A stretch of 64,000 bases of DNA from a virus. The stretch is taken from the IMG/VR virus record IMGVR_UViG_3300043313_001352, positions 1 to 64,000 of that record; one strand, 5' to 3'. How positions within the stretch are numbered: position 1 is the stretch's first letter; each line of letters starts with the position of its first letter. The position numbers and the translations under genes are program-made. Under the pieces are notes generated by a model. It was not told the DNA's origin. It did not search any database and was given only the letters and a program-made list of their open reading frames with translations. This document shows, in pieces, positions 1 through 64,000 of the stretch.

Positions 1-826
1 CCTCGATCGGGGGCTCGGGTTCGCCGACCATCGCGGGGTCGGGCTCGGCGGGCATCGCCGAGGCGGAGAGGCCATCAGGGATGAACATGGCGCCCGCGTT
101 CAGCCGGGACTGGGCGGTGGCCCGCGCGGCGTGGCTGAACAGCAGCAGATCCTCACAGGGCTGCAGCACGCCGATCATCGAGGAGTCGGCCTGCTGGCTC
201 CAGCGGGGGTGACTGCGCCAGATCCGACCGACAAACGCGGTCGGCGGCAGTTCGATGTACTCGTGCTGGCGGGCGTCCATCCGCTGCTTGAGCCGGACCT
301 TGCCGTCCGGGGAGACGATCACCTCGTCCACGCTCTTGATGTCCCAGGTTTCCGGCTCCCCACTGCCGAGCCGCTCGGGTACCTGGACCAAGTAGCACTC
401 CCCGGCCACGCACAGGTTCAACGCTGCGTCGCGGAGCAAGGTGGCCTGGCTGCCGGTGGTGCTGATGATCCGGTTGAGCACCGCTCGGCAGTCGTCAACG
501 TACTCCTGCGGCAGGGTCCCGTCCTCGATCAGGTTCTCCAGCTGGACCGGGGGCTGGTGCGGGTCGACGACGAACGCGGGGTAGAGCCGAGCGCGGCCGG
601 TGACGTTGCCGAGCAGCCCGAAGGCGTACTTGATCTCGGCGATGATGTCGAAGTACTCCCAGGCCCGACGCTGCCAGACCACTTCGCTGCGACGACGCAG
701 CTGCTCGACGTCACGGGGCTCGTTGAGCTTGACCCGCTGGGCGGACGCCTGGAGCGCGCGGGGCGCGTTGAAGGGGATGATCTTGGCAGCTTCAACGGGA
801 GCGGACTCCCGGACGAAAATGCCCAC
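1..826 (-). CDS. Phage portal protein (runs off window edge)
   Basis: Not in ORF track; hand-translated from GTG at 826 (GAGGAG upstream): MGIFVRE...WQRRAWEYFDIIAEIKYAFGLLGNV...LNLCVAGECYLV...GRIWRSHPRW...RATAQSRLNAGAMFIPDGL, resembling actinophage portals; downstream of terminase. Confidence 0.75.
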   Translation of the reverse strand, partial: MGIFVRESAPVEAAKIIPFNAPRALQASAQRVKLNEPRDVEQLRRRSEVVWQRRAWEYFDIIAEIKYAFGLLGNVTGRARLYPAFVVDPHQPPVQLENLIEDGTLPQEYVDDCRAVLNRIISTTGSQATLLRDAALNLCVAGECYLVQVPERLGSGEPETWDIKSVDEVIVSPDGKVRLKQRMDARQHEYIELPPTAFVGRIWRSHPRWSQQADSSMIGVLQPCEDLLLFSHAARATAQSRLNAGAMFIPDGLSASAMPAEPDPAMVGEPEPPIE

Positions 827-954
827 GACCGCTCCTCTCAGGTCCAGGCGTCATGCGACGTAGGCCAGAGGCCCCAGCGGGTGTCCGTGAACTGTACCTC
901 TAAACAGTGTCGAACGCGCATTGTAAACACGACCGAGCAGGGACGATCAGATGA

Positions 955-1236
955 TCAGAGGTTCTCGGCAGCCAGCCCGGTAAGGGCGGAGAACGCGAGC
1001 GCAGAGGCCGCCACGTTCCAGGTGCGAGGGGCCAGCTCACGGGCCAGCGCGACCGCGCCACCGGCGTAGATCGAGACGCACCACGGGCAGGTGATCAGGT
1101 AGCCGATCTTGGTGTCCTCTGGCGGGTACCGATCCAGCAGCTTGTCCCGGACGTCGCCAAGGATCTCGTCGTCGTTGACCAGCTTGGTCAGCCGGAAGAC
1201 CGCCAGCGCGTCGACGAGCAGGCCCAGTGGCGTCAC
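955..1236 (-). CDS. DUF1360-like membrane protein
   Basis: LAVFRLTKLVNDDEI...YLITCPWCVSIY motif; GTG start overlaps upstream stop. Confidence 0.7.
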   Translation of the reverse strand: MTPLGLLVDALAVFRLTKLVNDDEILGDVRDKLLDRYPPEDTKIGYLITCPWCVSIYAGGAVALARELAPRTWNVAASALAFSALTGLAAENL

Positions 1237-1583
1237 CGGGACGCCATCCGCAGCGATCGGCTGAAGGGTCGGTAGCTGCGCAGGGAGGACCCGCAACCAC
1301 ACCCGCCCGCCCGGCTGATGGTGATCTGGCCATCGGCGGTGGTGGCCACGATCTGACGCCGATCCCCGACGAGATCCTCCAGCTTCTCGTCGTAGAGCAC
1401 CCCGGCGCCGCGAGCGCCGTTCTCGACCAGGACGAGCAGCCGGTCCGCGGTGACGATGGCTCGCGCGCGGTTGTAGGGGTTGACCCCGAAGGAGAAGGTC
1501 ACCTTGGCCGGGTAGACGTCGTTGCGCACCTTGACCGGACCCTCGATCACCTCGTGGGGGTAGGGAGTTTCATTCAGCATCAC
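1233..1583 (-). CDS. Hypothetical phage protein
   Basis: Coupled ORF in packaging operon, C-terminal GCGCG. Confidence 0.65.
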   Translation of the reverse strand: MMLNETPYPHEVIEGPVKVRNDVYPAKVTFSFGVNPYNRARAIVTADRLLVLVENGARGAGVLYDEKLEDLVGDRRQIVATTADGQITISRAGGCGCGSSLRSYRPFSRSLRMASR

Positions 1584-2193
1584 CCGACCTGCTTCCTTCC
1601 GTGGTTAGCGGAACAAGTACCGCATCCACCATCGCACGGGGCAGGTACACCGCGGGAGGAACGCGCAGTCGGGTCGCCGTGGCCGAGGAGTCTCCAGCGG
1701 GTGGGGTGTCGCTTTCAGACTCCAGCCAGTCCAGGACGGTCCGGCGCTCCTCCAGCAACGGGATGCTCGGGATCATCGAGAGGTAGGCCGGACCGGCGTC
1801 CTCGGGTGGGTCGAAGACGTGCAGCCGTCGGTGCACTCCGGCGTCGGCCACCAGGGCCACGCCGGGGACCGGCTCGGTCAGCTTGGGCGCCCCGTTGAGC
1901 GAGGCCGGTGGCTTGGCCCGTTTCGGGCGACCAGTACGCGAAGTCTCCGTGGTGCTGCGCACCCGGACCCGGACGGCCTGATGGCTCAGGCCGACGATGT
2001 CGGCCAGCATGTGCAGCGGCACACCGCGGCGGTGCAGTTGTTGGAGGCGCTCTGAAAGATCGGCCGAGACTTTCCGGATCGGGCTGTGCGCGGGGACAGA
2101 CTTGTGCACTCTGCGTACCGAACGACGCAGCTCGGCGAGTTGCTCGACCTCTTCCGGCAGCACCGTGGGAATCGCAATCATGGGCTTCGGCAT
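1570..2193 (-). CDS. Putative HTH DNA-binding protein
   Basis: RGVPLHMLADIVGLSHQAVRVRV is HTH-like. Confidence 0.55.
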   Translation of the reverse strand: MPKPMIAIPTVLPEEVEQLAELRRSVRRVHKSVPAHSPIRKVSADLSERLQQLHRRGVPLHMLADIVGLSHQAVRVRVRSTTETSRTGRPKRAKPPASLNGAPKLTEPVPGVALVADAGVHRRLHVFDPPEDAGPAYLSMIPSIPLLEERRTVLDWLESESDTPPAGDSSATATRLRVPPAVYLPRAMVDAVLVPLTTEGSRSGDAE

Positions 2194-2247
2194 GGGGTCT
2201 GTGTGGTCCTCACCTTGGGCTACGGCGAGTGTACAGAGTGGGGATGG

Positions 2248-2559
2248 TTAGGGGTCCACTTCCGGCACCGGAGATTTCGTACGAGCGACGTCAGCCAGAC
2301 AGGCTGCGTAGCCTGCCACATCGAGTGCCGAATCGTAATGGCTCGGGTTGTTCGTCAACCGGGCGATCTTGAGCAGGATCATCATCTGGGCGACGTCGGC
2401 TGAGGTGATCTCCGGGGTGCGCTTGGCCGCGAGGTAGGCGTTCCAGAACCGGGCGATGTTGGCGAAGGAGTCCTCGGGCTCCTCATACGTGGTGGCCCGG
2501 TCCTTGGTGACGATCGTGGCCGCCTCCTCCAGGAGCTGTCGGCGCAGGTCAGCGTTCAT
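2248..2559 (-). CDS. DUF6378-like phage protein
   Basis: LLEEAATIVTKDRATTYEEPEDSFANIARFWNAYL...DVAQMMILLKIAR...DSALDVAGYAAC; start overlaps terminase stop. Confidence 0.8.
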   Translation of the reverse strand: MNADLRRQLLEEAATIVTKDRATTYEEPEDSFANIARFWNAYLAAKRTPEITSADVAQMMILLKIARLTNNPSHYDSALDVAGYAACLADVARTKSPVPEVDP

Positions 2560-4061
2560 AGTGGGCGGTTCACCACCGTGAATCCGGGGCTGCGGGTACC
2601 GCGGCCGAACCGTCCGTGCACGGTGCTGCGGCGAGCGGGGATCGCCGAGGGCGTCGGCCGCGGCGGGATCCGCAGCGCGGCGGGTGAGTGAGCACGGATC
2701 GAGTTGAGGTAGAGGCCATCGGGGGGCTTGATCATCAGTGCGGTGGCGCCCCAGACCATCGCGTCGAGCCGGTCCGGAGACTTGCGGTCCATCGGGGTCC
2801 ACGAGGTCAGCTGGGACTCCAGGTCCGGCCACCAGCCGAGCAGGTGGCCACGGTGCTGCTCGAAGGCCAGAGACACGGGCTCCGCCCGTGTCTGCTTGCC
2901 GTAGCGCGCCCGGACGTCGAGCACCTTGATGTTCGGGTCGATGTTGACCAGCGCCGAGCGGACCAGCGCGCCGCCCTGGTTGATCTCGGCCACCACCGGG
3001 CAGCCGTACTCGCGGGCCTTGAGCACCACCTGGGAGGCCCAGATGTTCGGGCTGCCGAGCACCGAGGCATCCTCGACGACGTAGAACTGGCGCCGGTAGA
3101 GATCCTGCTCGGTGGTCGAGGCGCAGACCAGGATGCCGCACTCGTCGGTGGGCTCCTCGGCGACGGACGGGTCGACCGCGATGACGTAGACCAGTGGAAC
3201 GTAGGGAAGGCGCTCCACCCGGTCCACGTCGAGGATCAGCTGGGTCCACAGCGCGCCCTCGACGTCTTCGAGCATCTGCCCGTCCAGCTCCTGCTTGGAG
3301 AGCCGGGTCCCGCCGAAGAGGCCGTAGATCATCCGCAGGTACTCGGGGTCGAGGTTTCCGGCGTTGGCCGCGGTGGTGTCCCGGCGCAGCACCACCGCCG
3401 GGTTCTCCTCGACCAGCTCCAGCAGCTTCTTCATCACCGGGGTGCGCTTGGGGGTGGTCAGCGCCATGATCTGCGGGCGCTGCCGGTCCTTGCCGTAGCC
3501 CCAGGGCAGACGGGCGCCAATCCGGACGTGGTCCCAGGTGGTCAGGCCCGAGGCGTCCGGAGCCTGGCGCCAGGTGGCGATCTCGTCGCACAGCGCCCAG
3601 TGCCCCTGGGGACCACGCAGCACGTCGGGCTCCTCGGCGGTGAACAAGGTGGCCTGGGAGCCGTTGGGCCAGGTGACCCGGCGCTTGGAGGACTCGTAGT
3701 GGGCGCGCTCACCGGGGCGCCCGACCTTGAGCAGGCCGGAGTCACCTTCGACCAGGACGTCACGGGTGTCGGCCGCGGTACGGGCGACCAGCAGCCCGCG
3801 CGAGCCCGGCATCGTGATCGCCTTCTCGTGCGCCCACTCGGTGCCGGTGCGGGTCTTGCCCGCACCACGACCGGCCATCATCAGCCCGATCCACCAGTTG
3901 GCTTCCTCGCGGCTGGGGAAGGTCTGGCTGGGCCGTCGCCAGAACTTCCAGTCGTACTGCAGGTCGTCGAGGTCCAGCCCCTCCAGCGCGGCCTCGCGCC
4001 CCTTGTCGTCCAGCAGCGAGATCTGCTGGGCCAGAGACATCTCTTCGGGGGCGATTGTCAC
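2556..4061 (-). CDS. terL: Terminase large subunit
   Basis: Walker A AGRGAGKT, LRGPQ..ALCDE Walker B, TTP coupling motif, RNase H-like IAVDP and SPDRLDAMVW. Confidence 0.95.
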   Translation of the reverse strand: MTIAPEEMSLAQQISLLDDKGREAALEGLDLDDLQYDWKFWRRPSQTFPSREEANWWIGLMMAGRGAGKTRTGTEWAHEKAITMPGSRGLLVARTAADTRDVLVEGDSGLLKVGRPGERAHYESSKRRVTWPNGSQATLFTAEEPDVLRGPQGHWALCDEIATWRQAPDASGLTTWDHVRIGARLPWGYGKDRQRPQIMALTTPKRTPVMKKLLELVEENPAVVLRRDTTAANAGNLDPEYLRMIYGLFGGTRLSKQELDGQMLEDVEGALWTQLILDVDRVERLPYVPLVYVIAVDPSVAEEPTDECGILVCASTTEQDLYRRQFYVVEDASVLGSPNIWASQVVLKAREYGCPVVAEINQGGALVRSALVNIDPNIKVLDVRARYGKQTRAEPVSLAFEQHRGHLLGWWPDLESQLTSWTPMDRKSPDRLDAMVWGATALMIKPPDGLYLNSIRAHSPAALRIPPRPTPSAIPARRSTVHGRFGRGTRSPGFTVVNRPL

Positions 4062-4175
4062 CGGGCGAGCGTACCTCTAACCACTGGCCCGTTTGACACT
4101 GGTGATAAGATGGTGTGAACAGATGTTGAAGATGGACGTCGGGCACAACAGCAGAGATGGAGAGACGAACAGACC

Positions 4176-4664
4176 ATGTACGAGTCTGAAACAGAGGTCG
4201 CGATGCCCTGGGTTTACAACGATGCGGGGTACCCCGGACGCACCACCAAGCGCGGTCGGCACATCCCCGGCAACCAGGTGGTCACCGCGCTGGCGATCGC
4301 CAGCGGCCAGAAGTACTGGGACGTCCTTCACGCGATCCAGCGTCGGCAGATCAACTACGTGCGCGGCCTGCGGCACGGCCGGATCAAGGAGGCGGGCTCC
4401 GCGATCAGCGATGTCGGGGTGTGGCCCGAGGTGAGCAAGGGGTACCTGCGCGAGCTGGGCTGGACCTGGACGCCGACCATGTCGGTCGGCTCCGGGGTGA
4501 CGGTGCATCTCGCCTACGACGAGCTACCGGACGAGCCGGTGCTGGTGTGCAGCGTCAGCAAGAGCCTGGTCACGGTGTTCCACGGCGTGGTCCAGGCGCC
4601 CCACGACCCAAGCCGCGACGGGACCCGCGCGGTCTACGGCTACTGGACACCGCCGCGGGGATGA
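4176..4664 (+). CDS. Conserved hypothetical phage protein
   Basis: WTWTPTM..GSG..VHL...DPSRDGTRAVYGYW; start may be 4203. Confidence 0.65.
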   Translation: MYESETEVAMPWVYNDAGYPGRTTKRGRHIPGNQVVTALAIASGQKYWDVLHAIQRRQINYVRGLRHGRIKEAGSAISDVGVWPEVSKGYLRELGWTWTPTMSVGSGVTVHLAYDELPDEPVLVCSVSKSLVTVFHGVVQAPHDPSRDGTRAVYGYWTPPRG

Positions 4665-4737
4665 CGTGCCTTCCACAGTGGTGTTAGATCAGACCTCACA
4701 GGTAATGACGAAGCGACCGCGGACGGTGGGACAGCAG

Positions 4738-5040
4738 GTGAGTGACCGGGCAGTGCTGAAGTGGCCGGTGGCTGTCGACGATCGGGTGCACCGGGTCGGT
4801 GGCGGGCCGGTGGTGCACGTGGACTGCCAGAACCCGCACGACCCGAGCGTGGTCACGATCTGGACGATCGAGCCCCGCTACGCCCAGCCCGAACCCAAGC
4901 GTCGGGTACAGGTCTTCGGTACCGGACAACCGCTGCCGTTCTTCGCCGAGCACCTCGGCACCGCGGTGGCCGCTGATGGGCAACTGGTCTGGCACGCGTT
5001 CCAGCTGCCGGACCCCAGGAAAGACGACGAGAGTGAGTGA
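4738..5040 (+). CDS. Hypothetical phage protein
   Basis: VFGTGQP...HLGT....GQLVWH motif typical of small phage proteins. Confidence 0.6.
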   Translation: MSDRAVLKWPVAVDDRVHRVGGGPVVHVDCQNPHDPSVVTIWTIEPRYAQPEPKRRVQVFGTGQPLPFFAEHLGTAVAADGQLVWHAFQLPDPRKDDESE

Positions 5041-5341
5041 CCTGATGATGAAGAGCATCGACAAGCGCGAGGAACTGCTCGCCGCAGCCGCGGTGGGCCT
5101 CGGTGTGATGGCGCAGGGCCTGGTGAAGCTCAGCGACGTCACCCAGCACGCCGCGGTGGTGCTGGCGAAGGTGGCCGAGTCGCTGGAGGAGCAGCAGCGC
5201 GAGCAGACCGAGTCGGAGGCGCCCCCCACTCCATCCGACGGGTCGGGAACGGCATCGCCCGGCCCGTCGGGTGCTACCGGCCCCTACCCCGGCCCCACGT
5301 CGCAGCGGGCGCCGTGGGACCGGCCGACACCGCCGGTCTGA
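5033..5341 (+). CDS. Hypothetical protein
   Basis: Coupled ORF, GC3-rich. Confidence 0.55.
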   Translation: MSDLMMKSIDKREELLAAAAVGLGVMAQGLVKLSDVTQHAAVVLAKVAESLEEQQREQTESEAPPTPSDGSGTASPGPSGATGPYPGPTSQRAPWDRPTPPV

Positions 5342-5667
5342 TGGAGTCGGAGTACCGGGGGCGCTCGCTGGCCTTCATCCGGAACCTGCTGGAGTGCCCG
5401 GCCCGGTGGGGCTCGGCCAAGGACGCGGCCGAGGCCATGGCCGAGCAGCGCCGCACCGGGTACCCGATGGTGCTCGGCGCGGTCTGCTTCTACGACATGG
5501 AGCCGTGGGGTGACATCGGCCTGCACGTCGGGAACGGCGAGGTGCTGCGGATCATCCAGGGGCGCCCGCAGCTGGTGCCGGTGATGCGCGACCTGAACTA
5601 CATCGGCTGGGTCACCACCGGGGAGTTCCGGGAGGCCAGCGGCGCTGAGGCACCGGTTGTGCGCTGA
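5341..5667 (+). CDS. NlpC/P60/CHAP-like protein with substituted catalytic residues
   Basis: GRSLAFIR...GSAKDA...GAVCFY...WGDIGLHVGNGEV...YIGW matches the CHAP-like layout with Cys>Ser and His>Asp. Confidence 0.5.
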   Translation: MESEYRGRSLAFIRNLLECPARWGSAKDAAEAMAEQRRTGYPMVLGAVCFYDMEPWGDIGLHVGNGEVLRIIQGRPQLVPVMRDLNYIGWVTTGEFREASGAEAPVVR

Positions 5668-5675
5668 CGAAGTGA

Positions 5676-5728
5676 TGTGCTAACGTTTACGTTGAAGGTA
5701 AACCAACGACGTAGAGACGAGGCAGCAC
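5676..5728 (+). promoter_or_regulatory. Extended -10 promoter with overlapping inverted repeat and AACGACG leader
   Basis: TGTGC-TAACGT, GTTTAC-n7-GTAAAC, CAACGACG. Confidence 0.55.
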
Positions 5729-6529
5729 ATGTACCACAAGGGCATCGACGAGCCGGACACCGAGCCGCGCCGCAACCGGTACTGCGATCAGAAGCGGAAG
5801 ACCGCGTTCACCGAGGAGGTCGCCGAGACCGTCGTCGACGGTGACCTGTACTTCTCCCAGCGCAGCCCCGCGCACGCGCGGTTCTACGTGCCGATCGAGG
5901 CCGGTGAGCACGGGATGACCGAGGCCGGGCTGCTCTGCGTGACGCACAAGTTCGAGAAGCCGTTCCCCGATCTCAAGGGTCGCTGGAAGCCCTACGACGG
6001 CGGCGGCAACCTGGTGATCAAGCTCAACAAGGCCGACGGCGACATCACCTTCGCCGCGCTGCGCGCGATCGAGGGGGCGCTGTACGCCACGCCGCTGGGC
6101 CGCGCCGTCGGCCGCGACACCCTGCGCGGGATGGCCGAGTCGCTGTGCACCACCTTCGGCATCAACATCGACCTCGACGAGGAGCGCTCCACCTTCACCG
6201 TGGACCCGGACACCGAGAAGCGGGCCAAGGACGCCCTGCGCGACCTGCTCCGCTACGCCCCCGAGGGCGGCTACGACGAGCGCCTCGGTGAGATCGGCGC
6301 CGACGCCGACGGGGTCGGCTTCGCCGCCGACGCGGGCGAGTACACCCAGCTGATCAACGGGCACACCGACGGCTTCGGCAACGCCGACGCCGGGCAGGGC
6401 AACCCGCTGCCGTTCCTGTGCCAGCCGGTGTTCTACGCGGTGCTCGGCTACAAGGGCAACGGCCGGTCCCTCCAGGCCCGGATCAACGCGCTGATGGAGG
6501 CCGTCGGCCTCACGGACGAGGAAATCTGA
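5729..6529 (+). CDS. Hypothetical phage protein (266 aa)
   Basis: Long ORF, strong codon bias, own promoter. Confidence 0.75.
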   Translation: MYHKGIDEPDTEPRRNRYCDQKRKTAFTEEVAETVVDGDLYFSQRSPAHARFYVPIEAGEHGMTEAGLLCVTHKFEKPFPDLKGRWKPYDGGGNLVIKLNKADGDITFAALRAIEGALYATPLGRAVGRDTLRGMAESLCTTFGINIDLDEERSTFTVDPDTEKRAKDALRDLLRYAPEGGYDERLGEIGADADGVGFAADAGEYTQLINGHTDGFGNADAGQGNPLPFLCQPVFYAVLGYKGNGRSLQARINALMEAVGLTDEEI

Positions 6530-6798
6530 TGGGCGACTACCAGATCTACTTCCAGCAGACCGCCAACGAGCGCTACGACACCGACATGAACCAGCGGGTG
6601 CGCAGCCTGATCGAGGGTGCGGGAATCCCCATCGTCGAGGAGTTCGGCGGCACCGCGCTGAACGTGCCCGCCGACCAGCTGGGCTCCGAGTGCGGGTTCG
6701 TGGTGCGCACCCAGCTGGCCACGGTCACGACGATCACGGCGTCCATCACCGAGGTGCTCAACGGGCGCCCCGTCGAGTTCATGGAGGTAGACCAATGA
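6529..6798 (+). CDS. Hypothetical protein
   Basis: TGATG coupling. Confidence 0.65.
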   Translation: MGDYQIYFQQTANERYDTDMNQRVRSLIEGAGIPIVEEFGGTALNVPADQLGSECGFVVRTQLATVTTITASITEVLNGRPVEFMEVDQ

Positions 6799-7313
6799 GC
6801 GGGTTCCAGGTACTGCAGGCATCGCTGCCGATGTGGGTTCGGATGGAGCGGCACACCGGCGACGCCGTGGTCAGCCAGCGCGAGGTCAACGGCATCGCCG
6901 TCACCGAGGTGATGGGTTACCCCGAGTCCCCGGCCGACACCGAGCCGGGCACCTTCGGTGACACGCCGCCGGACCGGGTGCGCGCCAACGTGCACTTCGT
7001 GGAGATCGCCCCGAACCCGGAGTTCCCGGACCGCGAGGAGCTGATCAGCGCGGTGCGCGACGCACTCGGGGAGGGCGAGTTCGGCGTCTCCATGGGCGCC
7101 GACGACCTCGCCGGTGGCCCGTCCTTCATCGCGCTGGGCGGCTGGCTCGGCTCGCAGGATCTGGCGCTGATGCTGATCGGTGCCGTGGAGCTGGCCGGGA
7201 TCGCCCCGGCGATCACTCCGGCGGCACTGGGCATCAGCGGTGAGGGCGCGGACAACCTGGCCGGGAACGGTCTGGTCATGCTCGGTCCCTCGAAGGTCTG
7301 GGGCGAGTCGTGA
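6795..7313 (+). CDS. Hypothetical phage protein
   Basis: ATGA coupling, GGAGG upstream. Confidence 0.65.
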   Translation: MSGFQVLQASLPMWVRMERHTGDAVVSQREVNGIAVTEVMGYPESPADTEPGTFGDTPPDRVRANVHFVEIAPNPEFPDREELISAVRDALGEGEFGVSMGADDLAGGPSFIALGGWLGSQDLALMLIGAVELAGIAPAITPAALGISGEGADNLAGNGLVMLGPSKVWGES

Positions 7314-7636
7314 CCGGCTTCACCGAGGTGCTGGACACCATCAACCAGCTGACCAAGGAGATCGACGAGCTGGACAACCAGCGCTCCGGGCTGACCGGGC
7401 AGCTGGAGTACCTGGCGCACCGCTGGGACGAGCGCTACCCGCAGCCGATGATGACACCCGGTCACGAGCACCGGCTGGTCTGCAGCCGGTGCCACTTCCG
7501 CTACATGGACACCACCGAGACTTCTGTCCGCTTCGGCACCGACTGCAGCTGGTGCGGCCGAGACGCCGGGAGGGGCGTGGAGATCCAGCGCACCTGGTTC
7601 GAGCGGCAACTGCAGGACGACAAGGCGACGACGTGA
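7310..7636 (+). CDS. Hypothetical protein, coiled coil plus two CxxC
   Basis: GTGA coupling; CSRC...CSWC. Confidence 0.6.
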   Translation: MTGFTEVLDTINQLTKEIDELDNQRSGLTGQLEYLAHRWDERYPQPMMTPGHEHRLVCSRCHFRYMDTTETSVRFGTDCSWCGRDAGRGVEIQRTWFERQLQDDKATT

Positions 7637-7974
7637 CCGAGGAGCTGCCGGAGAAAAAGTACCCCGGCGAGGGTGACTGGGTGCTGGTGTGGGGACAGAT
7701 CCTGCGCCGCAAGACCCATCCCGAGGACGTGTGCGTCGAGTTCTTCAGCCACAACGAGCAGTACCACTGCGACGTGCGGATCGACCGGGTCCGGATCGTG
7801 GACGAGCAGCCGGACTTCATCACCACGTGCACCGCACTGTTCCGGTTCGCCGGAGGCGCCAACGGGCTCATCGTCCGGTGCGCGCGGCACGACCAGCACG
7901 GCGGCAAGCACCGGGACTCCGGCGGGACGCTCTACGACGACTCGCAGGTCATCGGCTACATCGAGGAGGCGTGA
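7633..7974 (+). CDS. Hypothetical protein
   Basis: GTGA coupling. Confidence 0.6.
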   Translation: MTEELPEKKYPGEGDWVLVWGQILRRKTHPEDVCVEFFSHNEQYHCDVRIDRVRIVDEQPDFITTCTALFRFAGGANGLIVRCARHDQHGGKHRDSGGTLYDDSQVIGYIEEA

Positions 7975-8189
7975 TGCCGGAGTCCAGGCTTGCGGAGGGT
8001 CAGGCGGTTCGGGCGTTCCTGCTCGGCTCCTTCCTCGGTGTGATCAACCGAGGGGACGTCCCGGTGAAGATCCGTCGCTCGGAGGAGTGGTTCGACGAGG
8101 ACGAGATCATCCAGGCGTTCTCGGTGATCACCGAGTCGGGACTCAAGTTCCGGATCAGCGTCGAGTTCGAGGGAGAGGAACCCGCATGA
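7974..8189 (+). CDS. Hypothetical protein
   Basis: TGATG coupling, GAGGAGG RBS. Confidence 0.6.
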   Translation: MPESRLAEGQAVRAFLLGSFLGVINRGDVPVKIRRSEEWFDEDEIIQAFSVITESGLKFRISVEFEGEEPA

Positions 8190-8668
8190 GCTACACAGAG
8201 GGCGTCACCGTGCTGGCAATGCGCGACGGTGACAGCGAGAAGCTGTTCGTCTACGGCGAGGGCGTCTACGTGGGTGACCGGGTGATGCCGGGGACGCCGA
8301 CCGAGGGCGTGCCGCCGGACGACTACGAGGCGATCCTTGCGGTGATGGAGGAGGACGACATCGTCCCGATCGAGGAGCACCGGTTCGTGACCTGGTACGA
8401 CGAGTTCGTCCGCGACGGGCGCCCAGTGACCAAGACCCGCGAGCAGGTGATCGCCGACATCGAGGCCCAGCGTGTTCGGCCGATGGCCGACCGGATCCGC
8501 GAGCTGTACCTGGCCAGCCGGATGAACCCGTGCATCTACCTGGACTCCGGCGACGTCGTCTACGGCTACCAGTCATGGTGGGGGCCGCTCGACCGTGTCA
8601 GCCAGCGGTTCCCCCACGCCGAGCGGATCCTGGTGCCGGTGCCCGAGGGCAACGGGAGGTGGAAGTAG
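8186..8668 (+). CDS. Hypothetical phage protein
   Basis: GEGVYVGD...NPCIYLDSGDVVYGYQSWWGP. Confidence 0.65.
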   Translation: MSYTEGVTVLAMRDGDSEKLFVYGEGVYVGDRVMPGTPTEGVPPDDYEAILAVMEEDDIVPIEEHRFVTWYDEFVRDGRPVTKTREQVIADIEAQRVRPMADRIRELYLASRMNPCIYLDSGDVVYGYQSWWGPLDRVSQRFPHAERILVPVPEGNGRWK

Positions 8669-8868
8669 TGGAGGAGATCGAGAGGCTCCAGCCCGAGCCG
8701 ACGCGGGAGGTCCCAGCGCTGCACCGGTGCCGGTGTCTGATCCCGCCGTACGACCGGTGCCCGGCGATGGTCTCGCTGGACCAGCCGGTCTGTAACGACT
8801 GCGAGCACGATCACTTCGGGGAGAACCGCGTCAGGGACGGCCACCTGGTGCCGCTGGGGCAGCCATGA
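8668..8868 (+). CDS. Small Cys-rich hypothetical protein
   Basis: Fills gap between coupled genes. Confidence 0.45.
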   Translation: MEEIERLQPEPTREVPALHRCRCLIPPYDRCPAMVSLDQPVCNDCEHDHFGENRVRDGHLVPLGQP

Positions 8869-9131
8869 CCGAGGAGATCCGGCGGGAGGCGATGGCGTGG
8901 GTGAACTCGGTGATCGCCTCGGACGAGGCCGAGGCGTGGGAGAACGCCGAGCAGTTCGTGACGCTGACCACCAACGCCGAGACCAAGAGCATCCACATCA
9001 ACGGCACCTTCGACGACGCAGTCGACGCACTGGTCTGGGCCGACGCGCACGAGAAAGACCTGAACAAGGGGATGGCCCCCGACGAGGACCCGTTCGTGGT
9101 CACCGTGCACCCGGTCGTCCCGATCACCTGA
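8865..9131 (+). CDS. Hypothetical protein
   Basis: ATGA coupling. Confidence 0.6.
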   Translation: MTEEIRREAMAWVNSVIASDEAEAWENAEQFVTLTTNAETKSIHINGTFDDAVDALVWADAHEKDLNKGMAPDEDPFVVTVHPVVPIT

Positions 9132-9160
9132 ACACCCAACGACGAGAGCAGAGCATCACC

Positions 9161-9460
9161 ATGAACATGCCGCACACACCCGAGCTGGAGAAGCAGAGCG
9201 AGATCGTGCGCTCCGGCAAGGCCCAGCTGATCCAGGAGTTCTACGACTGGCTGCACCAGGAGAAGGGCTGGGTACTGGCCCGCTGGGTGCCCACCGAGGA
9301 GCGATTCTCCGGTGACGGGATCTACGGGGAGCAGCCGGTGCCGGTCTACGTCCAGCCGGAGCAGCTGATGGCCGACTTCTTCGGCATCGACCGGGACAAG
9401 ATCGAGACCGAGCGCCGGGCGCTGCTAGAGGCCGTGCGGGAGGCGAACACCAGTGGCTGA
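9161..9460 (+). CDS. Hypothetical phage protein
   Basis: EQLMADFFGIDRDKIETERRALLE; preceded by CAACGACG leader. Confidence 0.65.
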   Translation: MNMPHTPELEKQSEIVRSGKAQLIQEFYDWLHQEKGWVLARWVPTEERFSGDGIYGEQPVPVYVQPEQLMADFFGIDRDKIETERRALLEAVREANTSG

Positions 9461-9905
9461 GATGGAGATGGACCCGAAGGTCTACCGGGTGGTCTCGCGG
9501 AAGATCTGCTGGCCGAACCCGGACGCCACCTGCCTGCACGGCGGGTGCAGCTGGTGCGAGGACGGTGGCCGGTGGAAGACGCTGGATCAGATCATGCGCT
9601 ACGCCCGTGGTGCCGGAGTACTGCCGCATCGGGGGCGTGGGGAGCAGGACGCCGTCGAGGCGTTCAGCTACGGGGTGCGGAACGGCTTCTTCGGGAAGGT
9701 GCCGCTGCGCACCTCGAAGCAGGCGCTGAGCAAGTGGACGGTGATCCTGCCTGCGCTGGCGCTGAAGAAGATGGCCGAGGGGATGCCGTACCGGCACGAG
9801 TCCAACAAGGCGGAGATCGCGGCCTGGATGCTGCAGTACCGGCGCGACATCTTGGAGGAGTCCTACCGGAAGTCGGCGCGGACGATCCTGGTGGAGGTGG
9901 AGTGA
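9453..9905 (+). CDS. Hypothetical protein
   Basis: Coupled ORF. Confidence 0.6.
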   Translation: MAEMEMDPKVYRVVSRKICWPNPDATCLHGGCSWCEDGGRWKTLDQIMRYARGAGVLPHRGRGEQDAVEAFSYGVRNGFFGKVPLRTSKQALSKWTVILPALALKKMAEGMPYRHESNKAEIAAWMLQYRRDILEESYRKSARTILVEVE

Positions 9906-10132
9906 TGGGCGCGGCAGTGACGTCAATCGAGGGCTACCTCCTGATCGAGTGCAAGTTCGACTACGACGAGGACTGGAGGCTGTACCAGAAGCTTCCCGAG
10001 AGCATGTCGATCGAGCAGGCTCGGCCCGTGGTCGAAGAGCTTGAGAAGACGGTTGCCAAGTCCCCGGACTTCGAGGAGATGAAGTTTCGTCTCGTCTACG
10101 TCCGGGTCGAGACCACGAAGGAGGTGCTCTGA
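9905..10132 (+). CDS. Hypothetical protein
   Basis: TGATG coupling at both ends. Confidence 0.55.
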   Translation: MGAAVTSIEGYLLIECKFDYDEDWRLYQKLPESMSIEQARPVVEELEKTVAKSPDFEEMKFRLVYVRVETTKEVL

Positions 10133-10611
10133 TGGAGAACCCAGCATCGTGGAGCGAGGCCGAGCGGGCCGTGCAGGAAGTGCTGCTCGCGGACGCCCAG
10201 GACAAGGCCCAGAGCAAGGGCGAGATCCGGATGGGTCTCTCCCTAGCCCGCCGGATCACCAACGCGCTGCGCTCCCGGCGGCTGCTGATCGAGGGGGACC
10301 TGAAGGTCCAGGAGCTGAAGAACTGTGGCAACCACGCCGGGCTGTTCCGGACCGTCGAGGCGGCGATGGTCGCGGCCCAGAAGACGCTGGATGAGTACCA
10401 CGAGATGTACGCCGAGGCTGCGGCCGACCCGGACGACGACGGGACCAGCTACGAGCCGCTGACCACCACGCTGCTGCATTGGCGGATGGAGCGGATCGAC
10501 CACCACGGGGTGCTCACCGACCACCCCGACCTGGGTTGGCCCAGACTGACCGCGCGCTACTCCAAGCAGAACGGCTACTTCACCATCCACGAACAGGAGG
10601 TCGGATCCTGA
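10132..10611 (+). CDS. Hypothetical protein
   Basis: AAGGAGG RBS, coupled. Confidence 0.65.
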   Translation: MENPASWSEAERAVQEVLLADAQDKAQSKGEIRMGLSLARRITNALRSRRLLIEGDLKVQELKNCGNHAGLFRTVEAAMVAAQKTLDEYHEMYAEAAADPDDDGTSYEPLTTTLLHWRMERIDHHGVLTDHPDLGWPRLTARYSKQNGYFTIHEQEVGS

Positions 10612-10847
10612 TGGACGCCGAGACCCGAGAGATGCACCTGACCGCAGGCGAGCACTACGGCCGCAAGGCGACCTGCGGTCTCAAGGTCGACTACAAGTCC
10701 GAGGAGTCGGCCAACAAGGCGGTGGCGGCGATGGGTGCCAAGGGCTCCAAGGTGATGGAGGCGTACCCGTGCTTCTGGTGCGACGGCTGGCACATCGGCC
10801 GGGCGATGACCGAGGCCGAAGTGTCCAGGTTCAGCAATGGTCGGTGA
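10611..10847 (+). CDS. Small Zn-binding phage protein
   Basis: C..KVDY.SEE.A...AYPCFWCDGWHIG. Confidence 0.65.
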   Translation: MDAETREMHLTAGEHYGRKATCGLKVDYKSEESANKAVAAMGAKGSKVMEAYPCFWCDGWHIGRAMTEAEVSRFSNGR

Positions 10848-11172
10848 GGAGGCCGAGCGCAAGGCGCGCGAGGACCACACCACCCAGTGCGAGGACGTCA
10901 ACTGCCGCGCACACGGGCCGTTCCTGCGCCGGATCCGGGTGCTGGAGATGGCCCTGGACCGGGAGCGGCAGTTCAGCCGCAAGCGGCTGGCTGTGGCGTG
11001 GAGCGCCTTCCTGGACCTGGCGCTGCAAGACACCTTGGAGGACGGCACCCCGGTGCTGGCCTACGTGCTGCTGGCCAACCCCGACCTGCGGCTGCGTCTC
11101 TCGGAGGCGCTGAACCCACCGAACCCAACGACGAAAGAGACGACTGATGAGCTACCCGACCAAGCCCGGTGA
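10837..11172 (+). CDS. Hypothetical protein
   Basis: Overlapping ORF chain. Confidence 0.55.
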   Translation: MVGEEAERKAREDHTTQCEDVNCRAHGPFLRRIRVLEMALDRERQFSRKRLAVAWSAFLDLALQDTLEDGTPVLAYVLLANPDLRLRLSEALNPPNPTTKETTDELPDQAR

Positions 11173-11683
11173 CACCTACACCGCGAAGGTGATCGGCACC
11201 TTCCCTGAACTGCCCGAGTTCCCCTTCGACACGAAGGAGGCGAACCCGACGTTCTACTTCGAGAAGGACTTCGACGAGGCGGGCAACCAGACGATGCGCT
11301 TCGGTGGCCCGAAGGGCGAGGTGGTGGTCACCCTGCGCGACGGGGTGTTCACCCACGCCCGCCCGGACGGCACCGTGCTGCGCCGCGCGGTGTGGAACGC
11401 CACGAACACCTGCTGGGACATCGAGACCCAGGCGTCCACGCTGGCCGCCCACGACGTCTACACCCACCGCGACGGCGTGACCTGCATCCTGCTGGAGGAC
11501 GGCACCTGGTTCGTGCCCTACGACGCCGGGGGCGAAGGCGTCACCTGCGAGCGCGAGCACGGACCGAGCCAGCGCGACGACCGGGCACTGGGCTGGGACC
11601 GGGCGCACACGATGCTGTGCCACGACGTCTACCCGAAGTGCCGACACCGCAACCCCTGGATGAGAACCCGAGCAACGACATGA
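11147..11683 (+). CDS. Hypothetical protein
   Basis: ORF preceded by CAACGACGAAAGAGAC leader. Confidence 0.65.
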   Translation: MSYPTKPGDTYTAKVIGTFPELPEFPFDTKEANPTFYFEKDFDEAGNQTMRFGGPKGEVVVTLRDGVFTHARPDGTVLRRAVWNATNTCWDIETQASTLAAHDVYTHRDGVTCILLEDGTWFVPYDAGGEGVTCEREHGPSQRDDRALGWDRAHTMLCHDVYPKCRHRNPWMRTRATT

Positions 11684-12207
11684 GTGAGGACTGGAGCGAC
11701 ATGAGCGACGACAACGAGAACGGAACGCAGGGCGAGCAGGGCGAGGAGCAGAAGCCTGAGCCGAGCCCCTACCTGAGCAGGTCCACGATGCTGCCCGTCG
11801 AGGGTGTCGTGTACTGCCTGGAGCACACCGTGGTGCACGCAGACACCGAGAACCCGTACGGCGAGGGACCGGAGAGCTGGTGCAAGAAGGACGAGCACCG
11901 GTCGATCTACTACCGCGGCCACAAGGGCGACCTCGACGAGCGCGTGGAGACCGAGCCCAACGGTGCACCCCGCCCGCGGATCGCCGCAGCGACCAGCAAC
12001 AACAGCAGGCTCACCAAGGCCGAGCGCGGGCTGGTGCTCCGGCTGACCCGGACGCTGCACACCACCCTGAGCAACACCCGCGAGACGCTGAGCCAGATCC
12101 TCGGCAAGGACGCTGTGGAGGGGCGTGAGAGCGACCCGCTGCTGAAGCTGACCGAGTCGATCCTGGACAAGCTCGGGGACGAGGGCGGTGAGCCCGATGG
12201 ATCATGA
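11680..12207 (+). CDS. Hypothetical protein
   Basis: ATGA coupling. Confidence 0.6.
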   Translation: MSEDWSDMSDDNENGTQGEQGEEQKPEPSPYLSRSTMLPVEGVVYCLEHTVVHADTENPYGEGPESWCKKDEHRSIYYRGHKGDLDERVETEPNGAPRPRIAAATSNNSRLTKAERGLVLRLTRTLHTTLSNTRETLSQILGKDAVEGRESDPLLKLTESILDKLGDEGGEPDGS

Positions 12208-12323
12208 CGTTCTCATGCTGTGGGGAGTGCGGCTCCTGGCCGTGGGCTTGACTGTCCTCTTCGTGCACCTGCTGCTCTTGATCGTCCGGGAGTTCCGAGG
12301 CCCACGTCGGGAGCGGGTGCGCG

Positions 12324-12698
12324 ATGAGTAGGCCGACGATCCCGGTCGAGCCGGTCCGGGTCGGGGACCGCTACGAGCGCTCGGACGGCGCCAAGGTCAC
12401 CATCACCGGGGTCGAGCTGCACCGCGCCGACTACTCGGTGCTCACCGAGGAGGGCACCATCTGGTCCTCCTACACCCCACTGCCAGTGCCGGAGACCTGG
12501 ACCAAGATCGCCTCCGGGCCAGTGCCGGAACGGCAGAAGAACTACTGCGTCACGCACCCGCTGCGCGAGGCCGAGCCGGGCCAGATCTTCTGCCCGGACT
12601 GCATCGACCAGGTGGCCGGGAGCTGGTCGAAGTACGCGCCGGACGAGGCCGCGGACCTGGTCGAGCACATGCTCTCGGAGCAGAAGGGGAAGTCGTGA
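12324..12698 (+). CDS. Hypothetical protein
   Basis: ORF with CVTH...CPDC. Confidence 0.6.
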   Translation: MSRPTIPVEPVRVGDRYERSDGAKVTITGVELHRADYSVLTEEGTIWSSYTPLPVPETWTKIASGPVPERQKNYCVTHPLREAEPGQIFCPDCIDQVAGSWSKYAPDEAADLVEHMLSEQKGKS

Positions 12699-13177
12699 GC
12701 AAGATGGAGGACGTGACGGAGAAGGTGGTCAAGAAGGGCGACCGGTTCGCCGCGATGGGGGCGGTGGCCGAGGTGCTGCGGGCCGGGAAGAAGTGGGCCG
12801 ACATCGAGGTGCGGCAAACGGGCGGCGCGACCTGGCGCAAGCGGCAGCCGCTGCCGCTGCCCTCGGACTGGCGACGGCTGGCGCCGCGCCAGGAGGTGGC
12901 GATCTGGGAGCCGCAGTGGACCATCCATCCCGGCGTGCACTGGCGCGAGATCATCGAGGAGTCCGGGAGGTCCCAGGCGAAGGTGGCCGAGGAGATGGGC
13001 GTCTCGGAGAAGCACCTGTCCCAGATCCTGACCTGCACGGTGATGCCCGGCGTGGAGGCGACGATGAAGTTCGCCTCGGTGATGGAGGTCTCGCCGCGGC
13101 TGCTCTGGCGGCTGGCCTGCGACCACAAGCTGGACCTGGCGCTGGGCAAGACCGACCTGACCAAGGATTACCTCTGA
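12695..13177 (+). CDS. HigA-like XRE HTH protein with N-terminal extension
   Basis: IHPGVHWREIIEESGRSQAKVAEEMGVSEKHLSQIL...EVSPRLLWRL matches the HigA HPGE..L / SQ..LA..MGVS..H pattern. Confidence 0.8.
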   Translation: MSKMEDVTEKVVKKGDRFAAMGAVAEVLRAGKKWADIEVRQTGGATWRKRQPLPLPSDWRRLAPRQEVAIWEPQWTIHPGVHWREIIEESGRSQAKVAEEMGVSEKHLSQILTCTVMPGVEATMKFASVMEVSPRLLWRLACDHKLDLALGKTDLTKDYL

Positions 13178-13273
13178 GGTAAAGGTATAAAAATACCAGT
13201 CAGGGACAGTGTGGTAGACTGTGATCGTACCGCTCGTGATGAGAGACAGACCGAGACCGAGGATGCAGGAACG

Positions 13274-13471
13274 ATGGACGACACTGAGCAGGAGAGGCCG
13301 CAGCGAGAGACCTGCGTCTACTGCAAGAGGGCCATCTACCTGGGCATCGTGGTCAAGGACGAGTGGGCGCACGCGTCCGGCTCTCGCTGGTGCCAGACCC
13401 CGAACGGCTTCACCGCCACGCCGCTGCGCGCGGCAACACCCACCTACCACGGAAACGAGGACGTGTTGTGA
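13274..13471 (+). CDS. Small hypothetical protein
   Basis: Downstream of TGTGG-TAGACT at 13210-13220. Confidence 0.45.
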   Translation: MDDTEQERPQRETCVYCKRAIYLGIVVKDEWAHASGSRWCQTPNGFTATPLRAATPTYHGNEDVL

Positions 13472-13800
13472 CCGACTTCCCGACCCACACCATCACGGTC
13501 ACGAAGGTCTCCTACGAGGAGCCACGCGGCAACCACCTGACCGAGCTGCCGGTGTGCGAGTACGAGATCGACCACGGGGTCTGCGAGGTGCGCGGCGAGG
13601 AGTGCATCGTCGAGGGCCACGTGCAGGAGTTGGGGCTGCACGCCGCGCTGTACGGGGTCTGGGACAGCTGGGACCAGAACAACCGGCTGGAGGCCGGACG
13701 CGAGTACCGGGTCCGCGGCTGGGTCTCGAAGTACGACATCCCCGGCGAGCCGATCGAATACGACGCCGGGATCGAGGAAGTAGGAGATGACGATGAGTGA
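13468..13800 (+). CDS. Hypothetical protein
   Basis: GTGA coupling. Confidence 0.6.
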   Translation: MTDFPTHTITVTKVSYEEPRGNHLTELPVCEYEIDHGVCEVRGEECIVEGHVQELGLHAALYGVWDSWDQNNRLEAGREYRVRGWVSKYDIPGEPIEYDAGIEEVGDDDE

Positions 13801-14188
13801 CATAGCGACCACGCACGGAACGGCGCTGGAGGAGCTGATGGCGGGGTGGATGCGCAACGAGGAGCGGTCCGCGGACTACCAGGACGCGCTCGCTGACGCC
13901 GCCGAGCAGCTGCGGGCGGTGCTGGAGGGCGAGCCCGGCACCGAGGTCGACGTCGAGGAGACCGTGCACTGGGGCTGCCAACTGCTACACGAGGACGGCA
14001 CGGTCTACCTGACCCGCTGGGACCCCGGCTACGGCTCGGGGATGTACATCCCCTACACCGAGGAGCAGGCCCGCTACGACGTCAACAGTGACGACCGGGA
14101 CTGGCCCTCCTCGCGCAAGCAACTGGTCACCCGGACCGAGACCGTCACCACGGTGACGACTCCCTGGAAGGTGAGCACCGATGCCTAG
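13793..14188 (+). CDS. Hypothetical protein
   Basis: AGGAG RBS. Confidence 0.6.
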   Translation: MSDIATTHGTALEELMAGWMRNEERSADYQDALADAAEQLRAVLEGEPGTEVDVEETVHWGCQLLHEDGTVYLTRWDPGYGSGMYIPYTEEQARYDVNSDDRDWPSSRKQLVTRTETVTTVTTPWKVSTDA

Positions 14189-14618
14189 CCAGCAGTCCTA
14201 CTGCTTCGGGCACTACCTCGACGAGGACGGTGAGGTGCAGCACTGCCTGGGTCCGTTCGAGCACTGGGGGGACCACGACAAGGACTGGCCCCGGAGCGAG
14301 CCGAAGCGTGCGAAGCCGGTGCCGGAGCCGGAGGACACCCAGGTCTCGGGCCGGATCCGCGAGCTGACCGAGTCCGTGGTCGGCGGGGCGCCGGTGGAGA
14401 TCGGCAAGCGCTACTGGCACCCCGAAGACGGGCTGATCGAGATCACCTCGGGGCAGTACTGGGGCACCCACGGGCTGTCCAACTTCTGGTACTGGACGGT
14501 GGTCGAGACCGGGGAGGAGAAGAACGGCTACGGCGGGGAGTGGGAGCGGGACTTCCCGTGCGCGCAGGGCTGCAAGCCGTCAGAGGGCAACGTGTGCGGC
14601 GGGCCGCGGTGCACCTGA
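14181..14618 (+). CDS. Hypothetical protein
   Basis: ITSGQYWGTHGLSNFWYW. Confidence 0.6.
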   Translation: MPSQQSYCFGHYLDEDGEVQHCLGPFEHWGDHDKDWPRSEPKRAKPVPEPEDTQVSGRIRELTESVVGGAPVEIGKRYWHPEDGLIEITSGQYWGTHGLSNFWYWTVVETGEEKNGYGGEWERDFPCAQGCKPSEGNVCGGPRCT

Positions 14619-14630
14619 CCTGTTTACCTA

Positions 14631-14684
14631 TGTGGTAAAGTTCTGCCAACGACGAAACGACGCAGGACGAGAGAAGGACAAGTC
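14631..14684 (+). promoter_or_regulatory. Extended -10 promoter plus AACGACG/AAGGACA leader
   Basis: TGTGG-TAAAGT...CAACGACG...GAAGGACA. Confidence 0.6.
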
Positions 14685-15716
14685 ATGGGAGCGATTGACG
14701 CATTCCACGTGAAGCAGGTGATCTGGGAGACGCTGCACACCGCGCACTTCCACCGGTTCGCCGACATCTACAGCGCCTCGCTGCGCGGCGAGGCCCTGGT
14801 CGAGGAGACCGTGCCGATGGCCGAGATCCCGGACTTCGTGCGCAGCGGCGACGCCGCAGTGGCCCGCGAGGTGCGGGTGGCCCGGATGAGCGAGACGTTC
14901 TACGTGGCGCCGCTGATGTCGCGGCTGGTCACCGCCGCGGCCGAGTCCTGGCCCGAGGACGAGCCGGTGCTGGCCGAGGACTGGCCGACCACGCACGGGT
15001 TCATGTACATCCCCGGCGGGGTCTCCACCGTCGACGTGCGCGGACAGGTCAACGTCACCGAGATCTTCACCTGGGAGGTCCGCGGGTCCCAGACCGAGGT
15101 GGTCTGGTGGACCAACAAGAAGTACGACGCGCCGGTGATGCGCGAGCGGATCGGTTGGTCCGAGATCCCGCAGTACACGCCCTGGCACATCGTCGTGCTC
15201 AAGCACGGGCGGGCGCTGCCCCAGGCGATGGTGATGGGCACCGTGATCCCGCCCGAGGTCGGCCGGGAGATGCGCTGGATCACCGGTCCGAACGGGGAGC
15301 GCTCGCTGTACTTCCCGCAGGGCTGGACCCCGGAGCAGCTGCACCCGCACATCGGGGTGGACCGGGTCAGTGCCTGGCTGGTCTCAGCCTTGCGGATCAT
15401 GCAGCAGCCGCTGGCTGCCGTGGAGCGGAAGGGGATGCCCGCCAACCTGCGCAAGTCGCTGATGCGGCACCCGGTCCGGCTCAAGCAGAAGGCGGTCACG
15501 GTGATCGACTTCCGGCGACGGGTGGGCGACTTCGAGCACGTCGGGGAGCGGGAGTACTCGCATCGGTTCCTGCGCCGTGGGCACTGGAGACGTCAGCAGT
15601 ACAAGCGCGACGACGGGGAGTGGGATCGCCGCCGAATCTGGATCCATTCCACGATCGTGGGCGACCCCAGCAAGCCGCTGATCCTGCGCGAGCACGTGAA
15701 TGCGCTGACGCGATGA
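14685..15716 (+). CDS. Conserved phage protein with C-terminal RRGHWR motif
   Basis: HRFLRRGHWRRQ...RRIWIHSTIVGDP. Confidence 0.75.
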   Translation: MGAIDAFHVKQVIWETLHTAHFHRFADIYSASLRGEALVEETVPMAEIPDFVRSGDAAVAREVRVARMSETFYVAPLMSRLVTAAAESWPEDEPVLAEDWPTTHGFMYIPGGVSTVDVRGQVNVTEIFTWEVRGSQTEVVWWTNKKYDAPVMRERIGWSEIPQYTPWHIVVLKHGRALPQAMVMGTVIPPEVGREMRWITGPNGERSLYFPQGWTPEQLHPHIGVDRVSAWLVSALRIMQQPLAAVERKGMPANLRKSLMRHPVRLKQKAVTVIDFRRRVGDFEHVGEREYSHRFLRRGHWRRQQYKRDDGEWDRRRIWIHSTIVGDPSKPLILREHVNALTR

Positions 15717-16267
15717 CTGGCGCGCTCACCACCAGCGATCTCGTACTCATCGACCGGCTGACCAGCTGGACGGACTGGCACCACCTCATCAACCTTCCGC
15801 CCCGAGGACAGCATGTCGTGCGCCATGACCCAGGCGTCTACATGTTCCGGTTCGACTACGAGCCTGACGTCGTCGGCTACATCGGCAAGTCCCGCGACAT
15901 CCGGTCCCGCATGGGTCAGTACCGTCGCGGCGACAACCTGTTGCGGCCACCCTGCTACCAGGTGATCGACGCCGCCCGAGTCACGGGATCCGACGAGTGG
16001 CTCACGGGACCTGACGACCGGCCTGTCAGCAACAGGGTCCGGATGCGTCTGATGCGCCCTCCAGAGGATGTTTCGCCGTGGCTCGCGCTTGAAGCCTATC
16101 GTGAGGCGCTGCCCTGGTCGGGGCTCCAGGTCAAGATCGGGTACGCCCACGAGGACCAGATCCTGACCCTGGAGCGGCTGCTGATCCACCTCTACGACCC
16201 GCCGTGGAACCACCCGACCTACAGCAGGCAGCGCCATATTTTCGACGCGCCTGCATCCAGCCGCTAG
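15713..16267 (+). CDS. GIY-YIG nuclease family protein
   Basis: PGVYMF...YIGKSRDIRSRMGQY...LERLLIHLYDPPWN. Confidence 0.75.
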   Translation: MTGALTTSDLVLIDRLTSWTDWHHLINLPPRGQHVVRHDPGVYMFRFDYEPDVVGYIGKSRDIRSRMGQYRRGDNLLRPPCYQVIDAARVTGSDEWLTGPDDRPVSNRVRMRLMRPPEDVSPWLALEAYREALPWSGLQVKIGYAHEDQILTLERLLIHLYDPPWNHPTYSRQRHIFDAPASSR

Positions 16268-16275
16268 GAGGAGCG

Positions 16276-16506
16276 ATGAAGTACCCCGGCAACATCAGCG
16301 GCGAGGCGTACGCCGCGATGGAGGAGGGCTACGACCAGGGCTACGAGAAAGGGTTCGCCGCCGCGCAGGGCGCGTTGGAGGAGAAGTGGCGGCACACCCT
16401 GCAGTACGCCGCCACCGCGTTGGAGGCCAGCTCGGACAACGGCGACCGGTACTGCGCCGCACAGATCCGTGCTCGACTCGCCGCAGACGGGGCCGCATCA
16501 GGTTAG
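16276..16506 (+). CDS. Hypothetical protein
   Basis: AGGAGG RBS. Confidence 0.6.
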   Translation: MKYPGNISGEAYAAMEEGYDQGYEKGFAAAQGALEEKWRHTLQYAATALEASSDNGDRYCAAQIRARLAADGAASG

Positions 16507-16541
16507 GGTTGGCGAAGTTGAAGTGAGACAAGGACGTAGCG

Positions 16542-17099
16542 ATGACGGTTGACCCTCCAGAGGGGTACGAGCCGGACCCGGACGAGCCCGGCTACTCACC
16601 GGAGCCGGTCGGCAGCCGGTCGATCCCGGACCCTCCTCCAGGGCTGGACGTGCCGTTGGGCGAGGTCCGGGACTGGCTGCGTGGTCGTGTCGAGAAAGGG
16701 GTGCACTGCCCCGCGTGCGAGCAGTTCGCGAAGGTCTACCGACGGCAGATCTACGCCGGGATGGTCCGGGCGCTGGTGCTGATGTGGCGCGAAGGGGACT
16801 TCGGCAAGCGGCTGTACGTGCACGTCCCCTCGATCGACCCGGCCCGCGGTGGCGACGTCGCCAAGCTGGAGTTCTGGGGACTGATCGAGGAGGAGCGGGC
16901 CTCGCGGGTGGACGGGGGCCGGGCCGGGTTCTGGCGGGTCACCCGGCGCGGTGAGGACTTTCTGCAGCGCAAGACGACGGTGCCCAAGTACGCCCGGATC
17001 TACGACGGGCGGCTGCTCTCGCTGACCGGGCCGCTGGTGGGTGTTGACGACGCGCTGCGAGGTGCGTTCCGGTTGGACGAGCTGATGGAAGGGATCTGA
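16542..17099 (+). CDS. Conserved phage protein (Zn ribbon plus winged-helix-like)
   Basis: CPACEQFAKVYRR...AKLEFWGLIE...GFWRVTRRGEDF. Confidence 0.7.
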   Translation: MTVDPPEGYEPDPDEPGYSPEPVGSRSIPDPPPGLDVPLGEVRDWLRGRVEKGVHCPACEQFAKVYRRQIYAGMVRALVLMWREGDFGKRLYVHVPSIDPARGGDVAKLEFWGLIEEERASRVDGGRAGFWRVTRRGEDFLQRKTTVPKYARIYDGRLLSLTGPLVGVDDALRGAFRLDELMEGI

Positions 17100-17104
17100 A
17101 CGAG

Positions 17105-17296
17105 ATGACCGAGGACGAACGGGCCGAGCTGCAGGAGACGGCGAAGCAGAAACGCGACGAGGGGATGCGACGGCTCGTCGAGGCCGACCAGTACGAGACG
17201 GTCATGCCGAAGGGCGTGGCGAAGCGCGTCCCTCGCGGCGTGTGCCGGTGCCCGGTGCTGGACGTGGGTGACTTCTGCCCGGTGCACGGAGGATGA
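17105..17296 (+). CDS. Small hypothetical protein
   Basis: C-terminal CRC...CPVHG. Confidence 0.55.
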   Translation: MTEDERAELQETAKQKRDEGMRRLVEADQYETVMPKGVAKRVPRGVCRCPVLDVGDFCPVHGG

Positions 17297-17349
17297 CGGG
17301 CTGACGAACTGACCGAAGACCTGATGGGGGAGGAGCGAGGGAGTGACGC

Positions 17350-17565
17350 ATGACGAAGCGCCAACAGCGCAAGACACCAGGAGCGGACGAGGGAGAGCGG
17401 ACCTACACCCGGCGGCAGTGGCTGACCCGACGGGCGATCATGAACGGCGCCCCGGTGGTGATGGCGGTGGAGGCGGTCGCCTCGGTAGCGATCGAGCACG
17501 ACTGGGACATGGACACCGAGCGCAAGACGATGGCCGAGTGGGACATGATGGAGCATCCTCAATGA
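17350..17565 (+). CDS. Small hypothetical protein
   Basis: RBS, coupled to next gene. Confidence 0.55.
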   Translation: MTKRQQRKTPGADEGERTYTRRQWLTRRAIMNGAPVVMAVEAVASVAIEHDWDMDTERKTMAEWDMMEHPQ

Positions 17566-17843
17566 CCCCAGCGACACAGACGACACACAGAACTCGGGAC
17601 CTGCACGTGCCTACTCAGCGAGAACCCTCGGAGCCTTCGCGCCCCGACCCCAGGACCAGCCCCCGCTCCCGTCCGGTGCTGCCGCCGGACCCCGACGCCG
17701 GGCCGCAGCGCTCGGTCGTGTGGGGCTACCGCACCCCCAAGCCGATCGCCGAGCAGCGCGCCGTGGCGCGCCGCAAGAAGGCCCAGGTGAAGCCCACCCA
17801 CCGTCGTCGGACGTGGTGGGACAAGCTGTGGGGGCGTCGCTGA
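17562..17843 (+). CDS. Hypothetical basic protein
   Basis: Coupled at both ends. Confidence 0.5.
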   Translation: MTPATQTTHRTRDLHVPTQREPSEPSRPDPRTSPRSRPVLPPDPDAGPQRSVVWGYRTPKPIAEQRAVARRKKAQVKPTHRRRTWWDKLWGRR

Positions 17844-18523
17844 TGCCCGCCATCGGTGAGATGAAGGTCTACACCGGAGCCGGATGGATGCGGCTGGCGC
17901 CGGGGTCAGTGGTGGACCCGGAGACCGTCGGCTGGCCGCCCGCGATGCCCAAGCCGATGAAGTGGGACCCGGCCGCGCACGGGGAACGGGAGCCGGAGCC
18001 GGACGAGGATGGCGGGGTCGATGACCCGGTGATCTCGGAGCTGCTGGAGGTGCTGCTGTGCCCCAACTGCGACATGGAGCTGAGCGCTGCAGCGTGCACC
18101 CCGCAGCACGCCTACCTGGCCGACAACCCGATGGAGCACCGGCTGCTGGTGGGCCTGCTGACGCCGTACCTCAAGCAACTGCGCTTCGAGGAGGGGCGGC
18201 TGTGCTCCTCGTGCACGTTCGCGGCCGAGCACGACGTCGTGCTGGCGAGTGAGGAGTGCAACCACGTCGACGCCCGCGGGGACCAGGTGCTGATCAGCAC
18301 GGTGCAGTGGGCGGCGCTGGCCGTGGTGGTTGCCGACGCCCGCGGCGCGCTGGCTGGGATCGAGGACCGGCTGACCGACCAGGAGGAGTCGCTCGGGGAC
18401 CTGCTGATCTGGCACTACGAGCACCGCGACGTCGAGATCGCCCACCTGGGCGCGCACGCGTACTGGCGCAGAGTGGCGGGCACCGTGCTCGCCGTGTTGA
18501 CCAAGAGACTGGAGACGACATGA
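17843..18523 (+). CDS. Hypothetical protein
   Basis: TGATG coupling; Cys motifs. Confidence 0.6.
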   Translation: MPAIGEMKVYTGAGWMRLAPGSVVDPETVGWPPAMPKPMKWDPAAHGEREPEPDEDGGVDDPVISELLEVLLCPNCDMELSAAACTPQHAYLADNPMEHRLLVGLLTPYLKQLRFEEGRLCSSCTFAAEHDVVLASEECNHVDARGDQVLISTVQWAALAVVVADARGALAGIEDRLTDQEESLGDLLIWHYEHRDVEIAHLGAHAYWRRVAGTVLAVLTKRLETT

Positions 18524-18996
18524 GCGACAAGAGCGACAGCAACGGGTCGGCACCGGCCCCGATGACACCGGTGCAGTACACCGAGTACCTGCAGAAGCGC
18601 GCCCAGACGCTGCTGGACGACGTCACCGGCGGTGGGGTGTCGCCGGAGGTGAGCAGGACGTTCCTGGAGCGGCTGGAGTCGATCATCGACGAACGCCGCG
18701 ACATCGAGATGTGGCACCAGGTCGGTCTCGGCGGCGCGCACTGGGTGGCGAGCTACCCGGACGCCGAGAAAGCGGCCGAGGCGGTGCAGTACCTGGCCAC
18801 GGACGGCCACGGGCACCACTTCGCGGTGCTCAACGAGGGGCTCAGCCTCTCGGTCTCCAAGATGGGCGTCGAGTGCCTGCGCAACTACCACCTGAAGGAG
18901 CGGGAACGCGCTGAGCGGCTGGAGAGGCGGCGCGGACCGGACCTGGGCGACGACCCGGACGGTGACGTCGAGGGAGCGGACTGGGGGTCGCCGTGA
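18520..18996 (+). CDS. Hypothetical protein
   Basis: ATGA coupling. Confidence 0.6.
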   Translation: MSDKSDSNGSAPAPMTPVQYTEYLQKRAQTLLDDVTGGGVSPEVSRTFLERLESIIDERRDIEMWHQVGLGGAHWVASYPDAEKAAEAVQYLATDGHGHHFAVLNEGLSLSVSKMGVECLRNYHLKERERAERLERRRGPDLGDDPDGDVEGADWGSP

Positions 18997-19198
18997 TCGG
19001 GTTCTTCATCACCGTCGGGGTGGTCGTGTGGCTGGTCTGGCTGGCGAACTCGTGGTCTAGCTCGTGATCTGGTGGCACGAGCGGGTGCTGCGGCACACGC
19101 TGCGCCGGAACACGATGATCTCGGTGCCGATGTGGGACCGGGCGGCCAAGGGCGTGCTGGTGTCGTGCTCGTGCGGGAAGACGTGGGCTCGGTGAACG

Positions 19199-19570
19199 GT
19201 GAGTGAGGTGGTCAGGGTGAGTGAGCCGGGTGAGCGGGAGAACTTCCGCACCTTCGACGACGTGCTGACCTGCTCGACCCCGGATTCGGTCGATGAAGGA
19301 AATCCGGCGTCGCTGGAGGCGTGGAAACGCCAGGCGGTCGGGATCGCCAAGCAGTACGTCTGGAAGCAGTACCGAGTACCGCCCTATGAGCTGCTGTTCG
19401 GCCGCGCGGACGTGCTGGTGACCGGCGATCCGGTCGCCGCGGCGGCGTTCCAGCCCGGTGATGCCTGCGAGACGTGCCGCGAGGGCACCGAGATCGCGGT
19501 GAAGTACCTGCGTGAGCACCCCGAGGCGTCGGTGACCCAGGTGAACATCGCGGTGACCGAAATCTGGTAG
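19199..19570 (+). CDS. Hypothetical protein
   Basis: ORF with coding-like bias. Confidence 0.55.
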   Translation: MSEVVRVSEPGERENFRTFDDVLTCSTPDSVDEGNPASLEAWKRQAVGIAKQYVWKQYRVPPYELLFGRADVLVTGDPVAAAAFQPGDACETCREGTEIAVKYLREHPEASVTQVNIAVTEIW

Positions 19571-20013
19571 GTGATGTTTGCCTAAACGGGTGGACAGTAG
19601 GGGTAGAGGGATAGAAGTGCAGGGCTCGGGGGAAAGGGGGGAGGGGATGATCCGCCTGTGCAAGCAGATCTTTGTGTGTAGCCGTCGTGGGCACGTGGAA
19701 TGGCCCGAAGGGGCGGTCAACCCGCTGTGCTGGCGCTGCGGGAAGTGGCTGGAAGGGACTGAACCGGCTCCACTGAGCATGAGACGCCTGTAGGAGGGGC
19801 CGGACCGGGTGCGGGAGCGCACACTGGTGGTTATGCAACCACGTCCGCGCAAGCGACTGATCTACGTGGGACTGACCGACCTGGTGCACCGCTACCGTGC
19901 CCGGTTCGGGGTGTGCCGCCGGGAGGGGCACTCGCCGTTCTGGTACGAGGAGTGGGGAATCTTCTGCTACCGATGTCATCGACGGGTAGCTGACGGCTGG
20001 TGGGAGATCAGTA

Positions 20014-20457
20014 GTGGCGGAGGCGGGCGGAGTAGCGAGGCTGGAGGCGGGTGAGCTGGCCTACCTGGCCGGTGTGCTGGACACCCGTGCGATCGTGCGG
20101 ACCCGGCTCGCTCCTGGATCCGGGACGGTGCTGCCGTATGTCGCCATCTCCTGTGGAGATGGCGACCTCCTGCAGTGGCTGGGGGAGATCACCGGAGTGC
20201 GCTCGATCGTGACGCAGCGGTCCTACGACAAGCACCGGTGCCTGGAGCACTGCACCAAGGCGCACGAGCACATCCGGTCGGTCTCGGGGCGCTGGTCGCT
20301 GACCGGGATCCGGGCGACGGTGGTGCTGATCGGGACGCGGGAGTGGGTGCGGTTCCACGAGGAAGCCTGGGACCGGGGGATCGTGGCCGGGCTCGAAGCT
20401 CCGCGCAAGGAGGGGGTGCTGCGAAAGATGGCGGCGCTCGGCTGGCCGGTGCCGTAG
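20014..20457 (+). CDS. LAGLIDADG-like protein with degenerate motif
   Basis: ELAYLAGVLDTRAIV...VAISCGDGDLLQWLGEITG resembles a single LAGLIDADG domain. Confidence 0.55.
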   Translation: MAEAGGVARLEAGELAYLAGVLDTRAIVRTRLAPGSGTVLPYVAISCGDGDLLQWLGEITGVRSIVTQRSYDKHRCLEHCTKAHEHIRSVSGRWSLTGIRATVVLIGTREWVRFHEEAWDRGIVAGLEAPRKEGVLRKMAALGWPVP

Positions 20458-20469
20458 CCTGTTGGCGCA

Positions 20470-21186
20470 ATGACAGCGACGAGACAGACAGATGATGCAG
20501 TGATGAACGAGACCTTCAACTTCGAGGACTGGCGGGTAGGGAACACCTACTGGACCAGCGACTGGCACTGGGGCCACGAGCGGATCATCGAGCTGTGCAA
20601 CCGACCGTTCAAGTCGGTGAGCGAGATGAACCGGGAGATCCTGGACCGGGTGAACTCGGTGGTCACCGGCCGGGACACGCTGGTGATCCTGGGCGACGTG
20701 ATCATGGGCACGTTCGAGGAGACGGTGAAGCTGCTCGCGCAGCTGCGCGCCAAGCGGATCTGGATCATCCCCGGCAACCACGACCGGTTCTCCCGCGCCT
20801 ACTCCCACCGCGGCGGGCCGGAGGCCCAGCAGACGTCGCGCGAGCTGTGGCGGCTGAAGTACGAGGCGGCGCACGGTATCCGGGGACGGCTGATCCGCGC
20901 GGAGCCGGACGTGGTGCCCTCGGTGTGGGGCGGGGTGATCGCCGGGCAGCCGGTGGCGCTCTCGCACTTCCCGTACCAGGGGGACTCCGGCAAGACCGAC
21001 CGGCATCGCTGGCTGCGGCCGACCGATGAGGGGCTGCCGCTGATCCACGGGCACGTGCACACCGCGTGGCGGACCCAAGGGCGTCAGTTCAACGTCGGGG
21101 TCGACGTGAACGACTTCGCGCCGGTCTCGGAGGCGGTGCTGGCCGCGTGGCTGGAGCACCTGCGGATGGCGGAGTACGCGGGCTGA
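20470..21186 (+). CDS. Calcineurin-like metallophosphoesterase
   Basis: SDWHWGH, LGD, PGNHD, SHFP, IHGHVH, NVGVD motifs; start may be 20503. Confidence 0.92.
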   Translation: MTATRQTDDAVMNETFNFEDWRVGNTYWTSDWHWGHERIIELCNRPFKSVSEMNREILDRVNSVVTGRDTLVILGDVIMGTFEETVKLLAQLRAKRIWIIPGNHDRFSRAYSHRGGPEAQQTSRELWRLKYEAAHGIRGRLIRAEPDVVPSVWGGVIAGQPVALSHFPYQGDSGKTDRHRWLRPTDEGLPLIHGHVHTAWRTQGRQFNVGVDVNDFAPVSEAVLAAWLEHLRMAEYAG

Positions 21187-21227
21187 GGGTCTAGCGTTGA
21201 CGTTGGGGAATCCTTATAGTGGCAATC
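21187..21227 (+). promoter_or_regulatory. 41-bp repeated upstream element, copy 1
   Basis: GGGTCTAGCG-n5-GTTGGGGAATCCTTATAGTGGCAATC; see 22159. Confidence 0.55.
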
Positions 21228-21251
21228 CTATTGCTACTCAAAGGGGACCTG

Positions 21252-21749
21252 ATGGACATAACGACGAGAACGGGACGGGCTGGACTCGCGGCGCTGGCGC
21301 TGGTGGGGACGTTGGGAGTGGGTGCGGCAGCGCCTGCCTCGGCCGCCGGGTCGTCGTGCCGGGGCTACGTGAAGGCCGCGCACGACATCCGCTGGAGTTC
21401 GTTCGTCGGGCACCGGGTGGTCGCGGACTTCACGGTCTGCGGCTATCGGCACTACGGCCAGCCGATCGGGCCGGTCCGGTACGGGCTGCGCGGGATGAGC
21501 AAGCCGGTGATCGCGCTGCAGAACCGGATCCCGTTCGCGGGTGGGGAGACGCTGACGGTGATCACGCCGGTGTACCACTACTCGACGACGTCGCGGTACT
21601 TCAAGTACCGCTGGGTGCTGAGTCAGGGGCACGTGGCCACGCCGAAGCTGCACCAGAACTGGCACATGGAGCTGCAGGTCCGGCGGCAAGGCTCGCCGGT
21701 GGCCAGGATGTGCTTCGTGGGGCGCTCGTGCAGTGGCTGGCAGAACTGA
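21252..21749 (+). CDS. Secreted protein
   Basis: Basic N-terminus, hydrophobic core, APASA cleavage site. Confidence 0.7.
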   Translation: MDITTRTGRAGLAALALVGTLGVGAAAPASAAGSSCRGYVKAAHDIRWSSFVGHRVVADFTVCGYRHYGQPIGPVRYGLRGMSKPVIALQNRIPFAGGETLTVITPVYHYSTTSRYFKYRWVLSQGHVATPKLHQNWHMELQVRRQGSPVARMCFVGRSCSGWQN

Positions 21750-21750
21750 G

Positions 21751-21990
21751 ATGGAGAGGGAGATGGAGAGGGTGGAGACGATGGAGCGGACGATGAGAGT
21801 GCGCGTGGCCGCCGCGGCCGGGATCGCGGTGGGGCTGCTGTGCGCGGTGTGGCTGCTCGCGCACCCGGAGTCCCCGGTGCTGGTGTTCGTGGCGATGGTC
21901 GGGTTCGCGCTGTTCCTGGTGCTGGGGTTGGTGATGACGGTGGTCTGGGCGGTGCAGTGGGTCCGGGGGAGGCGGAGAGCCGGGTCGTAG
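21751..21990 (+). CDS. Small two-TM membrane protein
   Basis: Two hydrophobic stretches. Confidence 0.55.
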   Translation: MEREMERVETMERTMRVRVAAAAGIAVGLLCAVWLLAHPESPVLVFVAMVGFALFLVLGLVMTVVWAVQWVRGRRRAGS

Positions 21991-22158
21991 GTTGGGGAAT
22001 GTGTATAGTGACAACGTGCTCGCGCCACTCCGCTCCGGTGGGCGACGTGGGTACGGACCTGGCGGGTCTACTCATGCGGGGGAGACCCGCCGGGGACAGG
22101 GAGAGCCAGGCCGGACCAAGGTGCTCTTGGTCCGGTCTGGTCTATAGGGGTGCGCGCC

Positions 22159-22199
22159 GGGTCTAGCGGTGGGGTTGGAGAATCCCTAGGGTGGCAATC
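22159..22199 (+). promoter_or_regulatory. 41-bp repeated upstream element, copy 2
   Basis: GGGTCTAGCG-n5-GTTGGAGAATCCCTAGGGTGGCAATC. Confidence 0.55.
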
Positions 22200-22230
22200 T
22201 CGCCTTGTCACCTACCTCTGGGGGATCCCC

Positions 22231-22653
22231 ATGCGTGTGCCTAGATCACTCCGCCTGTTCGCTGCTCTTCTGACCGGCTTCCTGCTGGTCCTCGGCACTG
22301 TCGTGGGGGTCGCCCCCGCTCAAGCTGCCAAGCCCTCGTGGCACGGCTCCTACATCCAGGTCACCAAGGTCAGTCCTGACACGGTGACCGCCCGGATCCG
22401 GTGTCCGCTCGACCCCAACCCCAACGGCACCCAGCACTTCTTCCTCACCGCCACCCGTGCCGACGGCACCCACGTCAGCTACAGCGCTGACGTGGTGCAG
22501 TACTGCGACATGCGGCGCCACCACGTCACCCTGCAGCGGACCACCACCGACGCAGCGCTGGTACCTGGTGAGCGAGTCGACCTGTACGGCTCGATCGCCG
22601 GAGACGGTGGCGAGGTCAACGTCTGGTACACCGGCTGGAAGGTGCAACGATGA
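22231..22653 (+). CDS. Secreted protein
   Basis: Signal peptide ending APAQA. Confidence 0.7.
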   Translation: MRVPRSLRLFAALLTGFLLVLGTVVGVAPAQAAKPSWHGSYIQVTKVSPDTVTARIRCPLDPNPNGTQHFFLTATRADGTHVSYSADVVQYCDMRRHHVTLQRTTTDAALVPGERVDLYGSIAGDGGEVNVWYTGWKVQR

Positions 22654-23126
22654 GGCCGCTGCGCGGACTCATCGTGGCTGTGCTGCTGGGGCTCGGTCTG
22701 GTAGCGGTCCCGTCGACCGCGCAGGCTGCACCGGCACCCTCGATCAAGGTCACCAACATCTCCCGCGGGGTGATCGGGGAGACCGACTTCGGGGCAGCGA
22801 CGGTGACGTTCACGATCACGTTCAAGTGCCAGCACACCTCAGATGACGTGTTCCTGCAGATCGAGACCGCGGTGACCCAGGGACCGGGCTCAGGGCACGT
22901 CGGACCGAACGGTGACGCGGCGTTCGGCTTCGGGTCGACCCGCTGCACCGGGTCGGCCCAGCACGCGAAGGTGGTGAACATCTCCGACCCGTTCTACGAG
23001 GACATCGCCTTCGAGCCGGGGACGGCAACCGCACGAGCCACCGTGTACGGCTGCCCGAGTGAGGAAACCGAGTTCTGCAACGGATTCATCAACGAGAAGA
23101 CCACAACGATCAGGCTGGTGAAGTGA
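22650..23126 (+). CDS. Secreted protein
   Basis: Signal peptide ending TAQA. Confidence 0.7.
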   Translation: MRPLRGLIVAVLLGLGLVAVPSTAQAAPAPSIKVTNISRGVIGETDFGAATVTFTITFKCQHTSDDVFLQIETAVTQGPGSGHVGPNGDAAFGFGSTRCTGSAQHAKVVNISDPFYEDIAFEPGTATARATVYGCPSEETEFCNGFINEKTTTIRLVK

Positions 23127-24478
23127 TGAGAAGGAAGAAGCTCGGAATCATCGCAGCGCTCAGTGCGCTGCTGGCGACCTGTCTGGTCGCCGTCGGAACG
23201 GGGACGGCCACCGCGGTGTCGTACCCGACGCTGGAGTCGATCACCTGGTCACCCGAGGCGGTGGTGTTCAGCTCGGATGACACCAAGGTGCACGTCACCG
23301 CCACGCTGCGGGTCACCAACGCCTCCGACAGCGCGTACAAGGTCTTCAAGGAGGCGTACGTCACCGACGCCAACTGCGAGTTCTTCTCCGTGTGCCCGCG
23401 CTACCTGATCGCCGACGCCCAGCCGACGCGAGTCGGTGACGTCGACATCATCAGGCTCTCGGGAGACATCCCGAACACGCACGCGAACGGGTCGCTGATC
23501 AGGTCCGAGGGAGCGGGGCTCTCGTCGGTCCGGGCCAGGTTCGCCTACGGGAACGCCGCCGGGGGCACCTACACCTCCGGCACCGCGGTGCTGCCTGCCT
23601 ACTCCGACCAGCGGATTCGGGTGGACGCCCCGAACACGATCCGGCAGGGCGGGGCGCTCACGGTCAAGGCCGTCGCGGAACGGTTCGACCGAGCCTGGGT
23701 GCCGAACGCGGCGACGCTGCAGCTGCAGTTCGCCCCGGACGGCGGCTCGTACTCCGGTGTGGGGTCGGCGGTGGCCACCGGGCAGGACGGGAACGCGGTC
23801 TTCAACGTGCCCGCCGTCGGGGACGCAGGCAACTGGCGAGTGGTCACCACCGCGCCGCCGGGTGGGCGGACAGTGGCTAGTCCCGCTGTCCATGTGGGCT
23901 TTGCGGCGGCGCCCCCGGCTACGCCGAGTGCACCGCTGGTGACGCTCGCGAACGCCTCGACGACCGCGCTGCTGTTCAACGTCGACGCACCGGCCGTCGG
24001 GGCACCGATCACCTCCTACCGGTGGACCTGGACCGGGGGCGGGCGGACCCGGTCGGCCGTGGTTCCGGCCGGGTCGCAGGGCGCGACCTACCGGATCGGC
24101 GGGCTGCGGCCGGGAACCGTGTACGCGGTCACGGCGCAGGCCGTGAACGCCTCGGGGCCGGGTGAGGTGACCCGGCTCGCCGGACGCACCAAGCGAGTGG
24201 CCCCCGCGGTCAACCCGCCCGGACCGCCGCGGGTGGCGGGCTCGGCAGGCAACCACCGGGTGACCATCCGCTGGACCACGCCGCGTGCTGGGGGAGCCCG
24301 GATCGACCGGTACCAGGTGCACCGCTACCGGGCCAACCGGTTCGTCGGGCCGCGGGTGCACCGGGTGACCTTCGGCGGGCTGGCCAACAACCGGACCTAC
24401 ACGCTGTTCGTCCGGGCGCACAACAAGGCCGGATGGGGCGCCTGGTCCCGCGGGGTGCCGCTGAGGCCGCACCGGTAG
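23123..24478 (+). CDS. Secreted protein with two fibronectin type III domains
   Basis: Signal peptide; GAPITSY...GLRPGTVYAVTAQAVNASG and GARIDRY...GLANNRTYTLFVRAHNKAGWGAWS. Confidence 0.85.
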   Translation: MMRRKKLGIIAALSALLATCLVAVGTGTATAVSYPTLESITWSPEAVVFSSDDTKVHVTATLRVTNASDSAYKVFKEAYVTDANCEFFSVCPRYLIADAQPTRVGDVDIIRLSGDIPNTHANGSLIRSEGAGLSSVRARFAYGNAAGGTYTSGTAVLPAYSDQRIRVDAPNTIRQGGALTVKAVAERFDRAWVPNAATLQLQFAPDGGSYSGVGSAVATGQDGNAVFNVPAVGDAGNWRVVTTAPPGGRTVASPAVHVGFAAAPPATPSAPLVTLANASTTALLFNVDAPAVGAPITSYRWTWTGGGRTRSAVVPAGSQGATYRIGGLRPGTVYAVTAQAVNASGPGEVTRLAGRTKRVAPAVNPPGPPRVAGSAGNHRVTIRWTTPRAGGARIDRYQVHRYRANRFVGPRVHRVTFGGLANNRTYTLFVRAHNKAGWGAWSRGVPLRPHR

Positions 24479-24567
24479 TAGGGGCAGCAGCTGAGCTAGC
24501 TGGCACAACAGGGGCCGCGCCGGACCACCGGGCGCGGTCCCTGTTGCTGTGTCGGGGGTGGGGTGGG

Positions 24568-24996
24568 TCAGGTGATCTCGCGGCGCAGGGCGCGCGCCCG
24601 GTCGGGGGGAACGATGTCGTCTTGGGTGTCGGTGAAGGCGCGAGGGAGGCCACAGGTGAATACCAGAAGCCAGCCCAGGGAGAAGGCGGGGAGCACCCAG
24701 AGGATGGCCCAACCGAGTTGATCGGCGAGGTACAGGGTGGTGCCGACGATGGCGGTGAGGCCCGCGTAGCTGAGGATGACGCGGATCAGGGCTTGGCGCC
24801 GCCGGTGGGCGAGGTATCGGGTGCGGCGGGCGACGACGGTTGGGGCGGTGACGAGCCGGGTGTGGTCGCAGAAGCCCCACCGGGCGGCGTCGAGGATGCA
24901 CTGGTTGGTGTGCTGGGGGAGCGGCCCGAAGGATCGGTGCCGGGAGGGGTCGGAGGGGGAGGGGTCCGGGGGCGGCAGGTGGGGCTCGGGGGTCAT
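24568..24996 (-). CDS. Membrane protein
   Basis: Two TM segments. Confidence 0.55.
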   Translation of the reverse strand: MTPEPHLPPPDPSPSDPSRHRSFGPLPQHTNQCILDAARWGFCDHTRLVTAPTVVARRTRYLAHRRRQALIRVILSYAGLTAIVGTTLYLADQLGWAILWVLPAFSLGWLLVFTCGLPRAFTDTQDDIVPPDRARALRREIT

Positions 24997-25601
24997 CAGT
25001 CGGAGGGGGTGGGGGTCGGGGTGAAGTGGAACAGCCAGTCCTGCTGGGTCGGGGTGTAGGAGGTGATCGAGAGCAGCCCGGAGGCGGATTGGTAGTCACC
25101 TGTTCCTCCGGTGATGGTGAAGGACAGGTCCGCGTCCGGGGGCTCCGCGAGCGCGTCGTTCTCGATCATCGCGCCCGCGAAGGTGATCTGGCCGCGCGGC
25201 GTGAGCGCCGTGCCCGTGCAGATGGTGCGGATGGCCTTGTCCGCGACCGCGGTGCAGTGCAGCGCCGCCTGGCCGGTCGGGGTCAGGCCGCGGGGAGTGT
25301 CGTTGGTCGTCTTCGAGTCGGGGTAGGGGCGGGGGAGTGGTTCGCCCGGCTCGGCGTGGAACAGGTTGGCGGTCAACACGATGTCCTGGGCACGGGCGGG
25401 AAGGGGTGGCTGGGGCGGGATCAGGGCGCGGACCTGGAGGTCGTCGAGGTCGGTCGGGTTGGTGTCGGCGGCCGGGGTGGAGGGGTCGTTGGAGGACGGG
25501 GGCCGGACCAGCAGCACGATCAGGATCACCACGGCGGTGGCGGAGAGGGTGATCAGCAGGGCCAGCAGCAGGGTCCGAGGCGTGATCCGGGTGTGCGACA
25601 T
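24996..25601 (-). CDS. Membrane-anchored protein with dirigent/allene-oxide-cyclase-like barrel
   Basis: N-terminal TM; FTITGGTGDYQSASG motif. Confidence 0.55.
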   Translation of the reverse strand: MSHTRITPRTLLLALLITLSATAVVILIVLLVRPPSSNDPSTPAADTNPTDLDDLQVRALIPPQPPLPARAQDIVLTANLFHAEPGEPLPRPYPDSKTTNDTPRGLTPTGQAALHCTAVADKAIRTICTGTALTPRGQITFAGAMIENDALAEPPDADLSFTITGGTGDYQSASGLLSITSYTPTQQDWLFHFTPTPTPSD

Positions 25602-25849
25602 GGCTCAGTCTCGCATGGAGTGGGGAAGAGTGAGAGTCCAACCGGGGGGATTTGGTGGGGGGCGGGGAGGGGGTGGCGGGGGAAGCGGGGATTGGCGAGA
25701 TCGAGTTCGCCAAGGCGGGGGAGGCGGTGCGAGGGGTGGGAGCTGAAAGTGTGCCTCCTCAGGAACCCCTCAGGATCGTGTTCCGACCTGCGTCAGGGGC
25801 CGCACCCGCTCGCACCGGGCACGACCCCGGCGACGCGTCCCGAGCGTGT

Positions 25850-26220
25850 GTCTCAGCCTCTCAGACGCGCTGCAGCGTGCCTAGGGCGCGCTGGGAGCCT
25901 CGCAGGCGCGCTGGGAGCCTCGCAGGGAGCACTGGGCACGTGCTGAGCACACGAGCGCGTGCACGACGAGCACAGGCACGAGCATGCCGATGCGCTGCAG
26001 CACTGAGCACGAGCATGCCTGTGCTGAGAGAGGCAGAGGCAGAGGCAGGCAAGCACAGGCAGGCACAGGCAGGGAGCAGGTGAGTGCACAGGCCAGCCTC
26101 AGGGAGGGAGCCCTGCCTCGTCAGGCAGGGATAAGGGAGAGGCTGGCCTGTGCTTCCCCTGGTCCTGTGTACCCCTGCCCTGCCTGTTCAGACACTGGGC
26201 TAGCACGATTGGTCAGTGTT
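25850..26220. repeat. Non-coding low-complexity and nested inverted-repeat segment
   Basis: 20-bp tandem repeat 25885-25924; GAGCAC/GGCA reiterations; 15-bp IR 26086-26100/26139-26153. Confidence 0.75.
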
Positions 26221-26227
26221 TGGACGA

Positions 26228-26276
26228 TGGTGTAGGCTGTTCCTAGGAACAGCCCACCACGACGTAAGGACCCACC
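26228..26276 (+). promoter_or_regulatory. First promoter of the array (no upstream box)
   Basis: TGGTG-TAGGCT, palindrome GGCTGTTCCTAGGAACAGCC, CACGACGTAAGGAC. Confidence 0.7.
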
Positions 26277-26555
26277 ATGGCCACCTCCCTCTCCACCATC
26301 GGAGGCATCACTGCCTATCGCGAGACGCGTCCTGTCTGCGCGCACGACGCCTCGACTGCTGCGCGCGTGGGCACCGACACCATCGCCAGCGTCTGGGAGT
26401 GCGACGACTGCGAGCGTCAGGTCCCCTTCACCGGCGAGGACTACGCCTTCTGCAACGCGCAGGCGTGGACGCCTCGCGCACCCGAGGGGATCGCGCGCCT
26501 CGCGTGGACCCTCATGGGTGACGCGGCACGGCGCGCCCACCTGCTCGCAGGCTGA
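26277..26555 (+). CDS. Hypothetical protein
   Basis: Promoter and leader upstream. Confidence 0.65.
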   Translation: MATSLSTIGGITAYRETRPVCAHDASTAARVGTDTIASVWECDDCERQVPFTGEDYAFCNAQAWTPRAPEGIARLAWTLMGDAARRAHLLAG

Positions 26556-26625
26556 CCGCATCCCGCATCTGCCCGGTCCCGACAGGGGCCGGGCAGTGCT
26601 GCGTCCTGGGGTCACCGCATGCCAG

Positions 26626-26722
26626 CTGACGTTTACGCAGCGTCACCGCATCCCGCATCCCCTCTGACTGCACGCTGTGGTAGGCTTACGTCAGTAAGCC
26701 ACCAACGACGTAAGGACTCGCC
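26626..26722 (+). promoter_or_regulatory. Box/promoter/leader module 1
   Basis: CTGACGTTTACGCAG ends 26640; TAGGCT at 26681; GGCTTAC-gtca-GTAAGCC. Confidence 0.8.
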
Positions 26723-27133
26723 ATGACTGCCCCCCTCGCCCCCGGCCACGCCCCCTCCATCCCCTGCCAGACCGAGCGCGAGCGGATGCTCAACTCCCTG
26801 TTCACCACTGCCCTTGAGGGTGGCATCGGCTACTGGTCGCAGTGCACGGAGTACCGGTGGCACGTGGCAGGCACCGACGCAGTCGAGGCTCTCGACTTCA
26901 TCGCGGTGATCATCGAGACCGGAGACGGAGACGGCACCGACCAGTTCGTGATCGACCAGTCGGTGATCAAGCGTGGCATCCGCAAGGCGCACGCGCGCGG
27001 CAACTGGAACGACTACGTCACCGCTGCGCTGCGGGACCTGACGTTCGGCAACTGGGACGAGGTCGACTACGACTCCGACGTGGCCGACATCGTCGTCCAG
27101 TTCGGGCTCTGGGACGAGTACCGCTACGCCTGA
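26723..27133 (+). CDS. Conserved phage hypothetical protein
   Basis: TTALEGGIGYW...DSDVADIVVQFGLWDEYRY. Confidence 0.75.
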   Translation: MTAPLAPGHAPSIPCQTERERMLNSLFTTALEGGIGYWSQCTEYRWHVAGTDAVEALDFIAVIIETGDGDGTDQFVIDQSVIKRGIRKAHARGNWNDYVTAALRDLTFGNWDEVDYDSDVADIVVQFGLWDEYRYA

Positions 27134-27180
27134 CCGGCGAGCCCGGCGCCAGCTGCCTCGGCAGCTGGCGTGCGAGGCGG

Positions 27181-27308
27181 AACGTCAGTGACGTTTACGC
27201 AGCGGCCCGGCGGCCCGGCGCCTGGCCTGGAAGGCGCGCGATGCGCGGGATGGCTGCACGGTGTGGTAGGCTTACGTCAGTAAGCCACAACGACGTAAGG
27301 ACAGAACG
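27181..27308 (+). promoter_or_regulatory. Module 2
   Basis: AACGTCAGTGACGTTTACGCAG ends 27202; TAGGCT at 27267. Confidence 0.8.
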
Positions 27309-27503
27309 ATGCAGGTCGACACGAACTGGAAGCCGGGAGCCTCCGACCGCGAGCGCTCCGCCCGTGAGCACGGCGCATGGGTGGTTCGCCCGCACGGCAC
27401 CCGTGCTCGGGACAACCGCTCGCGTGAGGCTCGCGACTGGCAGGCTGAGGCTCGCGACGAGGTCGAGGCTCTCGGGCTGGCCATGGTCGGGGGTGCCCGA
27501 TGA
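27309..27503 (+). CDS. Small hypothetical protein
   Basis: Leader upstream. Confidence 0.6.
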   Translation: MQVDTNWKPGASDRERSAREHGAWVVRPHGTRARDNRSREARDWQAEARDEVEALGLAMVGGAR

Positions 27504-28003
27504 GCGTCACCTTCTCGATCGAGGCCAACTTCACCGGCGCCTTCACCGCGCACTGCTACGAGGGCGACGTCACCCTCGGGCCGGTCGAGGGCTACGAGGC
27601 GATCGTGCCGCTGCTCGACGCGCACAAGGCGACGTGCGAGGACTGCGCGGCGTACGGGCTGCACTCCCAAGCCGTGCTCGACGTGGACGACACGCTCGAC
27701 CTCAACGTCTCCAACCTCAACGCGCGCACCCTGCTGATCGCGCTCGGGCTGGACGACGGCGACGACCTCTGCGGCACGCTCGACGGCGAGGACTTCCTCG
27801 GCCGGGTGCTGCTCGCGCTGGCCACCGACCGCGACGACTCGGGCGTGCCGTACGCCATCGTCGGTGGCGCGGAGGTCGGCCAGTCCGGCGCGACCGTGAT
27901 CGACTGCGGCCGGTCGGTCGGTTACTTCGCGGACCGGTTCGGCGCGCTGCACGCGCTCGCGCTGGAAGCCGTGCGGCTCGGGCGGGGCGTGGTCTGGTCC
28001 TGA
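27500..28003 (+). CDS. Hypothetical phage protein
   Basis: LNVSNLNARTLLIALG; ATGA coupling. Confidence 0.7.
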   Translation: MSVTFSIEANFTGAFTAHCYEGDVTLGPVEGYEAIVPLLDAHKATCEDCAAYGLHSQAVLDVDDTLDLNVSNLNARTLLIALGLDDGDDLCGTLDGEDFLGRVLLALATDRDDSGVPYAIVGGAEVGQSGATVIDCGRSVGYFADRFGALHALALEAVRLGRGVVWS

Positions 28004-28064
28004 GCGCACCTCAGCGCGCCGTGGCCCCTCGCCGGGCACGGCGCGCTAGGCGCGTCAGCTCGGG

Positions 28065-28271
28065 CTAGAAGTAGCCGGGCGTGTCCTTCTTGGGCGCGTT
28101 CATGTCCTCGCGCGTGTGCTCGCCCTTCTTGACGGGGTCCGCCTCGTCCTGCAGGTAGTACTCCTGCTCGCGGGCGTTGGCGTGCTCGTGCCCCGGCTTC
28201 TGCGTCCGGGTGCCCGGCATGTCGTCCCAGGACTCCGGGTAGGTGCTGGGCTCGTTGCTCGACTGGCTCAT
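28065..28271 (-). CDS. Small hydrophilic protein, antisense to the array
   Basis: GAGAGGA RBS; MSQSSNEPSTYPESW. Confidence 0.5.
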   Translation of the reverse strand: MSQSSNEPSTYPESWDDMPGTRTQKPGHEHANAREQEYYLQDEADPVKKGEHTREDMNAPKKDTPGYF

Positions 28272-28345
28272 CGGACTGATCCTCTCGGGGGTGGTCCTCG
28301 TCCTTGCAGGGTACGCGCTTGCGGCGTGGTTAGCGATACACAAAG

Positions 28346-28551
28346 CACTGACGTTTACGCAGCCCTCCCCCTGCTCGCAGCCCCGACGATCGGGAGCGTG
28401 GGAGCCCGACGATTGGTAGCGGACGCAACGGTGTGGTACGCTTACGTCAGTAAGCGAGACACCCGCTACGGATGCGAAACCGTGGGGTCTGACTGGAATC
28501 TCAGACCGGGGGTCCCGCTCACTCCCCCGACACACGACGTAAGGACACCCG
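28346..28551 (+). promoter_or_regulatory. Module 3, with structured insert in leader
   Basis: Box ends 28362; TACGCT at 28437. Confidence 0.8.
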
Positions 28552-28875
28552 ATGACCGAGACCGTGACCCTCCTCCCGACCGTGCGCATCTGGCGCACCC
28601 GGTTCTTCGAGGCGGACGTCTGGGAGGGCGACTTCCCCCGCGACGACACGCGCAGCGAGGACTTCGACTTCGACGTCGAGGACTGCATCGAGGGCGCCGT
28701 GCGCGTGCTCCAGCGCGAGGGCTTGACCTTCACCGCCACCGGCACGGACTGGGCCGGGAATCCGGACGGCACCGTGATCATCGACTACGGCACCGCGCAG
28801 CGCGAGGAGACCACCGGTCACTTGATCGGCTTCACCGCTGAGCAGACCGCGACGATCATCGAGCGGGTGGGCTGA
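28552..28875 (+). CDS. Acidic hypothetical protein
   Basis: Leader upstream. Confidence 0.7.
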   Translation: MTETVTLLPTVRIWRTRFFEADVWEGDFPRDDTRSEDFDFDVEDCIEGAVRVLQREGLTFTATGTDWAGNPDGTVIIDYGTAQREETTGHLIGFTAEQTATIIERVG

Positions 28876-28876
28876 C

Positions 28877-29158
28877 ATGCGCTTGCTCCCGACGCTGGAC
28901 TTCCCCGAGACCGAGACCGGTACCTTCCTCGCCCGTGCCTACGCCACGCAGGAGGAGGGCTTCCTGGCCGTCGAGCAGGACGAGTCCGGGGACATCGTGG
29001 ACCTGGCCTACTCCTGGGAGACCGCCGAGTCGCTCGCCCTGAACGGATCGCGGGTCACCGTGCTCTGGTCGGACGGCGACTACTGGGACGTCGAGCGGGT
29101 GCAGCGGTTGTGCGATACCTCGCGAGCGGCCTACCGCGACTGCTTCGACGTCGCCTAG
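28877..29158 (+). CDS. Acidic hypothetical protein
   Basis: Adjacent ORF. Confidence 0.6.
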   Translation: MRLLPTLDFPETETGTFLARAYATQEEGFLAVEQDESGDIVDLAYSWETAESLALNGSRVTVLWSDGDYWDVERVQRLCDTSRAAYRDCFDVA

Positions 29159-29168
29159 TCTGGGCGCA

Positions 29169-29301
29169 CGTAGCCGCTACTCTCCCCCGATGACGCGGCT
29201 ACGGGTCCCTCGCGTGGACGGGGCGAGCCCCGGCTGCTGACCCGAGACGGCGCCGGAGGCTTCCCTCCCGGAACGCCCCGCTTCCTCCACGCGAGGGACC
29301 C
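29169..29301. ncRNA. Candidate structured RNA
   Basis: 9-bp hairpin then perfect 16-bp IR 29203-29218/29286-29301 enclosing further stems. Confidence 0.45.
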
Positions 29302-29309
29302 CTCCCCCT

Positions 29310-29426
29310 CACTGACGTTTACGCAGCTGGCTCCCTCGCCGCGGGCCGTGCGTCGACGCGCGGTTTCGACACTGACGGGAGAGTGTGGTATGCTTACGCA
29401 GTAAGCAAACGACGTAAGGACAGATC
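29310..29426 (+). promoter_or_regulatory. Module 4
   Basis: Box ends 29326; TATGCT at 29389. Confidence 0.8.
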
Positions 29427-29885
29427 ATGACCAGCATCCCGACCGGCCCGCGGGCCGACAAGCATGGCAACCTGATCGCCCGCGAGGGTGCCGACCGTTG
29501 CGGCTGCGGTGCGAAATACTGGGAGGACGACAAGTGCGTCGACTGCGGCACGCACGTGCGGCACGCGATCCAGCCGGAACTCCCCGAGGTGCCCGCGAAC
29601 CCGATCATCGCGCTGGTCCGCGAGGACGACGTGGAGCACGACCCGTGGGGCACCGGCATGGCGTGGGCGTTCGCCGTCGCCGAGAACCTGCACTTCCGCG
29701 CGGGGGAGCCCGTGCCGGACTCGCTCGGCTACCGGCCGGGCATGGGCGCGACCGATATCGAGCCGGACGATTTCAACGCGCAGACCATCGCCGAAGAGGG
29801 TTTCGACTCCGGCACGATGACCGAGGCGGCCGAGATCTTGAGCGCTTTCCTCGACGAGTGCAAGCGACTCGGGAAGGACTACTGA
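29427..29885 (+). CDS. Hypothetical protein with N-terminal Zn ribbon
   Basis: CGCGAKYW...CVDCG. Confidence 0.7.
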   Translation: MTSIPTGPRADKHGNLIAREGADRCGCGAKYWEDDKCVDCGTHVRHAIQPELPEVPANPIIALVREDDVEHDPWGTGMAWAFAVAENLHFRAGEPVPDSLGYRPGMGATDIEPDDFNAQTIAEEGFDSGTMTEAAEILSAFLDECKRLGKDY

Positions 29886-30088
29886 TGGCGCGCGTGTGGC
29901 AGCGCGTGGTCACCACGCCCGAGTTCCGCGCGGGTCAGAACGCGGCGTGGGAGGACTTCCGCAAGGATCCGGACTCGACCCCCAACGTCGAGTTGCTCGC
30001 GCGGCTGCGCTCGCGTGAGTTCGCCGCTGGCTACACCGACGAGTGGGAGCACTTCATTGCCCCCGTGCTCGCCCGGCGCCAGGACTAA
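29885..30088 (+). CDS. Small hypothetical protein
   Basis: TGATG coupling. Confidence 0.55.
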   Translation: MARVWQRVVTTPEFRAGQNAAWEDFRKDPDSTPNVELLARLRSREFAAGYTDEWEHFIAPVLARRQD

Positions 30089-30134
30089 AGCGCGCGCCAG
30101 CTGACGGCCCCGGCCGCCAGCTGACGGCGCACGG

Positions 30135-30249
30135 AACGTCACTGACGTTTACGCAGCTCCGGCGGCCTGGCGCCGCGGCCGTGCACTCGGAGCGGCGGGA
30201 CGGTGTGGTATGCTGACGTAGTCAGCACGACACAACGACGGAGGACCGG
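30135..30249 (+). promoter_or_regulatory. Module 5
   Basis: AACGTCACTGACGTTTACGCAG ends 30156; TATGCT at 30209; TGCTGAC-gta-GTCAGCA. Confidence 0.8.
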
Positions 30250-30504
30250 ATGAGCGACGCAGTCGAGTGGATCTTCGAGGGTCCCGACCCCGAGGTGGGC
30301 ATCTTCGGCGACCTGATCGTGCACCCGTGCGCGAAGAACGTGGACGAGGAGCAGGCCGAGGAGGTCGGCACCGTGCACGCCGAGAAGGTGCACACGGTCC
30401 GGATCATCACCCGGTTCCGGTGCCCGGCCTGCGGCGCGGAGACCACCGCGACCGAGGAGCAGCCGCGTGAGCACTTCCTGGAGCCCGGCCGGGGTGGCTG
30501 GTGA
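30250..30504 (+). CDS. Small hypothetical protein
   Basis: Leader upstream. Confidence 0.65.
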   Translation: MSDAVEWIFEGPDPEVGIFGDLIVHPCAKNVDEEQAEEVGTVHAEKVHTVRIITRFRCPACGAETTATEEQPREHFLEPGRGGW

Positions 30505-30872
30505 TGGCCAAGCCCGAGACCAGCACCCGTGAGAACGCAGTGATCGCGCTCGGCGCGGTCCTGCTGATCGTGATGTTCTACGGCGGCGGCGCGATCGGCA
30601 GCAACTACTCCGAGACCACCGGCGTGGGCACGCTGATCGGGCTGCTGGCTGGCACCGGCGCCTGGGCGCTCGTGTTCGGCACGGTGTGCTGGCTGCTGGC
30701 CCCCAAGCCCAAGCCGCTGGAGACCTCGCCGTTCGATGACGACCAGCCCGAGGAGACCGAGCCCGTCGAGGAGGAGGACGACCACGAGGAGCAGGAGCCC
30801 GTGGATCTCGACTACTTCGAGATGGAGCAGGCGCGGCAGGCCGAGGAGTACCCGACGCGCGAGGGCTGGTGA
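30504..30872 (+). CDS. Two-TM protein with acidic tail
   Basis: Hydrophobic segments, D/E-rich C-terminus. Confidence 0.65.
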   Translation: MAKPETSTRENAVIALGAVLLIVMFYGGGAIGSNYSETTGVGTLIGLLAGTGAWALVFGTVCWLLAPKPKPLETSPFDDDQPEETEPVEEEDDHEEQEPVDLDYFEMEQARQAEEYPTREGW

Positions 30873-30876
30873 CGCA

Positions 30877-30917
30877 CGAAACCCCGCTAGATACACGAGG
30901 TGCCTAGCGGGGTTTCG
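30877..30917. terminator. Terminator-like hairpin
   Basis: 14-bp perfect IR CGAAACCCCGCTAG/CTAGCGGGGTTTCG. Confidence 0.65.
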
Positions 30918-30920
30918 CTC

Positions 30921-31030
30921 TGCCTTCACCCACTTTGGTCTGGGCCGAAGCCCGTCTCATCATGGGATCTGACTGCAGCCTTTGCCTTCACGCTCAAGGT
31001 CCCGAAGGACCGAGTGCTCTCCAGCTCTGG
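30921..31030 (-). ncRNA. Candidate minus-strand structured RNA
   Basis: Two cUUCGg hairpins, each followed by GUGAAGGCA. Confidence 0.45.
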
Positions 31031-31052
31031 CAGGTCCCCAACGTAGCCAGGG

Positions 31053-31174
31053 CACTGACGTTTACGCAAGGAGCGACACGCCGCGCGCTGGCGTTTTGGC
31101 AAACAGGTTGGTGATGACGGGACGGTGTGGTACGCTTTCCTTGAAAGCGAACGACAACGACGAAGGGACACCCG
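31053..31174 (+). promoter_or_regulatory. Module 6
   Basis: Box ends 31069; TACGCT at 31131; CGCTTTC-ctt-GAAAGCG. Confidence 0.8.
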
Positions 31175-31531
31175 ATGCGCGAGGACCACTACTCCAACAC
31201 GGTGGAGGACGCCGGTGCGTGGGAGCGCGAGCGTGGCATGGCCGAGGACGTGGACTACGACCGGCCCACCGCCGCCGAGGCGGAGGCTGACCGCTGGTTC
31301 ACCGGTCCGGAGACGGTGATCGGCTACGGCATCCGCTGCGCTCACTGCAAGAACCGCCACGCCACCGTGGCCGACGTCCGCTGGTGCGGGGACGTGCACG
31401 CCGAGGCCAAGGCTGAGGCGCTGGCCGAGGCCGAGGCGGACCGGGCCTTCGCCCGCGACCGCGAGGCGATCGCCGAGCGCGGCACCTGGTTCGGTCCGGT
31501 CACCGAGGCCGACTCGTGGGACGAGCGGTGA
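31175..31531 (+). CDS. Hypothetical protein
   Basis: IRCAHCKNRHATVADVRWC. Confidence 0.7.
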   Translation: MREDHYSNTVEDAGAWERERGMAEDVDYDRPTAAEAEADRWFTGPETVIGYGIRCAHCKNRHATVADVRWCGDVHAEAKAEALAEAEADRAFARDREAIAERGTWFGPVTEADSWDER

Positions 31532-31827
31532 GCGCCCCGCTGGCGAGCGCGTGCGAGCACCACGACGCCGCGGGAGAGTGCGACGAGGAGTGCCTCGCGC
31601 TGGTGCAGGCGATGAACACCGACTTCAGCGAGCCGATGATCTACGGCGACTATCTCGGCGGCACGTCCTCGATCGACTGGTCGGGCTGCCACGCGCCGGA
31701 GCCGCGCGTCGAGCGGATCGCCCGGCTCGACCCCGTCACCCGGCGGATCTACTGGGAGGAGGTGTGCCCCTACGAGGACGAGCACGACGCCACCGACTGC
31801 ACCGCCTGCTCGTATCTGGGGATGTGA
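31528..31827 (+). CDS. Cys-rich acidic hypothetical protein
   Basis: GTGA coupling. Confidence 0.6.
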   Translation: MSAPLASACEHHDAAGECDEECLALVQAMNTDFSEPMIYGDYLGGTSSIDWSGCHAPEPRVERIARLDPVTRRIYWEEVCPYEDEHDATDCTACSYLGM

Positions 31828-31873
31828 GCCCCCGCTCGTCCGGCCGCCCCAAGGAGGCGGCCGGGCGGGTCGG

Positions 31874-31996
31874 AACGTCACTGACGTTTACGCAGCCAGC
31901 TCGCCTGGCCGCCGGGGTACGACTCCCGCGTCGCGAGAGGTTCGACTGGACAGTGTGGTATGCTTTCCTTGAAAGCAAACGACGAAGGGACACACC
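31874..31996 (+). promoter_or_regulatory. Module 7
   Basis: Box ends 31895; TATGCT at 31959. Confidence 0.8.
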
Positions 31997-32458
31997 ATGA
32001 GGATCCACTCCGACTCGGTCGACACGCTCGACATCCGCAAGGCCGCGACGCTCGCCGCCGTGGACTTCACCCGCTTCGACCTCAAGGGCAGCCGCTCACG
32101 CGCGCAAGCCTTCGACGTCATCTTGACCGGTGACTCCGGGCGCCAGCAGAACGGCGGCGGCGATGAGGCGGCGTCCTGGGACCAGTGGGGGATCTTCCTG
32201 GGCCACCTGTTCCGGCTGGACCAGCACCTCAAGACGCCCTACTACGTCGACGGGGAGCACTTCGTCTGGGTCACCGGCAACCGGTTCACCCCCGACTTCA
32301 CCCCCGGTGACTGCCACCGCCGCCACCGGTGGGGGATGGGTCACCCCGCGATCACCGGGACCTACTCGGTCGCCGAGTGCGAAGAGGGCAAGGACCCGTG
32401 CGGCGCGGTTCAGCGCTGGATGCTGCACGGGCGCACGTTCGCCGACCTCAACCGCTAG
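31997..32458 (+). CDS. Conserved actinophage hypothetical protein
   Basis: GSRSRAQAFDV...AASWDQWGIFLGHLF. Confidence 0.75.
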   Translation: MRIHSDSVDTLDIRKAATLAAVDFTRFDLKGSRSRAQAFDVILTGDSGRQQNGGGDEAASWDQWGIFLGHLFRLDQHLKTPYYVDGEHFVWVTGNRFTPDFTPGDCHRRHRWGMGHPAITGTYSVAECEEGKDPCGAVQRWMLHGRTFADLNR

Positions 32459-32477
32459 CGGAGCGGCGGCACCGGTG

Positions 32478-32621
32478 CTAGTAGTACCGGTGCCGGGTGC
32501 CGCCGACGGGCACGAACCAGAGCACCAGGCCGACGATGATCAGGATCGCGCCGATGATCGTCAGCCAGTAGATGCCGAGCACCAGGCCGAGCACCAGAAG
32601 GATGAGCCCGAGGATGACCAT
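32478..32621 (-). CDS. DUF6131-like small membrane protein
   Basis: MVILGLILLVLG...IGAILIIVGLVLW..PVGGTRHRYY. Confidence 0.7.
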   Translation of the reverse strand: MVILGLILLVLGLVLGIYWLTIIGAILIIVGLVLWFVPVGGTRHRYY

Positions 32622-32637
32622 GGGCTCAGGGTACGCC

Positions 32638-32764
32638 CACTGACGTTTACGCAGCTTTCCCACTCTGGAGCGGCCCGCTGGTCTAGTCCCGATTCGCGTG
32701 TGTCCGGACACTGGTGTATTGTTCTTCTTGTAAGAACAACGACGCACCGACCGAAGGACACCCC
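32638..32764 (+). promoter_or_regulatory. Module 8
   Basis: Box ends 32654; TATTGT at 32717; TTGTTCTT-cttgt-AAGAACAA. Confidence 0.75.
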
Positions 32765-33205
32765 ATGATCACTGCCGAGTACCTCGCCCTTGTCGAGGGT
32801 GGCACCGACCACTTCACCGTGGAGTTCCACAGCGACACGAAGCCTGCGGCCAAGCACGCGAGCAAGCGGCTCCGCAAGGTCGTCACGGCGGTCGTCATGA
32901 CCGGCGCGTCGTACGCGAACCTCCGCGTCAACAAGGGCGTCGAGACCGGCCCGCTGCCGTGGGGTTCGTGGATGGACGGTGCCGAGCCGTTCGTGATCCA
33001 GCACAAGGGTCAGGACTACGCCCGCCTGTACTGCATCGAGCACGGCGTGCGGGCGATCTACACCGTGGACGGCGAGGTCGTCACGCGGGACGAGTACGAG
33101 TCCTACCTGACGCCCAGCCAGCGCTCCGCGCCCCGGCCCAACGGCGGCTGCATCACGGTCAAGATGAGCGGCGTGCGGCTCGTCGGCGAACCGGCGTTCG
33201 CATGA
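32765..33205 (+). CDS. Hypothetical phage protein
   Basis: LPWGSW...IQHKGQDYARLY. Confidence 0.7.
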   Translation: MITAEYLALVEGGTDHFTVEFHSDTKPAAKHASKRLRKVVTAVVMTGASYANLRVNKGVETGPLPWGSWMDGAEPFVIQHKGQDYARLYCIEHGVRAIYTVDGEVVTRDEYESYLTPSQRSAPRPNGGCITVKMSGVRLVGEPAFA

Positions 33206-33618
33206 CCACGGTCCGCGTCCGCGTCCGCGTTCGTTGTGGCACCTGCGCCGACTGCACAGCCGCCGCTGCCCCGGCCAAGGTGGCCAAGATCGAAGCCCGC
33301 CCGGCTCGTCCGGCTCGTCGGAACGCCTGCGTGTACTGCACCACGCCGGGGTGCGCCGGGGACTGCCCGCGCGCCGTGGCAGCCAAGCGCAAGGCCGAGG
33401 TGCCCTTCTCATGGACGTCGTGGGAGTGGCTGGTGCCGTGGCTGGACTGGTGGCTGACACGGCTGTCCGCCACCAAGCCCCGCACCGCCTCGGCGATCGT
33501 CTACATCGGCCTCGGTCTGGTGATCCTCGCGATCGTCGCCGCCGTGCTTGCCTACTTGGCAGCGATGCTCCTGATGGTCCCGTTCGTGATCATCGGCTTC
33601 CTCATCTTGGTCGACTGA
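33202..33618 (+). CDS. Cys-rich membrane protein
   Basis: ATGA coupling; C-terminal TM segments. Confidence 0.6.
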   Translation: MTTVRVRVRVRCGTCADCTAAAAPAKVAKIEARPARPARRNACVYCTTPGCAGDCPRAVAAKRKAEVPFSWTSWEWLVPWLDWWLTRLSATKPRTASAIVYIGLGLVILAIVAAVLAYLAAMLLMVPFVIIGFLILVD

Positions 33619-33676
33619 CCCACTGCCCGCCACGCGACCCGGCCCCGAAGAGGGGCCGGGAAGGAGGCCGCGAGCT

Positions 33677-33784
33677 ACTGACGTTTACGCAGGGCGGCGC
33701 CTGGGCCGCGGGCGCGCCTGGTTGGGGTCTGTCGGGACAGTGTGATATGCTTACGCAGTAAGCAAACGACGAAGGGACACCCCC
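33677..33784 (+). promoter_or_regulatory. Module 9
   Basis: Box ends 33692; TATGCT at 33746. Confidence 0.8.
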
Positions 33785-34315
33785 ATGGCACACACCGCCA
33801 CCCGCACCAACCGCTACGCCGCCGCCTGCGCCGACTGCCGCGGCTGGGTGCACGCCGACGCAGGCGTGCTCACCAAGTCCGCCGCTGGCAAGTGGGAGAC
33901 CCGGCACATGGGCGCGTGCCCCGCGCCCAAGGCACCGGCGAAGAACGCCGAGCCCGGCTACTACGTCCGCCCCGCCGACGGCCGCGCGGTCGTCGTGGTC
34001 GCGGGCAAGCGCCACCCCGAGCGCACCTACGGCAAGGTGCTCACCTTCCCGGCCGACGGCAGCCGCCCGTCGTGGGACTACGTGCGCGGCGCGGGCTACT
34101 CGGTCGCCGACCTGCGGCCGATGACCGCCGCCGACGCGGCCGAGATGGGCTTGAGCCATGGCTACTGCATCCGCTGCTGCGCACCGCTGGGCGGCGAGAC
34201 CCTGTCCGCCGCCGTGTCCGCGCTGGTCGGCTACGGCGAGACCTGCGCCAAGCGGATGGGGTGGGCCTACCCGAAGGGCGTCGCGGCCCAGCGCGCTCGC
34301 CTCGCGGAGGGCTGA
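33785..34315 (+). CDS. Zn-binding protein with DUF6011-like C-terminus
   Basis: NRYAAACADC; GYCIRCCAPL...SALVGYGETCA. Confidence 0.7.
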   Translation: MAHTATRTNRYAAACADCRGWVHADAGVLTKSAAGKWETRHMGACPAPKAPAKNAEPGYYVRPADGRAVVVVAGKRHPERTYGKVLTFPADGSRPSWDYVRGAGYSVADLRPMTAADAAEMGLSHGYCIRCCAPLGGETLSAAVSALVGYGETCAKRMGWAYPKGVAAQRARLAEG

Positions 34316-34360
34316 GCCCCGCGCACGAAGACCCCCGACCCGTGAGGGCCGGGGGTCTTC

Positions 34361-34425
34361 CCATGCCGTGCCATGCCCAACCAAGCCCCGCCTGACCGAG
34401 CCAGACCCCGCCATGCCTCGCCGCG
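34361..34425. repeat. Period-5 tract, 13 x CCNNR
   Basis: ccatg ccgtg ccatg cccaa ccaag ccccg cctga ccgag ccaga ccccg ccatg cctcg ccgcg. Confidence 0.8.
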
Positions 34426-34474
34426 TACTCGGCTCCAGGCTAGCGCCAGCTGAAGGCCAGCTGGGCCGCCGCGG

Positions 34475-34606
34475 AACGTCACTGACGTTTACGCAGGCGG
34501 CCAACCCTCCAGCTGGGCTTCAGCGTTGCGCACTGTTGCGATGGCGGGACGGTGTGGTATGCTTACTTCAGTAAGCGACACAGAGACACAACGAAGGGAC
34601 ACCCCC
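34475..34606 (+). promoter_or_regulatory. Module 10
   Basis: Box ends 34496; TATGCT at 34558. Confidence 0.8.
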
Positions 34607-35458
34607 ATGACCGCCAAGTCCGACGCCCGCGAGGCCCGCCTCGAAGCCATGCACGAGGTGCTGGTTGCCAAGACGGCCGAACTCGCCACGAGCGAGGGCT
34701 GGATGCAGTACTTGGAGTTCGCCTCCAAGTTCCGCCAGTACAGCCTCAACAACACGCTGCTGATCCTCTGCCAGCGCCCCGACGCGACGCACGTCGCCTC
34801 GTACAAGAAGTGGGGCGAGATGGGGCGTCAGGTCCGCAAGGGCGAGCGCTCCATGTCGATCTTCGCTCCGATGATGCGCAAGCGCGAGGACGAGAAGACC
34901 GGCGAGGAGAAGCGCTACATCTCCGGCTTCCGGCTGGTCCCGGTCTTCGACGTCGCGCAGACCGACGGCGACCCGATCCCCGAGCCCGTGCTCCCCGTGC
35001 TGCTCGACGGCGAGGCCCCCGAGGGTCTGTGGGATTCGCTGCTGACGATCGTGGACGCCTCCGGCTACCACGTCGAGCGCGGCGACTGCCACGGGGCGAA
35101 CGGGTTCACCCGCCCGAGCGAGCGGCTGATCATGGTCCGCGAGGACGTGAGCGACGCGCAGGCCGTCAAGACGCTGGTGCACGAGGTCGCGCACATGCTG
35201 CTGCACTGTGGCGAGGAGGGCGGGCTCACCGCCGATGCGATGCTGCACCGCTCAGTCGCTGAGGTCGAGGCCGAGTCGGTCGCGCACATCGTCGCCAACG
35301 TGCACGGGCTGCCGACCGAGACCTACTCGCTGCCCTACATCGCGGGCTGGTCCAACGGCAAGCCCGAGCAGGTCGCAGCGACTGCGGACCGCGTGCTCAA
35401 GACCGCGAAGCAGATCCTCGCGATCACCGAGCCCGCTGAGGAGGAGGTCGCGGCCTGA
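34607..35458 (+). CDS. ArdC-like protein (ssDNA-binding N-domain plus zincin-like domain)
   Basis: FRQYSLNNTLLI..QRPDATHVASYKKW..MGRQVRKGE...VFDVAQTDG; TLVHEVAH...EVEAESVA. Confidence 0.9.
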   Translation: MTAKSDAREARLEAMHEVLVAKTAELATSEGWMQYLEFASKFRQYSLNNTLLILCQRPDATHVASYKKWGEMGRQVRKGERSMSIFAPMMRKREDEKTGEEKRYISGFRLVPVFDVAQTDGDPIPEPVLPVLLDGEAPEGLWDSLLTIVDASGYHVERGDCHGANGFTRPSERLIMVREDVSDAQAVKTLVHEVAHMLLHCGEEGGLTADAMLHRSVAEVEAESVAHIVANVHGLPTETYSLPYIAGWSNGKPEQVAATADRVLKTAKQILAITEPAEEEVAA

Positions 35459-35465
35459 GCGTGAG

Positions 35466-35493
35466 AGCCCGCCCCGAGAGGGGCGGGCTTTCT
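35466..35493 (+). terminator. Intrinsic terminator-like hairpin
   Basis: AGCCCGCCCC-gaga-GGGGCGGGCT followed by TTCT, right after stop. Confidence 0.65.
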
Positions 35494-35506
35494 CGCGCCA
35501 GAACAG

Positions 35507-35617
35507 CACTGACGTTTACGCAGCTCGGCTCTCCTTCAGGGGCCTGGGGCGGTGCGAGGTGCCGCGACAGTGTGGTATGCTTACATCTGTAAGCAGGAAA
35601 CGACGAAAGGACACCCT
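35507..35617 (+). promoter_or_regulatory. Module 11
   Basis: Box ends 35523; TATGCT at 35576. Confidence 0.8.
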
Positions 35618-36004
35618 GTGGACATCAACTTCAGCGTCGGTGACGTGGTCGCCTACGAGCCCTTCGGTGGCGGCGAGCGCATCGTGGTGGTCACCGACCG
35701 CGAGGTGCACAACGGGCAGGACGCTTTCGACGCCGACCTGATCGGCGCCGACGAGCCCTTCAAGGTCTGGGGCTACGCCGACCAGATCACCCGCAACCTC
35801 GGACCGGCCCGCATCGCGGTGGTCGAGGGGCAGGCCGACAAGGTCGCCACGATCGCCCGGTACCTGCCCAGCAACTACGCCGCGAGCGTCGACGGCGAGA
35901 ACGTGCGGATCTTCGGATTCGACTCGCGCGGGTGGACGCTGGACGACTACGTGATCCCGCGTCTCGCGAGCGGCATGTGGCGCGCCACTGAGGTGACGGC
36001 ATGA
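35618..36004 (+). CDS. Hypothetical actinophage protein
   Basis: YLPSNY...GFDSRGWTLDDYVIPRLASG. Confidence 0.7.
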   Translation: MDINFSVGDVVAYEPFGGGERIVVVTDREVHNGQDAFDADLIGADEPFKVWGYADQITRNLGPARIAVVEGQADKVATIARYLPSNYAASVDGENVRIFGFDSRGWTLDDYVIPRLASGMWRATEVTA

Positions 36005-36204
36005 GCACCGCCACCGTGAGCAAGGCCGCGACAATCATCGCGGGCGCTGACGCGGCGTATGGCCGCGAGGATCAGGCATGGTTCGACGCGCTCCCCACCG
36101 AGTCGCTCACGCTGCTGTGGGGCGTGGCAGTCGCCACCCTCGCCGGGGCGTCATGGGATGACGAGGTGTTCGACGCGCTCGCGTCTCGCGGATGGTTCGA
36201 CTGA
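36001..36204 (+). CDS. Small hypothetical protein
   Basis: Coupled. Confidence 0.6.
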   Translation: MSTATVSKAATIIAGADAAYGREDQAWFDALPTESLTLLWGVAVATLAGASWDDEVFDALASRGWFD

Positions 36205-36500
36205 TGGCCGTGCGACTGATCAGTCAGAGCGAAGCCAAGCGCGCCACGGCGTCCGGCCACTGGTTGGGTTCGGAGATCTTCTACACCGAGGACGAGGACT
36301 TCTACACCGTCCGGTTCCACGCGCGCACCTACGACGGCATCAAGGTCGCGTCCTCCTACACGACCGGGGAGATCCGCCTCACCGGGCAGGGCGGCTTCCT
36401 CAAGTCCGAGGTCGAACGGCTCTTCCACCAGTTCGCCAGCCTCTACATCACCGAGCCCGATCTTGACGCGGTGCGCGAGTCGCGCAAGGACGAGGGCTGA
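36204..36500 (+). CDS. Hypothetical protein
   Basis: TGATG coupling. Confidence 0.6.
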   Translation: MAVRLISQSEAKRATASGHWLGSEIFYTEDEDFYTVRFHARTYDGIKVASSYTTGEIRLTGQGGFLKSEVERLFHQFASLYITEPDLDAVRESRKDEG

Positions 36501-36705
36501 TGGGGCAGAAGTGGTGGCCCACCTCGCCCGGCATCCCGGCGGCAGGACACGTCACCGCCAGCGGGTTCTGGCATCCCGGTGGGGGTCACAACTGCGATCG
36601 CTGCAAGGGCTAGGGTGCGCCGCATGGATCCCCTGATCGCCTACCTCAAGCGTCGCGCCGCCCAGTTCATCACTGGGCGGCGTGTTCGTTTCGCCAGCGC
36701 GAACC

Positions 36706-36842
36706 CACTGACGTTTACGCCGAGCTGCCCCAGGTGCCTGGCCGCGCATCCCTCGAACTCACAGCGTCTGCCGAGGTGATGTGATAAACTGACGGAGTCA
36801 GAGAGACCAAACGACACAACGACGCACGACGAAAGAGACCAC
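36706..36842 (+). promoter_or_regulatory. Module 12
   Basis: CACTGACGTTTACGCCG ends 36722; TAAACT at 36785. Confidence 0.75.
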
Positions 36843-37583
36843 ATGAAGCGCATCACCCTTGCCCTGTTCGCAGGCATCCTGGCCCTGAGTGGGCTGACTG
36901 TCGTCGCAGGCGCTGCCTCGGCCGACACCGCACCGATCCCCGACCCGGTGGGTGGCTCGGTCCGGCTCACCGTGGACGACGTCCGCTACGGGGCCGACGG
37001 CGGCTGCCGCAACGCCCCGGTCCGCATCTCGGTGCAGACTCCGGACGACTACGCCTACATGGAGTACGACTTCGAGTCGACCTATGACGGCCCGACCAGC
37101 CTCGCGGACTGGGTGTCCAGCAGCGGCGAGGGGTTCTCCGGTGTCTTCACCGACTCGTTCGTCGTCTGCCCCGAGTACGACAGCCCCGGCACCTACTACG
37201 GCAGGCTGAACGTCAAGTTCTACGACTACGAGTACAACGTGATCGCCGAGACCGACGCCAGCGATGTCTTCCACGTGCTGCCCCGGCTGCACACCTCCAG
37301 CATCGCGGCCTCGCGTGCCACCTACGGCGCCCACGGCTGGGCGCTCAAGGCAACCGCTCGCTACGACGGGCACGCCTGGCGCAACAAGACCGTGAAGCTT
37401 CAGCGCTACGCCGGGCACAACTCGTGGACCACGCTGCGCAACGTCCGGACCAACCGCTACGGCAAGGCGACGCTGGGCTTCACCCCGGCCAACCGCACCC
37501 TGCGCGGCTACCGAGTCCTGCTGCCCGCCAGCAACGGCGCCCCGAACCACGTGTCCAGCACGCACTGGCTGCGTCGCCGCTGA
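36843..37583 (+). CDS. Secreted protein
   Basis: MKR...AASA signal peptide; acidic N-domain, basic Ig-like C-domain. Confidence 0.75.
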   Translation: MKRITLALFAGILALSGLTVVAGAASADTAPIPDPVGGSVRLTVDDVRYGADGGCRNAPVRISVQTPDDYAYMEYDFESTYDGPTSLADWVSSSGEGFSGVFTDSFVVCPEYDSPGTYYGRLNVKFYDYEYNVIAETDASDVFHVLPRLHTSSIAASRATYGAHGWALKATARYDGHAWRNKTVKLQRYAGHNSWTTLRNVRTNRYGKATLGFTPANRTLRGYRVLLPASNGAPNHVSSTHWLRRR

Positions 37584-37651
37584 TCGACCCGCATCAACTC
37601 AAGGACCCCCGGCGCCACTGGCGTCGGGGGTTCGTGCGTTCGAGGGGCGAG

Positions 37652-37768
37652 ACGTCACTGACGTTTACGCAGCTCGCCTGCACGGCCGCACCAGGCTGGG
37701 CTTGAGAACTGACGCGACGGTGTGGTATTCTTACGTCAGTAAGAACAACGACGAAGGGACACACCGAC
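37652..37768 (+). promoter_or_regulatory. Module 13
   Basis: Box ends 37672; TATTCT at 37726. Confidence 0.8.
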
Positions 37769-38089
37769 ATGAGTTTCTCCATCCCGCGCCCCGACTGGGT
37801 GACCGACCAGTCGATCGGCCGCCGCGGCGAGTACGCCCAGTTCCAGATGTTCACGCGTGAGGCCAACGACGCCGTAGCCACCATGGTGCTGGCGATCCTG
37901 AGCGACGCGGTGCGTCTGGGTCCGCCGCGCACCGTGGTGATCGAGGCGATCCAGCAGGGCGTCCGCAACCTCACCCGGCGCTTCCCCGAGATCCACGACA
38001 CCGAGCCCGAGTGGGCGATCACCGACGCGGTGAACCACTACCTCGACATGCGTGAACTGCCCAAGACGAGCCGCGAGGAGTTGTTCTGA
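37769..38089 (+). CDS. Hypothetical protein
   Basis: Leader upstream. Confidence 0.7.
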   Translation: MSFSIPRPDWVTDQSIGRRGEYAQFQMFTREANDAVATMVLAILSDAVRLGPPRTVVIEAIQQGVRNLTRRFPEIHDTEPEWAITDAVNHYLDMRELPKTSREELF

Positions 38090-38454
38090 TGAGCGAGCCC
38101 GAGATCCACATCGACGTCGACCCGATGCTGTACCTGGCCGCGTTCATCGAGGACAACCTCGACACGATCGACCACCTCAAGAGCGCGGGCGACATGATGG
38201 GTGCGCCGGAGTTCGCCGGTGCTGTGGCGTCGGTGGGCCACGACGCGATCGCACACGCCCACGAGCAACTGGAGTCGCTGATCGCTGCGGACAAGACCTG
38301 GCAGCCCTGCTACGGGACGTGGTGCGTCATGGTCTACGAGGACACCGATCCCGAGATGGGCGACATCAACCGCTGCACGGTGCACAACTACCTGGTGCTC
38401 GGGGACATCTACGTCTGCGAGGGCTACCAAGCCCCGCCGTACGTCGGGCCATGA
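38089..38454 (+). CDS. Hypothetical protein
   Basis: TGATG coupling. Confidence 0.65.
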   Translation: MSEPEIHIDVDPMLYLAAFIEDNLDTIDHLKSAGDMMGAPEFAGAVASVGHDAIAHAHEQLESLIAADKTWQPCYGTWCVMVYEDTDPEMGDINRCTVHNYLVLGDIYVCEGYQAPPYVGP

Positions 38455-38738
38455 GCCGCACCAACGTCTACCGGGACGGCAAGGTGCACGTGATGGAGGC
38501 CAAGTGCTCCACGTGCATCTACCGGCCCGGCAACCTGATGCACCTCGAACCAGGTCGCAAGGACGCGATGCAGGCCGACGCGATCGCTGACGAGGGTGTG
38601 ATCCCGTGCCACAAGACGATCCACGGTGCGCGCGAGCAGGAGAGCGTCTGCCGGGGGTTCTTCGATGTCGCCAAGCACGAGGGGCTGCTGGCCGTGGCCG
38701 AGCGGATGGACATCATCGAGTTCACGCCCACCGCGTGA
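38451..38738 (+). CDS. Cys-rich actinophage protein
   Basis: CSTCIYRPGNLMHL...CHKT...CRGFFD. Confidence 0.7.
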   Translation: MSRTNVYRDGKVHVMEAKCSTCIYRPGNLMHLEPGRKDAMQADAIADEGVIPCHKTIHGAREQESVCRGFFDVAKHEGLLAVAERMDIIEFTPTA

Positions 38739-38777
38739 GCCGCACGCCGACAGAGTTCTGTCGGTGCTGCGTGGTGG

Positions 38778-38913
38778 ACTGACGTTTATGCAGAGCTGGC
38801 CCGAGGTCCCCCCGCCACCACCTCCCGATCCCATGGCTGGATTGGGCAATCCAGATTCCCCATGTTACGATTACGAGGTAATCGAACATGACCCAGAGAC
38901 GAAGGACGAAGCG
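38778..38913 (+). promoter_or_regulatory. Module 14
   Basis: ACTGACGTTTATGCAG ends 38793; TACGAT at 38866; CGATTAC-gag-GTAATCG. Confidence 0.75.
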
Positions 38914-39279
38914 ATGACCAGCACGATGGAGAAGCCCGCCAAGGGCAAGAAGGGCAAGGGCGCCAAGACGCCGACCACCAAGGACAGCCGCATCGCGGAC
39001 GTCACTGCGGTGCTCGCCAGCGTCGATGCAGGTGAGGCGCTGCGCGACCGGATCAAGGCCATGCAGGCCGAACTCAAGATCCACGAGGACAACGTCAAGG
39101 ACGCGCTGGGCGAGGCCACCACCGGCGTCGATGCCAAGGGCAAGGTCGTGGTGCGCTACCCGTTCCGCAACCGCTCGGGTCTGTCGAAGGAGAAGGTCAA
39201 GGACCGGCTCTCCCCGACCGACTACGCCGAGTGCGAGACGGTCACCGAGTACCGCACCCTGCTCTACGGCGAGGGCTGA
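38914..39279 (+). CDS. Coiled-coil phage protein resembling the C-terminal part of YqaJ-type exonucleases
   Basis: IKAMQAELK...VKDALGEAT.G...GKVVVRY...Y.EC...TEYRTL. Confidence 0.55.
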   Translation: MTSTMEKPAKGKKGKGAKTPTTKDSRIADVTAVLASVDAGEALRDRIKAMQAELKIHEDNVKDALGEATTGVDAKGKVVVRYPFRNRSGLSKEKVKDRLSPTDYAECETVTEYRTLLYGEG

Positions 39280-39284
39280 GCGCC

Positions 39285-39647
39285 ATGTGGATGAACGAGC
39301 ACGAGGTCGAGGAGACCTTCGACCGCCTCGACAGCGCCCACCCGGCAGTGCCGAACCTCGCGGCCGGAGCATCCGTGCTGGACGCGCTGGTCGCCTGGAC
39401 CAACGCCAACTCCGACGGCTGGCCCTACTGGCAGAAGCCGTCCAAGGCTGCCAACAGCCTGATGACGGTGCTGCACAACCGGGACTACGCGATCCGGTTC
39501 GGCCACGACCGTGAGGGCAAGCCGCTGGAGGACATCACCACGGCTGAGCTGGCCCTGGTGCTGCGCCCGATCAAGGCGTTCCTGACCCGGCAGGAGATCG
39601 ACTGGAACGCCGACCTGCCGTGGGCGGCGCTGTTCCCGGCTGCTTGA
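39285..39647 (+). CDS. Conserved actinophage hypothetical protein
   Basis: WTNANSDGWPYWQKPSKAA...LRPIKAFLTR. Confidence 0.7.
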   Translation: MWMNEHEVEETFDRLDSAHPAVPNLAAGASVLDALVAWTNANSDGWPYWQKPSKAANSLMTVLHNRDYAIRFGHDREGKPLEDITTAELALVLRPIKAFLTRQEIDWNADLPWAALFPAA

Positions 39648-39744
39648 GCCTGTCGAGAGGATGGACCTAGCCCGGCTTCCGCTGCAGTCCCCCCACTGCC
39701 GGAAGCCGGGTCTAGGCTGTCCCCAAGCGACGAAGGGACGAACG

Positions 39745-39948
39745 ATGTACGTGCACCGGGACAAGCGAGGCGGGGTCACCCTGACCCCCGACGAGGCAGA
39801 GATCACCGACCTGTTCTTGCTGTTCGTCCTCGAAGGCGAGGACATTCCGGAGGCCGCGCAGTACGCCCTCTCGGCGACTCCGAACCCGGACCCCAAGTTC
39901 GCTGCCTGGCTGCGCCAGGGGATGCTCAGCCACGAGCGAGCTGACTGA
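39745..39948 (+). CDS. Small hypothetical protein
   Basis: GACGAAGGGAC leader; stop overlaps next box. Confidence 0.6.
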   Translation: MYVHRDKRGGVTLTPDEAEITDLFLLFVLEGEDIPEAAQYALSATPNPDPKFAAWLRQGMLSHERAD

Positions 39949-40040
39949 CGTTTACGCAGCCCAGGCGCACCGCACGAAGCGCAGGCTGTCCACGTCCTGT
40001 GGTAAACTGTCCTTAGACAGAACGACGAAAGGACACCCGC
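39944..40040 (+). promoter_or_regulatory. Module 15
   Basis: Box ends 39959; TAAACT at 40003. Confidence 0.8.
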
Positions 40041-40226
40041 ATGGACCCGAACGAGACGCTGCAGATCATCCGCAACACCATCGCGCAGATGCGTGTGGAC
40101 GAGCACCCGGCCATCCGCAAGCAGCACGCTGACGACCTGGCCGAGCACTTCGAGGCGCTCGATGAGTGGCTGTCCAACGAGGGCTTCCTGCCCGGCGCGT
40201 GGGCGATCCCCGGCGAGCGTGGCTGA
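40041..40226 (+). CDS. Small conserved actinophage protein
   Basis: MDPNETL...ALDEWLSNEGFLPGAW. Confidence 0.75.
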   Translation: MDPNETLQIIRNTIAQMRVDEHPAIRKQHADDLAEHFEALDEWLSNEGFLPGAWAIPGERG

Positions 40227-40375
40227 TGGACCCGTACTGCGAGGACTGTGGGCTCAGCCTGCACGCGCAGGCCGAGAAGGCGATCGCCTCCGGTGAGTGG
40301 CAGATGGTCTGGGCCGACGCCGACGGCTCCTGGATCTGCCCGCAGACCGGCAACGAGCACCGGCCGCAGAACTAG
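40226..40375 (+). CDS. Small Zn-binding protein
   Basis: CEDCG...C...EH. Confidence 0.5.
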   Translation: MDPYCEDCGLSLHAQAEKAIASGEWQMVWADADGSWICPQTGNEHRPQN

Positions 40376-40620
40376 GCCGAGGCGCTGCTCTGCATCTTGT
40401 TCAGGCGCTCCTGCAGTTCAGCGATCTGCGACTGGATGTGCTCGGCATCCACGCGACCGCGAGGCTTCGGCTCGACACCCTCCAGCGCAGCCTGCTGGCT
40501 GTAGAGCGTGTCGAACTCGCCCTGGTGCTGGTTGATGAGCAGCTGCGTGGCGCGGTAGCGCGCCCGGTTCGCCGCACGCACCTGGGCCTTGTGCTTGTCG
40601 GGATCTGATCGAGTGACCAT
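40372..40620 (-). CDS. Small basic/coiled-coil protein
   Basis: AAGGAAG RBS; RARYRATQLLINQHQGEFDTLY. Confidence 0.65.
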   Translation of the reverse strand: MVTRSDPDKHKAQVRAANRARYRATQLLINQHQGEFDTLYSQQAALEGVEPKPRGRVDAEHIQSQIAELQERLNKMQSSASA

Positions 40621-40793
40621 GAGAGTTCTTCCTTCGGGTTGTCTTCCGTCGCTGGGCCAGTTGCTAGACCCCAGACAACCGGCTGTGCCGAATACGACCA
40701 GGGTCTAGGGTCGTGATCCTTGTGCGGATCCTGTTCGGTACTGCTGAGTGTACCGCAGTCCACGTCTCGTTCCGCCAAACAGGCCCAGAAGCT

Positions 40794-40875
40794 ACTGACG
40801 TTTATGCAGACAGGGCTGTACCCGCAACCACGCGGGGCAATCATGCGGGCTGTGGCAGGCTCAGCGTGCTGAGCC
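40794..40875 (+). promoter_or_regulatory. Module 16 (non-consensus -10)
   Basis: Box ends 40809; TGTGG-CAGGCT with GGCTCAGC-gt-GCTGAGCC. Confidence 0.6.
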
Positions 40876-41024
40876 GGGACACACCTACTGAGCAGGGCAA
40901 ACGCCGCACGACGTTGTGTCGGTGGGGTGCCCTAGGGTCAGGACCGTTAGCCAACCTCAGTGCTGACCACACATCTAGACCAGCAGCAGACCACCCGCCC
41001 CGCGATTATGGGGTGACGCAATCC

Positions 41025-41078
41025 TGTGGTAGGCTCTGGGTACAGAGCCAGACAGTGAACGACGAAAGGACGCATGAC
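41025..41078 (+). promoter_or_regulatory. Promoter and leader of AAA gene
   Basis: TGTGG-TAGGCT, GGCTCTG-ggta-CAGAGCC, AACGACGAAAGGAC. Confidence 0.75.
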
Positions 41079-42416
41079 GTGAGTACCAAGAGCACCGCCG
41101 TGATGATGCAACTCGCCACGGCCGATGGGGATTCCAAGCAGCAGATGGTGGTCTTCGCCAACAAGGCGGTCTACCGCCGCAGCCTGACCGAGGGCACCCG
41201 CACCCGCTGGCGCTACGCCAGCGTGGGCGACCTGCCGACGTGGGTCGAGGGCTACGTGAACCTCACGCAGGCCGCGCCCACCCCGATGAGCATCAGCCAC
41301 GGCGCCACCCTGATGGAGGTCACCGAGGACGAGGCAACCGAGGCCGAGGGCGGCGCGTTCCCGAGGAACGTGGGGCTGCGCTACTCCCGCGTGATCGACG
41401 CGATGGACGCGGACCCGACCAGCAACGTCCCGACACCGGACGTGAAGCAGTACGTGCAGGACTGGCTGGACGCGCAGGGCCGCGACGACAACGCGTGGAT
41501 CGACACGCACGTGCACTCCGCAGGCACGTGCGTGATCAAGCCCGCCGCACCTGAGCCTGAGCCGGAGGAAGAGCCGGAGGTCACCGTGGCCACCACGACG
41601 GGCGGCTGGACCTACCCCGAGACCAAGGGCGGCTACATCACCCGCCCGAACGGGACCAAGTACAAGGTCCGCACGCTGGACGGCACGCCCGACGTGCAGG
41701 TGATCCGCGAGGCTCGCCCCGACCGCGAGCACGTGTTCCTCTACGGCGAGCCGGGGACCGGCAAGACGGCACTGGTCGACTCCGCATTCGGCACCGATCT
41801 GGTGACCATGCTGGGCACCGAGGACACCGAGGTCGCGGACTTCATCGGCGGCTACACCGTGCGCGGTGGCGGCTCCTACGGCTGGACGGACGGCGCGCTC
41901 ACCGAAGCCATGGAGCGCAAGGTCCCGCTGTTCATCGACGAGATTGGGGTGATCGCTCCCAAGGTGCTCACCACCGTGTTCTCGGTGATGGACGGCCGCG
42001 ACGAGATTCGGATCACCGCGAACCCCGACCGGGGCATCGTGACCGCTGGGCACGGCTTCTTCGTGCTGGCAGCCACGAACCCGCACGCTCCCGGCGTGCG
42101 GCTCTCCGAGGCGCTGCTCTCCCGGTTCGCGATCCACCTTGAGGTCGGCAGCGACTACTCCGTGTGCCGCGAGATGGGGGTGCCGGACGTGCTGGTCACC
42201 GCCGCCGAGAACTTGGACAAGCGCCGCGCCACCGGCGAGATTGGCTGGGCACCGCAGATGCGTGAACTGCTCCGCGCCAAGGCGCAGTGGACCAAGCGCG
42301 GCGACGCGTTCGCGATCCGCAACCTGATCAGCGGCGCACCCGAGGACGACCGCGAGGTCGTGGCCGAGGTCATGGCCCGCACCACCGGGAAGAAGTTGAC
42401 CGGGCTGGTCCTCTGA
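41079..42416 (+). CDS. MoxR-type AAA+ ATPase (CbbQ/NirQ/NorQ-like)
   Basis: GEPGTGKT, LFIDEIG, AATNP, LSEALLSRF, MRELL; GTG start after leader. Confidence 0.9.
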   Translation: MSTKSTAVMMQLATADGDSKQQMVVFANKAVYRRSLTEGTRTRWRYASVGDLPTWVEGYVNLTQAAPTPMSISHGATLMEVTEDEATEAEGGAFPRNVGLRYSRVIDAMDADPTSNVPTPDVKQYVQDWLDAQGRDDNAWIDTHVHSAGTCVIKPAAPEPEPEEEPEVTVATTTGGWTYPETKGGYITRPNGTKYKVRTLDGTPDVQVIREARPDREHVFLYGEPGTGKTALVDSAFGTDLVTMLGTEDTEVADFIGGYTVRGGGSYGWTDGALTEAMERKVPLFIDEIGVIAPKVLTTVFSVMDGRDEIRITANPDRGIVTAGHGFFVLAATNPHAPGVRLSEALLSRFAIHLEVGSDYSVCREMGVPDVLVTAAENLDKRRATGEIGWAPQMRELLRAKAQWTKRGDAFAIRNLISGAPEDDREVVAEVMARTTGKKLTGLVL

Positions 42417-42530
42417 GACTTCCGCCCCGCGTCGTTGCAGGCGCGGGGCGGGGGACCGTTCACAGTGAACGGCTCTGTAGTCGCTGGCGTCAGCTCGCAG
42501 TCGAGCTGGCGCCAGCGCAGCCAGGAACCG

Positions 42531-42687
42531 CACTGACGTTTACGCAGCCAGGCGCGCTGGACACGGCGCAGGCGTGGACAGGGCGAGGGTGCACCAGTTT
42601 GGTAATGACTGGCTCATGGTGTAAACTGAGGTTACGAGGTCAGGGTGACTCCCGGCCACACAGACAGAACGACGAAAGGACAGGGCC
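42531..42687 (+). promoter_or_regulatory. Module 17
   Basis: Box ends 42547; TAAACT at 42622. Confidence 0.75.
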
Positions 42688-44523
42688 ATGGGCCACATCT
42701 TGTACGGCAAGGTCGAGAGCACTGTGAACAAGAGCGACGACGACTGGTACGGCGTCGCGGCGCAGGTCGGCAAGTTCACGAACAAGCGTGCGCACCGCAC
42801 CGATATCACCGCAGTCGTGTCCAGCACTGCTGGCATGGGCGCTCCCGCGTGCTTCATCCCCTCGCTCGCTGAGATGCACATCAACACCGAGGCCGCTCCC
42901 ATGGGTCCTCCCGACAAGGTCAATCTGGACGACCGCATGTGGATGCTCACCTACGCCCCGAGCGTGGGCGCGTGCACCCACGAAGCGGCACACGCCCGCC
43001 ACACGCACTGGGACCCCCGCGACCTGATGGAGAACTACGAGGCCACCCGCAAGATGGTCGACGTGATCACCACGCTGGAAGAGCCGCGCATCGAGGCACA
43101 GGCGCTGCGCTTCCACCCTGACTCGCGTCCCTTCCTGCGGGGCTGCGCGATGGAGATTGTCGGGCGCGACTTCGTGATCCCCGACTCCCGGTACGGCGCT
43201 GCCGCTGCTGCTGGTCTGCTGCTGGCGCGGGTCGATGCCAAGGTGCTCACGCGCCGCGAGGCGTCGACGTTCCGCCGCGATATCGCTGCGGTGCTGGGCG
43301 AGACGCTGGACGTGTTGGAGCCGCTGTGGCAGCGCTTCCTGATGCTGCACGACCACGACTACGCGGGCATGGTGGAGATTGCCGCCGCGTGGCTGGACGC
43401 GCTGGGCGAGGACCCCGAGGACGCCTCCGAGATGGTGGGCGAGTCGATGATGGGCGAGCCGCTTCCCGGCGACCCCGGCGAGGATGACGGCTCTGGCAAG
43501 GGCGAGGGCGGCGAGGGTGAGGGCGACGAGTCCAAGGGTGAGGCGTCCGGCTTCGGCGACAAGATCATGGGCAAGGTGCACATCACCGAGTCCAAGATGG
43601 ACAAGGAGGTCACCGAGGCTCGCGGCGAAGAGCGCGCCGAGCGTGCTCGCGCCGAGCGCCGCACCGACGCCGAGCGCCGCAAGGCTGCCGAGGGTCCGCA
43701 CGCCGAGGCGTTCGCGCACACCGGGCTGCACGGCTACACGCCGGACGGGTTCGCGCACTACGCGGGGTCACGCCCGCCGAGCGCCGACGAGCGCCGTGCG
43801 GCCAAGTCGCTGGCCCGGTCCTTGGAGAAGATCGACTACCGCGACCGTGCGGTGACCAAGGTCCGCAGCGTGGTGCCTCCCGGCCGTCTGGTCGGGCGGG
43901 CTGCGGTGCAGGCCGACGCGATGACCGAGCAGGGCCGGGACGCCTCCGGTGTCGAGGTCTGGTCCGGCAAGCGCCGCAAGCGCGTCGAGTCCACGCCGCT
44001 GACGATCGGGTTCCTCGGGGATATCTCGGGGTCGATGAACGCAGCCATGGAGCCGCTGGCATCGAGCCAGTGGGTCGTGAGCACCGCAGGCGCGCACGTG
44101 GATGCCAAGGTCGCCAGCGTGCACTTCGGTGATCAGGTGCACGGCATCACGCCCGCTGGCGTGCGGGAGAAGGACGTGCGCCTGTTCGCGCCGTACGACG
44201 GCAGCGAGGCGTTCAAGGACGCAGCGCTGGCGATCGACAAGGAACTGAACCTGCTGGACGGGCGGGGTGCTCGCATCCTGTTCATCGCCAGCGACGGGCA
44301 GTACGTGAACGGCACCGATATGGCCTACGCCGCGAAGTGGATTCCGTTGGCCAAGCGCAAGGGTGTTGCGGTGATCTACCTCAACTTCCTCGGGTCGATG
44401 AACCCGACCGGCGTGGCCGGGTCCAAGGTGATCGACTGCGTCCGCAAGTCTCCCGCCGAGGTCGCCGCGCTGTGCGGGAAGATCGCGATCGCGGAGGTCC
44501 GCAAGATCGACCAGCGGGTCTAG
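42688..44523 (+). CDS. VWA-domain protein with N-terminal HExxH domain (CobT/NorD-like partner)
   Basis: HEAAH...LEEPRIE; acidic linker; MIDAS DISGSM and SDG. Confidence 0.88.
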   Translation: MGHILYGKVESTVNKSDDDWYGVAAQVGKFTNKRAHRTDITAVVSSTAGMGAPACFIPSLAEMHINTEAAPMGPPDKVNLDDRMWMLTYAPSVGACTHEAAHARHTHWDPRDLMENYEATRKMVDVITTLEEPRIEAQALRFHPDSRPFLRGCAMEIVGRDFVIPDSRYGAAAAAGLLLARVDAKVLTRREASTFRRDIAAVLGETLDVLEPLWQRFLMLHDHDYAGMVEIAAAWLDALGEDPEDASEMVGESMMGEPLPGDPGEDDGSGKGEGGEGEGDESKGEASGFGDKIMGKVHITESKMDKEVTEARGEERAERARAERRTDAERRKAAEGPHAEAFAHTGLHGYTPDGFAHYAGSRPPSADERRAAKSLARSLEKIDYRDRAVTKVRSVVPPGRLVGRAAVQADAMTEQGRDASGVEVWSGKRRKRVESTPLTIGFLGDISGSMNAAMEPLASSQWVVSTAGAHVDAKVASVHFGDQVHGITPAGVREKDVRLFAPYDGSEAFKDAALAIDKELNLLDGRGARILFIASDGQYVNGTDMAYAAKWIPLAKRKGVAVIYLNFLGSMNPTGVAGSKVIDCVRKSPAEVAALCGKIAIAEVRKIDQRV

Positions 44524-44537
44524 CCCGCACCCAAGCC

Positions 44538-44613
44538 GGGGTCCGGCTCACCGACTCGTCATCGGGCTGCGTGAGGTCGTTACGTCCTTTCGTCCCTCAC
44601 CGAGCCGGACCCC
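44538..44613 (+). ncRNA. Candidate RNA with loop antisense to the shared leader
   Basis: 12-bp closing stem; GTGAGG/CCTCAC stem with loop containing GTCCTTTCGTC. Confidence 0.5.
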
Positions 44614-44654
44614 ACCTAGCACGACAACGACACAACGACAGAACGGAGCACGGC

Positions 44655-44849
44655 ATGTTGAACACAACGATCAAGGACTGGCAGGTGGTCTGCGGGCTGC
44701 GTTGCCGGTGGGGCTTCCGAGCCGCTGACGGCACGGAGGTCTGGCGGCAGCGCGGCATCGCGCTGGCAGTGCTGCGCAAGGACACCACCGTGTTCCTGCT
44801 GCGGGTGCCCTACACGCTGCGCACCTACCCAGGGGTGGTGTGGTCATGA
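44655..44849 (+). CDS. Small hypothetical protein
   Basis: ACAACGAC leader repeats, GGAG RBS. Confidence 0.5.
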   Translation: MLNTTIKDWQVVCGLRCRWGFRAADGTEVWRQRGIALAVLRKDTTVFLLRVPYTLRTYPGVVWS

Positions 44850-45187
44850 GCACCCCTGACTTCCGCAACGAGGACCCGGTCTGGGTCCGGTACGCCGAGA
44901 TGACCAGCGGCGGGCACGACAAGTTCTACGAGCTGACCATCCACCTGCACGACGACGGCCTCTTCTACGTCCAGAAGCGGTGGGGCCGACGCCCCGACGC
45001 GGGCGGCGGGCAGATCAAGGTCGAGTACTACGCGAGCCTGGACTCCGCGCAGGGCATCGCGATCGGCATGCTCCGCGAGAAGTTGGCCAAGGGCTACCGC
45101 GAGGTCGAGCGCCCCTTCGGCGCCGGGCAGCGAGTCCGCCGTGAGCACGGGCCGGACTTCTACGCCGAGGGCACCGAGGCGTTCTAG
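44846..45187 (+). CDS. WGR-domain protein
   Basis: DKFYEL...VQKRWGR...GQ...EKLAKGYRE. Confidence 0.85.
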   Translation: MSTPDFRNEDPVWVRYAEMTSGGHDKFYELTIHLHDDGLFYVQKRWGRRPDAGGGQIKVEYYASLDSAQGIAIGMLREKLAKGYREVERPFGAGQRVRREHGPDFYAEGTEAF

Positions 45188-45235
45188 CCGCATCAACCGG
45201 CCGCCGCCTGGCGGCCGGTTTCGGCAGTGACGTCT

Positions 45236-45346
45236 ACTGACGTTTACGCAGCCTGGCGGCTACCTGGTGGGCTGGCCTGGTTTGCCTGCTGATCTAGATG
45301 GTGTAGACTGTTCTCAACAGCCCAACGACGACAAGGACACACTGAC
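45236..45346 (+). promoter_or_regulatory. Module 18
   Basis: Box ends 45251; TAGACT at 45304; CTGTT-ctc-AACAG. Confidence 0.8.
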
Positions 45347-45709
45347 ATGGCTACTGCTTACAGCCCGCCCGAGGGTTTCGAGCCCCCGCAGATCACGCTG
45401 GAGAACATGCGTGATGGCTCCTACGAGCGCGAGGAGGCTGCCTTCCTCGAACGGCTCGCCGACCGCGCCAAGATGAACGGCACCAGCCCGCTGCTGGGCG
45501 AGGTGGTCCGCTGGTCGCGTGCCGACGGCTACGCGCAGTACATGGTCTGGAACACCAAGCCGCTGCAACTGATCCACCTCAACCTCATCGACGGCTACTC
45601 GATCGAGCCCGCGCTGATCCGGGGCCTCCGGGTCGCCGACATCCGCGACATGGTCGAGAGCGCTGCCCGGCTGCGCGCGCTGTTCAGCCGGAAGCGGGAC
45701 GAGTCATGA
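45347..45709 (+). CDS. Conserved phage hypothetical protein
   Basis: GEVVRWSRADGYAQYMV...LIHL...DGY. Confidence 0.75.
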   Translation: MATAYSPPEGFEPPQITLENMRDGSYEREEAAFLERLADRAKMNGTSPLLGEVVRWSRADGYAQYMVWNTKPLQLIHLNLIDGYSIEPALIRGLRVADIRDMVESAARLRALFSRKRDES

Positions 45710-45975
45710 GCACGATCTCCCGGACCATCTTCACCTTCGAGGTGCTGCACCGCACCGACCAGCCGTGCGTCGAACTGGACGAGGCGCTGGAGCGTGCCTC
45801 GGACGGCCACGCCGTCGGCATGGTCACCTCCGAGAAGACCGTCGAGGTCCCGGACACCGAGGTGCCCGAGACGCTGATCGACTTCGGCAGCGATGGCGAG
45901 TTCTTCGATGACGACCTGGGTGTCGGCACCGAGACCTACACCGTCGTCATCGACGAGAAGAACTGGGACAACTGA
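45706..45975 (+). CDS. Acidic hypothetical protein
   Basis: ATGA coupling. Confidence 0.65.
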   Translation: MSTISRTIFTFEVLHRTDQPCVELDEALERASDGHAVGMVTSEKTVEVPDTEVPETLIDFGSDGEFFDDDLGVGTETYTVVIDEKNWDN

Positions 45976-46214
45976 TGGCCGAGCAGCAGTACACCCAAGA
46001 GCAGGTCAGCGCCGCGCTGAACAAGGCCGCCGACGACATCATCGAGGCCACCGAGGCGGAGGACGAAGGGCTGCGCGACGCGCTGAACCTGATGGTCAAC
46101 GCCGTCGGCTCCTACCTCTGGGACGGCGCTGAGGATCTGGGTGAGGTGGCGGTCAAGAACTACGACGCCGACCTCGACTCGATCGTCGGCTGGATCCAGC
46201 AGGGGACCCGATGA
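45975..46214 (+). CDS. Acidic hypothetical protein
   Basis: TGATG coupling. Confidence 0.65.
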   Translation: MAEQQYTQEQVSAALNKAADDIIEATEAEDEGLRDALNLMVNAVGSYLWDGAEDLGEVAVKNYDADLDSIVGWIQQGTR

Positions 46215-46483
46215 GCGAGGAGCCCCGCGATCGGGTCAAGAACCCCTCGATCAACTTCCCGCAGACGGCGGAGGAGGCGCAGCGCGCCATCGTCCAGCAG
46301 GTCCGCCGGATGCTGTTCGAGGAGCACAGCGCGGGCTACTCGCCGCTGACCAAGACCCGCACCGACGACGCTGGCTTCGGCACCGTCCGCAGGCCGCAGC
46401 AGACCAAGTGGCTCAACGACGCCGCCGACCTGATCGGGGCCGTCATCGGCGACAAGCTGGACGAGATCGAGGCGGTGATCTGA
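46211..46483 (+). CDS. Hypothetical protein
   Basis: Coupled. Confidence 0.6.
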   Translation: MSEEPRDRVKNPSINFPQTAEEAQRAIVQQVRRMLFEEHSAGYSPLTKTRTDDAGFGTVRRPQQTKWLNDAADLIGAVIGDKLDEIEAVI

Positions 46484-46794
46484 TGACCGACGTGAAGCAG
46501 TGGATCGTGATCGGCACCTCGATGATCATCGAGGACGAGCCGGACGCTGAAGCGGCCATCAACCGCGCCCAGGACATGAGCGGCTGGAACTGGGAGGCCA
46601 TCCCGGCGGTGGACCTGAACCCACTGGTGCACTACGCGAACGTGCTGGAGGCCGCCCAGGAGGCCCAGGACGCTGCGCTGGGCGACTCCAACGACACCGA
46701 GATCGAGTTGCTCCGGGACGCGCTGGAGATGGCGCTGAGCGCACTGCACCTCGAACTGCCCGAGCCCCGCGACCCGGACGACGAAGACGCGTAG
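46483..46794 (+). CDS. Acidic hypothetical protein
   Basis: Coupled. Confidence 0.6.
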   Translation: MTDVKQWIVIGTSMIIEDEPDAEAAINRAQDMSGWNWEAIPAVDLNPLVHYANVLEAAQEAQDAALGDSNDTEIELLRDALEMALSALHLELPEPRDPDDEDA

Positions 46795-46805
46795 GTTAGG
46801 TAACC

Positions 46806-47405
46806 ATGGACGGCATCCGGGACGGCTTCGGCGACGACCCCACCGTGGACGAGGTGCTCGCCGAGGAGGAGGAGTTCCTCGTCCGCAACGCCCGCAACGC
46901 GCTGGTCAAGAAACTGGGCCGGGGCTTCCCCGCCGGAGCCGATGAGGACGCTGTCCAGGAGGCCCGCATTGCGGCCTGGCAGTCCTGGGAGAAGAACCAC
47001 AACCGGGCCTACCTGAACATCGCCGCCCGGCAGCGGCTGATGCAGCACGTCTACCGCGACCAGTGGTTCGGCACCAAGCCGACGGCGCACGAGAAGGACC
47101 CGATCCGCCGGGCCAACCGGGACAGCTTCGATGACCCGGACAACGGCATTGACGTTCTGGTCAACTCGGCGACCTGGGTCGACCAGGTGCTGCTCGCCTA
47201 TCACCACGGCGAGATCCACCAGGCGCTGGACGCACTGACGTTTACGCAGCGCGAGTACGTGGTGCTGCGCTTCTGGGGCGGGATGTCGGACACCGAGATC
47301 GCTGCGCACCAGGGGAAGACACGGGGCGGAGTGTCTTCGGTGTGGCACAAGACCATCCGCCCGGCGCTCGCCTCTCAGTTGGAGTTGTTGAGCGACCTGT
47401 GCTAA
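46806..47405 (+). CDS. Sigma-70 family (ECF-like) sigma factor
   Basis: Region 2 EDAVQEARIAAW...AYLNIAAR; region 4 ALDALTFTQREYVVLRFWGGMSDTEIAAHQGKTRGGV. Confidence 0.85.
   Translation: MDGIRDGFGDDPTVDEVLAEEEEFLVRNARNALVKKLGRGFPAGADEDAVQEARIAAWQSWEKNHNRAYLNIAARQRLMQHVYRDQWFGTKPTAHEKDPIRRANRDSFDDPDNGIDVLVNSATWVDQVLLAYHHGEIHQALDALTFTQREYVVLRFWGGMSDTEIAAHQGKTRGGVSSVWHKTIRPALASQLELLSDLC
47233..47249 (+). promoter_or_regulatory. Perfect box inside sigma CDS
   Basis: CACTGACGTTTACGCAG, encodes LTFTQ. Confidence 0.85.
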
Positions 47406-47446
47406 ACTGTTCCTAGGAACAGACCAACGACGAAGGACGAACTGAC
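47398..47446 (+). promoter_or_regulatory. Promoter and leader
   Basis: TGTGC-TAAACT, CTGTTCCTAGGAACAG, AACGACGAAGGAC. Confidence 0.75.
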
Positions 47447-47932
47447 ATGACTGATCTCCCCACCGGCTACCGCTGGGCCACCGCCGAAGAGACCGAGGCG
47501 CACGCCGTCACGGAGAACCCGATGATGGTCGTGGTGCCCCGCACCGTGGACTCCTCGGGTACGCCGTACACCGAGGGCGAGGCTGACCTCGCGCTGCCCA
47601 TCGACCTGCCCCGTGACGAGGACGGTTTCATCGAGACCTCCGCCGTGCACGGCGAGATGTGGATGGTGCACATCCAGTGGACCGAGGACCACGACGGCCG
47701 CGTGATCGACCCGGAGCACGAGGAGTACCCGGAGACCTTCCACGGACCGTTCTTCAGCCAGCAGGAGGCTGCTGACTGGTCCAACGCCTACCCGGAGTTC
47801 ACCGAGATCCACGACATGTACGTCAAGAACCTCAACCTGGTACGGCCCACCGGGCTGCCGACGATCACCGCGAAGACCGTGGCGTACGCCGACGGCATGT
47901 CCGCCGCCCGTGCCGACCTGGGGCTCCGATGA
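47447..47932 (+). CDS. Acidic hypothetical protein
   Basis: Leader upstream. Confidence 0.7.
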   Translation: MTDLPTGYRWATAEETEAHAVTENPMMVVVPRTVDSSGTPYTEGEADLALPIDLPRDEDGFIETSAVHGEMWMVHIQWTEDHDGRVIDPEHEEYPETFHGPFFSQQEAADWSNAYPEFTEIHDMYVKNLNLVRPTGLPTITAKTVAYADGMSAARADLGLR

Positions 47933-48336
47933 GCACGCTGCCTGCCCTGGTCAAGGACGTCTCCGGCCAGTACTACGGCGGAGCGTTCTGGAACAGCGCC
48001 GACTACCGCGTCAAGATCGTGGCGCTCGACGGCACCGGGAAGAACTTCCGGATGACCGTGGAGACCGCCAGCGGCAGTGAGGTCGGCGAGTACGAGTTCG
48101 GCATGGCCGAGGTCGAGGGCATCGCCCGGATGGCCTCCACCGACCACGGGCTCGGCGCCTACCAGGACGACTGGACCATCCCGTTCGGGATGGGCCGGGT
48201 GCTGACCTGGGACCTGCCCACCATCGAGCACCACCTGGTCACCGTGGACGAGGACGTCGTCGAGGAGATCGCCGCGTGGCTGGAGTACGCCACCGGCGAG
48301 AAGGTCTGGGATGGCGGAGAGGACTGGGAGTACTGA
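47929..48336 (+). CDS. Hypothetical protein
   Basis: Coupled. Confidence 0.65.
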   Translation: MSTLPALVKDVSGQYYGGAFWNSADYRVKIVALDGTGKNFRMTVETASGSEVGEYEFGMAEVEGIARMASTDHGLGAYQDDWTIPFGMGRVLTWDLPTIEHHLVTVDEDVVEEIAAWLEYATGEKVWDGGEDWEY

Positions 48337-48569
48337 TGAGCACCTTCATCCGCAGCGCCGAGCACATCATGGCTTCAGTTGCTGACGCCATCGACGCCAT
48401 CGACGACGGCGACATCGACATCCACACGATCAGCCTGGTGCTCAACGGCCAGCACGGGGAGTTCGACCTCCGCATCGAGGCCACCGACGACGACATGGAA
48501 GACCGGCTGTGGACCGGCATCGCACACCGCGGTGGCGGCATCACCGATCTCGGGGAGGTGCTGGACTGA
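48336..48569 (+). CDS. Small acidic protein
   Basis: Coupled. Confidence 0.6.
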   Translation: MSTFIRSAEHIMASVADAIDAIDDGDIDIHTISLVLNGQHGEFDLRIEATDDDMEDRLWTGIAHRGGGITDLGEVLD

Positions 48570-48766
48570 TGGTGCTGCCACTGACGGTCACCGTGGTCGC
48601 CTGCCTGGCCATCATCGTGATGACCAGGCCGACGTTGCAACGCGACGTCGATGGCGTTGTTCAGCCACGCACCGTGGTCGTGCTCGCGAAGCTCTCGATG
48701 CTGGCCGCCATCATCGTCGGCGGCTGGTCGATCTTCGTGCTGATCGCCATCCAACTCACACCCTGA
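48569..48766 (+). CDS. Small two-TM protein
   Basis: Coupled, hydrophobic. Confidence 0.55.
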   Translation: MVLPLTVTVVACLAIIVMTRPTLQRDVDGVVQPRTVVVLAKLSMLAAIIVGGWSIFVLIAIQLTP

Positions 48767-48779
48767 CTGACAACAACCC

Positions 48780-48827
48780 TGTGGTACTCTGTTACCACGC
48801 AACGACGCAACGACAAGGAGAACTGAC
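48780..48827 (+). promoter_or_regulatory. Promoter and leader
   Basis: TGTGG-TACTCT, CAACGACGCAACGACAAGGAG. Confidence 0.65.
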
Positions 48828-49697
48828 ATGGCACGTGTGACCCACGTCCGCAAGGCGCAGCAGCGCTACGAGACCGTCCCCGTCATCGACGAGGCCACCG
48901 GGGAGCCCAAGCGCACCCAGGTGATGAAGAACGGCGAGCCCAAGATGACCCGCGCGAAGGCCGGTCGCCCCGCCCGCCCGGTCTTCATGACCGTCACGGT
49001 GCAGGACAAGACCAAGCCGCTGCCGCCGTACACCTGCGACTCGTGCCACCAGCCCATCGAGGTCGGCACGCCGTACAAGCACATCACCCCGAAGAGCGGT
49101 CCGTACGGCGGGCACAAGCGCACTCGGCACGAGTCCTGCCCGACCTGGCAGGTCTGGGAGTACAGCAACTCCTGGAGCGCTCGGATCGCCCAGGCCACGC
49201 ACGACTTCGACGTCAGCAACGCCGAGTCCACCGATGACGTTCAGAGCGCTCTCGACGACGTGGCGGCTGCCATCAAGGAGCTGGCCGAGGAGTCCCGTGA
49301 GACCGCTGGCAACATCGAGGACGGCTTCGGTCACCCGACGTCGCAGTCGGAGGAGGCCGAGCAGCGTGCCGACGACCTGGACGGCTGGGCCGACGAGATC
49401 AGCGGTGCCGACATCCCGGACCTCCCGGAGCCCGAGCCGCGGTGGTTCGTCACCAACGGCGACGGTGTCGCCTCGGACCTGTTCGAGGAGGACGGCTACG
49501 ACTCGGAGATGGACGCCGAGCAGGCGCTCGCCTCTCACCGTGACGACAACGACGAGGAGCCTGGCGAGGACGGCGAGTTCGACGACGGGTTCGAGATCGA
49601 GGAGATCACCCCGGACGAGCCCACCGAGGAGCAGCTGAACGACTGGCGTGACGAAGTCCTGGACGCTTGCTCGATCGTCGACGAGAGCCCCGTCTGA
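48828..49697 (+). CDS. Phage protein with basic Zn-ribbon N-half and very acidic C-half
   Basis: CDSCHQPIEVGTPY...RHESC; D/E-rich C-terminus. Confidence 0.75.
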   Translation: MARVTHVRKAQQRYETVPVIDEATGEPKRTQVMKNGEPKMTRAKAGRPARPVFMTVTVQDKTKPLPPYTCDSCHQPIEVGTPYKHITPKSGPYGGHKRTRHESCPTWQVWEYSNSWSARIAQATHDFDVSNAESTDDVQSALDDVAAAIKELAEESRETAGNIEDGFGHPTSQSEEAEQRADDLDGWADEISGADIPDLPEPEPRWFVTNGDGVASDLFEEDGYDSEMDAEQALASHRDDNDEEPGEDGEFDDGFEIEEITPDEPTEEQLNDWRDEVLDACSIVDESPV

Positions 49698-49999
49698 TGG
49701 CCGCCGAGGAACTGACGACCTACCAGGTCGAGGTGCTCGTCGAGGTGAAGATGGCCGGTGACGAGAACGCCGCGTACACCGCGGTCGACGAGATCATGCA
49801 GCGTGCCTGGGACACCGATGACGGTCGCAAGTGGGTGCAGCCCAAGTGGCACTTCGAGATGCTGGAGGGCTGCGTCGGTCTGGCCGATGCGCTCCGAGAT
49901 GTCGTCGGCGATGCGTGTGAGTCGCACGCTGAGTTCGAGCCCGGCTGCTCCACCTGCGTGGCACTGAGCCTGCTCGCCACCCGTGAGGTGACGTCATGA
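49697..49999 (+). CDS. Hypothetical protein
   Basis: Coupled. Confidence 0.6.
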   Translation: MAAEELTTYQVEVLVEVKMAGDENAAYTAVDEIMQRAWDTDDGRKWVQPKWHFEMLEGCVGLADALRDVVGDACESHAEFEPGCSTCVALSLLATREVTS

Positions 50000-50349
50000 G
50001 GCAACTGGACCTCACCGTCTTCGAGCCCGGCGACACCGTCGGCACCCTGTCCCAGGACGGCCGGGTCTCACTGTGGACGGTCTCCCCTGAAGGCGGGCTG
50101 ACCCGTGCCGACAACCGGCTGTTCGGAAACGCCACTGGGTTCGACCTGGACACCCCCATCGAGCAGCTCAACCTCCAGGTGCGCACCTTCAACCTGCTCA
50201 AGCGCGAAGACGTCAACACGGTCGGCGACCTGCTGACGTTTACGCACGAGAAGGGCGACGAGGAGATGCTCGCGATCCGCAACATGAGCCAGAAGAACGT
50301 CGACGAGATCAGGAACTGGGCCACCAGGCTGAGGAGCGAACGACCGTGA
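49996..50349 (+). CDS. RNA polymerase alpha-CTD-like protein
   Basis: PIEQLNLQVRTFNLLKREDVNTVGDL...EEMLAIRNMSQKNVDEI parallels RpoA CTD PIE.L.L.VR..N.LKRE...TVG.L...LL.IRN.G.K...E. Confidence 0.85.
   Translation: MRQLDLTVFEPGDTVGTLSQDGRVSLWTVSPEGGLTRADNRLFGNATGFDLDTPIEQLNLQVRTFNLLKREDVNTVGDLLTFTHEKGDEEMLAIRNMSQKNVDEIRNWATRLRSERP
50233..50247 (+). promoter_or_regulatory. Box inside alpha-CTD CDS
   Basis: CTGACGTTTACGCAC, encodes LTFTH. Confidence 0.75.
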
Positions 50350-50567
50350 GCGACGAGAAGCAGCTGCCGCCGGGAGAGAAGCGGTTCATCGCCAAGCCGC
50401 GGACCCAGGGCAAGCACACCACCTGGAACGTCTATGACCGGCAGCGGGCGAGCTTGCCAGCGAGCTTGCCAGGCTTCGGTGTGGTCGCCTCCGGGTTCAC
50501 TGACGAAACCGAGTGCCAGGCTGAAGCTGACCGTCTCGCCGCGTTCGTCGAAGGAGCCACCCAGTGA
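50346..50567 (+). CDS. Small hypothetical protein
   Basis: GTGA coupling. Confidence 0.6.
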   Translation: MSDEKQLPPGEKRFIAKPRTQGKHTTWNVYDRQRASLPASLPGFGVVASGFTDETECQAEADRLAAFVEGATQ

Positions 50568-50872
50568 GCATGCTGCTGAAGACCGCCCTGGTGCTGTACA
50601 TGCTCGCCACCGCAGCGACCGGTGCGTTGTCGGCCTTCGCCATCGCGGTCGACGCCTGGCCGTTGGCGATCGCCATCATCGCGGTCTGGATGTTCGGCTG
50701 GAGCCCGCTGGTGATCGTGGGCTACGCCGAGCTGGAGCGGCGCCTCGACGCAGAAGCTGGAGCTGGCCCGCCTGCGCAAACGTCAGTGGGACGTCATCGG
50801 GCCGACGGCCCAGCTGACCCAGCTGGCGACCAGGTGGAGCGGTTCCATCTCCTTGAGGAGCTGGCCTCGTGA
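50564..50872 (+). CDS. Membrane protein
   Basis: Two TM segments. Confidence 0.55.
   Translation: MSMLLKTALVLYMLATAATGALSAFAIAVDAWPLAIAIIAVWMFGWSPLVIVGYAELERRLDAEAGAGPPAQTSVGRHRADGPADPAGDQVERFHLLEELAS
50772..50788 (-). promoter_or_regulatory. Inverted box variant
   Basis: Reverse complement CACTGACGTTTGCGCAG (1 mismatch). Confidence 0.65.
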
Positions 50873-51192
50873 GCCCGATGCACGGCGCCGACGGTCAGGA
50901 CCCGTCGGTCCCGCCGAACAGCCGGACCGATGATCAAGAGCTGCTCGACACCAAGCACCGTCGGTTGGCCCTGGTCGGTGTCCTGGAGCTGGTGCAACGT
51001 CAACACACCGACGCGGTCGACCTGGTCACCGTCGTCGACATCCTGGGCTTGAGCGATCAGCTCGACGAGCTGGCTGGAGCTGGGCGGTCAGCTCGACGAG
51101 CTGGGGAACGTCATCGACGTTTGGCCGCAGCTCGCCAGGCAGCTGGCCTGGCGGAGGCCCAGCTCGACGGGACCGTCGGGCGGGTGGAATAA
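50869..51192 (+). CDS. Hypothetical protein
   Basis: GAGGAG RBS, coupled. Confidence 0.5.
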   Translation: MSPMHGADGQDPSVPPNSRTDDQELLDTKHRRLALVGVLELVQRQHTDAVDLVTVVDILGLSDQLDELAGAGRSARRAGERHRRLAAARQAAGLAEAQLDGTVGRVE

Positions 51193-51210
51193 CGTCACTG
51201 ACTTTTCCGC
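51191..51210 (+). promoter_or_regulatory. Degenerate box
   Basis: AACGTCACTGACTTTTCCGC. Confidence 0.5.
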
Positions 51211-51331
51211 TGTAGCTAGCACCGTTGCGCCAGCTGAAGCTACCCGTCGGTCGACATCCCGTGGACCGGTCGGTTAGAGTAGTACAAATCAACCATCAAC
51301 ATGAACCATCAACGACATGAAGGACAGCACC

Positions 51332-51865
51332 ATGACCCGATTCATCACCGTGCACGTCGGCTGCGACTGGCCGACCTGCGAGACCGTCGCCCCTGAAGGC
51401 GAAGGCATCGTCATCGAGAAGGTGCTGTCCATCGACGGCAAGCAGGGACGGTCGTTCCTGCTCTGCAAGAAGCACGTCGACGAGTTCGAGTCGGTCGTGC
51501 TGCCGTTGATGCAGGCCGGGGTCAAGGTCGAGCAGCCCAGCTCCAGCTCGCGGTCGCGGTCGAAGTCGGCCGGAACGTCATCGACGTCCGGCAGCTCAAG
51601 CCCAGCTGCGCCGCTGAAGGCCGACGAGGATGGCACCCATCCGTCGCTGGTCTGCAAGGTCGACGGCTGTGAGCGTCACGGTCGCCCGCTGTCCAACCGG
51701 ACCGGGATGGCCCAGCACGCCATCCGTAGCCACGGCTACGCCGATCTCGCCGCCTACGAGGCGGAGTTCGGGCCGGTCGCCACCGTCCCGCGCAAGAACA
51801 CCAAGAACACCTCACCGTCGGTCGAGGGCACGGTTGCCCCGGTCGACGAACCATCCATCAGCTGA
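51332..51865 (+). CDS. Lsr2-like dimerisation domain fused to C2H2-type zinc finger
   Basis: ITVHVGCD...VLSIDGK...LCKKHVDEF..VVLPLMQAGVKV; CKVDGC...LSNRTGMAQHAIRSH. Confidence 0.6.
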   Translation: MTRFITVHVGCDWPTCETVAPEGEGIVIEKVLSIDGKQGRSFLLCKKHVDEFESVVLPLMQAGVKVEQPSSSSRSRSKSAGTSSTSGSSSPAAPLKADEDGTHPSLVCKVDGCERHGRPLSNRTGMAQHAIRSHGYADLAAYEAEFGPVATVPRKNTKNTSPSVEGTVAPVDEPSIS

Positions 51866-51883
51866 AGGTCCCAGGAGGCCACC

Positions 51884-52636
51884 ATGAGTACCCCGACGCA
51901 CTACGAGCGAGCTGCCGCGGTCGCGGATGAGCTGCTGGCTGCGCACGAGCGTGGTGAGTCGGTCTCCGCGATGGCCGAGGAGCACGGTCTCCGTCGCGAG
52001 GCGATCGCCAGCGAGCTGGCCAAGCACGGCATCGGTGAGCCGTCGCCCGCACGGGAGGCGGTCCTGGAGTACGTCCGGGCCAACCCCGGTCTGTCGGTCG
52101 ACGACCTCTCGCTGCGCCTGGACCTGAGCAAGTCATCGGTCTCCCGGTACCTGCGCGGGACGCCGGAGCATCGGTTGGTGGTCAGCCGCAAGGTCTCGCC
52201 GACGCAGCGGTTCACTGATCAGCAGATGGCGGATGCTCTCAAGGCTGCGTTCCGGCAGCTCGACGATCGGTCGAAGGGCCTGTCCCGGAAGCGGTACCGC
52301 GAGATCATGGAGGGCCAGGACGTGCCCGCGGCGGCCACCTACATCCGTCGCTACGGGACCTGGTCGGAGGCGTGTCGGTTGGCCGGGGTCACCGCGGCGA
52401 AGGCCCGGCGGACCAACTACGTCCAGGACTGGAGCAACGACCAGATCGTCGACGCGGTCGCCGAGTTCGTGAACACCACCGGTCAGCTCAGCTACCACGC
52501 TTACGCAGCGTGGGCGCGCGAGCACGACAAGCCGTCGGGTCCCCTCCTCGTCCAGAGGCTCGGCGGTTGGGCCAAGGCGAAGACCCTGGCCATGTCCCAG
52601 TTCGAGACCGACGACCGGACGGTTGCGGTCGCCTAG
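51884..52636 (+). CDS. Multi-HTH protein with two homing-endonuclease-associated repeats
   Basis: NPGLSVDDLSLRLDLSKSSVSRYL; PAAATYIRRYGTWSEACRLAG; PSGPLLVQRLGGWAKAK. Confidence 0.75.
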   Translation: MSTPTHYERAAAVADELLAAHERGESVSAMAEEHGLRREAIASELAKHGIGEPSPAREAVLEYVRANPGLSVDDLSLRLDLSKSSVSRYLRGTPEHRLVVSRKVSPTQRFTDQQMADALKAAFRQLDDRSKGLSRKRYREIMEGQDVPAAATYIRRYGTWSEACRLAGVTAAKARRTNYVQDWSNDQIVDAVAEFVNTTGQLSYHAYAAWAREHDKPSGPLLVQRLGGWAKAKTLAMSQFETDDRTVAVA

Positions 52637-52655
52637 CGCCTCTCCGGTAGAGGAC

Positions 52656-52702
52656 CAGCAGCCCCGTCTCACGGTCGCCATGTCCACTGAGGCGGGGCTG
52701 CT
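52656..52702. terminator. Long hairpin ending the plus-strand block
   Basis: CAGCAGCCCCGTCTCA / TGAGGCGGGGCTGCTG. Confidence 0.6.
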
Positions 52703-52887
52703 GTATGCCCTCTTGGCAAGCGGTTGCCGGTCTAGATAGGCTTAGGTCACCTTGGCCAAGGTGCCGTTGACAAAGCCGGTACCCTCACGCACGGGACGTC
52801 GTCGCGGCGGAAGGGTGCCGAACGGGACGTTCGGTCGCCTCGAATGGTCTGGTACCAGGCCGGTCGCCAGCTGGCGGTCGCCGATCG

Positions 52888-52909
52888 AACGTCACTGACG
52901 TTTATGCAG
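52888..52909 (+). promoter_or_regulatory. Last box copy, no downstream promoter or gene seen
   Basis: AACGTCACTGACGTTTATGCAG. Confidence 0.75.
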
Positions 52910-53099
52910 GGTGGCCCAGCTCACCGTCGCCTGGCGGCCTCTGCTGAGGATCCACCGATATCGCCCGGCAGCTCGGCGAGCTGGCGGCCAGCTGGGCGCC
53001 CCGGTGCGTTTCGTCAATGACGTTGGCGTTCAACGGGCGCCTGGCGGCCCAGCTGGCCGCGGCCCAGCGACCTGGTCGAGGAGCTACCCGTCGGTCGCG

Positions 53100-53127
53100 A
53101 TCGCCGATAAGGGTCATTATGTAAGCC
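53100..53127 (+). other. dif-like XerCD recombination site
   Basis: ATCGCCGATAA-GGGTCA-TTATGTAAGCC: 11-6-11 layout with ATAA/TTATGT inner arms; intergenic. Confidence 0.7.
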
Positions 53128-53193
53128 AGATACCGGATAAGTCGGACACGGTCGACCCGTTGACGACGGAATCAGTTGTACAGCGGTACAGAT

Positions 53194-53838
53194 TCAGCGG
53201 TCGGGCGGGTGCACGGACGTCCGCTTCAGCGCCTCTGAGAAGCCCATAGCGGCCTTGCCGACGGACTGGAAGGACTCCCGCAGGCTCGGGTTGCTCCAGG
53301 CCGCTGCTGCGTGCGCCAGGGCGTCCAGACGGTCGTTCACGGCCGTGCGCCCAGCGGTTGCTTCGGCACGGTCGGCCTCGTCTTCCTCGATCGCCTGGCG
53401 GATCGAGTCCCACTCACCGTCGTGGCGGGGCGCCATCGCCACCTCCAGGCGCACCAGGTAGAGCCCGTGCGGGTCATCGGGCAGGCTCATCTCCCAGGAG
53501 ATGGACTCGCTGGTGTAACCGTTGGCATCCATGTAGCGCTGCGCGGTCGCCACCAGCCGAGCGCGGGCACCGTCGACCATCGCGGGCTCGTGCGCGTGAT
53601 CACGCAGCAGCTGTTCGACGCCGACCCAGCGGTGCGGCTCCGGGCGCAGCGATCGCGGGCGCCGTCGAGGGCTCCCCATCGGTCCGTAGTCGTAGTCGGA
53701 GAACCCGGCCATGACCTCAGCGTAGGGCTCACCGTCGGCCAGGCGGCGCATCGCTGCGAACAGCTCGCGAGCGGTCGGCTCAACCGGTCGGCGCTCGGGG
53801 CGGAGATCCTCCAGGCTGATCAACGGTGTGCTGCACAC
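53194..53838 (-). CDS. Hypothetical protein
   Basis: Long ORF; start uncertain. Confidence 0.5.
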   Translation of the reverse strand: MCSTPLISLEDLRPERRPVEPTARELFAAMRRLADGEPYAEVMAGFSDYDYGPMGSPRRRPRSLRPEPHRWVGVEQLLRDHAHEPAMVDGARARLVATAQRYMDANGYTSESISWEMSLPDDPHGLYLVRLEVAMAPRHDGEWDSIRQAIEEDEADRAEATAGRTAVNDRLDALAHAAAAWSNPSLRESFQSVGKAAMGFSEALKRTSVHPPDR

Positions 53839-54446
53839 CTCAGCTCGGACTGCTCCTCGTCGATGAACACCGGCCACACATCAGCGGTCTCCCGGCACCG
53901 GGAGATCCCGCAGACACGGGCGCCGTCGACCCAGGCGAACCGTCGCTCCAGCTCCTGCTCGGCCCAGGCCGGGTTGCTCAGTGCGGCCCGGCGCTTGGAC
54001 AAATGGGTCGAGAACGCCCTCAACCCGGTCAGGAACGGGTGTCGTCCGTGGTCCTTGCGGTCGATCGGCAGCCGTTGGTTCCAGTAGCGGTTCGGTCGGT
54101 CGATGTCGGCGATCGGCCGGAACTCGACGCACGGACACGTGGGGTGCACCACCGTGGTCTGCGTCTGCGCCTCCCGGTCCATCGACTTGGTCTCGGTCTG
54201 AAAGCCGCGGTCCGGCATCGCACCGACGCAGCCGTCGAGGATGGCACTCACGGTCACCTCCAGGCCGCCGATGTTCCGCGGGAACGGCGCCGGTACGTGA
54301 TACGCACCGCCGATCGACTCGCCGTGATAGCGGTCGAGGTGGCCACACACGCAGATCTTGAACCAGTTGTGGTACCCAGCTCGCTCACGCTTCCTGGTGA
54401 AGAAATCCTGTCCGAAACTGTTCTTGACCTCGTCCGAGATGCCCAC
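53820..54446 (-). CDS. Cys/His-rich hypothetical protein
   Basis: GGAG RBS; CVCGH, CPC, C...C, C..H. Confidence 0.6.
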   Translation of the reverse strand: MGISDEVKNSFGQDFFTRKRERAGYHNWFKICVCGHLDRYHGESIGGAYHVPAPFPRNIGGLEVTVSAILDGCVGAMPDRGFQTETKSMDREAQTQTTVVHPTCPCVEFRPIADIDRPNRYWNQRLPIDRKDHGRHPFLTGLRAFSTHLSKRRAALSNPAWAEQELERRFAWVDGARVCGISRCRETADVWPVFIDEEQSELRCAAHR

Positions 54447-54907
54447 GGTTGTGACTCCTATGTGCCAATCTGTTCAACGGTTGGTGTGATCTTATCATAG
54501 TCAAACCAGGGTCGTACATGCAAACCAGATTCATACCAGTAGATCAAGCAGGAGACGGCCCAGGAGACGGCCCAGCCTGCGCCCAGCCTGAACCATTCAC
54601 GCAACTCATAGAACGGAATGCTTTTTGGGGGTGCCGCGTGACGAGCTGAGGCGACAAGGATCCGCGCCGACACCCTTTTTGGCTGGGCCACCACTGGGCC
54701 GTCCACTGCTTCATCACTGCTTTGATGTCCGTTTCCTCCCTAGTCACCTGTGCCTCCCGACCCCGTCCTCCCCCACCGTCGCTGACCCCTTAGAACCCGC
54801 ACTCCAGATTGCTCGTCTGAACCCTTAGTCCCCACACTTCCAAGTGGTTGTCCCCGTCCACCATCTCTAGGGATTCACCTGTCGGACGATGTGCTACTCA
54901 GATCCCC

Positions 54908-55435
54908 TCAGACCAGCCGCACCCCGACGAACACCCTCGCCTTCCCGTCCCACGTCGCACCCGCCGCCAGCAGGTGCTCGCGCAGCACCTCGCGCTTCAT
55001 CCGCAGACTTCCCGGCAGCTCCCGGAACCTCTCGCGCTCCGTGAACGCCAGCCAGGTCGCGAACGACACCTCCACGTCCCTCGGCGCCACGGTGTCCCCC
55101 TCCGGCCCCGTCCTCCCGGTCACCTCCACGCACGCCTCCCCCCACGCGCGCACCACCGGCTCCACCTCGGCCCGCCACTTCTCCTCGCGCGTCACCGCGC
55201 CGGGCACCGGCACCGTGTCGACGTGCACGTGCGTGATCCGCCACGCCCCCGGTCGCCCCAGCCAGGACTCGCGCTGGGTCTGGCTCATCAGCAGGAACCG
55301 CCCGAGTGCGGCCTGCCACTCCGCCCCGTACCGGGGCTCGGCCTTCCCCTCCGCGACCGCTGCGTCCCAGCACAGCCCCCAGCCCGCCAGCGCCTTGCTC
55401 AACCTCGCCGTCCCCACCATCTCAGCCGTCTCCAT
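54908..55435 (-). CDS. Hypothetical protein, possible primase-C-terminal-like winged helix
   Basis: PVVRAWGEACVEVTG...DVEVSFATW...VFVGVRLV parallels the C-terminus of 62348..64000. Confidence 0.55.
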   Translation of the reverse strand: METAEMVGTARLSKALAGWGLCWDAAVAEGKAEPRYGAEWQAALGRFLLMSQTQRESWLGRPGAWRITHVHVDTVPVPGAVTREEKWRAEVEPVVRAWGEACVEVTGRTGPEGDTVAPRDVEVSFATWLAFTERERFRELPGSLRMKREVLREHLLAAGATWDGKARVFVGVRLV

Positions 55436-55498
55436 CGTCGCTCTCCTCCACGTTGATTGGTGATTCACCTGTTGCCAACCTACCGAGCCCGCCCCGCT

Positions 55499-55871
55499 GG
55501 GCTAGGCTCTCCCCGCCCTCGGCAAGTCGGGGCAAGGCTTGGCTTGGCATGGCAGGGCAGGGCTCCCCCTAGGCCAGGCGCGGTCAGGCAGGGTTCGGCT
55601 CGGTCAGGCAGGGCAGGTTCGGCAGGGCGCGGTGTGCTGAGGTCCGGCGTGGCGAGGTGGGGCAAGGCACGGCAGGCTCGGAGCGGCTCGGCACGGCTAG
55701 GCATGGTGAGGCAGGCACACCCAGGCGGGGTCCGGCAGGGCACGTCAGCATTTGGCAGGGCATGGCAGGTGGGGCAAGGCTCGGTGTGGCCTGGCGGCGT
55801 ACGGCATGGTTGGGTTCGGTTCGGCGTGGCAGGCACGGTTAGGCATGGCAAGGTGAGGCGTGGCGAGGCGC
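55499..55871. repeat. Period-5 GGNNN tract
   Basis: Runs such as ggcaa ggctt ggctt ggcat ggcag ggcag ggctc. Confidence 0.8.
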
Positions 55872-55919
55872 GAGGGAACCCGCTCGCTCGTCGTCAGGGT
55901 GGTGTGTACTCTTCTCCCC

Positions 55920-56324
55920 ATGGGAGGGAACAAGCGCGGGTCGGTATTACGGTCACTGACCTGCCACTACTGCGGTGAGCGGGCCGAGGGCGAAGACCAC
56001 ATCGTGCCGCGAGCCGACCTGCCCAAGCCGCTCTCGAAGCTGCCCTACTGGTTCCGCGCCAACGACGTCGTTCCGGCCTGCCAGCCCTGCAACGGCGACA
56101 AGGCGTGGTTCAGGTCCGACTGCGTCTGCTCGCACTGCACATGGGCTTGGTCCACCGCTCACGCGCTGTTCCTGCCCGAGGGCTACACCGAGCGCGGTTG
56201 GGTCGCCATCCAGCAGAACCCGACCATCGCGATGCCGCTCGCGGTCCCGCGCCCCGACCGGTCCGCCTACCCAGGCACCCGCGAAGGCCGGTCCGACCGC
56301 GAGTCCCAGGCCCTGTCGAACTAG
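55920..56324 (+). CDS. HNH endonuclease
   Basis: CHYCG...DHIVPR...NDVVPACQPCNGDK. Confidence 0.85.
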   Translation: MGGNKRGSVLRSLTCHYCGERAEGEDHIVPRADLPKPLSKLPYWFRANDVVPACQPCNGDKAWFRSDCVCSHCTWAWSTAHALFLPEGYTERGWVAIQQNPTIAMPLAVPRPDRSAYPGTREGRSDRESQALSN

Positions 56325-56462
56325 TCTCCGCCCGCCGCTCCGACTAGCTCGGCAGGGCCGCTCGCGCTCTACCTAGACCACCCCGTCCCCCTGGCGCGAG
56401 CGTTGGTCAAATGAGAGAGTGCCAACTCATTCACCTGTCACTCACCTCCTGGGAGTTCCTCC

Positions 56463-56942
56463 ATGCGCCGTCGACTCGCGCTCCTGCCCACCGTCCTCGC
56501 TGTCGCCTTCACCGGGCTGTTTGCCGCCGCACCAGCTCAAGCCGCACCACCGGTCGACTACACGCACCAGGGACTCAACGACGCGACGGCTCACATCGAG
56601 CTGAAGGGTCCGATCAAGGTCACCGGCAAGACTGCCACCGTCAAGCTCCAGGTCGACTGCACCAAGGGTCGTCAGGCCAGCGTGGGTGGTGGCGTGTACC
56701 TGGACCCAGACAACTCCTGGCCCCCGGTCTACTACTACTACTCGCCCTTGACCAGTGCGTTCACCTGCACGGGTCATCCTCAGAACGTCAGCTTCACCGC
56801 GGTGGCGGGAGCAGGCCCCGCCGAGGGCAATCAGACGCTGGCGCCGACCAAGGGCATCACGCAGTTCTACGCCTATGTCGTCTACGCCAACGAGGACGAC
56901 GTGACCGATGACTTCATCGGAGGCACCGCTCGCCTGGGCTGA
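56463..56942 (+). CDS. Secreted protein
   Basis: MRRR...APAQA signal peptide. Confidence 0.7.
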   Translation: MRRRLALLPTVLAVAFTGLFAAAPAQAAPPVDYTHQGLNDATAHIELKGPIKVTGKTATVKLQVDCTKGRQASVGGGVYLDPDNSWPPVYYYYSPLTSAFTCTGHPQNVSFTAVAGAGPAEGNQTLAPTKGITQFYAYVVYANEDDVTDDFIGGTARLG

Positions 56943-57407
56943 CTACCGCCCACCCCAGGCCCGGTTCACCTCGTCGAGCACCGTCCACGGCGCCCGCCCG
57001 GCCTCGTTCGAGGTGAACCGGACGATCCGCCAGCCCAGCGCCTCGATCTCGCGCTGCCGCTTGTGGTGCTTGGCCCAGGCTTCCTGCGGCCCGTGGAAGG
57101 CCAGCCCGTCGATCTCGATCCCGAGCTTGCGCCCGGCCAGCCCGAAGTCCAGGTAGTAGCGCCCCACGCGCACCTGACGACGCAGCCCGGCCAGTGCAGG
57201 CCACCGGTCCGGCGATGCCGTGTACGCCGCCCACAGCACGTCCTCGGACGGCCCCACCCACGGTCCGCCGACCTTCTTCTCCCCCGCCCCGCCAGCCGTC
57301 CCAGCCACAGTGAACCGGCCGTCCTTGCCCCGCGCCCGCCCCCGCACCGGGGTCCCCCGGACCAGGATCATCCGGGGAGTCCGCACCACCCTGCGCCGCC
57401 GCGCCAT
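56943..57407 (-). CDS. DUF559/Vsr-like endonuclease
   Basis: RQVRVGRYYLDF...KLGIEIDGLAFH...LGWRIVRF. Confidence 0.85.
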   Translation of the reverse strand: MARRRRVVRTPRMILVRGTPVRGRARGKDGRFTVAGTAGGAGEKKVGGPWVGPSEDVLWAAYTASPDRWPALAGLRRQVRVGRYYLDFGLAGRKLGIEIDGLAFHGPQEAWAKHHKRQREIEALGWRIVRFTSNEAGRAPWTVLDEVNRAWGGR

Positions 57408-57475
57408 GTGTCCACGCTACGGGACCTTCGGCGTCACCTGTCGCTCACCTGCCGCAACGGTCTACCATCCTCACT

Positions 57476-57856
57476 ATGCGCGCCACTCTCTCGGGCACCC
57501 TCACTGGAGTCCTCTCAGCCCTGCTCACCGTCTCCGTGTTCGCCGCCCTGTGCCTGCTTGCCGCCCCCGCTCAAGCCGCCGACCACCGCCGCTGTGTCAC
57601 CGTGCGTGAGTACCGCGCCGTACACGTCGGACAGCCCGCCCGCCGTGCGGTCCGGATCCTGGACGGTTACGGCGCCGAGGGTGACCTGGGCCGGGTCTAC
57701 CGGATGTGCCGAGGCGGGCACGCGGTCATCGGGTTCTCCGGTGCCCCGGCGATCGTCACGATGAAGTTCCGCCTCGCCCCCGGCTCCGACCCGTGGGGCC
57801 GGGTCTACCTGCTGCCCAGCCTCAGCCCGGCCGCTCCGCTCTCCCAGCTGCTCTAG
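57476..57856 (+). CDS. Secreted protein
   Basis: Signal peptide ending APAQA; CVTVREYRAV. Confidence 0.6.
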   Translation: MRATLSGTLTGVLSALLTVSVFAALCLLAAPAQAADHRRCVTVREYRAVHVGQPARRAVRILDGYGAEGDLGRVYRMCRGGHAVIGFSGAPAIVTMKFRLAPGSDPWGRVYLLPSLSPAAPLSQLL

Positions 57857-58164
57857 CCGTTCTGGACGACCCGCGCCGCTGCGGCGAGCGCCCGCTGCGC
57901 GCTGGTGTTCCCCGCGGCCTGCCGGGCCATCACGCCCAGCTTGCGGACCAGCCGGGTCCGCAGCCGCGCCTCGCTGCGCAGGACGTGCTGGTCGTAGACC
58001 ATCACCAGCTCGTCGGCCACGTGCGCCTTGAACTCGTTTGCCGCGTCCGACCGGGACTCCCAGGTCCCGCACGAGCAGCGTCCGTGGTAGGGCCGGACCC
58101 ACTGCAGCTCGTGCGCCCGGAGCACCCGCATGATGGCCTTGGTCACCGAGTCCGGCTCCGTCAC
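57853..58164 (-). CDS. Hypothetical protein
   Basis: H...CSCG...HVAD. Confidence 0.55.
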   Translation of the reverse strand: MTEPDSVTKAIMRVLRAHELQWVRPYHGRCSCGTWESRSDAANEFKAHVADELVMVYDQHVLRSEARLRTRLVRKLGVMARQAAGNTSAQRALAAAARVVQNG

Positions 58165-58328
58165 CGCTCAGTCACCTGTGCCTCGGGTCCGCCAGCCGGG
58201 CTCCCCACAGACCGTGCAGACCACCGAGTCGAACGTCGTGATGGGGTACGCCCTGGACCCCCACACCGTCCGCCACCGGTGCGCCCGGTCGAAGCTCTGC
58301 CGCAGCACGTGCTGCCGGATCCAACACC

Positions 58329-58658
58329 TCACTCCACCACTGTCTCTTGGATCTGCTCGATGATGTGCGCCAGCGCACTGAACGCGTCGCGGTAGTTGAT
58401 CTCCCGGAACGCGGGCGGCAGGTGGTTCTGGCCGGTCTTGAAGTCCTCGGGGCGCAGCGCGTCCGCTGCCGCTACCAGCTCGCGCACCCGCTGCAGCTTC
58501 GCCGCGTCCGACGCCTCCGGCTCCTTCGGTGGTGGCGGCGCCTCGCATCCGTCGCACCGGGCCAGGTGGTTGTCGATCACGTCGACCGGCATCGAGGCCA
58601 GCGCCGGGTCGTGGTTCTGCAGCTTGGCCTCGCGCCTCTTGCTCTCCCTGCTCATCAC
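58329..58658 (-). CDS. Hypothetical protein
   Basis: Minus-strand ORF chain. Confidence 0.55.
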   Translation of the reverse strand: MMSRESKRREAKLQNHDPALASMPVDVIDNHLARCDGCEAPPPPKEPEASDAAKLQRVRELVAAADALRPEDFKTGQNHLPPAFREINYRDAFSALAHIIEQIQETVVE

Positions 58659-58659
58659 G

Positions 58660-58941
58660 TCACCGTCCTGGTTCGCTCAGCTCGTGCGGCCGGTCGCACA
58701 CCGTGCGCACCCGCTGCACGGTGGCCCCGTCGTTGTCGGTGTACCAGCAGCCGTTGGCCGGGTTGTACAGGCACAGGGTCCCGTCACCGTGGGAGAACGC
58801 CCGCGACCAGGCCATCGTGGTGCCGTGCTCGTCGGTGCCGTAGTGCCCCTCGATCCCGTGCACCGGACAGTCCGGGGCCGGATTGGACGTCGACAGCGCG
58901 AAGCCAGGACCGCAGGTACACCCAGCCGCCAACGGACTCAC
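58660..58941 (-). CDS. Hypothetical protein
   Basis: CTC...CPVHG. Confidence 0.5.
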   Translation of the reverse strand: MSPLAAGCTCGPGFALSTSNPAPDCPVHGIEGHYGTDEHGTTMAWSRAFSHGDGTLCLYNPANGCWYTDNDGATVQRVRTVCDRPHELSEPGR

Positions 58942-58951
58942 CCCTGCCCTC

Positions 58952-59167
58952 TCACGGGTTCATCAGCTCCCTGGCCAGGTCGAGCACCTTGCCCGACAGC
59001 TCTTGACGGACCCGGACCTCGGCCATGTGCGAGCCCAGGTCAGCAACCACCCCGGTCACGTCCAGCACCCCGCGCAGGTGACCGATCGCCGCCATCAGAG
59101 ACTCGGCGTCGTCCTCACGGATGTCCTTCTCCAGCACGACGGTCAGGGTGTGATACCGGTCCGTCAT
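58952..59167 (-). CDS. Small conserved phage protein
   Basis: MTDRYHTLTVVLEKDIREDDAE. Confidence 0.7.
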   Translation of the reverse strand: MTDRYHTLTVVLEKDIREDDAESLMAAIGHLRGVLDVTGVVADLGSHMAEVRVRQELSGKVLDLARELMNP

Positions 59168-59772
59168 CGCTCACTCCGCGGCGTCCCGATCTTGCGGGCC
59201 GGTGACGCCGGACGTCCCCAGGTCCAGCCGCAGCTGTTGCACCACGGTGAGCGCCCGTCTCGGTGCTGCACCTCGTGGTGGGTCGGGCAGTCCGGCGCCC
59301 GCTCCCGCGCCCTCGTCAGCGCCTCTGACACCTCTGACGCCTCGGGCGCCAGCTCACCCTTGCGCCGCCCCACCGCGAGCGCGTCCCCGTCGTCGGGGTT
59401 GAGGTGGTTCGCCGCGTCCCACAGCGCCGCCCCACGGGCGTCGCCCGAGCCGTGCTCGTCGAAGCGCAGCACCGCCGTGTGCCGCAGCTCACCCGCGGCC
59501 CGGTACAGGATCTCCACCTGCGCCGCCTGCTCGGCCGCGTCCACGATCGAGGCCACCGCCGGAGCCAGCGCCGCCACCTGGTTCAGGTCGGCCGCCACCT
59601 CGGTGACCTCATCGACCTGATCGACCTGCATGCTCCCGGCCACCCCGTCCCACCCGGCGCGCCCGATCAGCAGCAGCACCGCATCCGCGGTCTCCCGCGG
59701 TGTCTCCTCGCGGGTCTTCCCGTCCGCGATCCGGCGCGCGATCAGCCGGGACATCCCCTCGACGCTCGGCAC
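59164..59772 (-). CDS. Hypothetical protein
   Basis: Coupled; C..H.EVQHRDGRSPWC..CG. Confidence 0.6.
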   Translation of the reverse strand: MPSVEGMSRLIARRIADGKTREETPRETADAVLLLIGRAGWDGVAGSMQVDQVDEVTEVAADLNQVAALAPAVASIVDAAEQAAQVEILYRAAGELRHTAVLRFDEHGSGDARGAALWDAANHLNPDDGDALAVGRRKGELAPEASEVSEALTRARERAPDCPTHHEVQHRDGRSPWCNSCGWTWGRPASPARKIGTPRSER

Positions 59773-60212
59773 TACTGCTCATCCTCCGGCTCGGCCGGTG
59801 CGAGCCCGGCCACCACCGCACGGGCGTAGGAGGCCCAGCGGGCACAGTTGCCGCACTGGTCGGCGGTGTAGCCGTCGCGCTCCATCCAGGAGAACTCGCG
59901 CAGGTGCTCCTCGTGGATCGCCTCCTTGGTCAGCGCCTCGACCACCCGGCCCCGCTCGATCTCCTCGGCGCCCTCGCGGACCGCGGCCAGCCAGCCGGGC
60001 GGGTCCGGGTAGGGCATTTCGGAGCCGTCCAGCCCGCGCAGCACCAGCATCGTCGGCACCCGCGGATCCTCGCGCAGCTCACGCAGCGTCGGCCGGACCG
60101 CCTCGTCCTCGATCGGCGGCACCGAGACCCGCGGTCCGTTCGGGTCCGGGGCCACCTCGTCCACCGGCCCAGGCTCGGGCGCCACCGGCGCCTGCTCGTC
60201 CTGGGTGCTCAC
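59772..60212 (-). CDS. Hypothetical protein
   Basis: Coupled. Confidence 0.55.
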   Translation of the reverse strand: MSTQDEQAPVAPEPGPVDEVAPDPNGPRVSVPPIEDEAVRPTLRELREDPRVPTMLVLRGLDGSEMPYPDPPGWLAAVREGAEEIERGRVVEALTKEAIHEEHLREFSWMERDGYTADQCGNCARWASYARAVVAGLAPAEPEDEQ

Positions 60213-60388
60213 AGCACCATCACCAGCCCGTACACCACAGCAGCCATCCCGTTGATCATCATCGTGTTGTCGGCCTCCAGCCGTTCGGTATCCACGTCAC
60301 CCGGCTCGCGCAGGTGGTGCATCCCGAGCACGTCACCTGCTGCCATCGACCCGAAGAACACCCCGAGGATCATGGTCAGGTAGGGCAT
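60209..60388 (-). CDS. Small membrane protein
   Basis: Two hydrophobic segments. Confidence 0.45.
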   Translation of the reverse strand: MPYLTMILGVFFGSMAAGDVLGMHHLREPGDVDTERLEADNTMMINGMAAVVYGLVMVL

Positions 60389-60426
60389 GCGTGGACAATA
60401 GCGGTTCCCCACTGGAGAATCTGCCA

Positions 60427-60669
60427 ATGTCCGAATCCGAGCCCGAATCCGAGTGCGAGATCTGCCAGCACCCGTTCGACCCGCACGCGATGATCGCCAC
60501 CACCGGCAACCCCCTGGACGGCGGGGTGATGCTGTGCCCGGATCCGGGCTGCATGTGCTTCGCGACCTGGTCAGCACCAGGCAGCGACGGCCGGACCCAG
60601 GTGGTGCTCCCGGACGCCGAGGAGCTGGCCGCGATGCGCGCCTTCATCCAAGGGATGCACCTGAACTAG
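60427..60669 (+). CDS. Small Zn-binding protein
   Basis: CEICQHPFDPH...CPDPGCMC. Confidence 0.55.
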   Translation: MSESEPESECEICQHPFDPHAMIATTGNPLDGGVMLCPDPGCMCFATWSAPGSDGRTQVVLPDAEELAAMRAFIQGMHLN

Positions 60670-61072
60670 CTGCCGTCCTCAGCCAGCCCGGAGACCACCG
60701 CCACCATCTCGTGCCCGAGCCCGTAGGCCACCGCGATCACGAACCCCACCAGCACCAGCACACACCCGGCGAAGAGGGCAGCCTGAAGCAGCCCCCGTGT
60801 CGTGATCTTCATCAGGCGGCAGGATCGCCTGGTTGCCCGCGCAGCGTCTCCACCAGGCAGCGCAGCCGGGTCAGCCGGATCTGCCGCGCCCGGTTGGTCT
60901 CCAGGCGCAGCTCGGCCTGCAGTCCGGCGTCCAGCTCGACCAGCAGCATCGCGGTGTCCGGTGGTGTATGTGAGACGCGCGCGCCCGACGAGACGGACGG
61001 GACGGGTGGGATGTCCATGGTGAGGACCATGCTGCCACCCCCGCCTGAGGCAGCGCTACTGGGCCAACACCC

Positions 61073-61765
61073 CTACGGCAGCGGGGCTCCCGGCTCCACC
61101 ACGACCTCGGCGTCCACCGCTGCCTCGGCCTCAGCCGCTGCATCAGCTTCGGCCGCGGCCTGCGCCTCGGAGAGGATCGAGACCGCCTCGGTGTGCGCGT
61201 CCTTGAGTGCGTCCAGCCGGTCCTTGATCACCGCGGTGATGTCCACTGTGGCGATCTGGGCGTCCACCCGGACGTCGACGCCGCGCACGTAGCCGGTCCG
61301 GTCCAGGATCTCCGAGGCAGCCTTGGCGCGCACCCCCATCGGGGAGTCCTCGTCGTCCATCGCCATCTCCAGCGTGCGGGTCGCCTTGGGCACCAGCCGG
61401 GTCAGGTTGGTCGCGGTCTCCTTGGCCACCGCCTCGGCCAGCTCCGGCGGGGCGTAGTAGTCCACCCCCATCTGCCGGGCGTGGTCCAGGCAGTAGCGGC
61501 TCTTGGTCGGGTCGGCCAGCAGCACCTCGCACTGGATCCGCTTGGCCCCGGAGTAGTAGCCGATCCCGTCCTCGGAGTTGCGGTTGAACATGCACGCCCA
61601 CGGGTTGAAGGTGCGCACCTCCCACGGCAGCCCGGCGTAGTAGTCCAGCTCGCTCTGCAGGAGCGGCTTGGCGGGCAGCCACGGGCGCGGCGCACCGGCG
61701 CTCGTCGTCCCCTCCTCGGGCTCAGGAAACGGCGAGGGCTCCATCCCCAGCGGTTCGCTTGTCAT
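61073..61765 (-). CDS. Possible terminase small subunit-like protein
   Basis: C...C...CLDH then LVPKATRTLEMAM...VRAKAASEILDRTG. Confidence 0.45.
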   Translation of the reverse strand: MTSEPLGMEPSPFPEPEEGTTSAGAPRPWLPAKPLLQSELDYYAGLPWEVRTFNPWACMFNRNSEDGIGYYSGAKRIQCEVLLADPTKSRYCLDHARQMGVDYYAPPELAEAVAKETATNLTRLVPKATRTLEMAMDDEDSPMGVRAKAASEILDRTGYVRGVDVRVDAQIATVDITAVIKDRLDALKDAHTEAVSILSEAQAAAEADAAAEAEAAVDAEVVVEPGAPLP

Positions 61766-61854
61766 AGTCGCAAGATACCAACCTTGGGCTCGATTGCACC
61801 CGTCTCAGTGGTTGCAGTTTTCCACAGGTTGTTGACAAACCTGTGGACTCAGGG

Positions 61855-62031
61855 TCAGCCTGCGCCGCCGCACCGGGACACCGAGTAGAACCAGGACAGC
61901 TCGTGCAGCTCGGTGACCTTGGACTGCGCCGAGGTCACCGCGGCGGTGTCGAACGTCTCGTCACGCTCGCGCGCCGCGAGCACGGCCTCCCAGATCTCGG
62001 CCCGACTCGCGGCGCCGTAACCGTAGGTCAC
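61855..62031 (-). CDS. Small hypothetical protein
   Basis: GTGA coupling. Confidence 0.45.
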   Translation of the reverse strand: MTYGYGAASRAEIWEAVLAARERDETFDTAAVTSAQSKVTELHELSWFYSVSRCGGAG

Positions 62032-62351
62032 GTCTCCCCGTTGCCCTCGTGCTGGCGTGGACCGTCCTCCTCGACGCGCCGGAACGTCACCGGCGTGCCG
62101 AGCAGCTTGTAGATCTCCTGGGCCTTCTCGGCGTCGATCGCCACCCACAGCCACTTGTCCCCCCACGGCGACATCATCTCGATGTGGAAGTCCTCGCCGA
62201 CGATCCCGGCCAGCACGTCGACGGCCTCACCGTCACCGGTGGCCTCCTCCAGCTGCTCCAGCACCTCGGCGTCCAGCTCGGGTTCCTTGCCGTAGTCCTC
62301 GGCGCCCTCCTGGGTGGTCACCATCACCACCGGCTCGTTCATCTCGCTCAT
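62028..62351 (-). CDS. Acidic hypothetical protein
   Basis: GGAGG RBS, coupled to primase. Confidence 0.6.
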   Translation of the reverse strand: MSEMNEPVVMVTTQEGAEDYGKEPELDAEVLEQLEEATGDGEAVDVLAGIVGEDFHIEMMSPWGDKWLWVAIDAEKAQEIYKLLGTPVTFRRVEEDGPRQHEGNGET

Positions 62352-64000
62352 ACCAGCCTCCCGCCAACCATCAGCTTCCTCTTCTTGTCGTAGGTCATCC
62401 GCAGTGTTCGGCAGGTGTTCTCCAGCTCGTCGCGGGTCGCTGCCTTGCTGAGCTTGGGTGCATCCTCACCGGCGAACATCACCCAGGTGTTGAACGAGAC
62501 CACCATGTCGGCGTGGGTGAAGGTGTCCAGCGCACTGCCGGTGACCTCCAGGCAGGCGCCGGACCACTTCGCGAAGATGTTGTGCTTGGCCCGCTCGTCG
62601 GTGGCGGTCTCGGCCCACGCCGAGGTGTCGCCCCAGCCGTGCTCGGCCCACGCCTTGGCACCCTCCAGCATCCAGGCCAGCGCCAGTCGTAGCTCGGCCG
62701 GTTGCCGGGTGATCTGTGACCTCAGGTCGGGGATCACCTCGCGCTCGCTCATCGAGTACTCGAAGGGGAAGAACTTCAGCCGCCGCCAGACCGCCTCGTC
62801 GGGGATCTCCAGCGCGTGGTTGGTGGAGAGCCACAGCGAGCACTCCGGCACGAAGGAGATCTCCTCCTTGCCGTAGGGCAGCCGCCCGGACAGCGAGTCG
62901 CCCCCGGACAGGCTCTTCAGCATCGGCAGGTTGACCTCGGCCTTCATCGGCGGCTCGGAGAAGGTCAGCACCCGCTGGCCCACGATCGCGGCCACCGAGA
63001 AGTCCGGGTTGCCCTTGTCCCCGAACAGCAGGTTGTGGCTCATCGCCTTGCCGTAGGAGCCGACCACCTTGAGCAGGATCTCGCTGAACGTCGACTTGCC
63101 CGAGCGGGTCGGGCCTTTCAGCACGAAGACCGCGTCCACGTCGCCGTCCACACCGCGGCGTCCGTACAGCGAGGCTCCGGCCGCGCGTTGCAGCAGCCGG
63201 AGGTTGTCGGGTCCCATCTGGTGTTCCAGGTCGGTGACGAACTTGTGGAACCAGCGTCCTTGCCCACCCTCGGAGGCCACGTCCCACAGGTGCTTGAACT
63301 CCCCACCTGGCCCGTCGTCGTACGGCGCCCCCAACGCCTTCGAGACCCGCCTGGTCCGGGCGTCCAGCTCGCATTCACCTGTCCGCAGATTCACCAGCCG
63401 CCCGATCCCGGCCGTCACCGGCAGCCCGGCGATCCAGCCCTCGGCGTCCCAGTTCAAGGCCGAGGGCACCAGCACCCGCTCGTCGGACTGCAGGTCGCCC
63501 AGGATCGAGGCGGTGGGTCGCTGCTGGGCCTTGCCCGCCCACTTGAACGCGTCCTTGCTCAGAGTGTCCTTGCCGTCCAGCTTGGACTGCCTGCCCTCGG
63601 CCAGGTGGATGTCGGGCATGTCCATGCAGTAGGACTTCAGCATCGTCTCGCTGCGCTCCGGCCCACCCCAGCCGGACTCGGTCCAGACCCGCCAGGACAA
63701 CCCTGGTGTGTAGAGCATCTTGTCGCCGTGGGTGTCGATCAGCCGCCGTACATCGCCGCGTCGGGTGTAGGTCCGCGGATCCCCGCCCACCAGCGGAGTC
63801 CCAGGACGTGTCCGCCACGGGTCGTCCCGGTCGATCCGGGCGACGTCGTCGACCAGCCCGGCCGCGGTCAGACGCATCATCAGCGCCGAGGTGGCATTGG
63901 TCAGTCCGGCGATCGGGTCGACCAGCACCTTCGAGCCGCCGGACCACTCATAGCCTGCCCTGGGCGCCAGTACCGCGAACGCGCCGTCACCGAGCACCCA
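62348..64000 (-). CDS. D5/P4-type primase-helicase (SF3), 5' end outside window
   Basis: GPTRSGKST Walker A, FSEP, LKSLSGGDSLSGR, STNH, AVWRRLKFFPF. Confidence 0.9.
   Translation of the reverse strand, partial: WVLGDGAFAVLAPRAGYEWSGGSKVLVDPIAGLTNATSALMMRLTAAGLVDDVARIDRDDPWRTRPGTPLVGGDPRTYTRRGDVRRLIDTHGDKMLYTPGLSWRVWTESGWGGPERSETMLKSYCMDMPDIHLAEGRQSKLDGKDTLSKDAFKWAGKAQQRPTASILGDLQSDERVLVPSALNWDAEGWIAGLPVTAGIGRLVNLRTGECELDARTRRVSKALGAPYDDGPGGEFKHLWDVASEGGQGRWFHKFVTDLEHQMGPDNLRLLQRAAGASLYGRRGVDGDVDAVFVLKGPTRSGKSTFSEILLKVVGSYGKAMSHNLLFGDKGNPDFSVAAIVGQRVLTFSEPPMKAEVNLPMLKSLSGGDSLSGRLPYGKEEISFVPECSLWLSTNHALEIPDEAVWRRLKFFPFEYSMSEREVIPDLRSQITRQPAELRLALAWMLEGAKAWAEHGWGDTSAWAETATDERAKHNIFAKWSGACLEVTGSALDTFTHADMVVSFNTWVMFAGEDAPKLSKAATRDELENTCRTLRMTYDKKRKLMVGGRLV

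Follow-up and report, generated by a model that had tools for sequence, protein, structure and literature searches.

The 17-base box CACTGACGTTTACGCAG, which lies upstream of about 18–20 early promoters of this phage, is also written in frame into two genes of the transcription apparatus, one for a probable sigma-70-family factor and one for a stand-alone protein resembling the CTD of the RNA polymerase alpha subunit. No synonymous change at the box was found in any homologue examined, and we therefore regard both intragenic copies as functional DNA sites. The first-pass annotation had suspected that these copies are selected as DNA and are not accidents of the peptides; this is now strongly supported by 10 sigma and 3 alpha-CTD DNAs. 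The two genes that carry them are the only recognisable transcription-machinery genes among about 50, a coincidence with a post-hoc chance of ~1e-3 as estimated from gene coordinates with weighting by gene length. Probably, the factor that acts on the box puts both genes under its control.

The phage genome is 114 kb in size, has a GC content of 67% and is of actinobacterial type. With up to three mismatches allowed, the window (the 64,000 nucleotides analysed here) contains 22 copies of the box on the plus strand and one on the minus strand, where shuffled sequences let us expect 0.11 matches in total; a scan of the remainder of the 114-kb genome, outside 26.6–52.9 kb, gave none. All plus-strand genes share one direction. 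From the motif scan and the layout of promoters and genes, the plus-strand copies form an array at 26624..52909 with the consensus (c/t)ACTGACGTTTACGCAG, and a typical unit consists, in this order, of a terminator hairpin, the box, a spacer of 40–74 nt, an extended −10 promoter, a covarying hairpin, the conserved leader ACGACG(A/T)AAGGAC and one or more genes. Non-coding DNA makes up only about 20% of the 26.6–52.9 kb region and holds 20 of the 23 copies, so the coding copies are exceptions and not background. That the copies in the sigma and alpha-CTD-like genes are the only plus-strand ones fully within genes, as had been noted before, holds under the present gene calls. The box at 39943 provides the TGA stop codon of the gene at 39661–39948. 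The idea that a roughly regular box spacing was important enough to be overprinted on coding sequence is not supported: the spacings range from 562 to 2998 bp (CV 0.50) and follow the lengths of the transcription units. Without the sigma and alpha-CTD copies, a stretch of 5.96 kb would be free of boxes.

The sigma gene (46806..47405, plus strand) is the last gene of an operon that starts at the box and promoter at 45235–45309. It encodes a putative ECF-like factor of 199 amino acids with segments resembling regions 2 and 4, as judged from Pfam (Sigma70_r4, 24.2 bits with a cut-off of 24.1; r4_2, 25.1 with a cut-off of 25.7; r2, weak, 18 with a cut-off of 24), from PHROG 1740 'RNA polymerase sigma factor' (1.2e-8) and from a profile of its homologues, which matches region 4 of the ECF factors SigL, SigF and SigE in the PDB at 8e-6 and weaker. 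The motif scan places a perfect 17/17 copy of CACTGACGTTTACGCAG at 47233..47249 (plus strand), at the start of region 4, where codons 143–148 read GCA CTG ACG TTT ACG CAG (A-LTFTQ). The first-pass annotation had called TTT rare and the peptide atypical, and both descriptions are borne out: TTT accounts for 6 of 473 Phe codons of the genome (1.3%), and LTFTQR aligns with LPERER and LSAEHR of other sigma factors. Sigma homologues without a box are free in their peptide at this position (SPTQ, TPDQ, TERQ, PxxxR). Synonymous variation was examined in 10 distinct homologous DNAs that encode LTFTQ, with 44–95% amino acid identity. Free variation was not seen; CTG ACG TTT ACG CAG is present in 10/10. 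The adjoining codons vary (GCG/GCC, CGC/AGG/AAG/GCT, CTG/CTC), only 4 of the 33 four- or six-fold invariant-residue columns outside the box keep a single codon, and the other Phe columns have TTC in all ten sequences. Based on codon usage (ACG is 27% of Thr, GCA 7.4% of Ala, GAA 8% of Glu and CTA 0.9% of Leu codons), ALTFTQ would take the spelling of the box with a probability of about 4e-5. Even the A at box position 2 is preserved, through GCA or GAA in sigma genes and through CTA in two alpha-CTD genes.

The alpha-CTD-like gene (49996..50349, plus strand) encodes only 117 amino acids. Its product matches RNA_pol_A_CTD (PF03118) with 56.4 bits (cut-off 23.8, E 2.5e-15) and aligns with residues 249–298 of the alpha subunit of a bacterial RNA polymerase from the PDB; by eye, this alignment also shows equivalents of the Arg, Asn and Lys that bind DNA. 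The predicted structure has a pLDDT of 88–95 across the domain, and the N-terminal 50 amino acids form only a three-stranded beta unit. The alpha N-terminal dimerisation and assembly domain was not found by Pfam, PDB alignment or model, so that the protein cannot serve as an ordinary polymerase subunit. A literature search found no description of a stand-alone phage protein of this kind. The motif scan locates the box at 50231..50247 (plus strand) in codons 79–84 (L-LTFTH), with 14/14 matches in the core and 14/17 overall, that is three mismatches. The 14-mer reported earlier for 50233–50246 is exact and lies in frame in the ORF 49996–50349 as CTG CTG ACG TTT ACG CAC. Two relatives match at 15/17 and read TACTGACGTTTACGCAC by means of the rare CTA codon, which gives the better match to the box. 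Here, too, the peptide deserves the label atypical: LTFT aligns with VART of the matched alpha CTD, adjoins a four-residue insertion and is replaced by DYYH, EFYH or NFWD in homologues without the box. Synonymous variation is absent from 3/3 distinct DNAs, a small sample that comprises all the DNAs in the alpha-CTD codon test.

The intergenic copies indicate how the box is used. Their distances to the −10 element in the window fall into the classes 40 and 43, 52 and 53, 61–64, and 72 and 74 nt, with a vector strength of R = 0.82 at a period of 10.25–10.5 (uniform null, 3e-5). The same classes recur in two relatives, and in the three genomes 30/30 intergenic distances are within 39–74 nt. When units of the window and of genome G001 were paired through their −10-proximal sequence, two of them differed in distance by 12 and 22 nt (74 versus 62 and 61 versus 39). 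With the transcription start placed, by assumption, 7 nt past the −10 element, the box centres are near −61, −73, −83 and −94; this assumption leaves a margin of about 2 bp on the absolute positions. Box-linked promoters are without −35-like hexamers, whereas the box-less promoters (26228, 51251–80 and the one at the sigma end) have them. Helical phasing points to the box as a site on double-stranded DNA, and we infer that a protein binds there.

Neither intragenic copy fits this arrangement. In a scan of both, no −10 element was found 40–74 nt past the box, and downstream of the alpha-CTD box there is no promoter for about 1 kb. Other copies are odd as well. The sole minus-strand copy (50772..50788, motif scan) lies within the plus-strand gene 50564–50872, where its one mismatch changes an in-frame TAA to CAA; each of the three genomes has one minus-strand copy, but in the relatives it resides in other genes and frames and is not orthologous. 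Motif and promoter scans also revealed an orphan terminal box at 52893..52909 (plus strand), past the last plus-strand gene and with no promoter downstream. Both the orphan box and the non-orthologous minus copies suggest a role for which no promoter is needed. As for the reader of the box, the last rightward operon (51332..52636, plus strand), which has a canonical −35/−10 promoter at 51251–51280, encodes two candidates recognised from their sequence, a C-x4-C...H-x4-H finger protein (51332–51865) and a multi-HTH protein (51884–52636). The latter, the one candidate searched against PDB sequences, gave only weak ArsR/SmtB-type matches (E 0.2), and no homologue of a cluster A repressor was recognised for it in the same search.

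The reading that we favour, at about even odds, is that the box is the double-stranded DNA site of a regulator, which activates in a class I-like manner between genes and causes a roadblock or feedback within the sigma and alpha-CTD-like genes. A single sequence-specific and orientation-sensitive regulator of the early region, encoded by the phage (the multi-HTH or zinc-finger candidate) or supplied by the host, would read all copies. In the roughly 18 intergenic units, with the box on one face of the helix and an extended −10 promoter without −35, it would most likely work by class I-type activation. The intragenic copies would have been written on parts of the proteins that tolerate substitution and be held there by purifying selection on the DNA. 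Since neither has a promoter at working distance, a reader bound to them would most likely obstruct or attenuate, in a polar manner, the RNA polymerase that arrives from the promoter of the operon, by analogy with L5-type stoperators, and the output of full-length sigma factor and alpha-CTD-like protein would be tied to the level of the reader, as feedback or for timing. Roadblock or feedback is compatible with the missing spaced promoters, the orphan box at 52893 and the non-orthologous minus copies. Activators are not usually strong roadblocks, and phased upstream sites suit an activator; the dual role assumed here is borrowed from L5 gp71 and phi29 p4. There is also a small chance that the sigma factor and the alpha-CTD-like protein are themselves part of the box-reading machinery and have their own operators, or that the boxes are a copy-number timer. 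The alpha-CTD-like protein could then dock on the box centre GTTTAC or bridge the reader to the polymerase, and an operator in each coding sequence would close a direct autoregulatory loop; in the timer version, replicating genomes with 23 boxes each would titrate the reader, relieve the roadblock and permit sigma-directed late transcription.

A different function for the sigma copy is suggested by a promoter on the 3′ end of the gene (47379..47408, plus strand; TTGGAG, 18 nt, TG-n-TAAACT), found in the sequence and in homologues, whose −10 element supplies the TAA stop codon of sigma and which drives 47447–48766. The box could be a displaced upstream site that activates this promoter from a position near −174 and has no part in the regulation of sigma. 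In 10/10 homologues the sigma stop is overlapped by a promoter of this family, with box and promoter always equally far apart, and the stretch that separates them codes for the conserved region 4 HTH; as the intergenic gap of 41 nt and the constrained region 4.2 offer no nearer place, the box would have moved back to where the coding sequence first tolerated it. The distance from the end of the box to the −10, 153 nt, is in phase at a helical repeat of 10.0–10.3, but 4 bp off at 10.5, and it is far beyond the 39–74 nt seen in every intergenic case in three genomes. Moreover, the promoter is preserved by rare TTG Leu codons that give it a −35-like TTGGAG of its own, as in box-less promoters, and the alpha-CTD and minus-strand copies would be left unexplained, so that we consider this displaced-site reading unlikely. 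As good as excluded is the view that both proteins need LTFT and that the codons are a frozen accident, or that chance is at work: a common reading frame of the two copies and a peptide conserved among closer homologues agree with it, but TGA in one of the three frames leaves a one-in-two chance of sharing a frame, the box position is hypervariable in box-less homologues, and such a constraint does not account for zero synonymous change over five codons and ten sequences, including a 1.3% codon, next to flanking codons that drift.

Could the box be a recombination linker instead, that is a crossover point of modules or a sequence made uniform through gene conversion by about 20 other copies, with the intragenic copies as junctions of domain swaps? 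The protein P0020 is a clean recombinant, 97% identical to P0023 (38% to P0007) in its N-terminal part and 94% identical to P0007 (41% to P0023) in its C-terminal part, with the crossover within ALNALTFTQREYV; this crossover may, however, only mark the longest stretch of DNA common to both lineages. The sigma box lies where the region-2 side gives way to region 4, several blocks of homology shared by the window and its relative start 1–13 nt ahead of a box, and 26–31 kb is a stretch of reshuffled cassettes. The 53 box copies are almost invariant, which is not what one usually sees in transcription-factor sites; concerted evolution could be the cause. Yet homologous exchange would have little to work with in seventeen identical bases set between unrelated flanks, evolvability gives no account of strict purifying selection over lineages of 44% identity, and neither the helical phasing nor the depletion from coding DNA is explained, which makes a linker rather improbable. 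We regard as very unlikely an element that acts in the transcript, as a hairpin or by processing, cleavage, termination or antitermination, and that would destabilise or truncate the two mRNAs. The sense strand does carry 22/23 copies, a strong terminator-like hairpin precedes most boxes and copies with the left flank GGAACGT allow a 7-bp hairpin with a 3-nt loop (−6.6 kcal/mol). But this hairpin does not stand out from shuffles (z −1.5), a majority of the copies lack its left arm, among them the two intragenic ones, around which folding is at shuffle level (z +0.11 and −0.66), and no Rfam family matches. Phasing to the −10 element is a property of duplex DNA, and all three genomes keep a copy on the minus strand.

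Oriented arrays of single operators are already known in actinobacterial phages, and so are regulatory sites inside genes. The present case is unusually clean: a word of 16–17 nt overlies the coding sequences of two transcription-apparatus proteins, and none of its synonymous sites has changed among lineages whose proteins are down to 44% identity, alongside a second overprint, the promoter over the sigma stop codon with its rare TTG codons. It thereby offers a compact natural example of dual coding and a testable link between the early-promoter regulon of a phage and genes that reprogram the host polymerase, and it brings forward a stand-alone alpha-CTD-like phage protein. The phased box together with the extended −10 element could be turned into a modular set of promoters for use in high-GC hosts.

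Several known systems share features with the array. In E. coli, CAP class I sites are centred at −61.5, −71.5, −82.5 and −92.5 and activate via the polymerase alpha CTD; the marboxes of MarA/SoxS are asymmetric, and phi29 p4, bound at −82, both activates and represses. The box resembles class I sites in centres that step by a helical turn through near-equal positions, in promoters without −35 and in its fixed orientation, but here the phage encodes its own alpha-CTD-like protein, copies are found inside coding sequence and only candidates for the reader can be named. The promoter-stem-loop (PeSL) cassettes of T4-type phages are mobile and regulatory; like these, the units of about 1 kb contain small early genes with the same promoter and stem-loop flanks and show evidence of exchange at conserved elements, and unlike these they have an additional phased upstream box, belong to a high-GC phage of actinobacterial type and have copies of the element inside genes. 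The stoperators of cluster A mycobacteriophages (L5 gp71; TipsytheTRex repressor) are asymmetric, occur in more than 20 copies and mostly in short intergenic gaps; their orientation strikingly correlates with the direction of transcription, and the bound protein was proposed to halt polymerase one-way only (PMC9283540). The box is likewise multi-copy, asymmetric, oriented with transcription and mainly intergenic; it differs from the 13-bp stoperators in its length of 16–17 bp and its sequence, in its confinement to one early block of 26 kb and in its helically phased position 40–74 nt upstream of promoters. With respect to the proteins, the alpha-like protein shares the PF03118 domain with the bacterial alpha CTD but has a small beta domain in place of the assembly domain of an alpha subunit, and the putative sigma factor resembles ECF-type factors in its region 2-like and region 4-like segments, with scores at or below the Pfam cut-offs. 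In contrast to their bacterial counterparts, both phage genes bear an in-frame regulatory DNA site.

The box is represented by 23 copies of CACTGACGTTTACGCAG with at most three mismatches, against 0.11 expected by chance, and 22 of these lie on the plus strand and one on the minus strand. They span 26.6-52.9 kb and the rest of the genome has none. Pooling of the 53 copies from three genomes gave a near-invariant 16-mer, ACTGACGTTTACGCAG, whose left flank falls into two classes, which may be two sub-classes of site: GAACGTCA, which together with the box forms a perfect palindrome (AACGTC-ACT-GACGTT), and GAGCTA (window 26624-52909). Our own gene calls put 20 of the 23 copies in non-coding DNA, although 80% of the block is coding. 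The three gene-internal copies are found at 47233-47249 in the sigma gene (46806-47405), at 50231-50247 in the alpha-CTD-like gene (49996-50349) and, on the minus strand, at 50772-50788 in 50564-50872; the first-pass annotation had thus correctly named the sigma and alpha-CTD-like genes as the only ones to enclose a complete plus-strand copy. Another copy (39943-39959) provides, with its TGA (39946-39948), the stop codon of gene 39661-39948; with the LTFT(Q/H) peptides of the sigma factor and the alpha-CTD-like protein added, the box is therefore used somewhere in each of its three frames. Removal of both plus-strand intragenic copies would leave a gap of 5.96 kb between boxes.

A typical unit consists of a terminator-like hairpin, the box, a GC-rich unconserved spacer, GAC-n-GTGTGGTA-n-GCT, a covarying hairpin, the leader ACGACG(A/T)AAGGAC and the start codon. 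The element GAC-n-GTGTGGTA-n-GCT is an extended -10 without a -35, whereas box-less promoters (at 26228, at 51251-51280 and at the sigma 3' end) do have -35-like hexamers. The spacers between box and -10 cannot be aligned with one another, but their lengths fall into four classes of 40 and 43, 52 and 53, 61-64, and 72 and 74 bases, with a vector strength of 0.82 at a period of 10.25-10.5, a value reached by only 3 of 100,000 uniform draws. The same classes were found again in relatives, and in two units of the window and G001, a related 177-kb viral record, that were paired by their -10-proximal sequence, the distances differ by 12 and 22 nt, roughly one turn and two turns of the helix. Such phasing is a feature of double-stranded DNA and argues for the box being a protein site that communicates with the polymerase at the promoter. 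Assuming a transcription start 7 nt past the -10, the box centres are near -61, -73, -83 and -94, positions that are classical for class I activators.

The unit preceding the AAA ATPase gene (40793-41079) is an exception, with the box 46-47 nt, and thus off phase, from a variant -10, TGTGGCAGGCT; the same spacing is seen in units of G001 and of L125, another related genome, that have the matching variant -10, and the window has another complete promoter further on, at 41027. Two other promoter architectures were considered and rejected. The box is not part of a two-element sigma promoter, as no conserved sequence lies 16-18 nt to either side of it, nor is it an N4-like hairpin promoter for a virion polymerase, the 4116-aa ORF being a collagen-like tail fibre; a phage RNA polymerase was not found among the large ORFs.

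The product of 46806-47405 is a putative sigma-70-family protein with Pfam scores at the cut-offs, supported by profile hits to PHROG 1740 and to ECF region 4 in the PDB. ORF 49996-50349 encodes 117 aa with a clear alpha-CTD domain and without the alpha N-terminal domain. They are the only two recognisable transcription-machinery genes among about 50 genes, and the probability that both plus-strand intragenic copies land in such genes is about 1/1000 by a post hoc estimate from gene length. In the sigma factor, region 4 starts with LTFTQR where L-P-x-x-x-R is usual; in the alpha-CTD-like protein, LTFT aligns with VART of the matched bacterial alpha CTD and adjoins a four-residue insertion. The alignments agree with how the first-pass annotation had described both peptides.

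Is it the peptide or the DNA that is conserved? Identity among 41 sigma homologues falls from 94% to 31%. LTFTQ is shared by a close group (74-94%) and a second one at 40-45%, and intermediate and more distant lineages have SPTQ, TPDQ, TDDQ, TERQ or P-x-x-x-R. Codons were compared in ten distinct DNAs that carry LTFTQ, one of them at 44% identity; the comparison was made without the box-less sigma lineages (P0008-P0019) and the alpha-CTD homologues P0043-P0060. All ten read CTG ACG TTT ACG CAG, whereas the flanking codons vary (GCG/GCC; CGC/AGG/AAG/GCT; CTG/CTC). Across the alignment, 41 of 63 columns with an invariant residue use at least two codons, and of the 33 four- or six-fold columns outside the box, only 4 retain a single codon. 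The two other invariant Phe columns have TTC in 10 of 10 sequences; TTT, which had been noticed as seemingly rare, indeed makes up only 1.3% of the Phe codons of the genome, and ACG accounts for 27% of Thr. From codon usage alone, ALTFTQ would be spelled as a box in about 4 of 100,000 cases. Position 2 of the box (A) is retained too, via the rare codons GCA (7.4% of Ala) or GAA (8% of Glu). In the alpha-CTD-like gene, all three distinct DNAs compared read CTG ACG TTT ACG CAC, and in two of them the very rare CTA (0.9% of Leu) precedes these codons and gives a closer match to the box; LTFTH is fixed in homologues that are at least 70% identical, and more distant homologues have another sequence in this segment. 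With invariant box codons next to drifting neighbours, the free synonymous variation that would have spoken against the overprinting proposed earlier is not seen in the ten sigma and three alpha-CTD DNAs. A constraint on the peptide, or chance, as the explanation of the intragenic copies is all but excluded by these codon data, and, judged by codon choice, the constraint acts on DNA. The first interpretation is thus supported in part; the regular box spacing that it had offered as an alternative is not supported, since the distances range from 562 to 2998 bp (CV 0.50) and track the lengths of the transcription units.

Neither plus-strand intragenic copy is followed by a -10 element 40-74 nt downstream. 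GATGCT, which resembles a -10 and lies 18 nt past the alpha-CTD box in class II geometry, is fixed by a Met codon and was therefore not counted as a promoter. A promoter does overlap the 3' end of the sigma gene on the plus strand (47379-47408; TTGGAG, 18 nt, TAAACT), over the last ten sigma codons, and the TAA of its -10 is the sigma stop codon. It is present in all ten homologues, down to 44% identity, and is itself overprinted: Leu192 and Leu194 are encoded by the rare TTG (5.8% of Leu) in nine of the ten, which forms the -35-like hexamer. The box at 52893 lies beyond the last rightward gene and has nothing downstream of it, and each of the three related genomes has one minus-strand box (window 50772-50788, G001 50871-50883, L125 13335-13351) about 0.3-0.75 kb from the alpha-CTD box. 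The genes and frames that hold this copy differ between the genomes, and the sole mismatch of the window copy is the base that turns an in-frame TAA into CAA. The orphan box and the minus-strand copies point to a role independent of a promoter.

The sigma copy could be a displaced upstream site of the promoter over the stop codon. This is possible for the sigma gene but not for the alpha-CTD copy, which has no promoter within about 1 kb downstream. The distance of 153 nt is in phase with a helical repeat of 10.1 (error 0.2 bp) but 4 bp off with 10.5, and it is far beyond the observed range. An RNA element, with the box acting as a hairpin in the transcript, would fit the optional hairpin with a GGAACGT flank, but this hairpin is weak (z -1.5) and missing at both intragenic copies; neither an Rfam scan nor a tRNA scan of the region gave a hit.

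The boxes could also be recombination linkers, at which sequences are exchanged. The sigma homologue P0020 is a clean recombinant of two sigma lineages, with 147 N-terminal aa 97% identical to P0023 and 51 C-terminal aa 94% identical to P0007, and the crossover is within ALNALTFTQREYV, inside 13 residues that include the box. In addition, several homology blocks shared by the window and its relative start just before a box. Together this shows that boxes serve as junctions, but it leaves the phasing and the strict purifying selection unexplained.

The window makes up the first 64 kb of a single contig of 114,034 bp with 67% GC, which looks like a tailed phage. Besides many small orphan genes, the contig encodes a giant collagen-like tail fibre of 4116 aa (minus strand, genome 82384-94773, outside the window; 384-12734 in the DNA sequence L167), which contains collagen repeats and matches tail-fibre PHROGs. 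It also encodes an ArdC-like protein and an AAA ATPase. The box-driven early genes include 34607-35458, with an ArdC-N-like antirestriction domain and a metallopeptidase-like motif, and 41079-42416, an AAA_5 (MoxR-like) ATPase. Upstream of the first rightward promoter is a non-coding divergent region of 650 nt (25600-26230) with many short GC-rich repeats (gcgctgggagcctcgcag twice; runs of cagaggcag and caggcag). Sigma relatives come from soil metagenomes and from contigs, a plasmid and a MAG of Streptomyces, Micromonospora and Nocardioides. Blastn and tblastn retrieved no relative from the phage collection; one close relative is G001. Besides this record, an exact-motif scan of viral contigs gave only single matches per contig, which look like chance. 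In the viral and bacterial contigs with distant sigma relatives (L149-L164), no comparable box is repeated.

What could read the box? The last rightward operon, preceded by a canonical -35/-10 promoter (51251-51280), encodes two candidates by position and domain content. One is a zinc-finger protein (51332-51865; C-x4-C...H-x4-H), whose N-terminal domain weakly matches the Lsr2 dimerisation fold (4e1p, rank 12, E 1.3). The second candidate is a multi-HTH protein (51884-52636) that has a strong winged-HTH region (residues 55-102), another but weak HTH hit (19-43) and an HNH-associated repeat.

The box is an oriented, multi-copy putative phage operator and as such of a known kind. In cluster A mycobacteriophages, a monomeric repressor binds asymmetric stoperators and is proposed to stop elongation in one orientation only (PMC9283540). 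The box resembles them in its co-orientation with transcription, in its position right after the end of a unit and in its orphan copies, and for this reason we prefer a single reader with two effects: bound to a phased upstream box it would activate the promoter, and bound to a box in the path of the polymerase it would act as a polar block. The production of full-length sigma factor and alpha-CTD-like protein would then depend on the level of the reader. What distinguishes the box is its dual coding within two transcription genes.

Follow-up and report, generated by a model that had tools for sequence, protein, structure and literature searches.

The alpha subunit's C-terminal domain in RNA polymerase (alpha-CTD) is well known, as are phage proteins acting on alpha. 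In E. coli RpoA, DNA is contacted by the '265 determinant' (R265, N268, N294, G296, K298, S299 and E302), the '261 determinant' (D259 and E261) contacts region 4 of sigma, and the '287 determinant' is touched by CAP-type activators. The established E. coli RpoA numbering is applied to these determinants throughout. Class I activation at CAP-type promoters involves an activator positioned at -61.5, -71.5, -82.5 or -92.5 that contacts the alpha-CTD. Phages have been reported to interfere with this domain in different ways: Alt and ModA of phage T4 reportedly ADP-ribosylate R265 of alpha, and gp67 of the S. aureus phage G1 is said to block the use of the alpha-CTD and the UP-element via sigma region 4. 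Rac of phage phiKMV is reported to cleave alpha (PMC7552054). An alpha-CTD-like domain was also described in PglW of type-2 BREX (PMC12839542). Literature searches yielded no report of a phage-encoded stand-alone alpha-CTD.

Here, a gene is described that encodes an alpha-CTD joined to a short, strongly conserved N-terminal module in a soil phage. Judged from its sequence and its neighborhood, the protein probably helps the phage to re-route host transcription.

Results

The gene belongs to an uncultured soil phage

The window, i.e. the whole stretch of DNA that was analyzed, is 64,000 bp long and corresponds to bases 1-64000 of a 114,034-bp IMG/VR virus record that is rated 92% complete. An earlier note made from the letters of the window alone had placed a stand-alone alpha-CTD homologue in a phage, and the phage origin is borne out by the virus record itself, by a gene for the terminase large subunit (2556-4061) and by encoded proteins that are distantly related to proteins of Gordonia, Microbacterium and 'Actinomycetia' phages. 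Its other genes include those for an ArdC-like protein and for AAA ATPases, and a block of genes on the minus strand contains an ORF of 4,116 amino acids with internal repeats. The same DNA is present in at least six soil metagenome runs, and the source is an uncultured soil phage. Catalytic subunits of a multisubunit RNA polymerase were not found in the 114-kb phage; as it encodes a sigma factor of its own (see below), it must steer the polymerase of its host.

The ORF at 49996-50349 is a real gene. Its ATG start codon overlaps the stop codon of the upstream gene (ATGA), its own stop codon overlaps the GTG of the next gene, and a Shine-Dalgarno-like GAGGTG is located 7-13 nt upstream of the start. 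With values of 0.61, 0.41 and 0.90 for GC1, GC2 and GC3, respectively, its composition is typical of the genes in this 68% GC genome. The gene and the parts of its product are:

49996..50349, + strand: encodes the 117-aa protein of two modules, an N-terminal beta module and an alpha-CTD joined by a linker, assigned from the ORF, GC3 and homologues
49996..50136, + strand: N-terminal module, residues 1-47, a predicted three-stranded beta sheet with WD40-blade-like sequence, FEPGDTVGTLSQDGRVSLWTV, assigned from conservation, AlphaFold2 and sequence matches in the PDB
50125..50154, + strand: variable linker of low model confidence, residues 44-53, assigned from pLDDT and column conservation
50155..50337, + strand: alpha-CTD domain, residues 54-114, four helices, assigned from Pfam, PDB search, Foldseek and alignment

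The C-terminal module is an alpha-CTD

In its C-terminal module, the protein carries a bona fide alpha-CTD with the double helix-hairpin-helix fold. Residues 51-107 match the Pfam family RNA_pol_A_CTD (PF03118) with 56.4 bits (E 2.5e-15) at a gathering cut-off of 23.8 bits, and the same family is matched by all 23 aligned family sequences. When the single sequence was compared to the PDB with phmmer, residues 249-298 of M. tuberculosis RpoA were the best match (E 1.6e-9), and the family profile matched RpoA with an E-value of 5e-19; the closest solved relatives are the RpoA proteins of M. tuberculosis, M. smegmatis, S. coelicolor and B. subtilis. In an AlphaFold2 model built on 19 homologues, residues 54-114 were obtained at pLDDT >90 in a compact four-helix fold with two helix-hairpin-helix motifs, which Foldseek superposed on isolated alpha-CTD chains (9dvt, 7vpd, 1z3e and 8hih) with TM values of 0.75-0.81 and an rmsd of 1.5-1.9 Å over 55-63 residues. 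The resemblance to the alpha-CTD that the earlier note had seen is therefore upheld by the HMMER search and by the predicted structure, and the 'VR..N.L' DNA-contact helix that it had pointed out corresponds to V62-R63-T-F-N66-L-L68. The alpha-NTD was correctly described as lacking: both of its Pfam families (PF01000 and PF01193) are absent from the protein, and PF01000 has no match anywhere in the 114-kb phage. No other significant Pfam family was detected in the 117 residues, and NCBIfam rpoA models matched over their last ~55 positions only, far below cut-off.

The alpha-CTD fold is promiscuous, as the domain was detected in >1,100 representative proteins of many architectures, including arrays of 3-10 repeats joined either to sigma region 4, in large proteins from metagenomes, or to helicases (ResIII/SNF2). 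A DNA-binding helix-hairpin-helix protein without any link to RNA polymerase is therefore a serious rival explanation; such a protein might play an accessory part in the nucleoid or in replication/recombination, or it might mimic the PglW domain and so interfere with defence. In line with the latter, PglW was matched in PADLOC (24.4 bits, E 1.5e-6) as was BREX_PglW in NCBIfam, and PglW carries a described alpha-CTD-like domain (PMC12839542). However, the match to RpoA is far stronger than that to PglW (56 vs 24 bits) and the closest solved relatives are actinobacterial RpoA CTDs, and we consider a protein of this kind to be somewhat unlikely.

The core of the DNA-contact surface is conserved

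E. coli R265 and N268 correspond to R63 and N66 of the phage protein, and among 21 family members these two DNA-contact residues are kept in 20 and in all 21 sequences, respectively. The equivalents of E302 (20/21) and N294 (16/21) are kept as well, whereas those of G296, K298 and S299 vary and are found in nine, ten and seven of the 21 members. The equivalents of the sigma-contacting residues D259 and E261 are variable in the same set. The alignment to M. tuberculosis RpoA is gap-free except for four extra residues:

50245..50256, + strand: four-residue insertion H84-E-K-G87 relative to RpoA, assigned from the gap in HMMER alignments to M. tuberculosis RpoA

The insertion falls between the equivalents of T285 and E286, i.e. 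inside the 287 determinant, and is shared by nearly all family members, while the residues flanking it are variable. As read from these alignments, the core of the DNA-contact surface is kept and the surfaces that contact host proteins (261 and 287) are not. DNA binding may be weaker or different, given the variation at the G296, K298 and S299 equivalents.

These surfaces bear on the idea, raised in the earlier note, that the protein titrates host activators or UP elements. As a decoy or competitor, the free alpha-CTD, perhaps rendered multivalent by the N-terminal module, would compete with the tethered host alpha-CTD for upstream DNA or for a box-bound activator. Host promoters that depend on UP elements or activators would then be shut off, or the phage would turn off its own box promoters once sigma is made, in a middle-to-late switch. 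The conserved DNA-contact residues are in agreement with such a role, although a free domain is a weak competitor of a tethered one if it is neither abundant nor oligomeric. Moreover, the variable 261 and 287 equivalents and the insertion in the 287 loop make the protein a poor mimic of the protein-binding surfaces of the host alpha-CTD, which weakens the proposed titration of host activators. That the DNA-contact residues are the sole conserved determinants in the CTD would also suit a plain DNA-binding protein without a polymerase link.

The N-terminal module is strongly conserved and resembles a WD40 blade in sequence

Residues 1-38 are the most conserved stretch of the protein and contain 15 of the 21 invariant columns in the set of close homologues; when residues 1-47 were aligned, 16 of the 47 columns were invariant. 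Mean column conservation is 0.60-0.65 in both modules and 0.39 in the linker, of which residues 41-50 were modeled at a pLDDT of about 60. AlphaFold2 predicted strands at residues 14-18, 24-29 and 35-37, with a pLDDT of about 83 for the module alone or in the full protein.

In a comparison of residues 1-47 to the PDB, nearly all matches were WD40 propellers (SEC13, Seh1, PWP2, the actinobacterial PkwA and Nostoc-derived WRAP proteins), with whole-sequence E-values of 1.2e-5 to 1e-3 that add up numerous weak matches to blades; the best blade on its own reached 17 bits (i-E 0.037). The alignments cover the blade motif 'FSPDGxTIASxSxDGTVxLW'. A few family members match propeller families weakly (E 0.04-0.27), and Pfam WD40 (PF00400) gave no match to the protein at E <= 1. 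Only a single WD40-like unit is present per chain; other WD40-like genes were not found in the phage, nor were longer proteins that bear the N-terminal module, the latter being weak evidence. With a model of the N-terminal part only, Foldseek gave a best E-value of 0.25 (MBD, WW and small beta units with high rmsd), VIA-align reached a Z of at most 2.9 among 48,161 chains, neither of which assigned a fold, and a search of the ESM Atlas with residues 1-48 returned no usable match. A homo-oligomer prediction with four copies of residues 1-47 gave scores of 0.02, 0.51 and 0.05 and points neither way. By its sequence, the module is WD40-blade-like and a candidate member of this group.

The N-terminal module was also considered as a remnant of the alpha-NTD, which was rejected: the collinear match to residues 116-160 of M. 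tuberculosis RpoA reached 3-4 bits (i-Evalue 420-970). The description of the segment of ~50 residues as unrelated thus holds with respect to the alpha-NTD but is incomplete, as the segment is a conserved unit with likeness to a WD40 blade.

So strongly conserved an N-terminal module implies that the protein has another binding function, which would be needed by an adaptor or an oligomer but not by a simple decoy. Competition with the host alpha-CTD would leave unexplained why conservation is highest in this module. Since the part outside the CTD is the most conserved and the protein-contact surfaces of the host domain are not mimicked, the role of a co-factor or adaptor is favored.

The two-module family is known from metagenomes and one other phage

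Nineteen close full-length homologues with 48-80% identity were obtained from metagenome collections (JGI, ENA, NCBI and Logan), and about 13 more distant clusters with 35-53% identity were found among 1.8 billion representatives. Where source annotations are present, they are automatic and read 'DNA-directed RNA polymerase alpha subunit'. Among viral genomes, the gene was found in one other, that of a complete 177-kb phage with terminal repeats. The family is known from metagenomes and from this one other phage only. Family patterns found no members in 185,579 species genomes, in which the CTD alone yielded rpoA-like matches only (42-53% identity). PHROGs gave no match at E <= 1, and no stand-alone homologue was present in 50,697 GenBank phage records, in which tblastn gave ten matches that were all restricted to the CTD; the two that were inspected are the ends of full-length rpoA ORFs (312-316 aa) in UNVERIFIED records. 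The architecture of a WD40-like blade joined to an alpha-CTD is absent from PHROGs, the GenBank phages and the species genomes. Two of the distant members are located on contigs of 24.9 kb (P0019) and 11.3 kb (P0170), and further viral contigs for P0019 and P0022 were not found.

Gene order is kept in four related contigs, in which genes for the sigma factor, a 289-aa protein, the alpha-CTD-like protein, a 182-aa protein and a 250-aa HTH protein follow each other; these four contigs with readable context all represent one phage lineage. Across whole genes, omega is 0.45-0.75 for the alpha-CTD-like gene, 0.10-0.22 for the sigma gene and 0.10-0.37 for the neighboring HTH gene, and within the protein dN/dS is 0.17-0.70 in the N-terminal module and 0.41-1.07 in the CTD; as these Nei-Gojobori values are inflated by extreme codon bias, their ranking alone is meaningful. 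The fast evolution of the CTD surface would fit a protein that interacts with the host, as proposed for a decoy.

The fairly high omega values, reaching 0.75 for the whole gene and about 1 for the CTD of one pair, could also point to a decaying, functionless fragment of a captured host rpoA. Against this, the members of some 30 sequence clusters retain both modules at full length down to about 35-45% identity and without frameshifts, both modules contain invariant residues, GC3 is 0.90 and the start is translationally coupled. Furthermore, no CTD in sequenced genomes is closer than about 53% identity, and the gene is hence not a recent capture. Decay is very improbable.

The gene is located in a run with a sigma factor and phased boxes

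A 16-bp box, ACTGACGTTTACGCAG, is present in 23 copies at <=3 mismatches, all of which lie between 26.6 and 52.9 kb and 22 of which are on the + strand. About 18 copies are promoter-associated, with one such promoter at 30100-30260, and 14 precede an extended -10-like element, GTGTGGTAtGCT, which is followed by a hairpin and a ribosome-binding site. The offsets from box to extended -10 are 53/56, 65-66, 74-77 and 85/87 nt and form clusters at about 54, 65, 75 and 86 nt, which places the box centers near -61, -73, -83 and -93 when positions -12 to -7 are assigned to the hexamer. The class-I-like phasing of these sites, to which the earlier note had drawn attention, was recovered in the 14 offsets (R = 0.81 at a 10.5-bp period, n=14). 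The sigma factor that it had seen together with the alpha-CTD homologue is likewise present; its gene lies 2.6 kb upstream, in the run of overlapping or tightly spaced genes to which the alpha-CTD-like gene belongs:

45236..45251, + strand: the last of the promoter-associated boxes, upstream of the compact gene run 45347-50872, assigned from motif search and gene spacing
46806..47405, + strand: ECF-type sigma factor gene in the run with the alpha-CTD-like gene, assigned from Pfam Sigma70_r4 and r2, PHROG 1740 and NCBIfam SigE-family/ECF
50232..50247, + strand: in-gene copy of the box, GCTGACGTTTACGCAC, 14/16 match, coding for L-L-T-F-T-H and running into the insertion, assigned from motif search

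The sigma gene also contains an exact copy of the box, where region 4 begins (47234-47249), and both in-gene boxes are kept in the 177-kb relative. Candidate binders of the box are encoded at 48828-49697, 51317-51865 and 51884-52636. In the alpha-CTD-like gene of four relatives the box reads ACTGACGTTTAC(G/A)CAC and makes use of CTA and of the rare TTT, which occurs 4 times as compared to 259 TTC codons in 31 genes of the phage. More distant family members have LDYYHE or LDLYHN at this position and no box. Since the boxes are preserved at synonymous sites with rare codons, selection acts on the DNA motif within both regulator genes.

The location of the gene next to a sigma factor that would take over transcription, and a promoter geometry that implies alpha-CTD contacts, are both in agreement with a decoy; in view of the poor mimicry and of the conserved N-terminal module, we nevertheless regard this reading as somewhat unlikely, though nearly as likely as the favored one. 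For a helix-hairpin-helix protein that has no link to RNA polymerase, the presence of the sigma factor and of a box that links both genes would be unexpected.

Discussion

The reading that we favor, with a probability of roughly 0.35, is that the protein acts as a trans-acting alpha-CTD-like co-factor of phage transcription. It would be a small accessory transcription factor of two modules, in which a flexible linker of ~10 residues joins the alpha-CTD head to a beta module of 45 residues. The protein would be produced together with the ECF-type sigma factor of the phage from the last gene run that is headed by a box, and at promoters it may stand in for the alpha-CTD in trans, its head binding promoter-upstream DNA and the N-terminal module providing a protein contact. 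The latter, as the most conserved part, most likely holds a conserved partner, for which the polymerase of the host, the sigma factor of the phage, the box-binding factor and further copies of the protein itself are candidates. In this way, the protein could alter which promoters receive upstream contacts of the alpha-CTD type during a change from box-dependent to sigma-dependent transcription, and the boxes inside the sigma and alpha-CTD-like genes suggest a feedback of the box-binding factor on both.

Several observations argue for a co-factor. Besides the identity of the domain, the retained DNA-contact residues and an N-terminal module that is more conserved than the CTD, these are a sigma factor in a phage without polymerase catalytic subunits, the occurrence of the sigma and alpha-CTD-like genes in one run with synteny in four related contigs, the boxes at class-I-like phased positions, which is the geometry of activators that touch the alpha-CTD, the in-gene boxes that are kept in both genes including those of the 177-kb relative, and the fusion of alpha-CTD repeats to sigma region 4 in large metagenomic proteins. 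Against it, alpha-CTD-like domains serve as plain nucleic-acid-binding modules elsewhere (PglW and helicase fusions), the equivalents of G296, K298 and S299 vary, the gene evolves faster than the sigma or the HTH gene, and the genomic context stems from one phage lineage only. A more specific possibility is that the phage alpha-CTD provides in trans the obligatory contact for the phased-box factor, leading to activation of the class I type or to shut-off, while the WD40-like blade would dock on host polymerase or sigma or assemble a ring with multiple heads; we judge this quite unlikely.

If the protein works at promoters, it would represent a new route to redirect host transcription, in which a borrowed subunit domain is placed on a new anchor. 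It would also mean that the alpha-CTD fold is able to act in trans, which would bear on the uncharacterized metagenomic alpha-CTD proteins and on the PglW domain. The same genome would then offer a test bed, with about 18 phased-box promoters, a sigma factor and boxes inside both regulator genes. The presence of a single WD40-like blade is of relevance to the origin and assembly of propeller repeats.

Comparison with known systems

With the alpha-CTD of RpoA, especially that of Actinobacteria, the phage protein shares the fold, clear sequence homology, the equivalents of R265, N268, N294 and E302 and a preceding flexible linker. In contrast to RpoA, it is encoded by a phage and has no alpha-NTD, and is hence not a polymerase subunit; it further differs in the four-residue insertion in the 287 loop, an unconserved 261 determinant and variable residues at G296, K298 and S299. 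Alt and ModA of T4, gp67 of G1 and Rac of phiKMV likewise change promoter use that depends on the alpha-CTD, but they reportedly modify, block or cleave the domain of the host, whereas the phage described here encodes a copy of the domain itself. PglW of the type-2 BREX/Pgl system of Streptomyces and the alpha-CTD repeat proteins likewise carry the fold outside RpoA, but as internal domains of large multi-domain proteins without the N-terminal beta module, and the match to PglW is weaker (24 vs 56 bits).

The N-terminal sequence F-x-P-G-D-T-V-G-T-x-S-x-D-G-x-V-x-L-W aligns with strands of the WD40 blades of SEC13, PkwA and WRAP, and oligomeric WD40 propellers made from short fragments exist (PDB 6r5x-6r60 and 7bid-7big). 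Unlike these propellers, the phage protein has one unit, with no match to Pfam WD40 and no structural match. Finally, the phage promoters resemble CAP-dependent promoters of class I, as the box is centered at about -61, -73, -83 and -93 relative to the extended -10 element, in steps of 10.5 bp.

The box regulon

The 16-bp box upstream of the phage promoters, ACTGACGTTTACGCAG, is present in about 23 copies between positions 26625 and 52909, 22 of them on the + strand, and these copies form a regulon. Downstream of 14 boxes, with 10.5-bp phasing, an extended -10-like element is followed by a hairpin of the GCTTACGTCAGTAAGC type and then by a strong ribosome-binding site. In the 177-kb relative, another phage carrying an alpha-CTD-like gene, 22 forward copies and one reverse copy of the box were obtained. 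A subset of copies is extended upstream to GGAACGTCACTGACGTT:

27178-27202, extended box
30132-30156, extended box
31871-31895, extended box
34472-34496, extended box

The extended sequence contains a perfect 15-bp palindrome, AACGTCA-c-TGACGTT, which overlaps the box, an arrangement that suggests three TGACG-type half-sites.

The regulon also includes a gene for a candidate anti-restriction protein of 310 aa (34526-35458), in which an N-terminal ArdC domain occurs together with a metallopeptidase-like DUF6782 region. GGCAG/GGCAA-type pentamer repeat runs (families D7 and D11) were observed at 55520-55800 and 26028-26073.

Boxes inside genes and a sigma-70-like promoter

Besides the copy in the alpha-CTD-like gene, two boxes lie inside genes of the run that encodes the ECF-type sigma factor and the alpha-CTD-like protein:

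47234-47249, exact box within the sigma gene, where region 4 begins
50772-50757, - strand, box copy with one mismatch inside the last gene of the run

The latter, reverse-oriented box is located 540 bp downstream of the one that the alpha-CTD-like gene contains. None of these in-gene boxes, whether in the sigma gene, the alpha-CTD-like gene or the last gene, is followed by a -10-like element. The 135-aa gene adjoining the sigma gene (47929-48336) gave dN/dS values of 1.42 and 1.06 against two relatives; values above 1 could stem from rapid evolution or from a wrongly called reading frame.

The only promoter with sigma-70-like -35 and -10 elements found in 44-56 kb was TCGACA-18-TAGAGT, with a degenerate box (three mismatches) about 82 bp upstream of its inferred transcription start; box and promoter lie in the stretch 51197-51280. 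Downstream of this box are a 182-aa gene and a 250-aa gene (HTH plus HNH_repeat), whose products are candidate early regulators or box-binding factors.

Alpha-CTD domains in other proteins and phage records

Among the metagenome protein representatives carrying the alpha-CTD domain, three large uncharacterised proteins of 1,059-1,313 aa (P0026, P0032 and P0038) contain a sigma-70 region 4 domain as well as 3-7 alpha-CTD repeats, to which P0038 adds a ResIII/SNF2 helicase. P0025 carries 10 repeats. Full-length rpoA-sized ORFs were observed in two records in which the tblastn match covers only the CTD (316 aa in MT835508.1, 312 aa in OR846589.1). Both are labeled as phage in GenBank and flagged UNVERIFIED, and their ORFs are most simply explained as bacterial DNA in the records.
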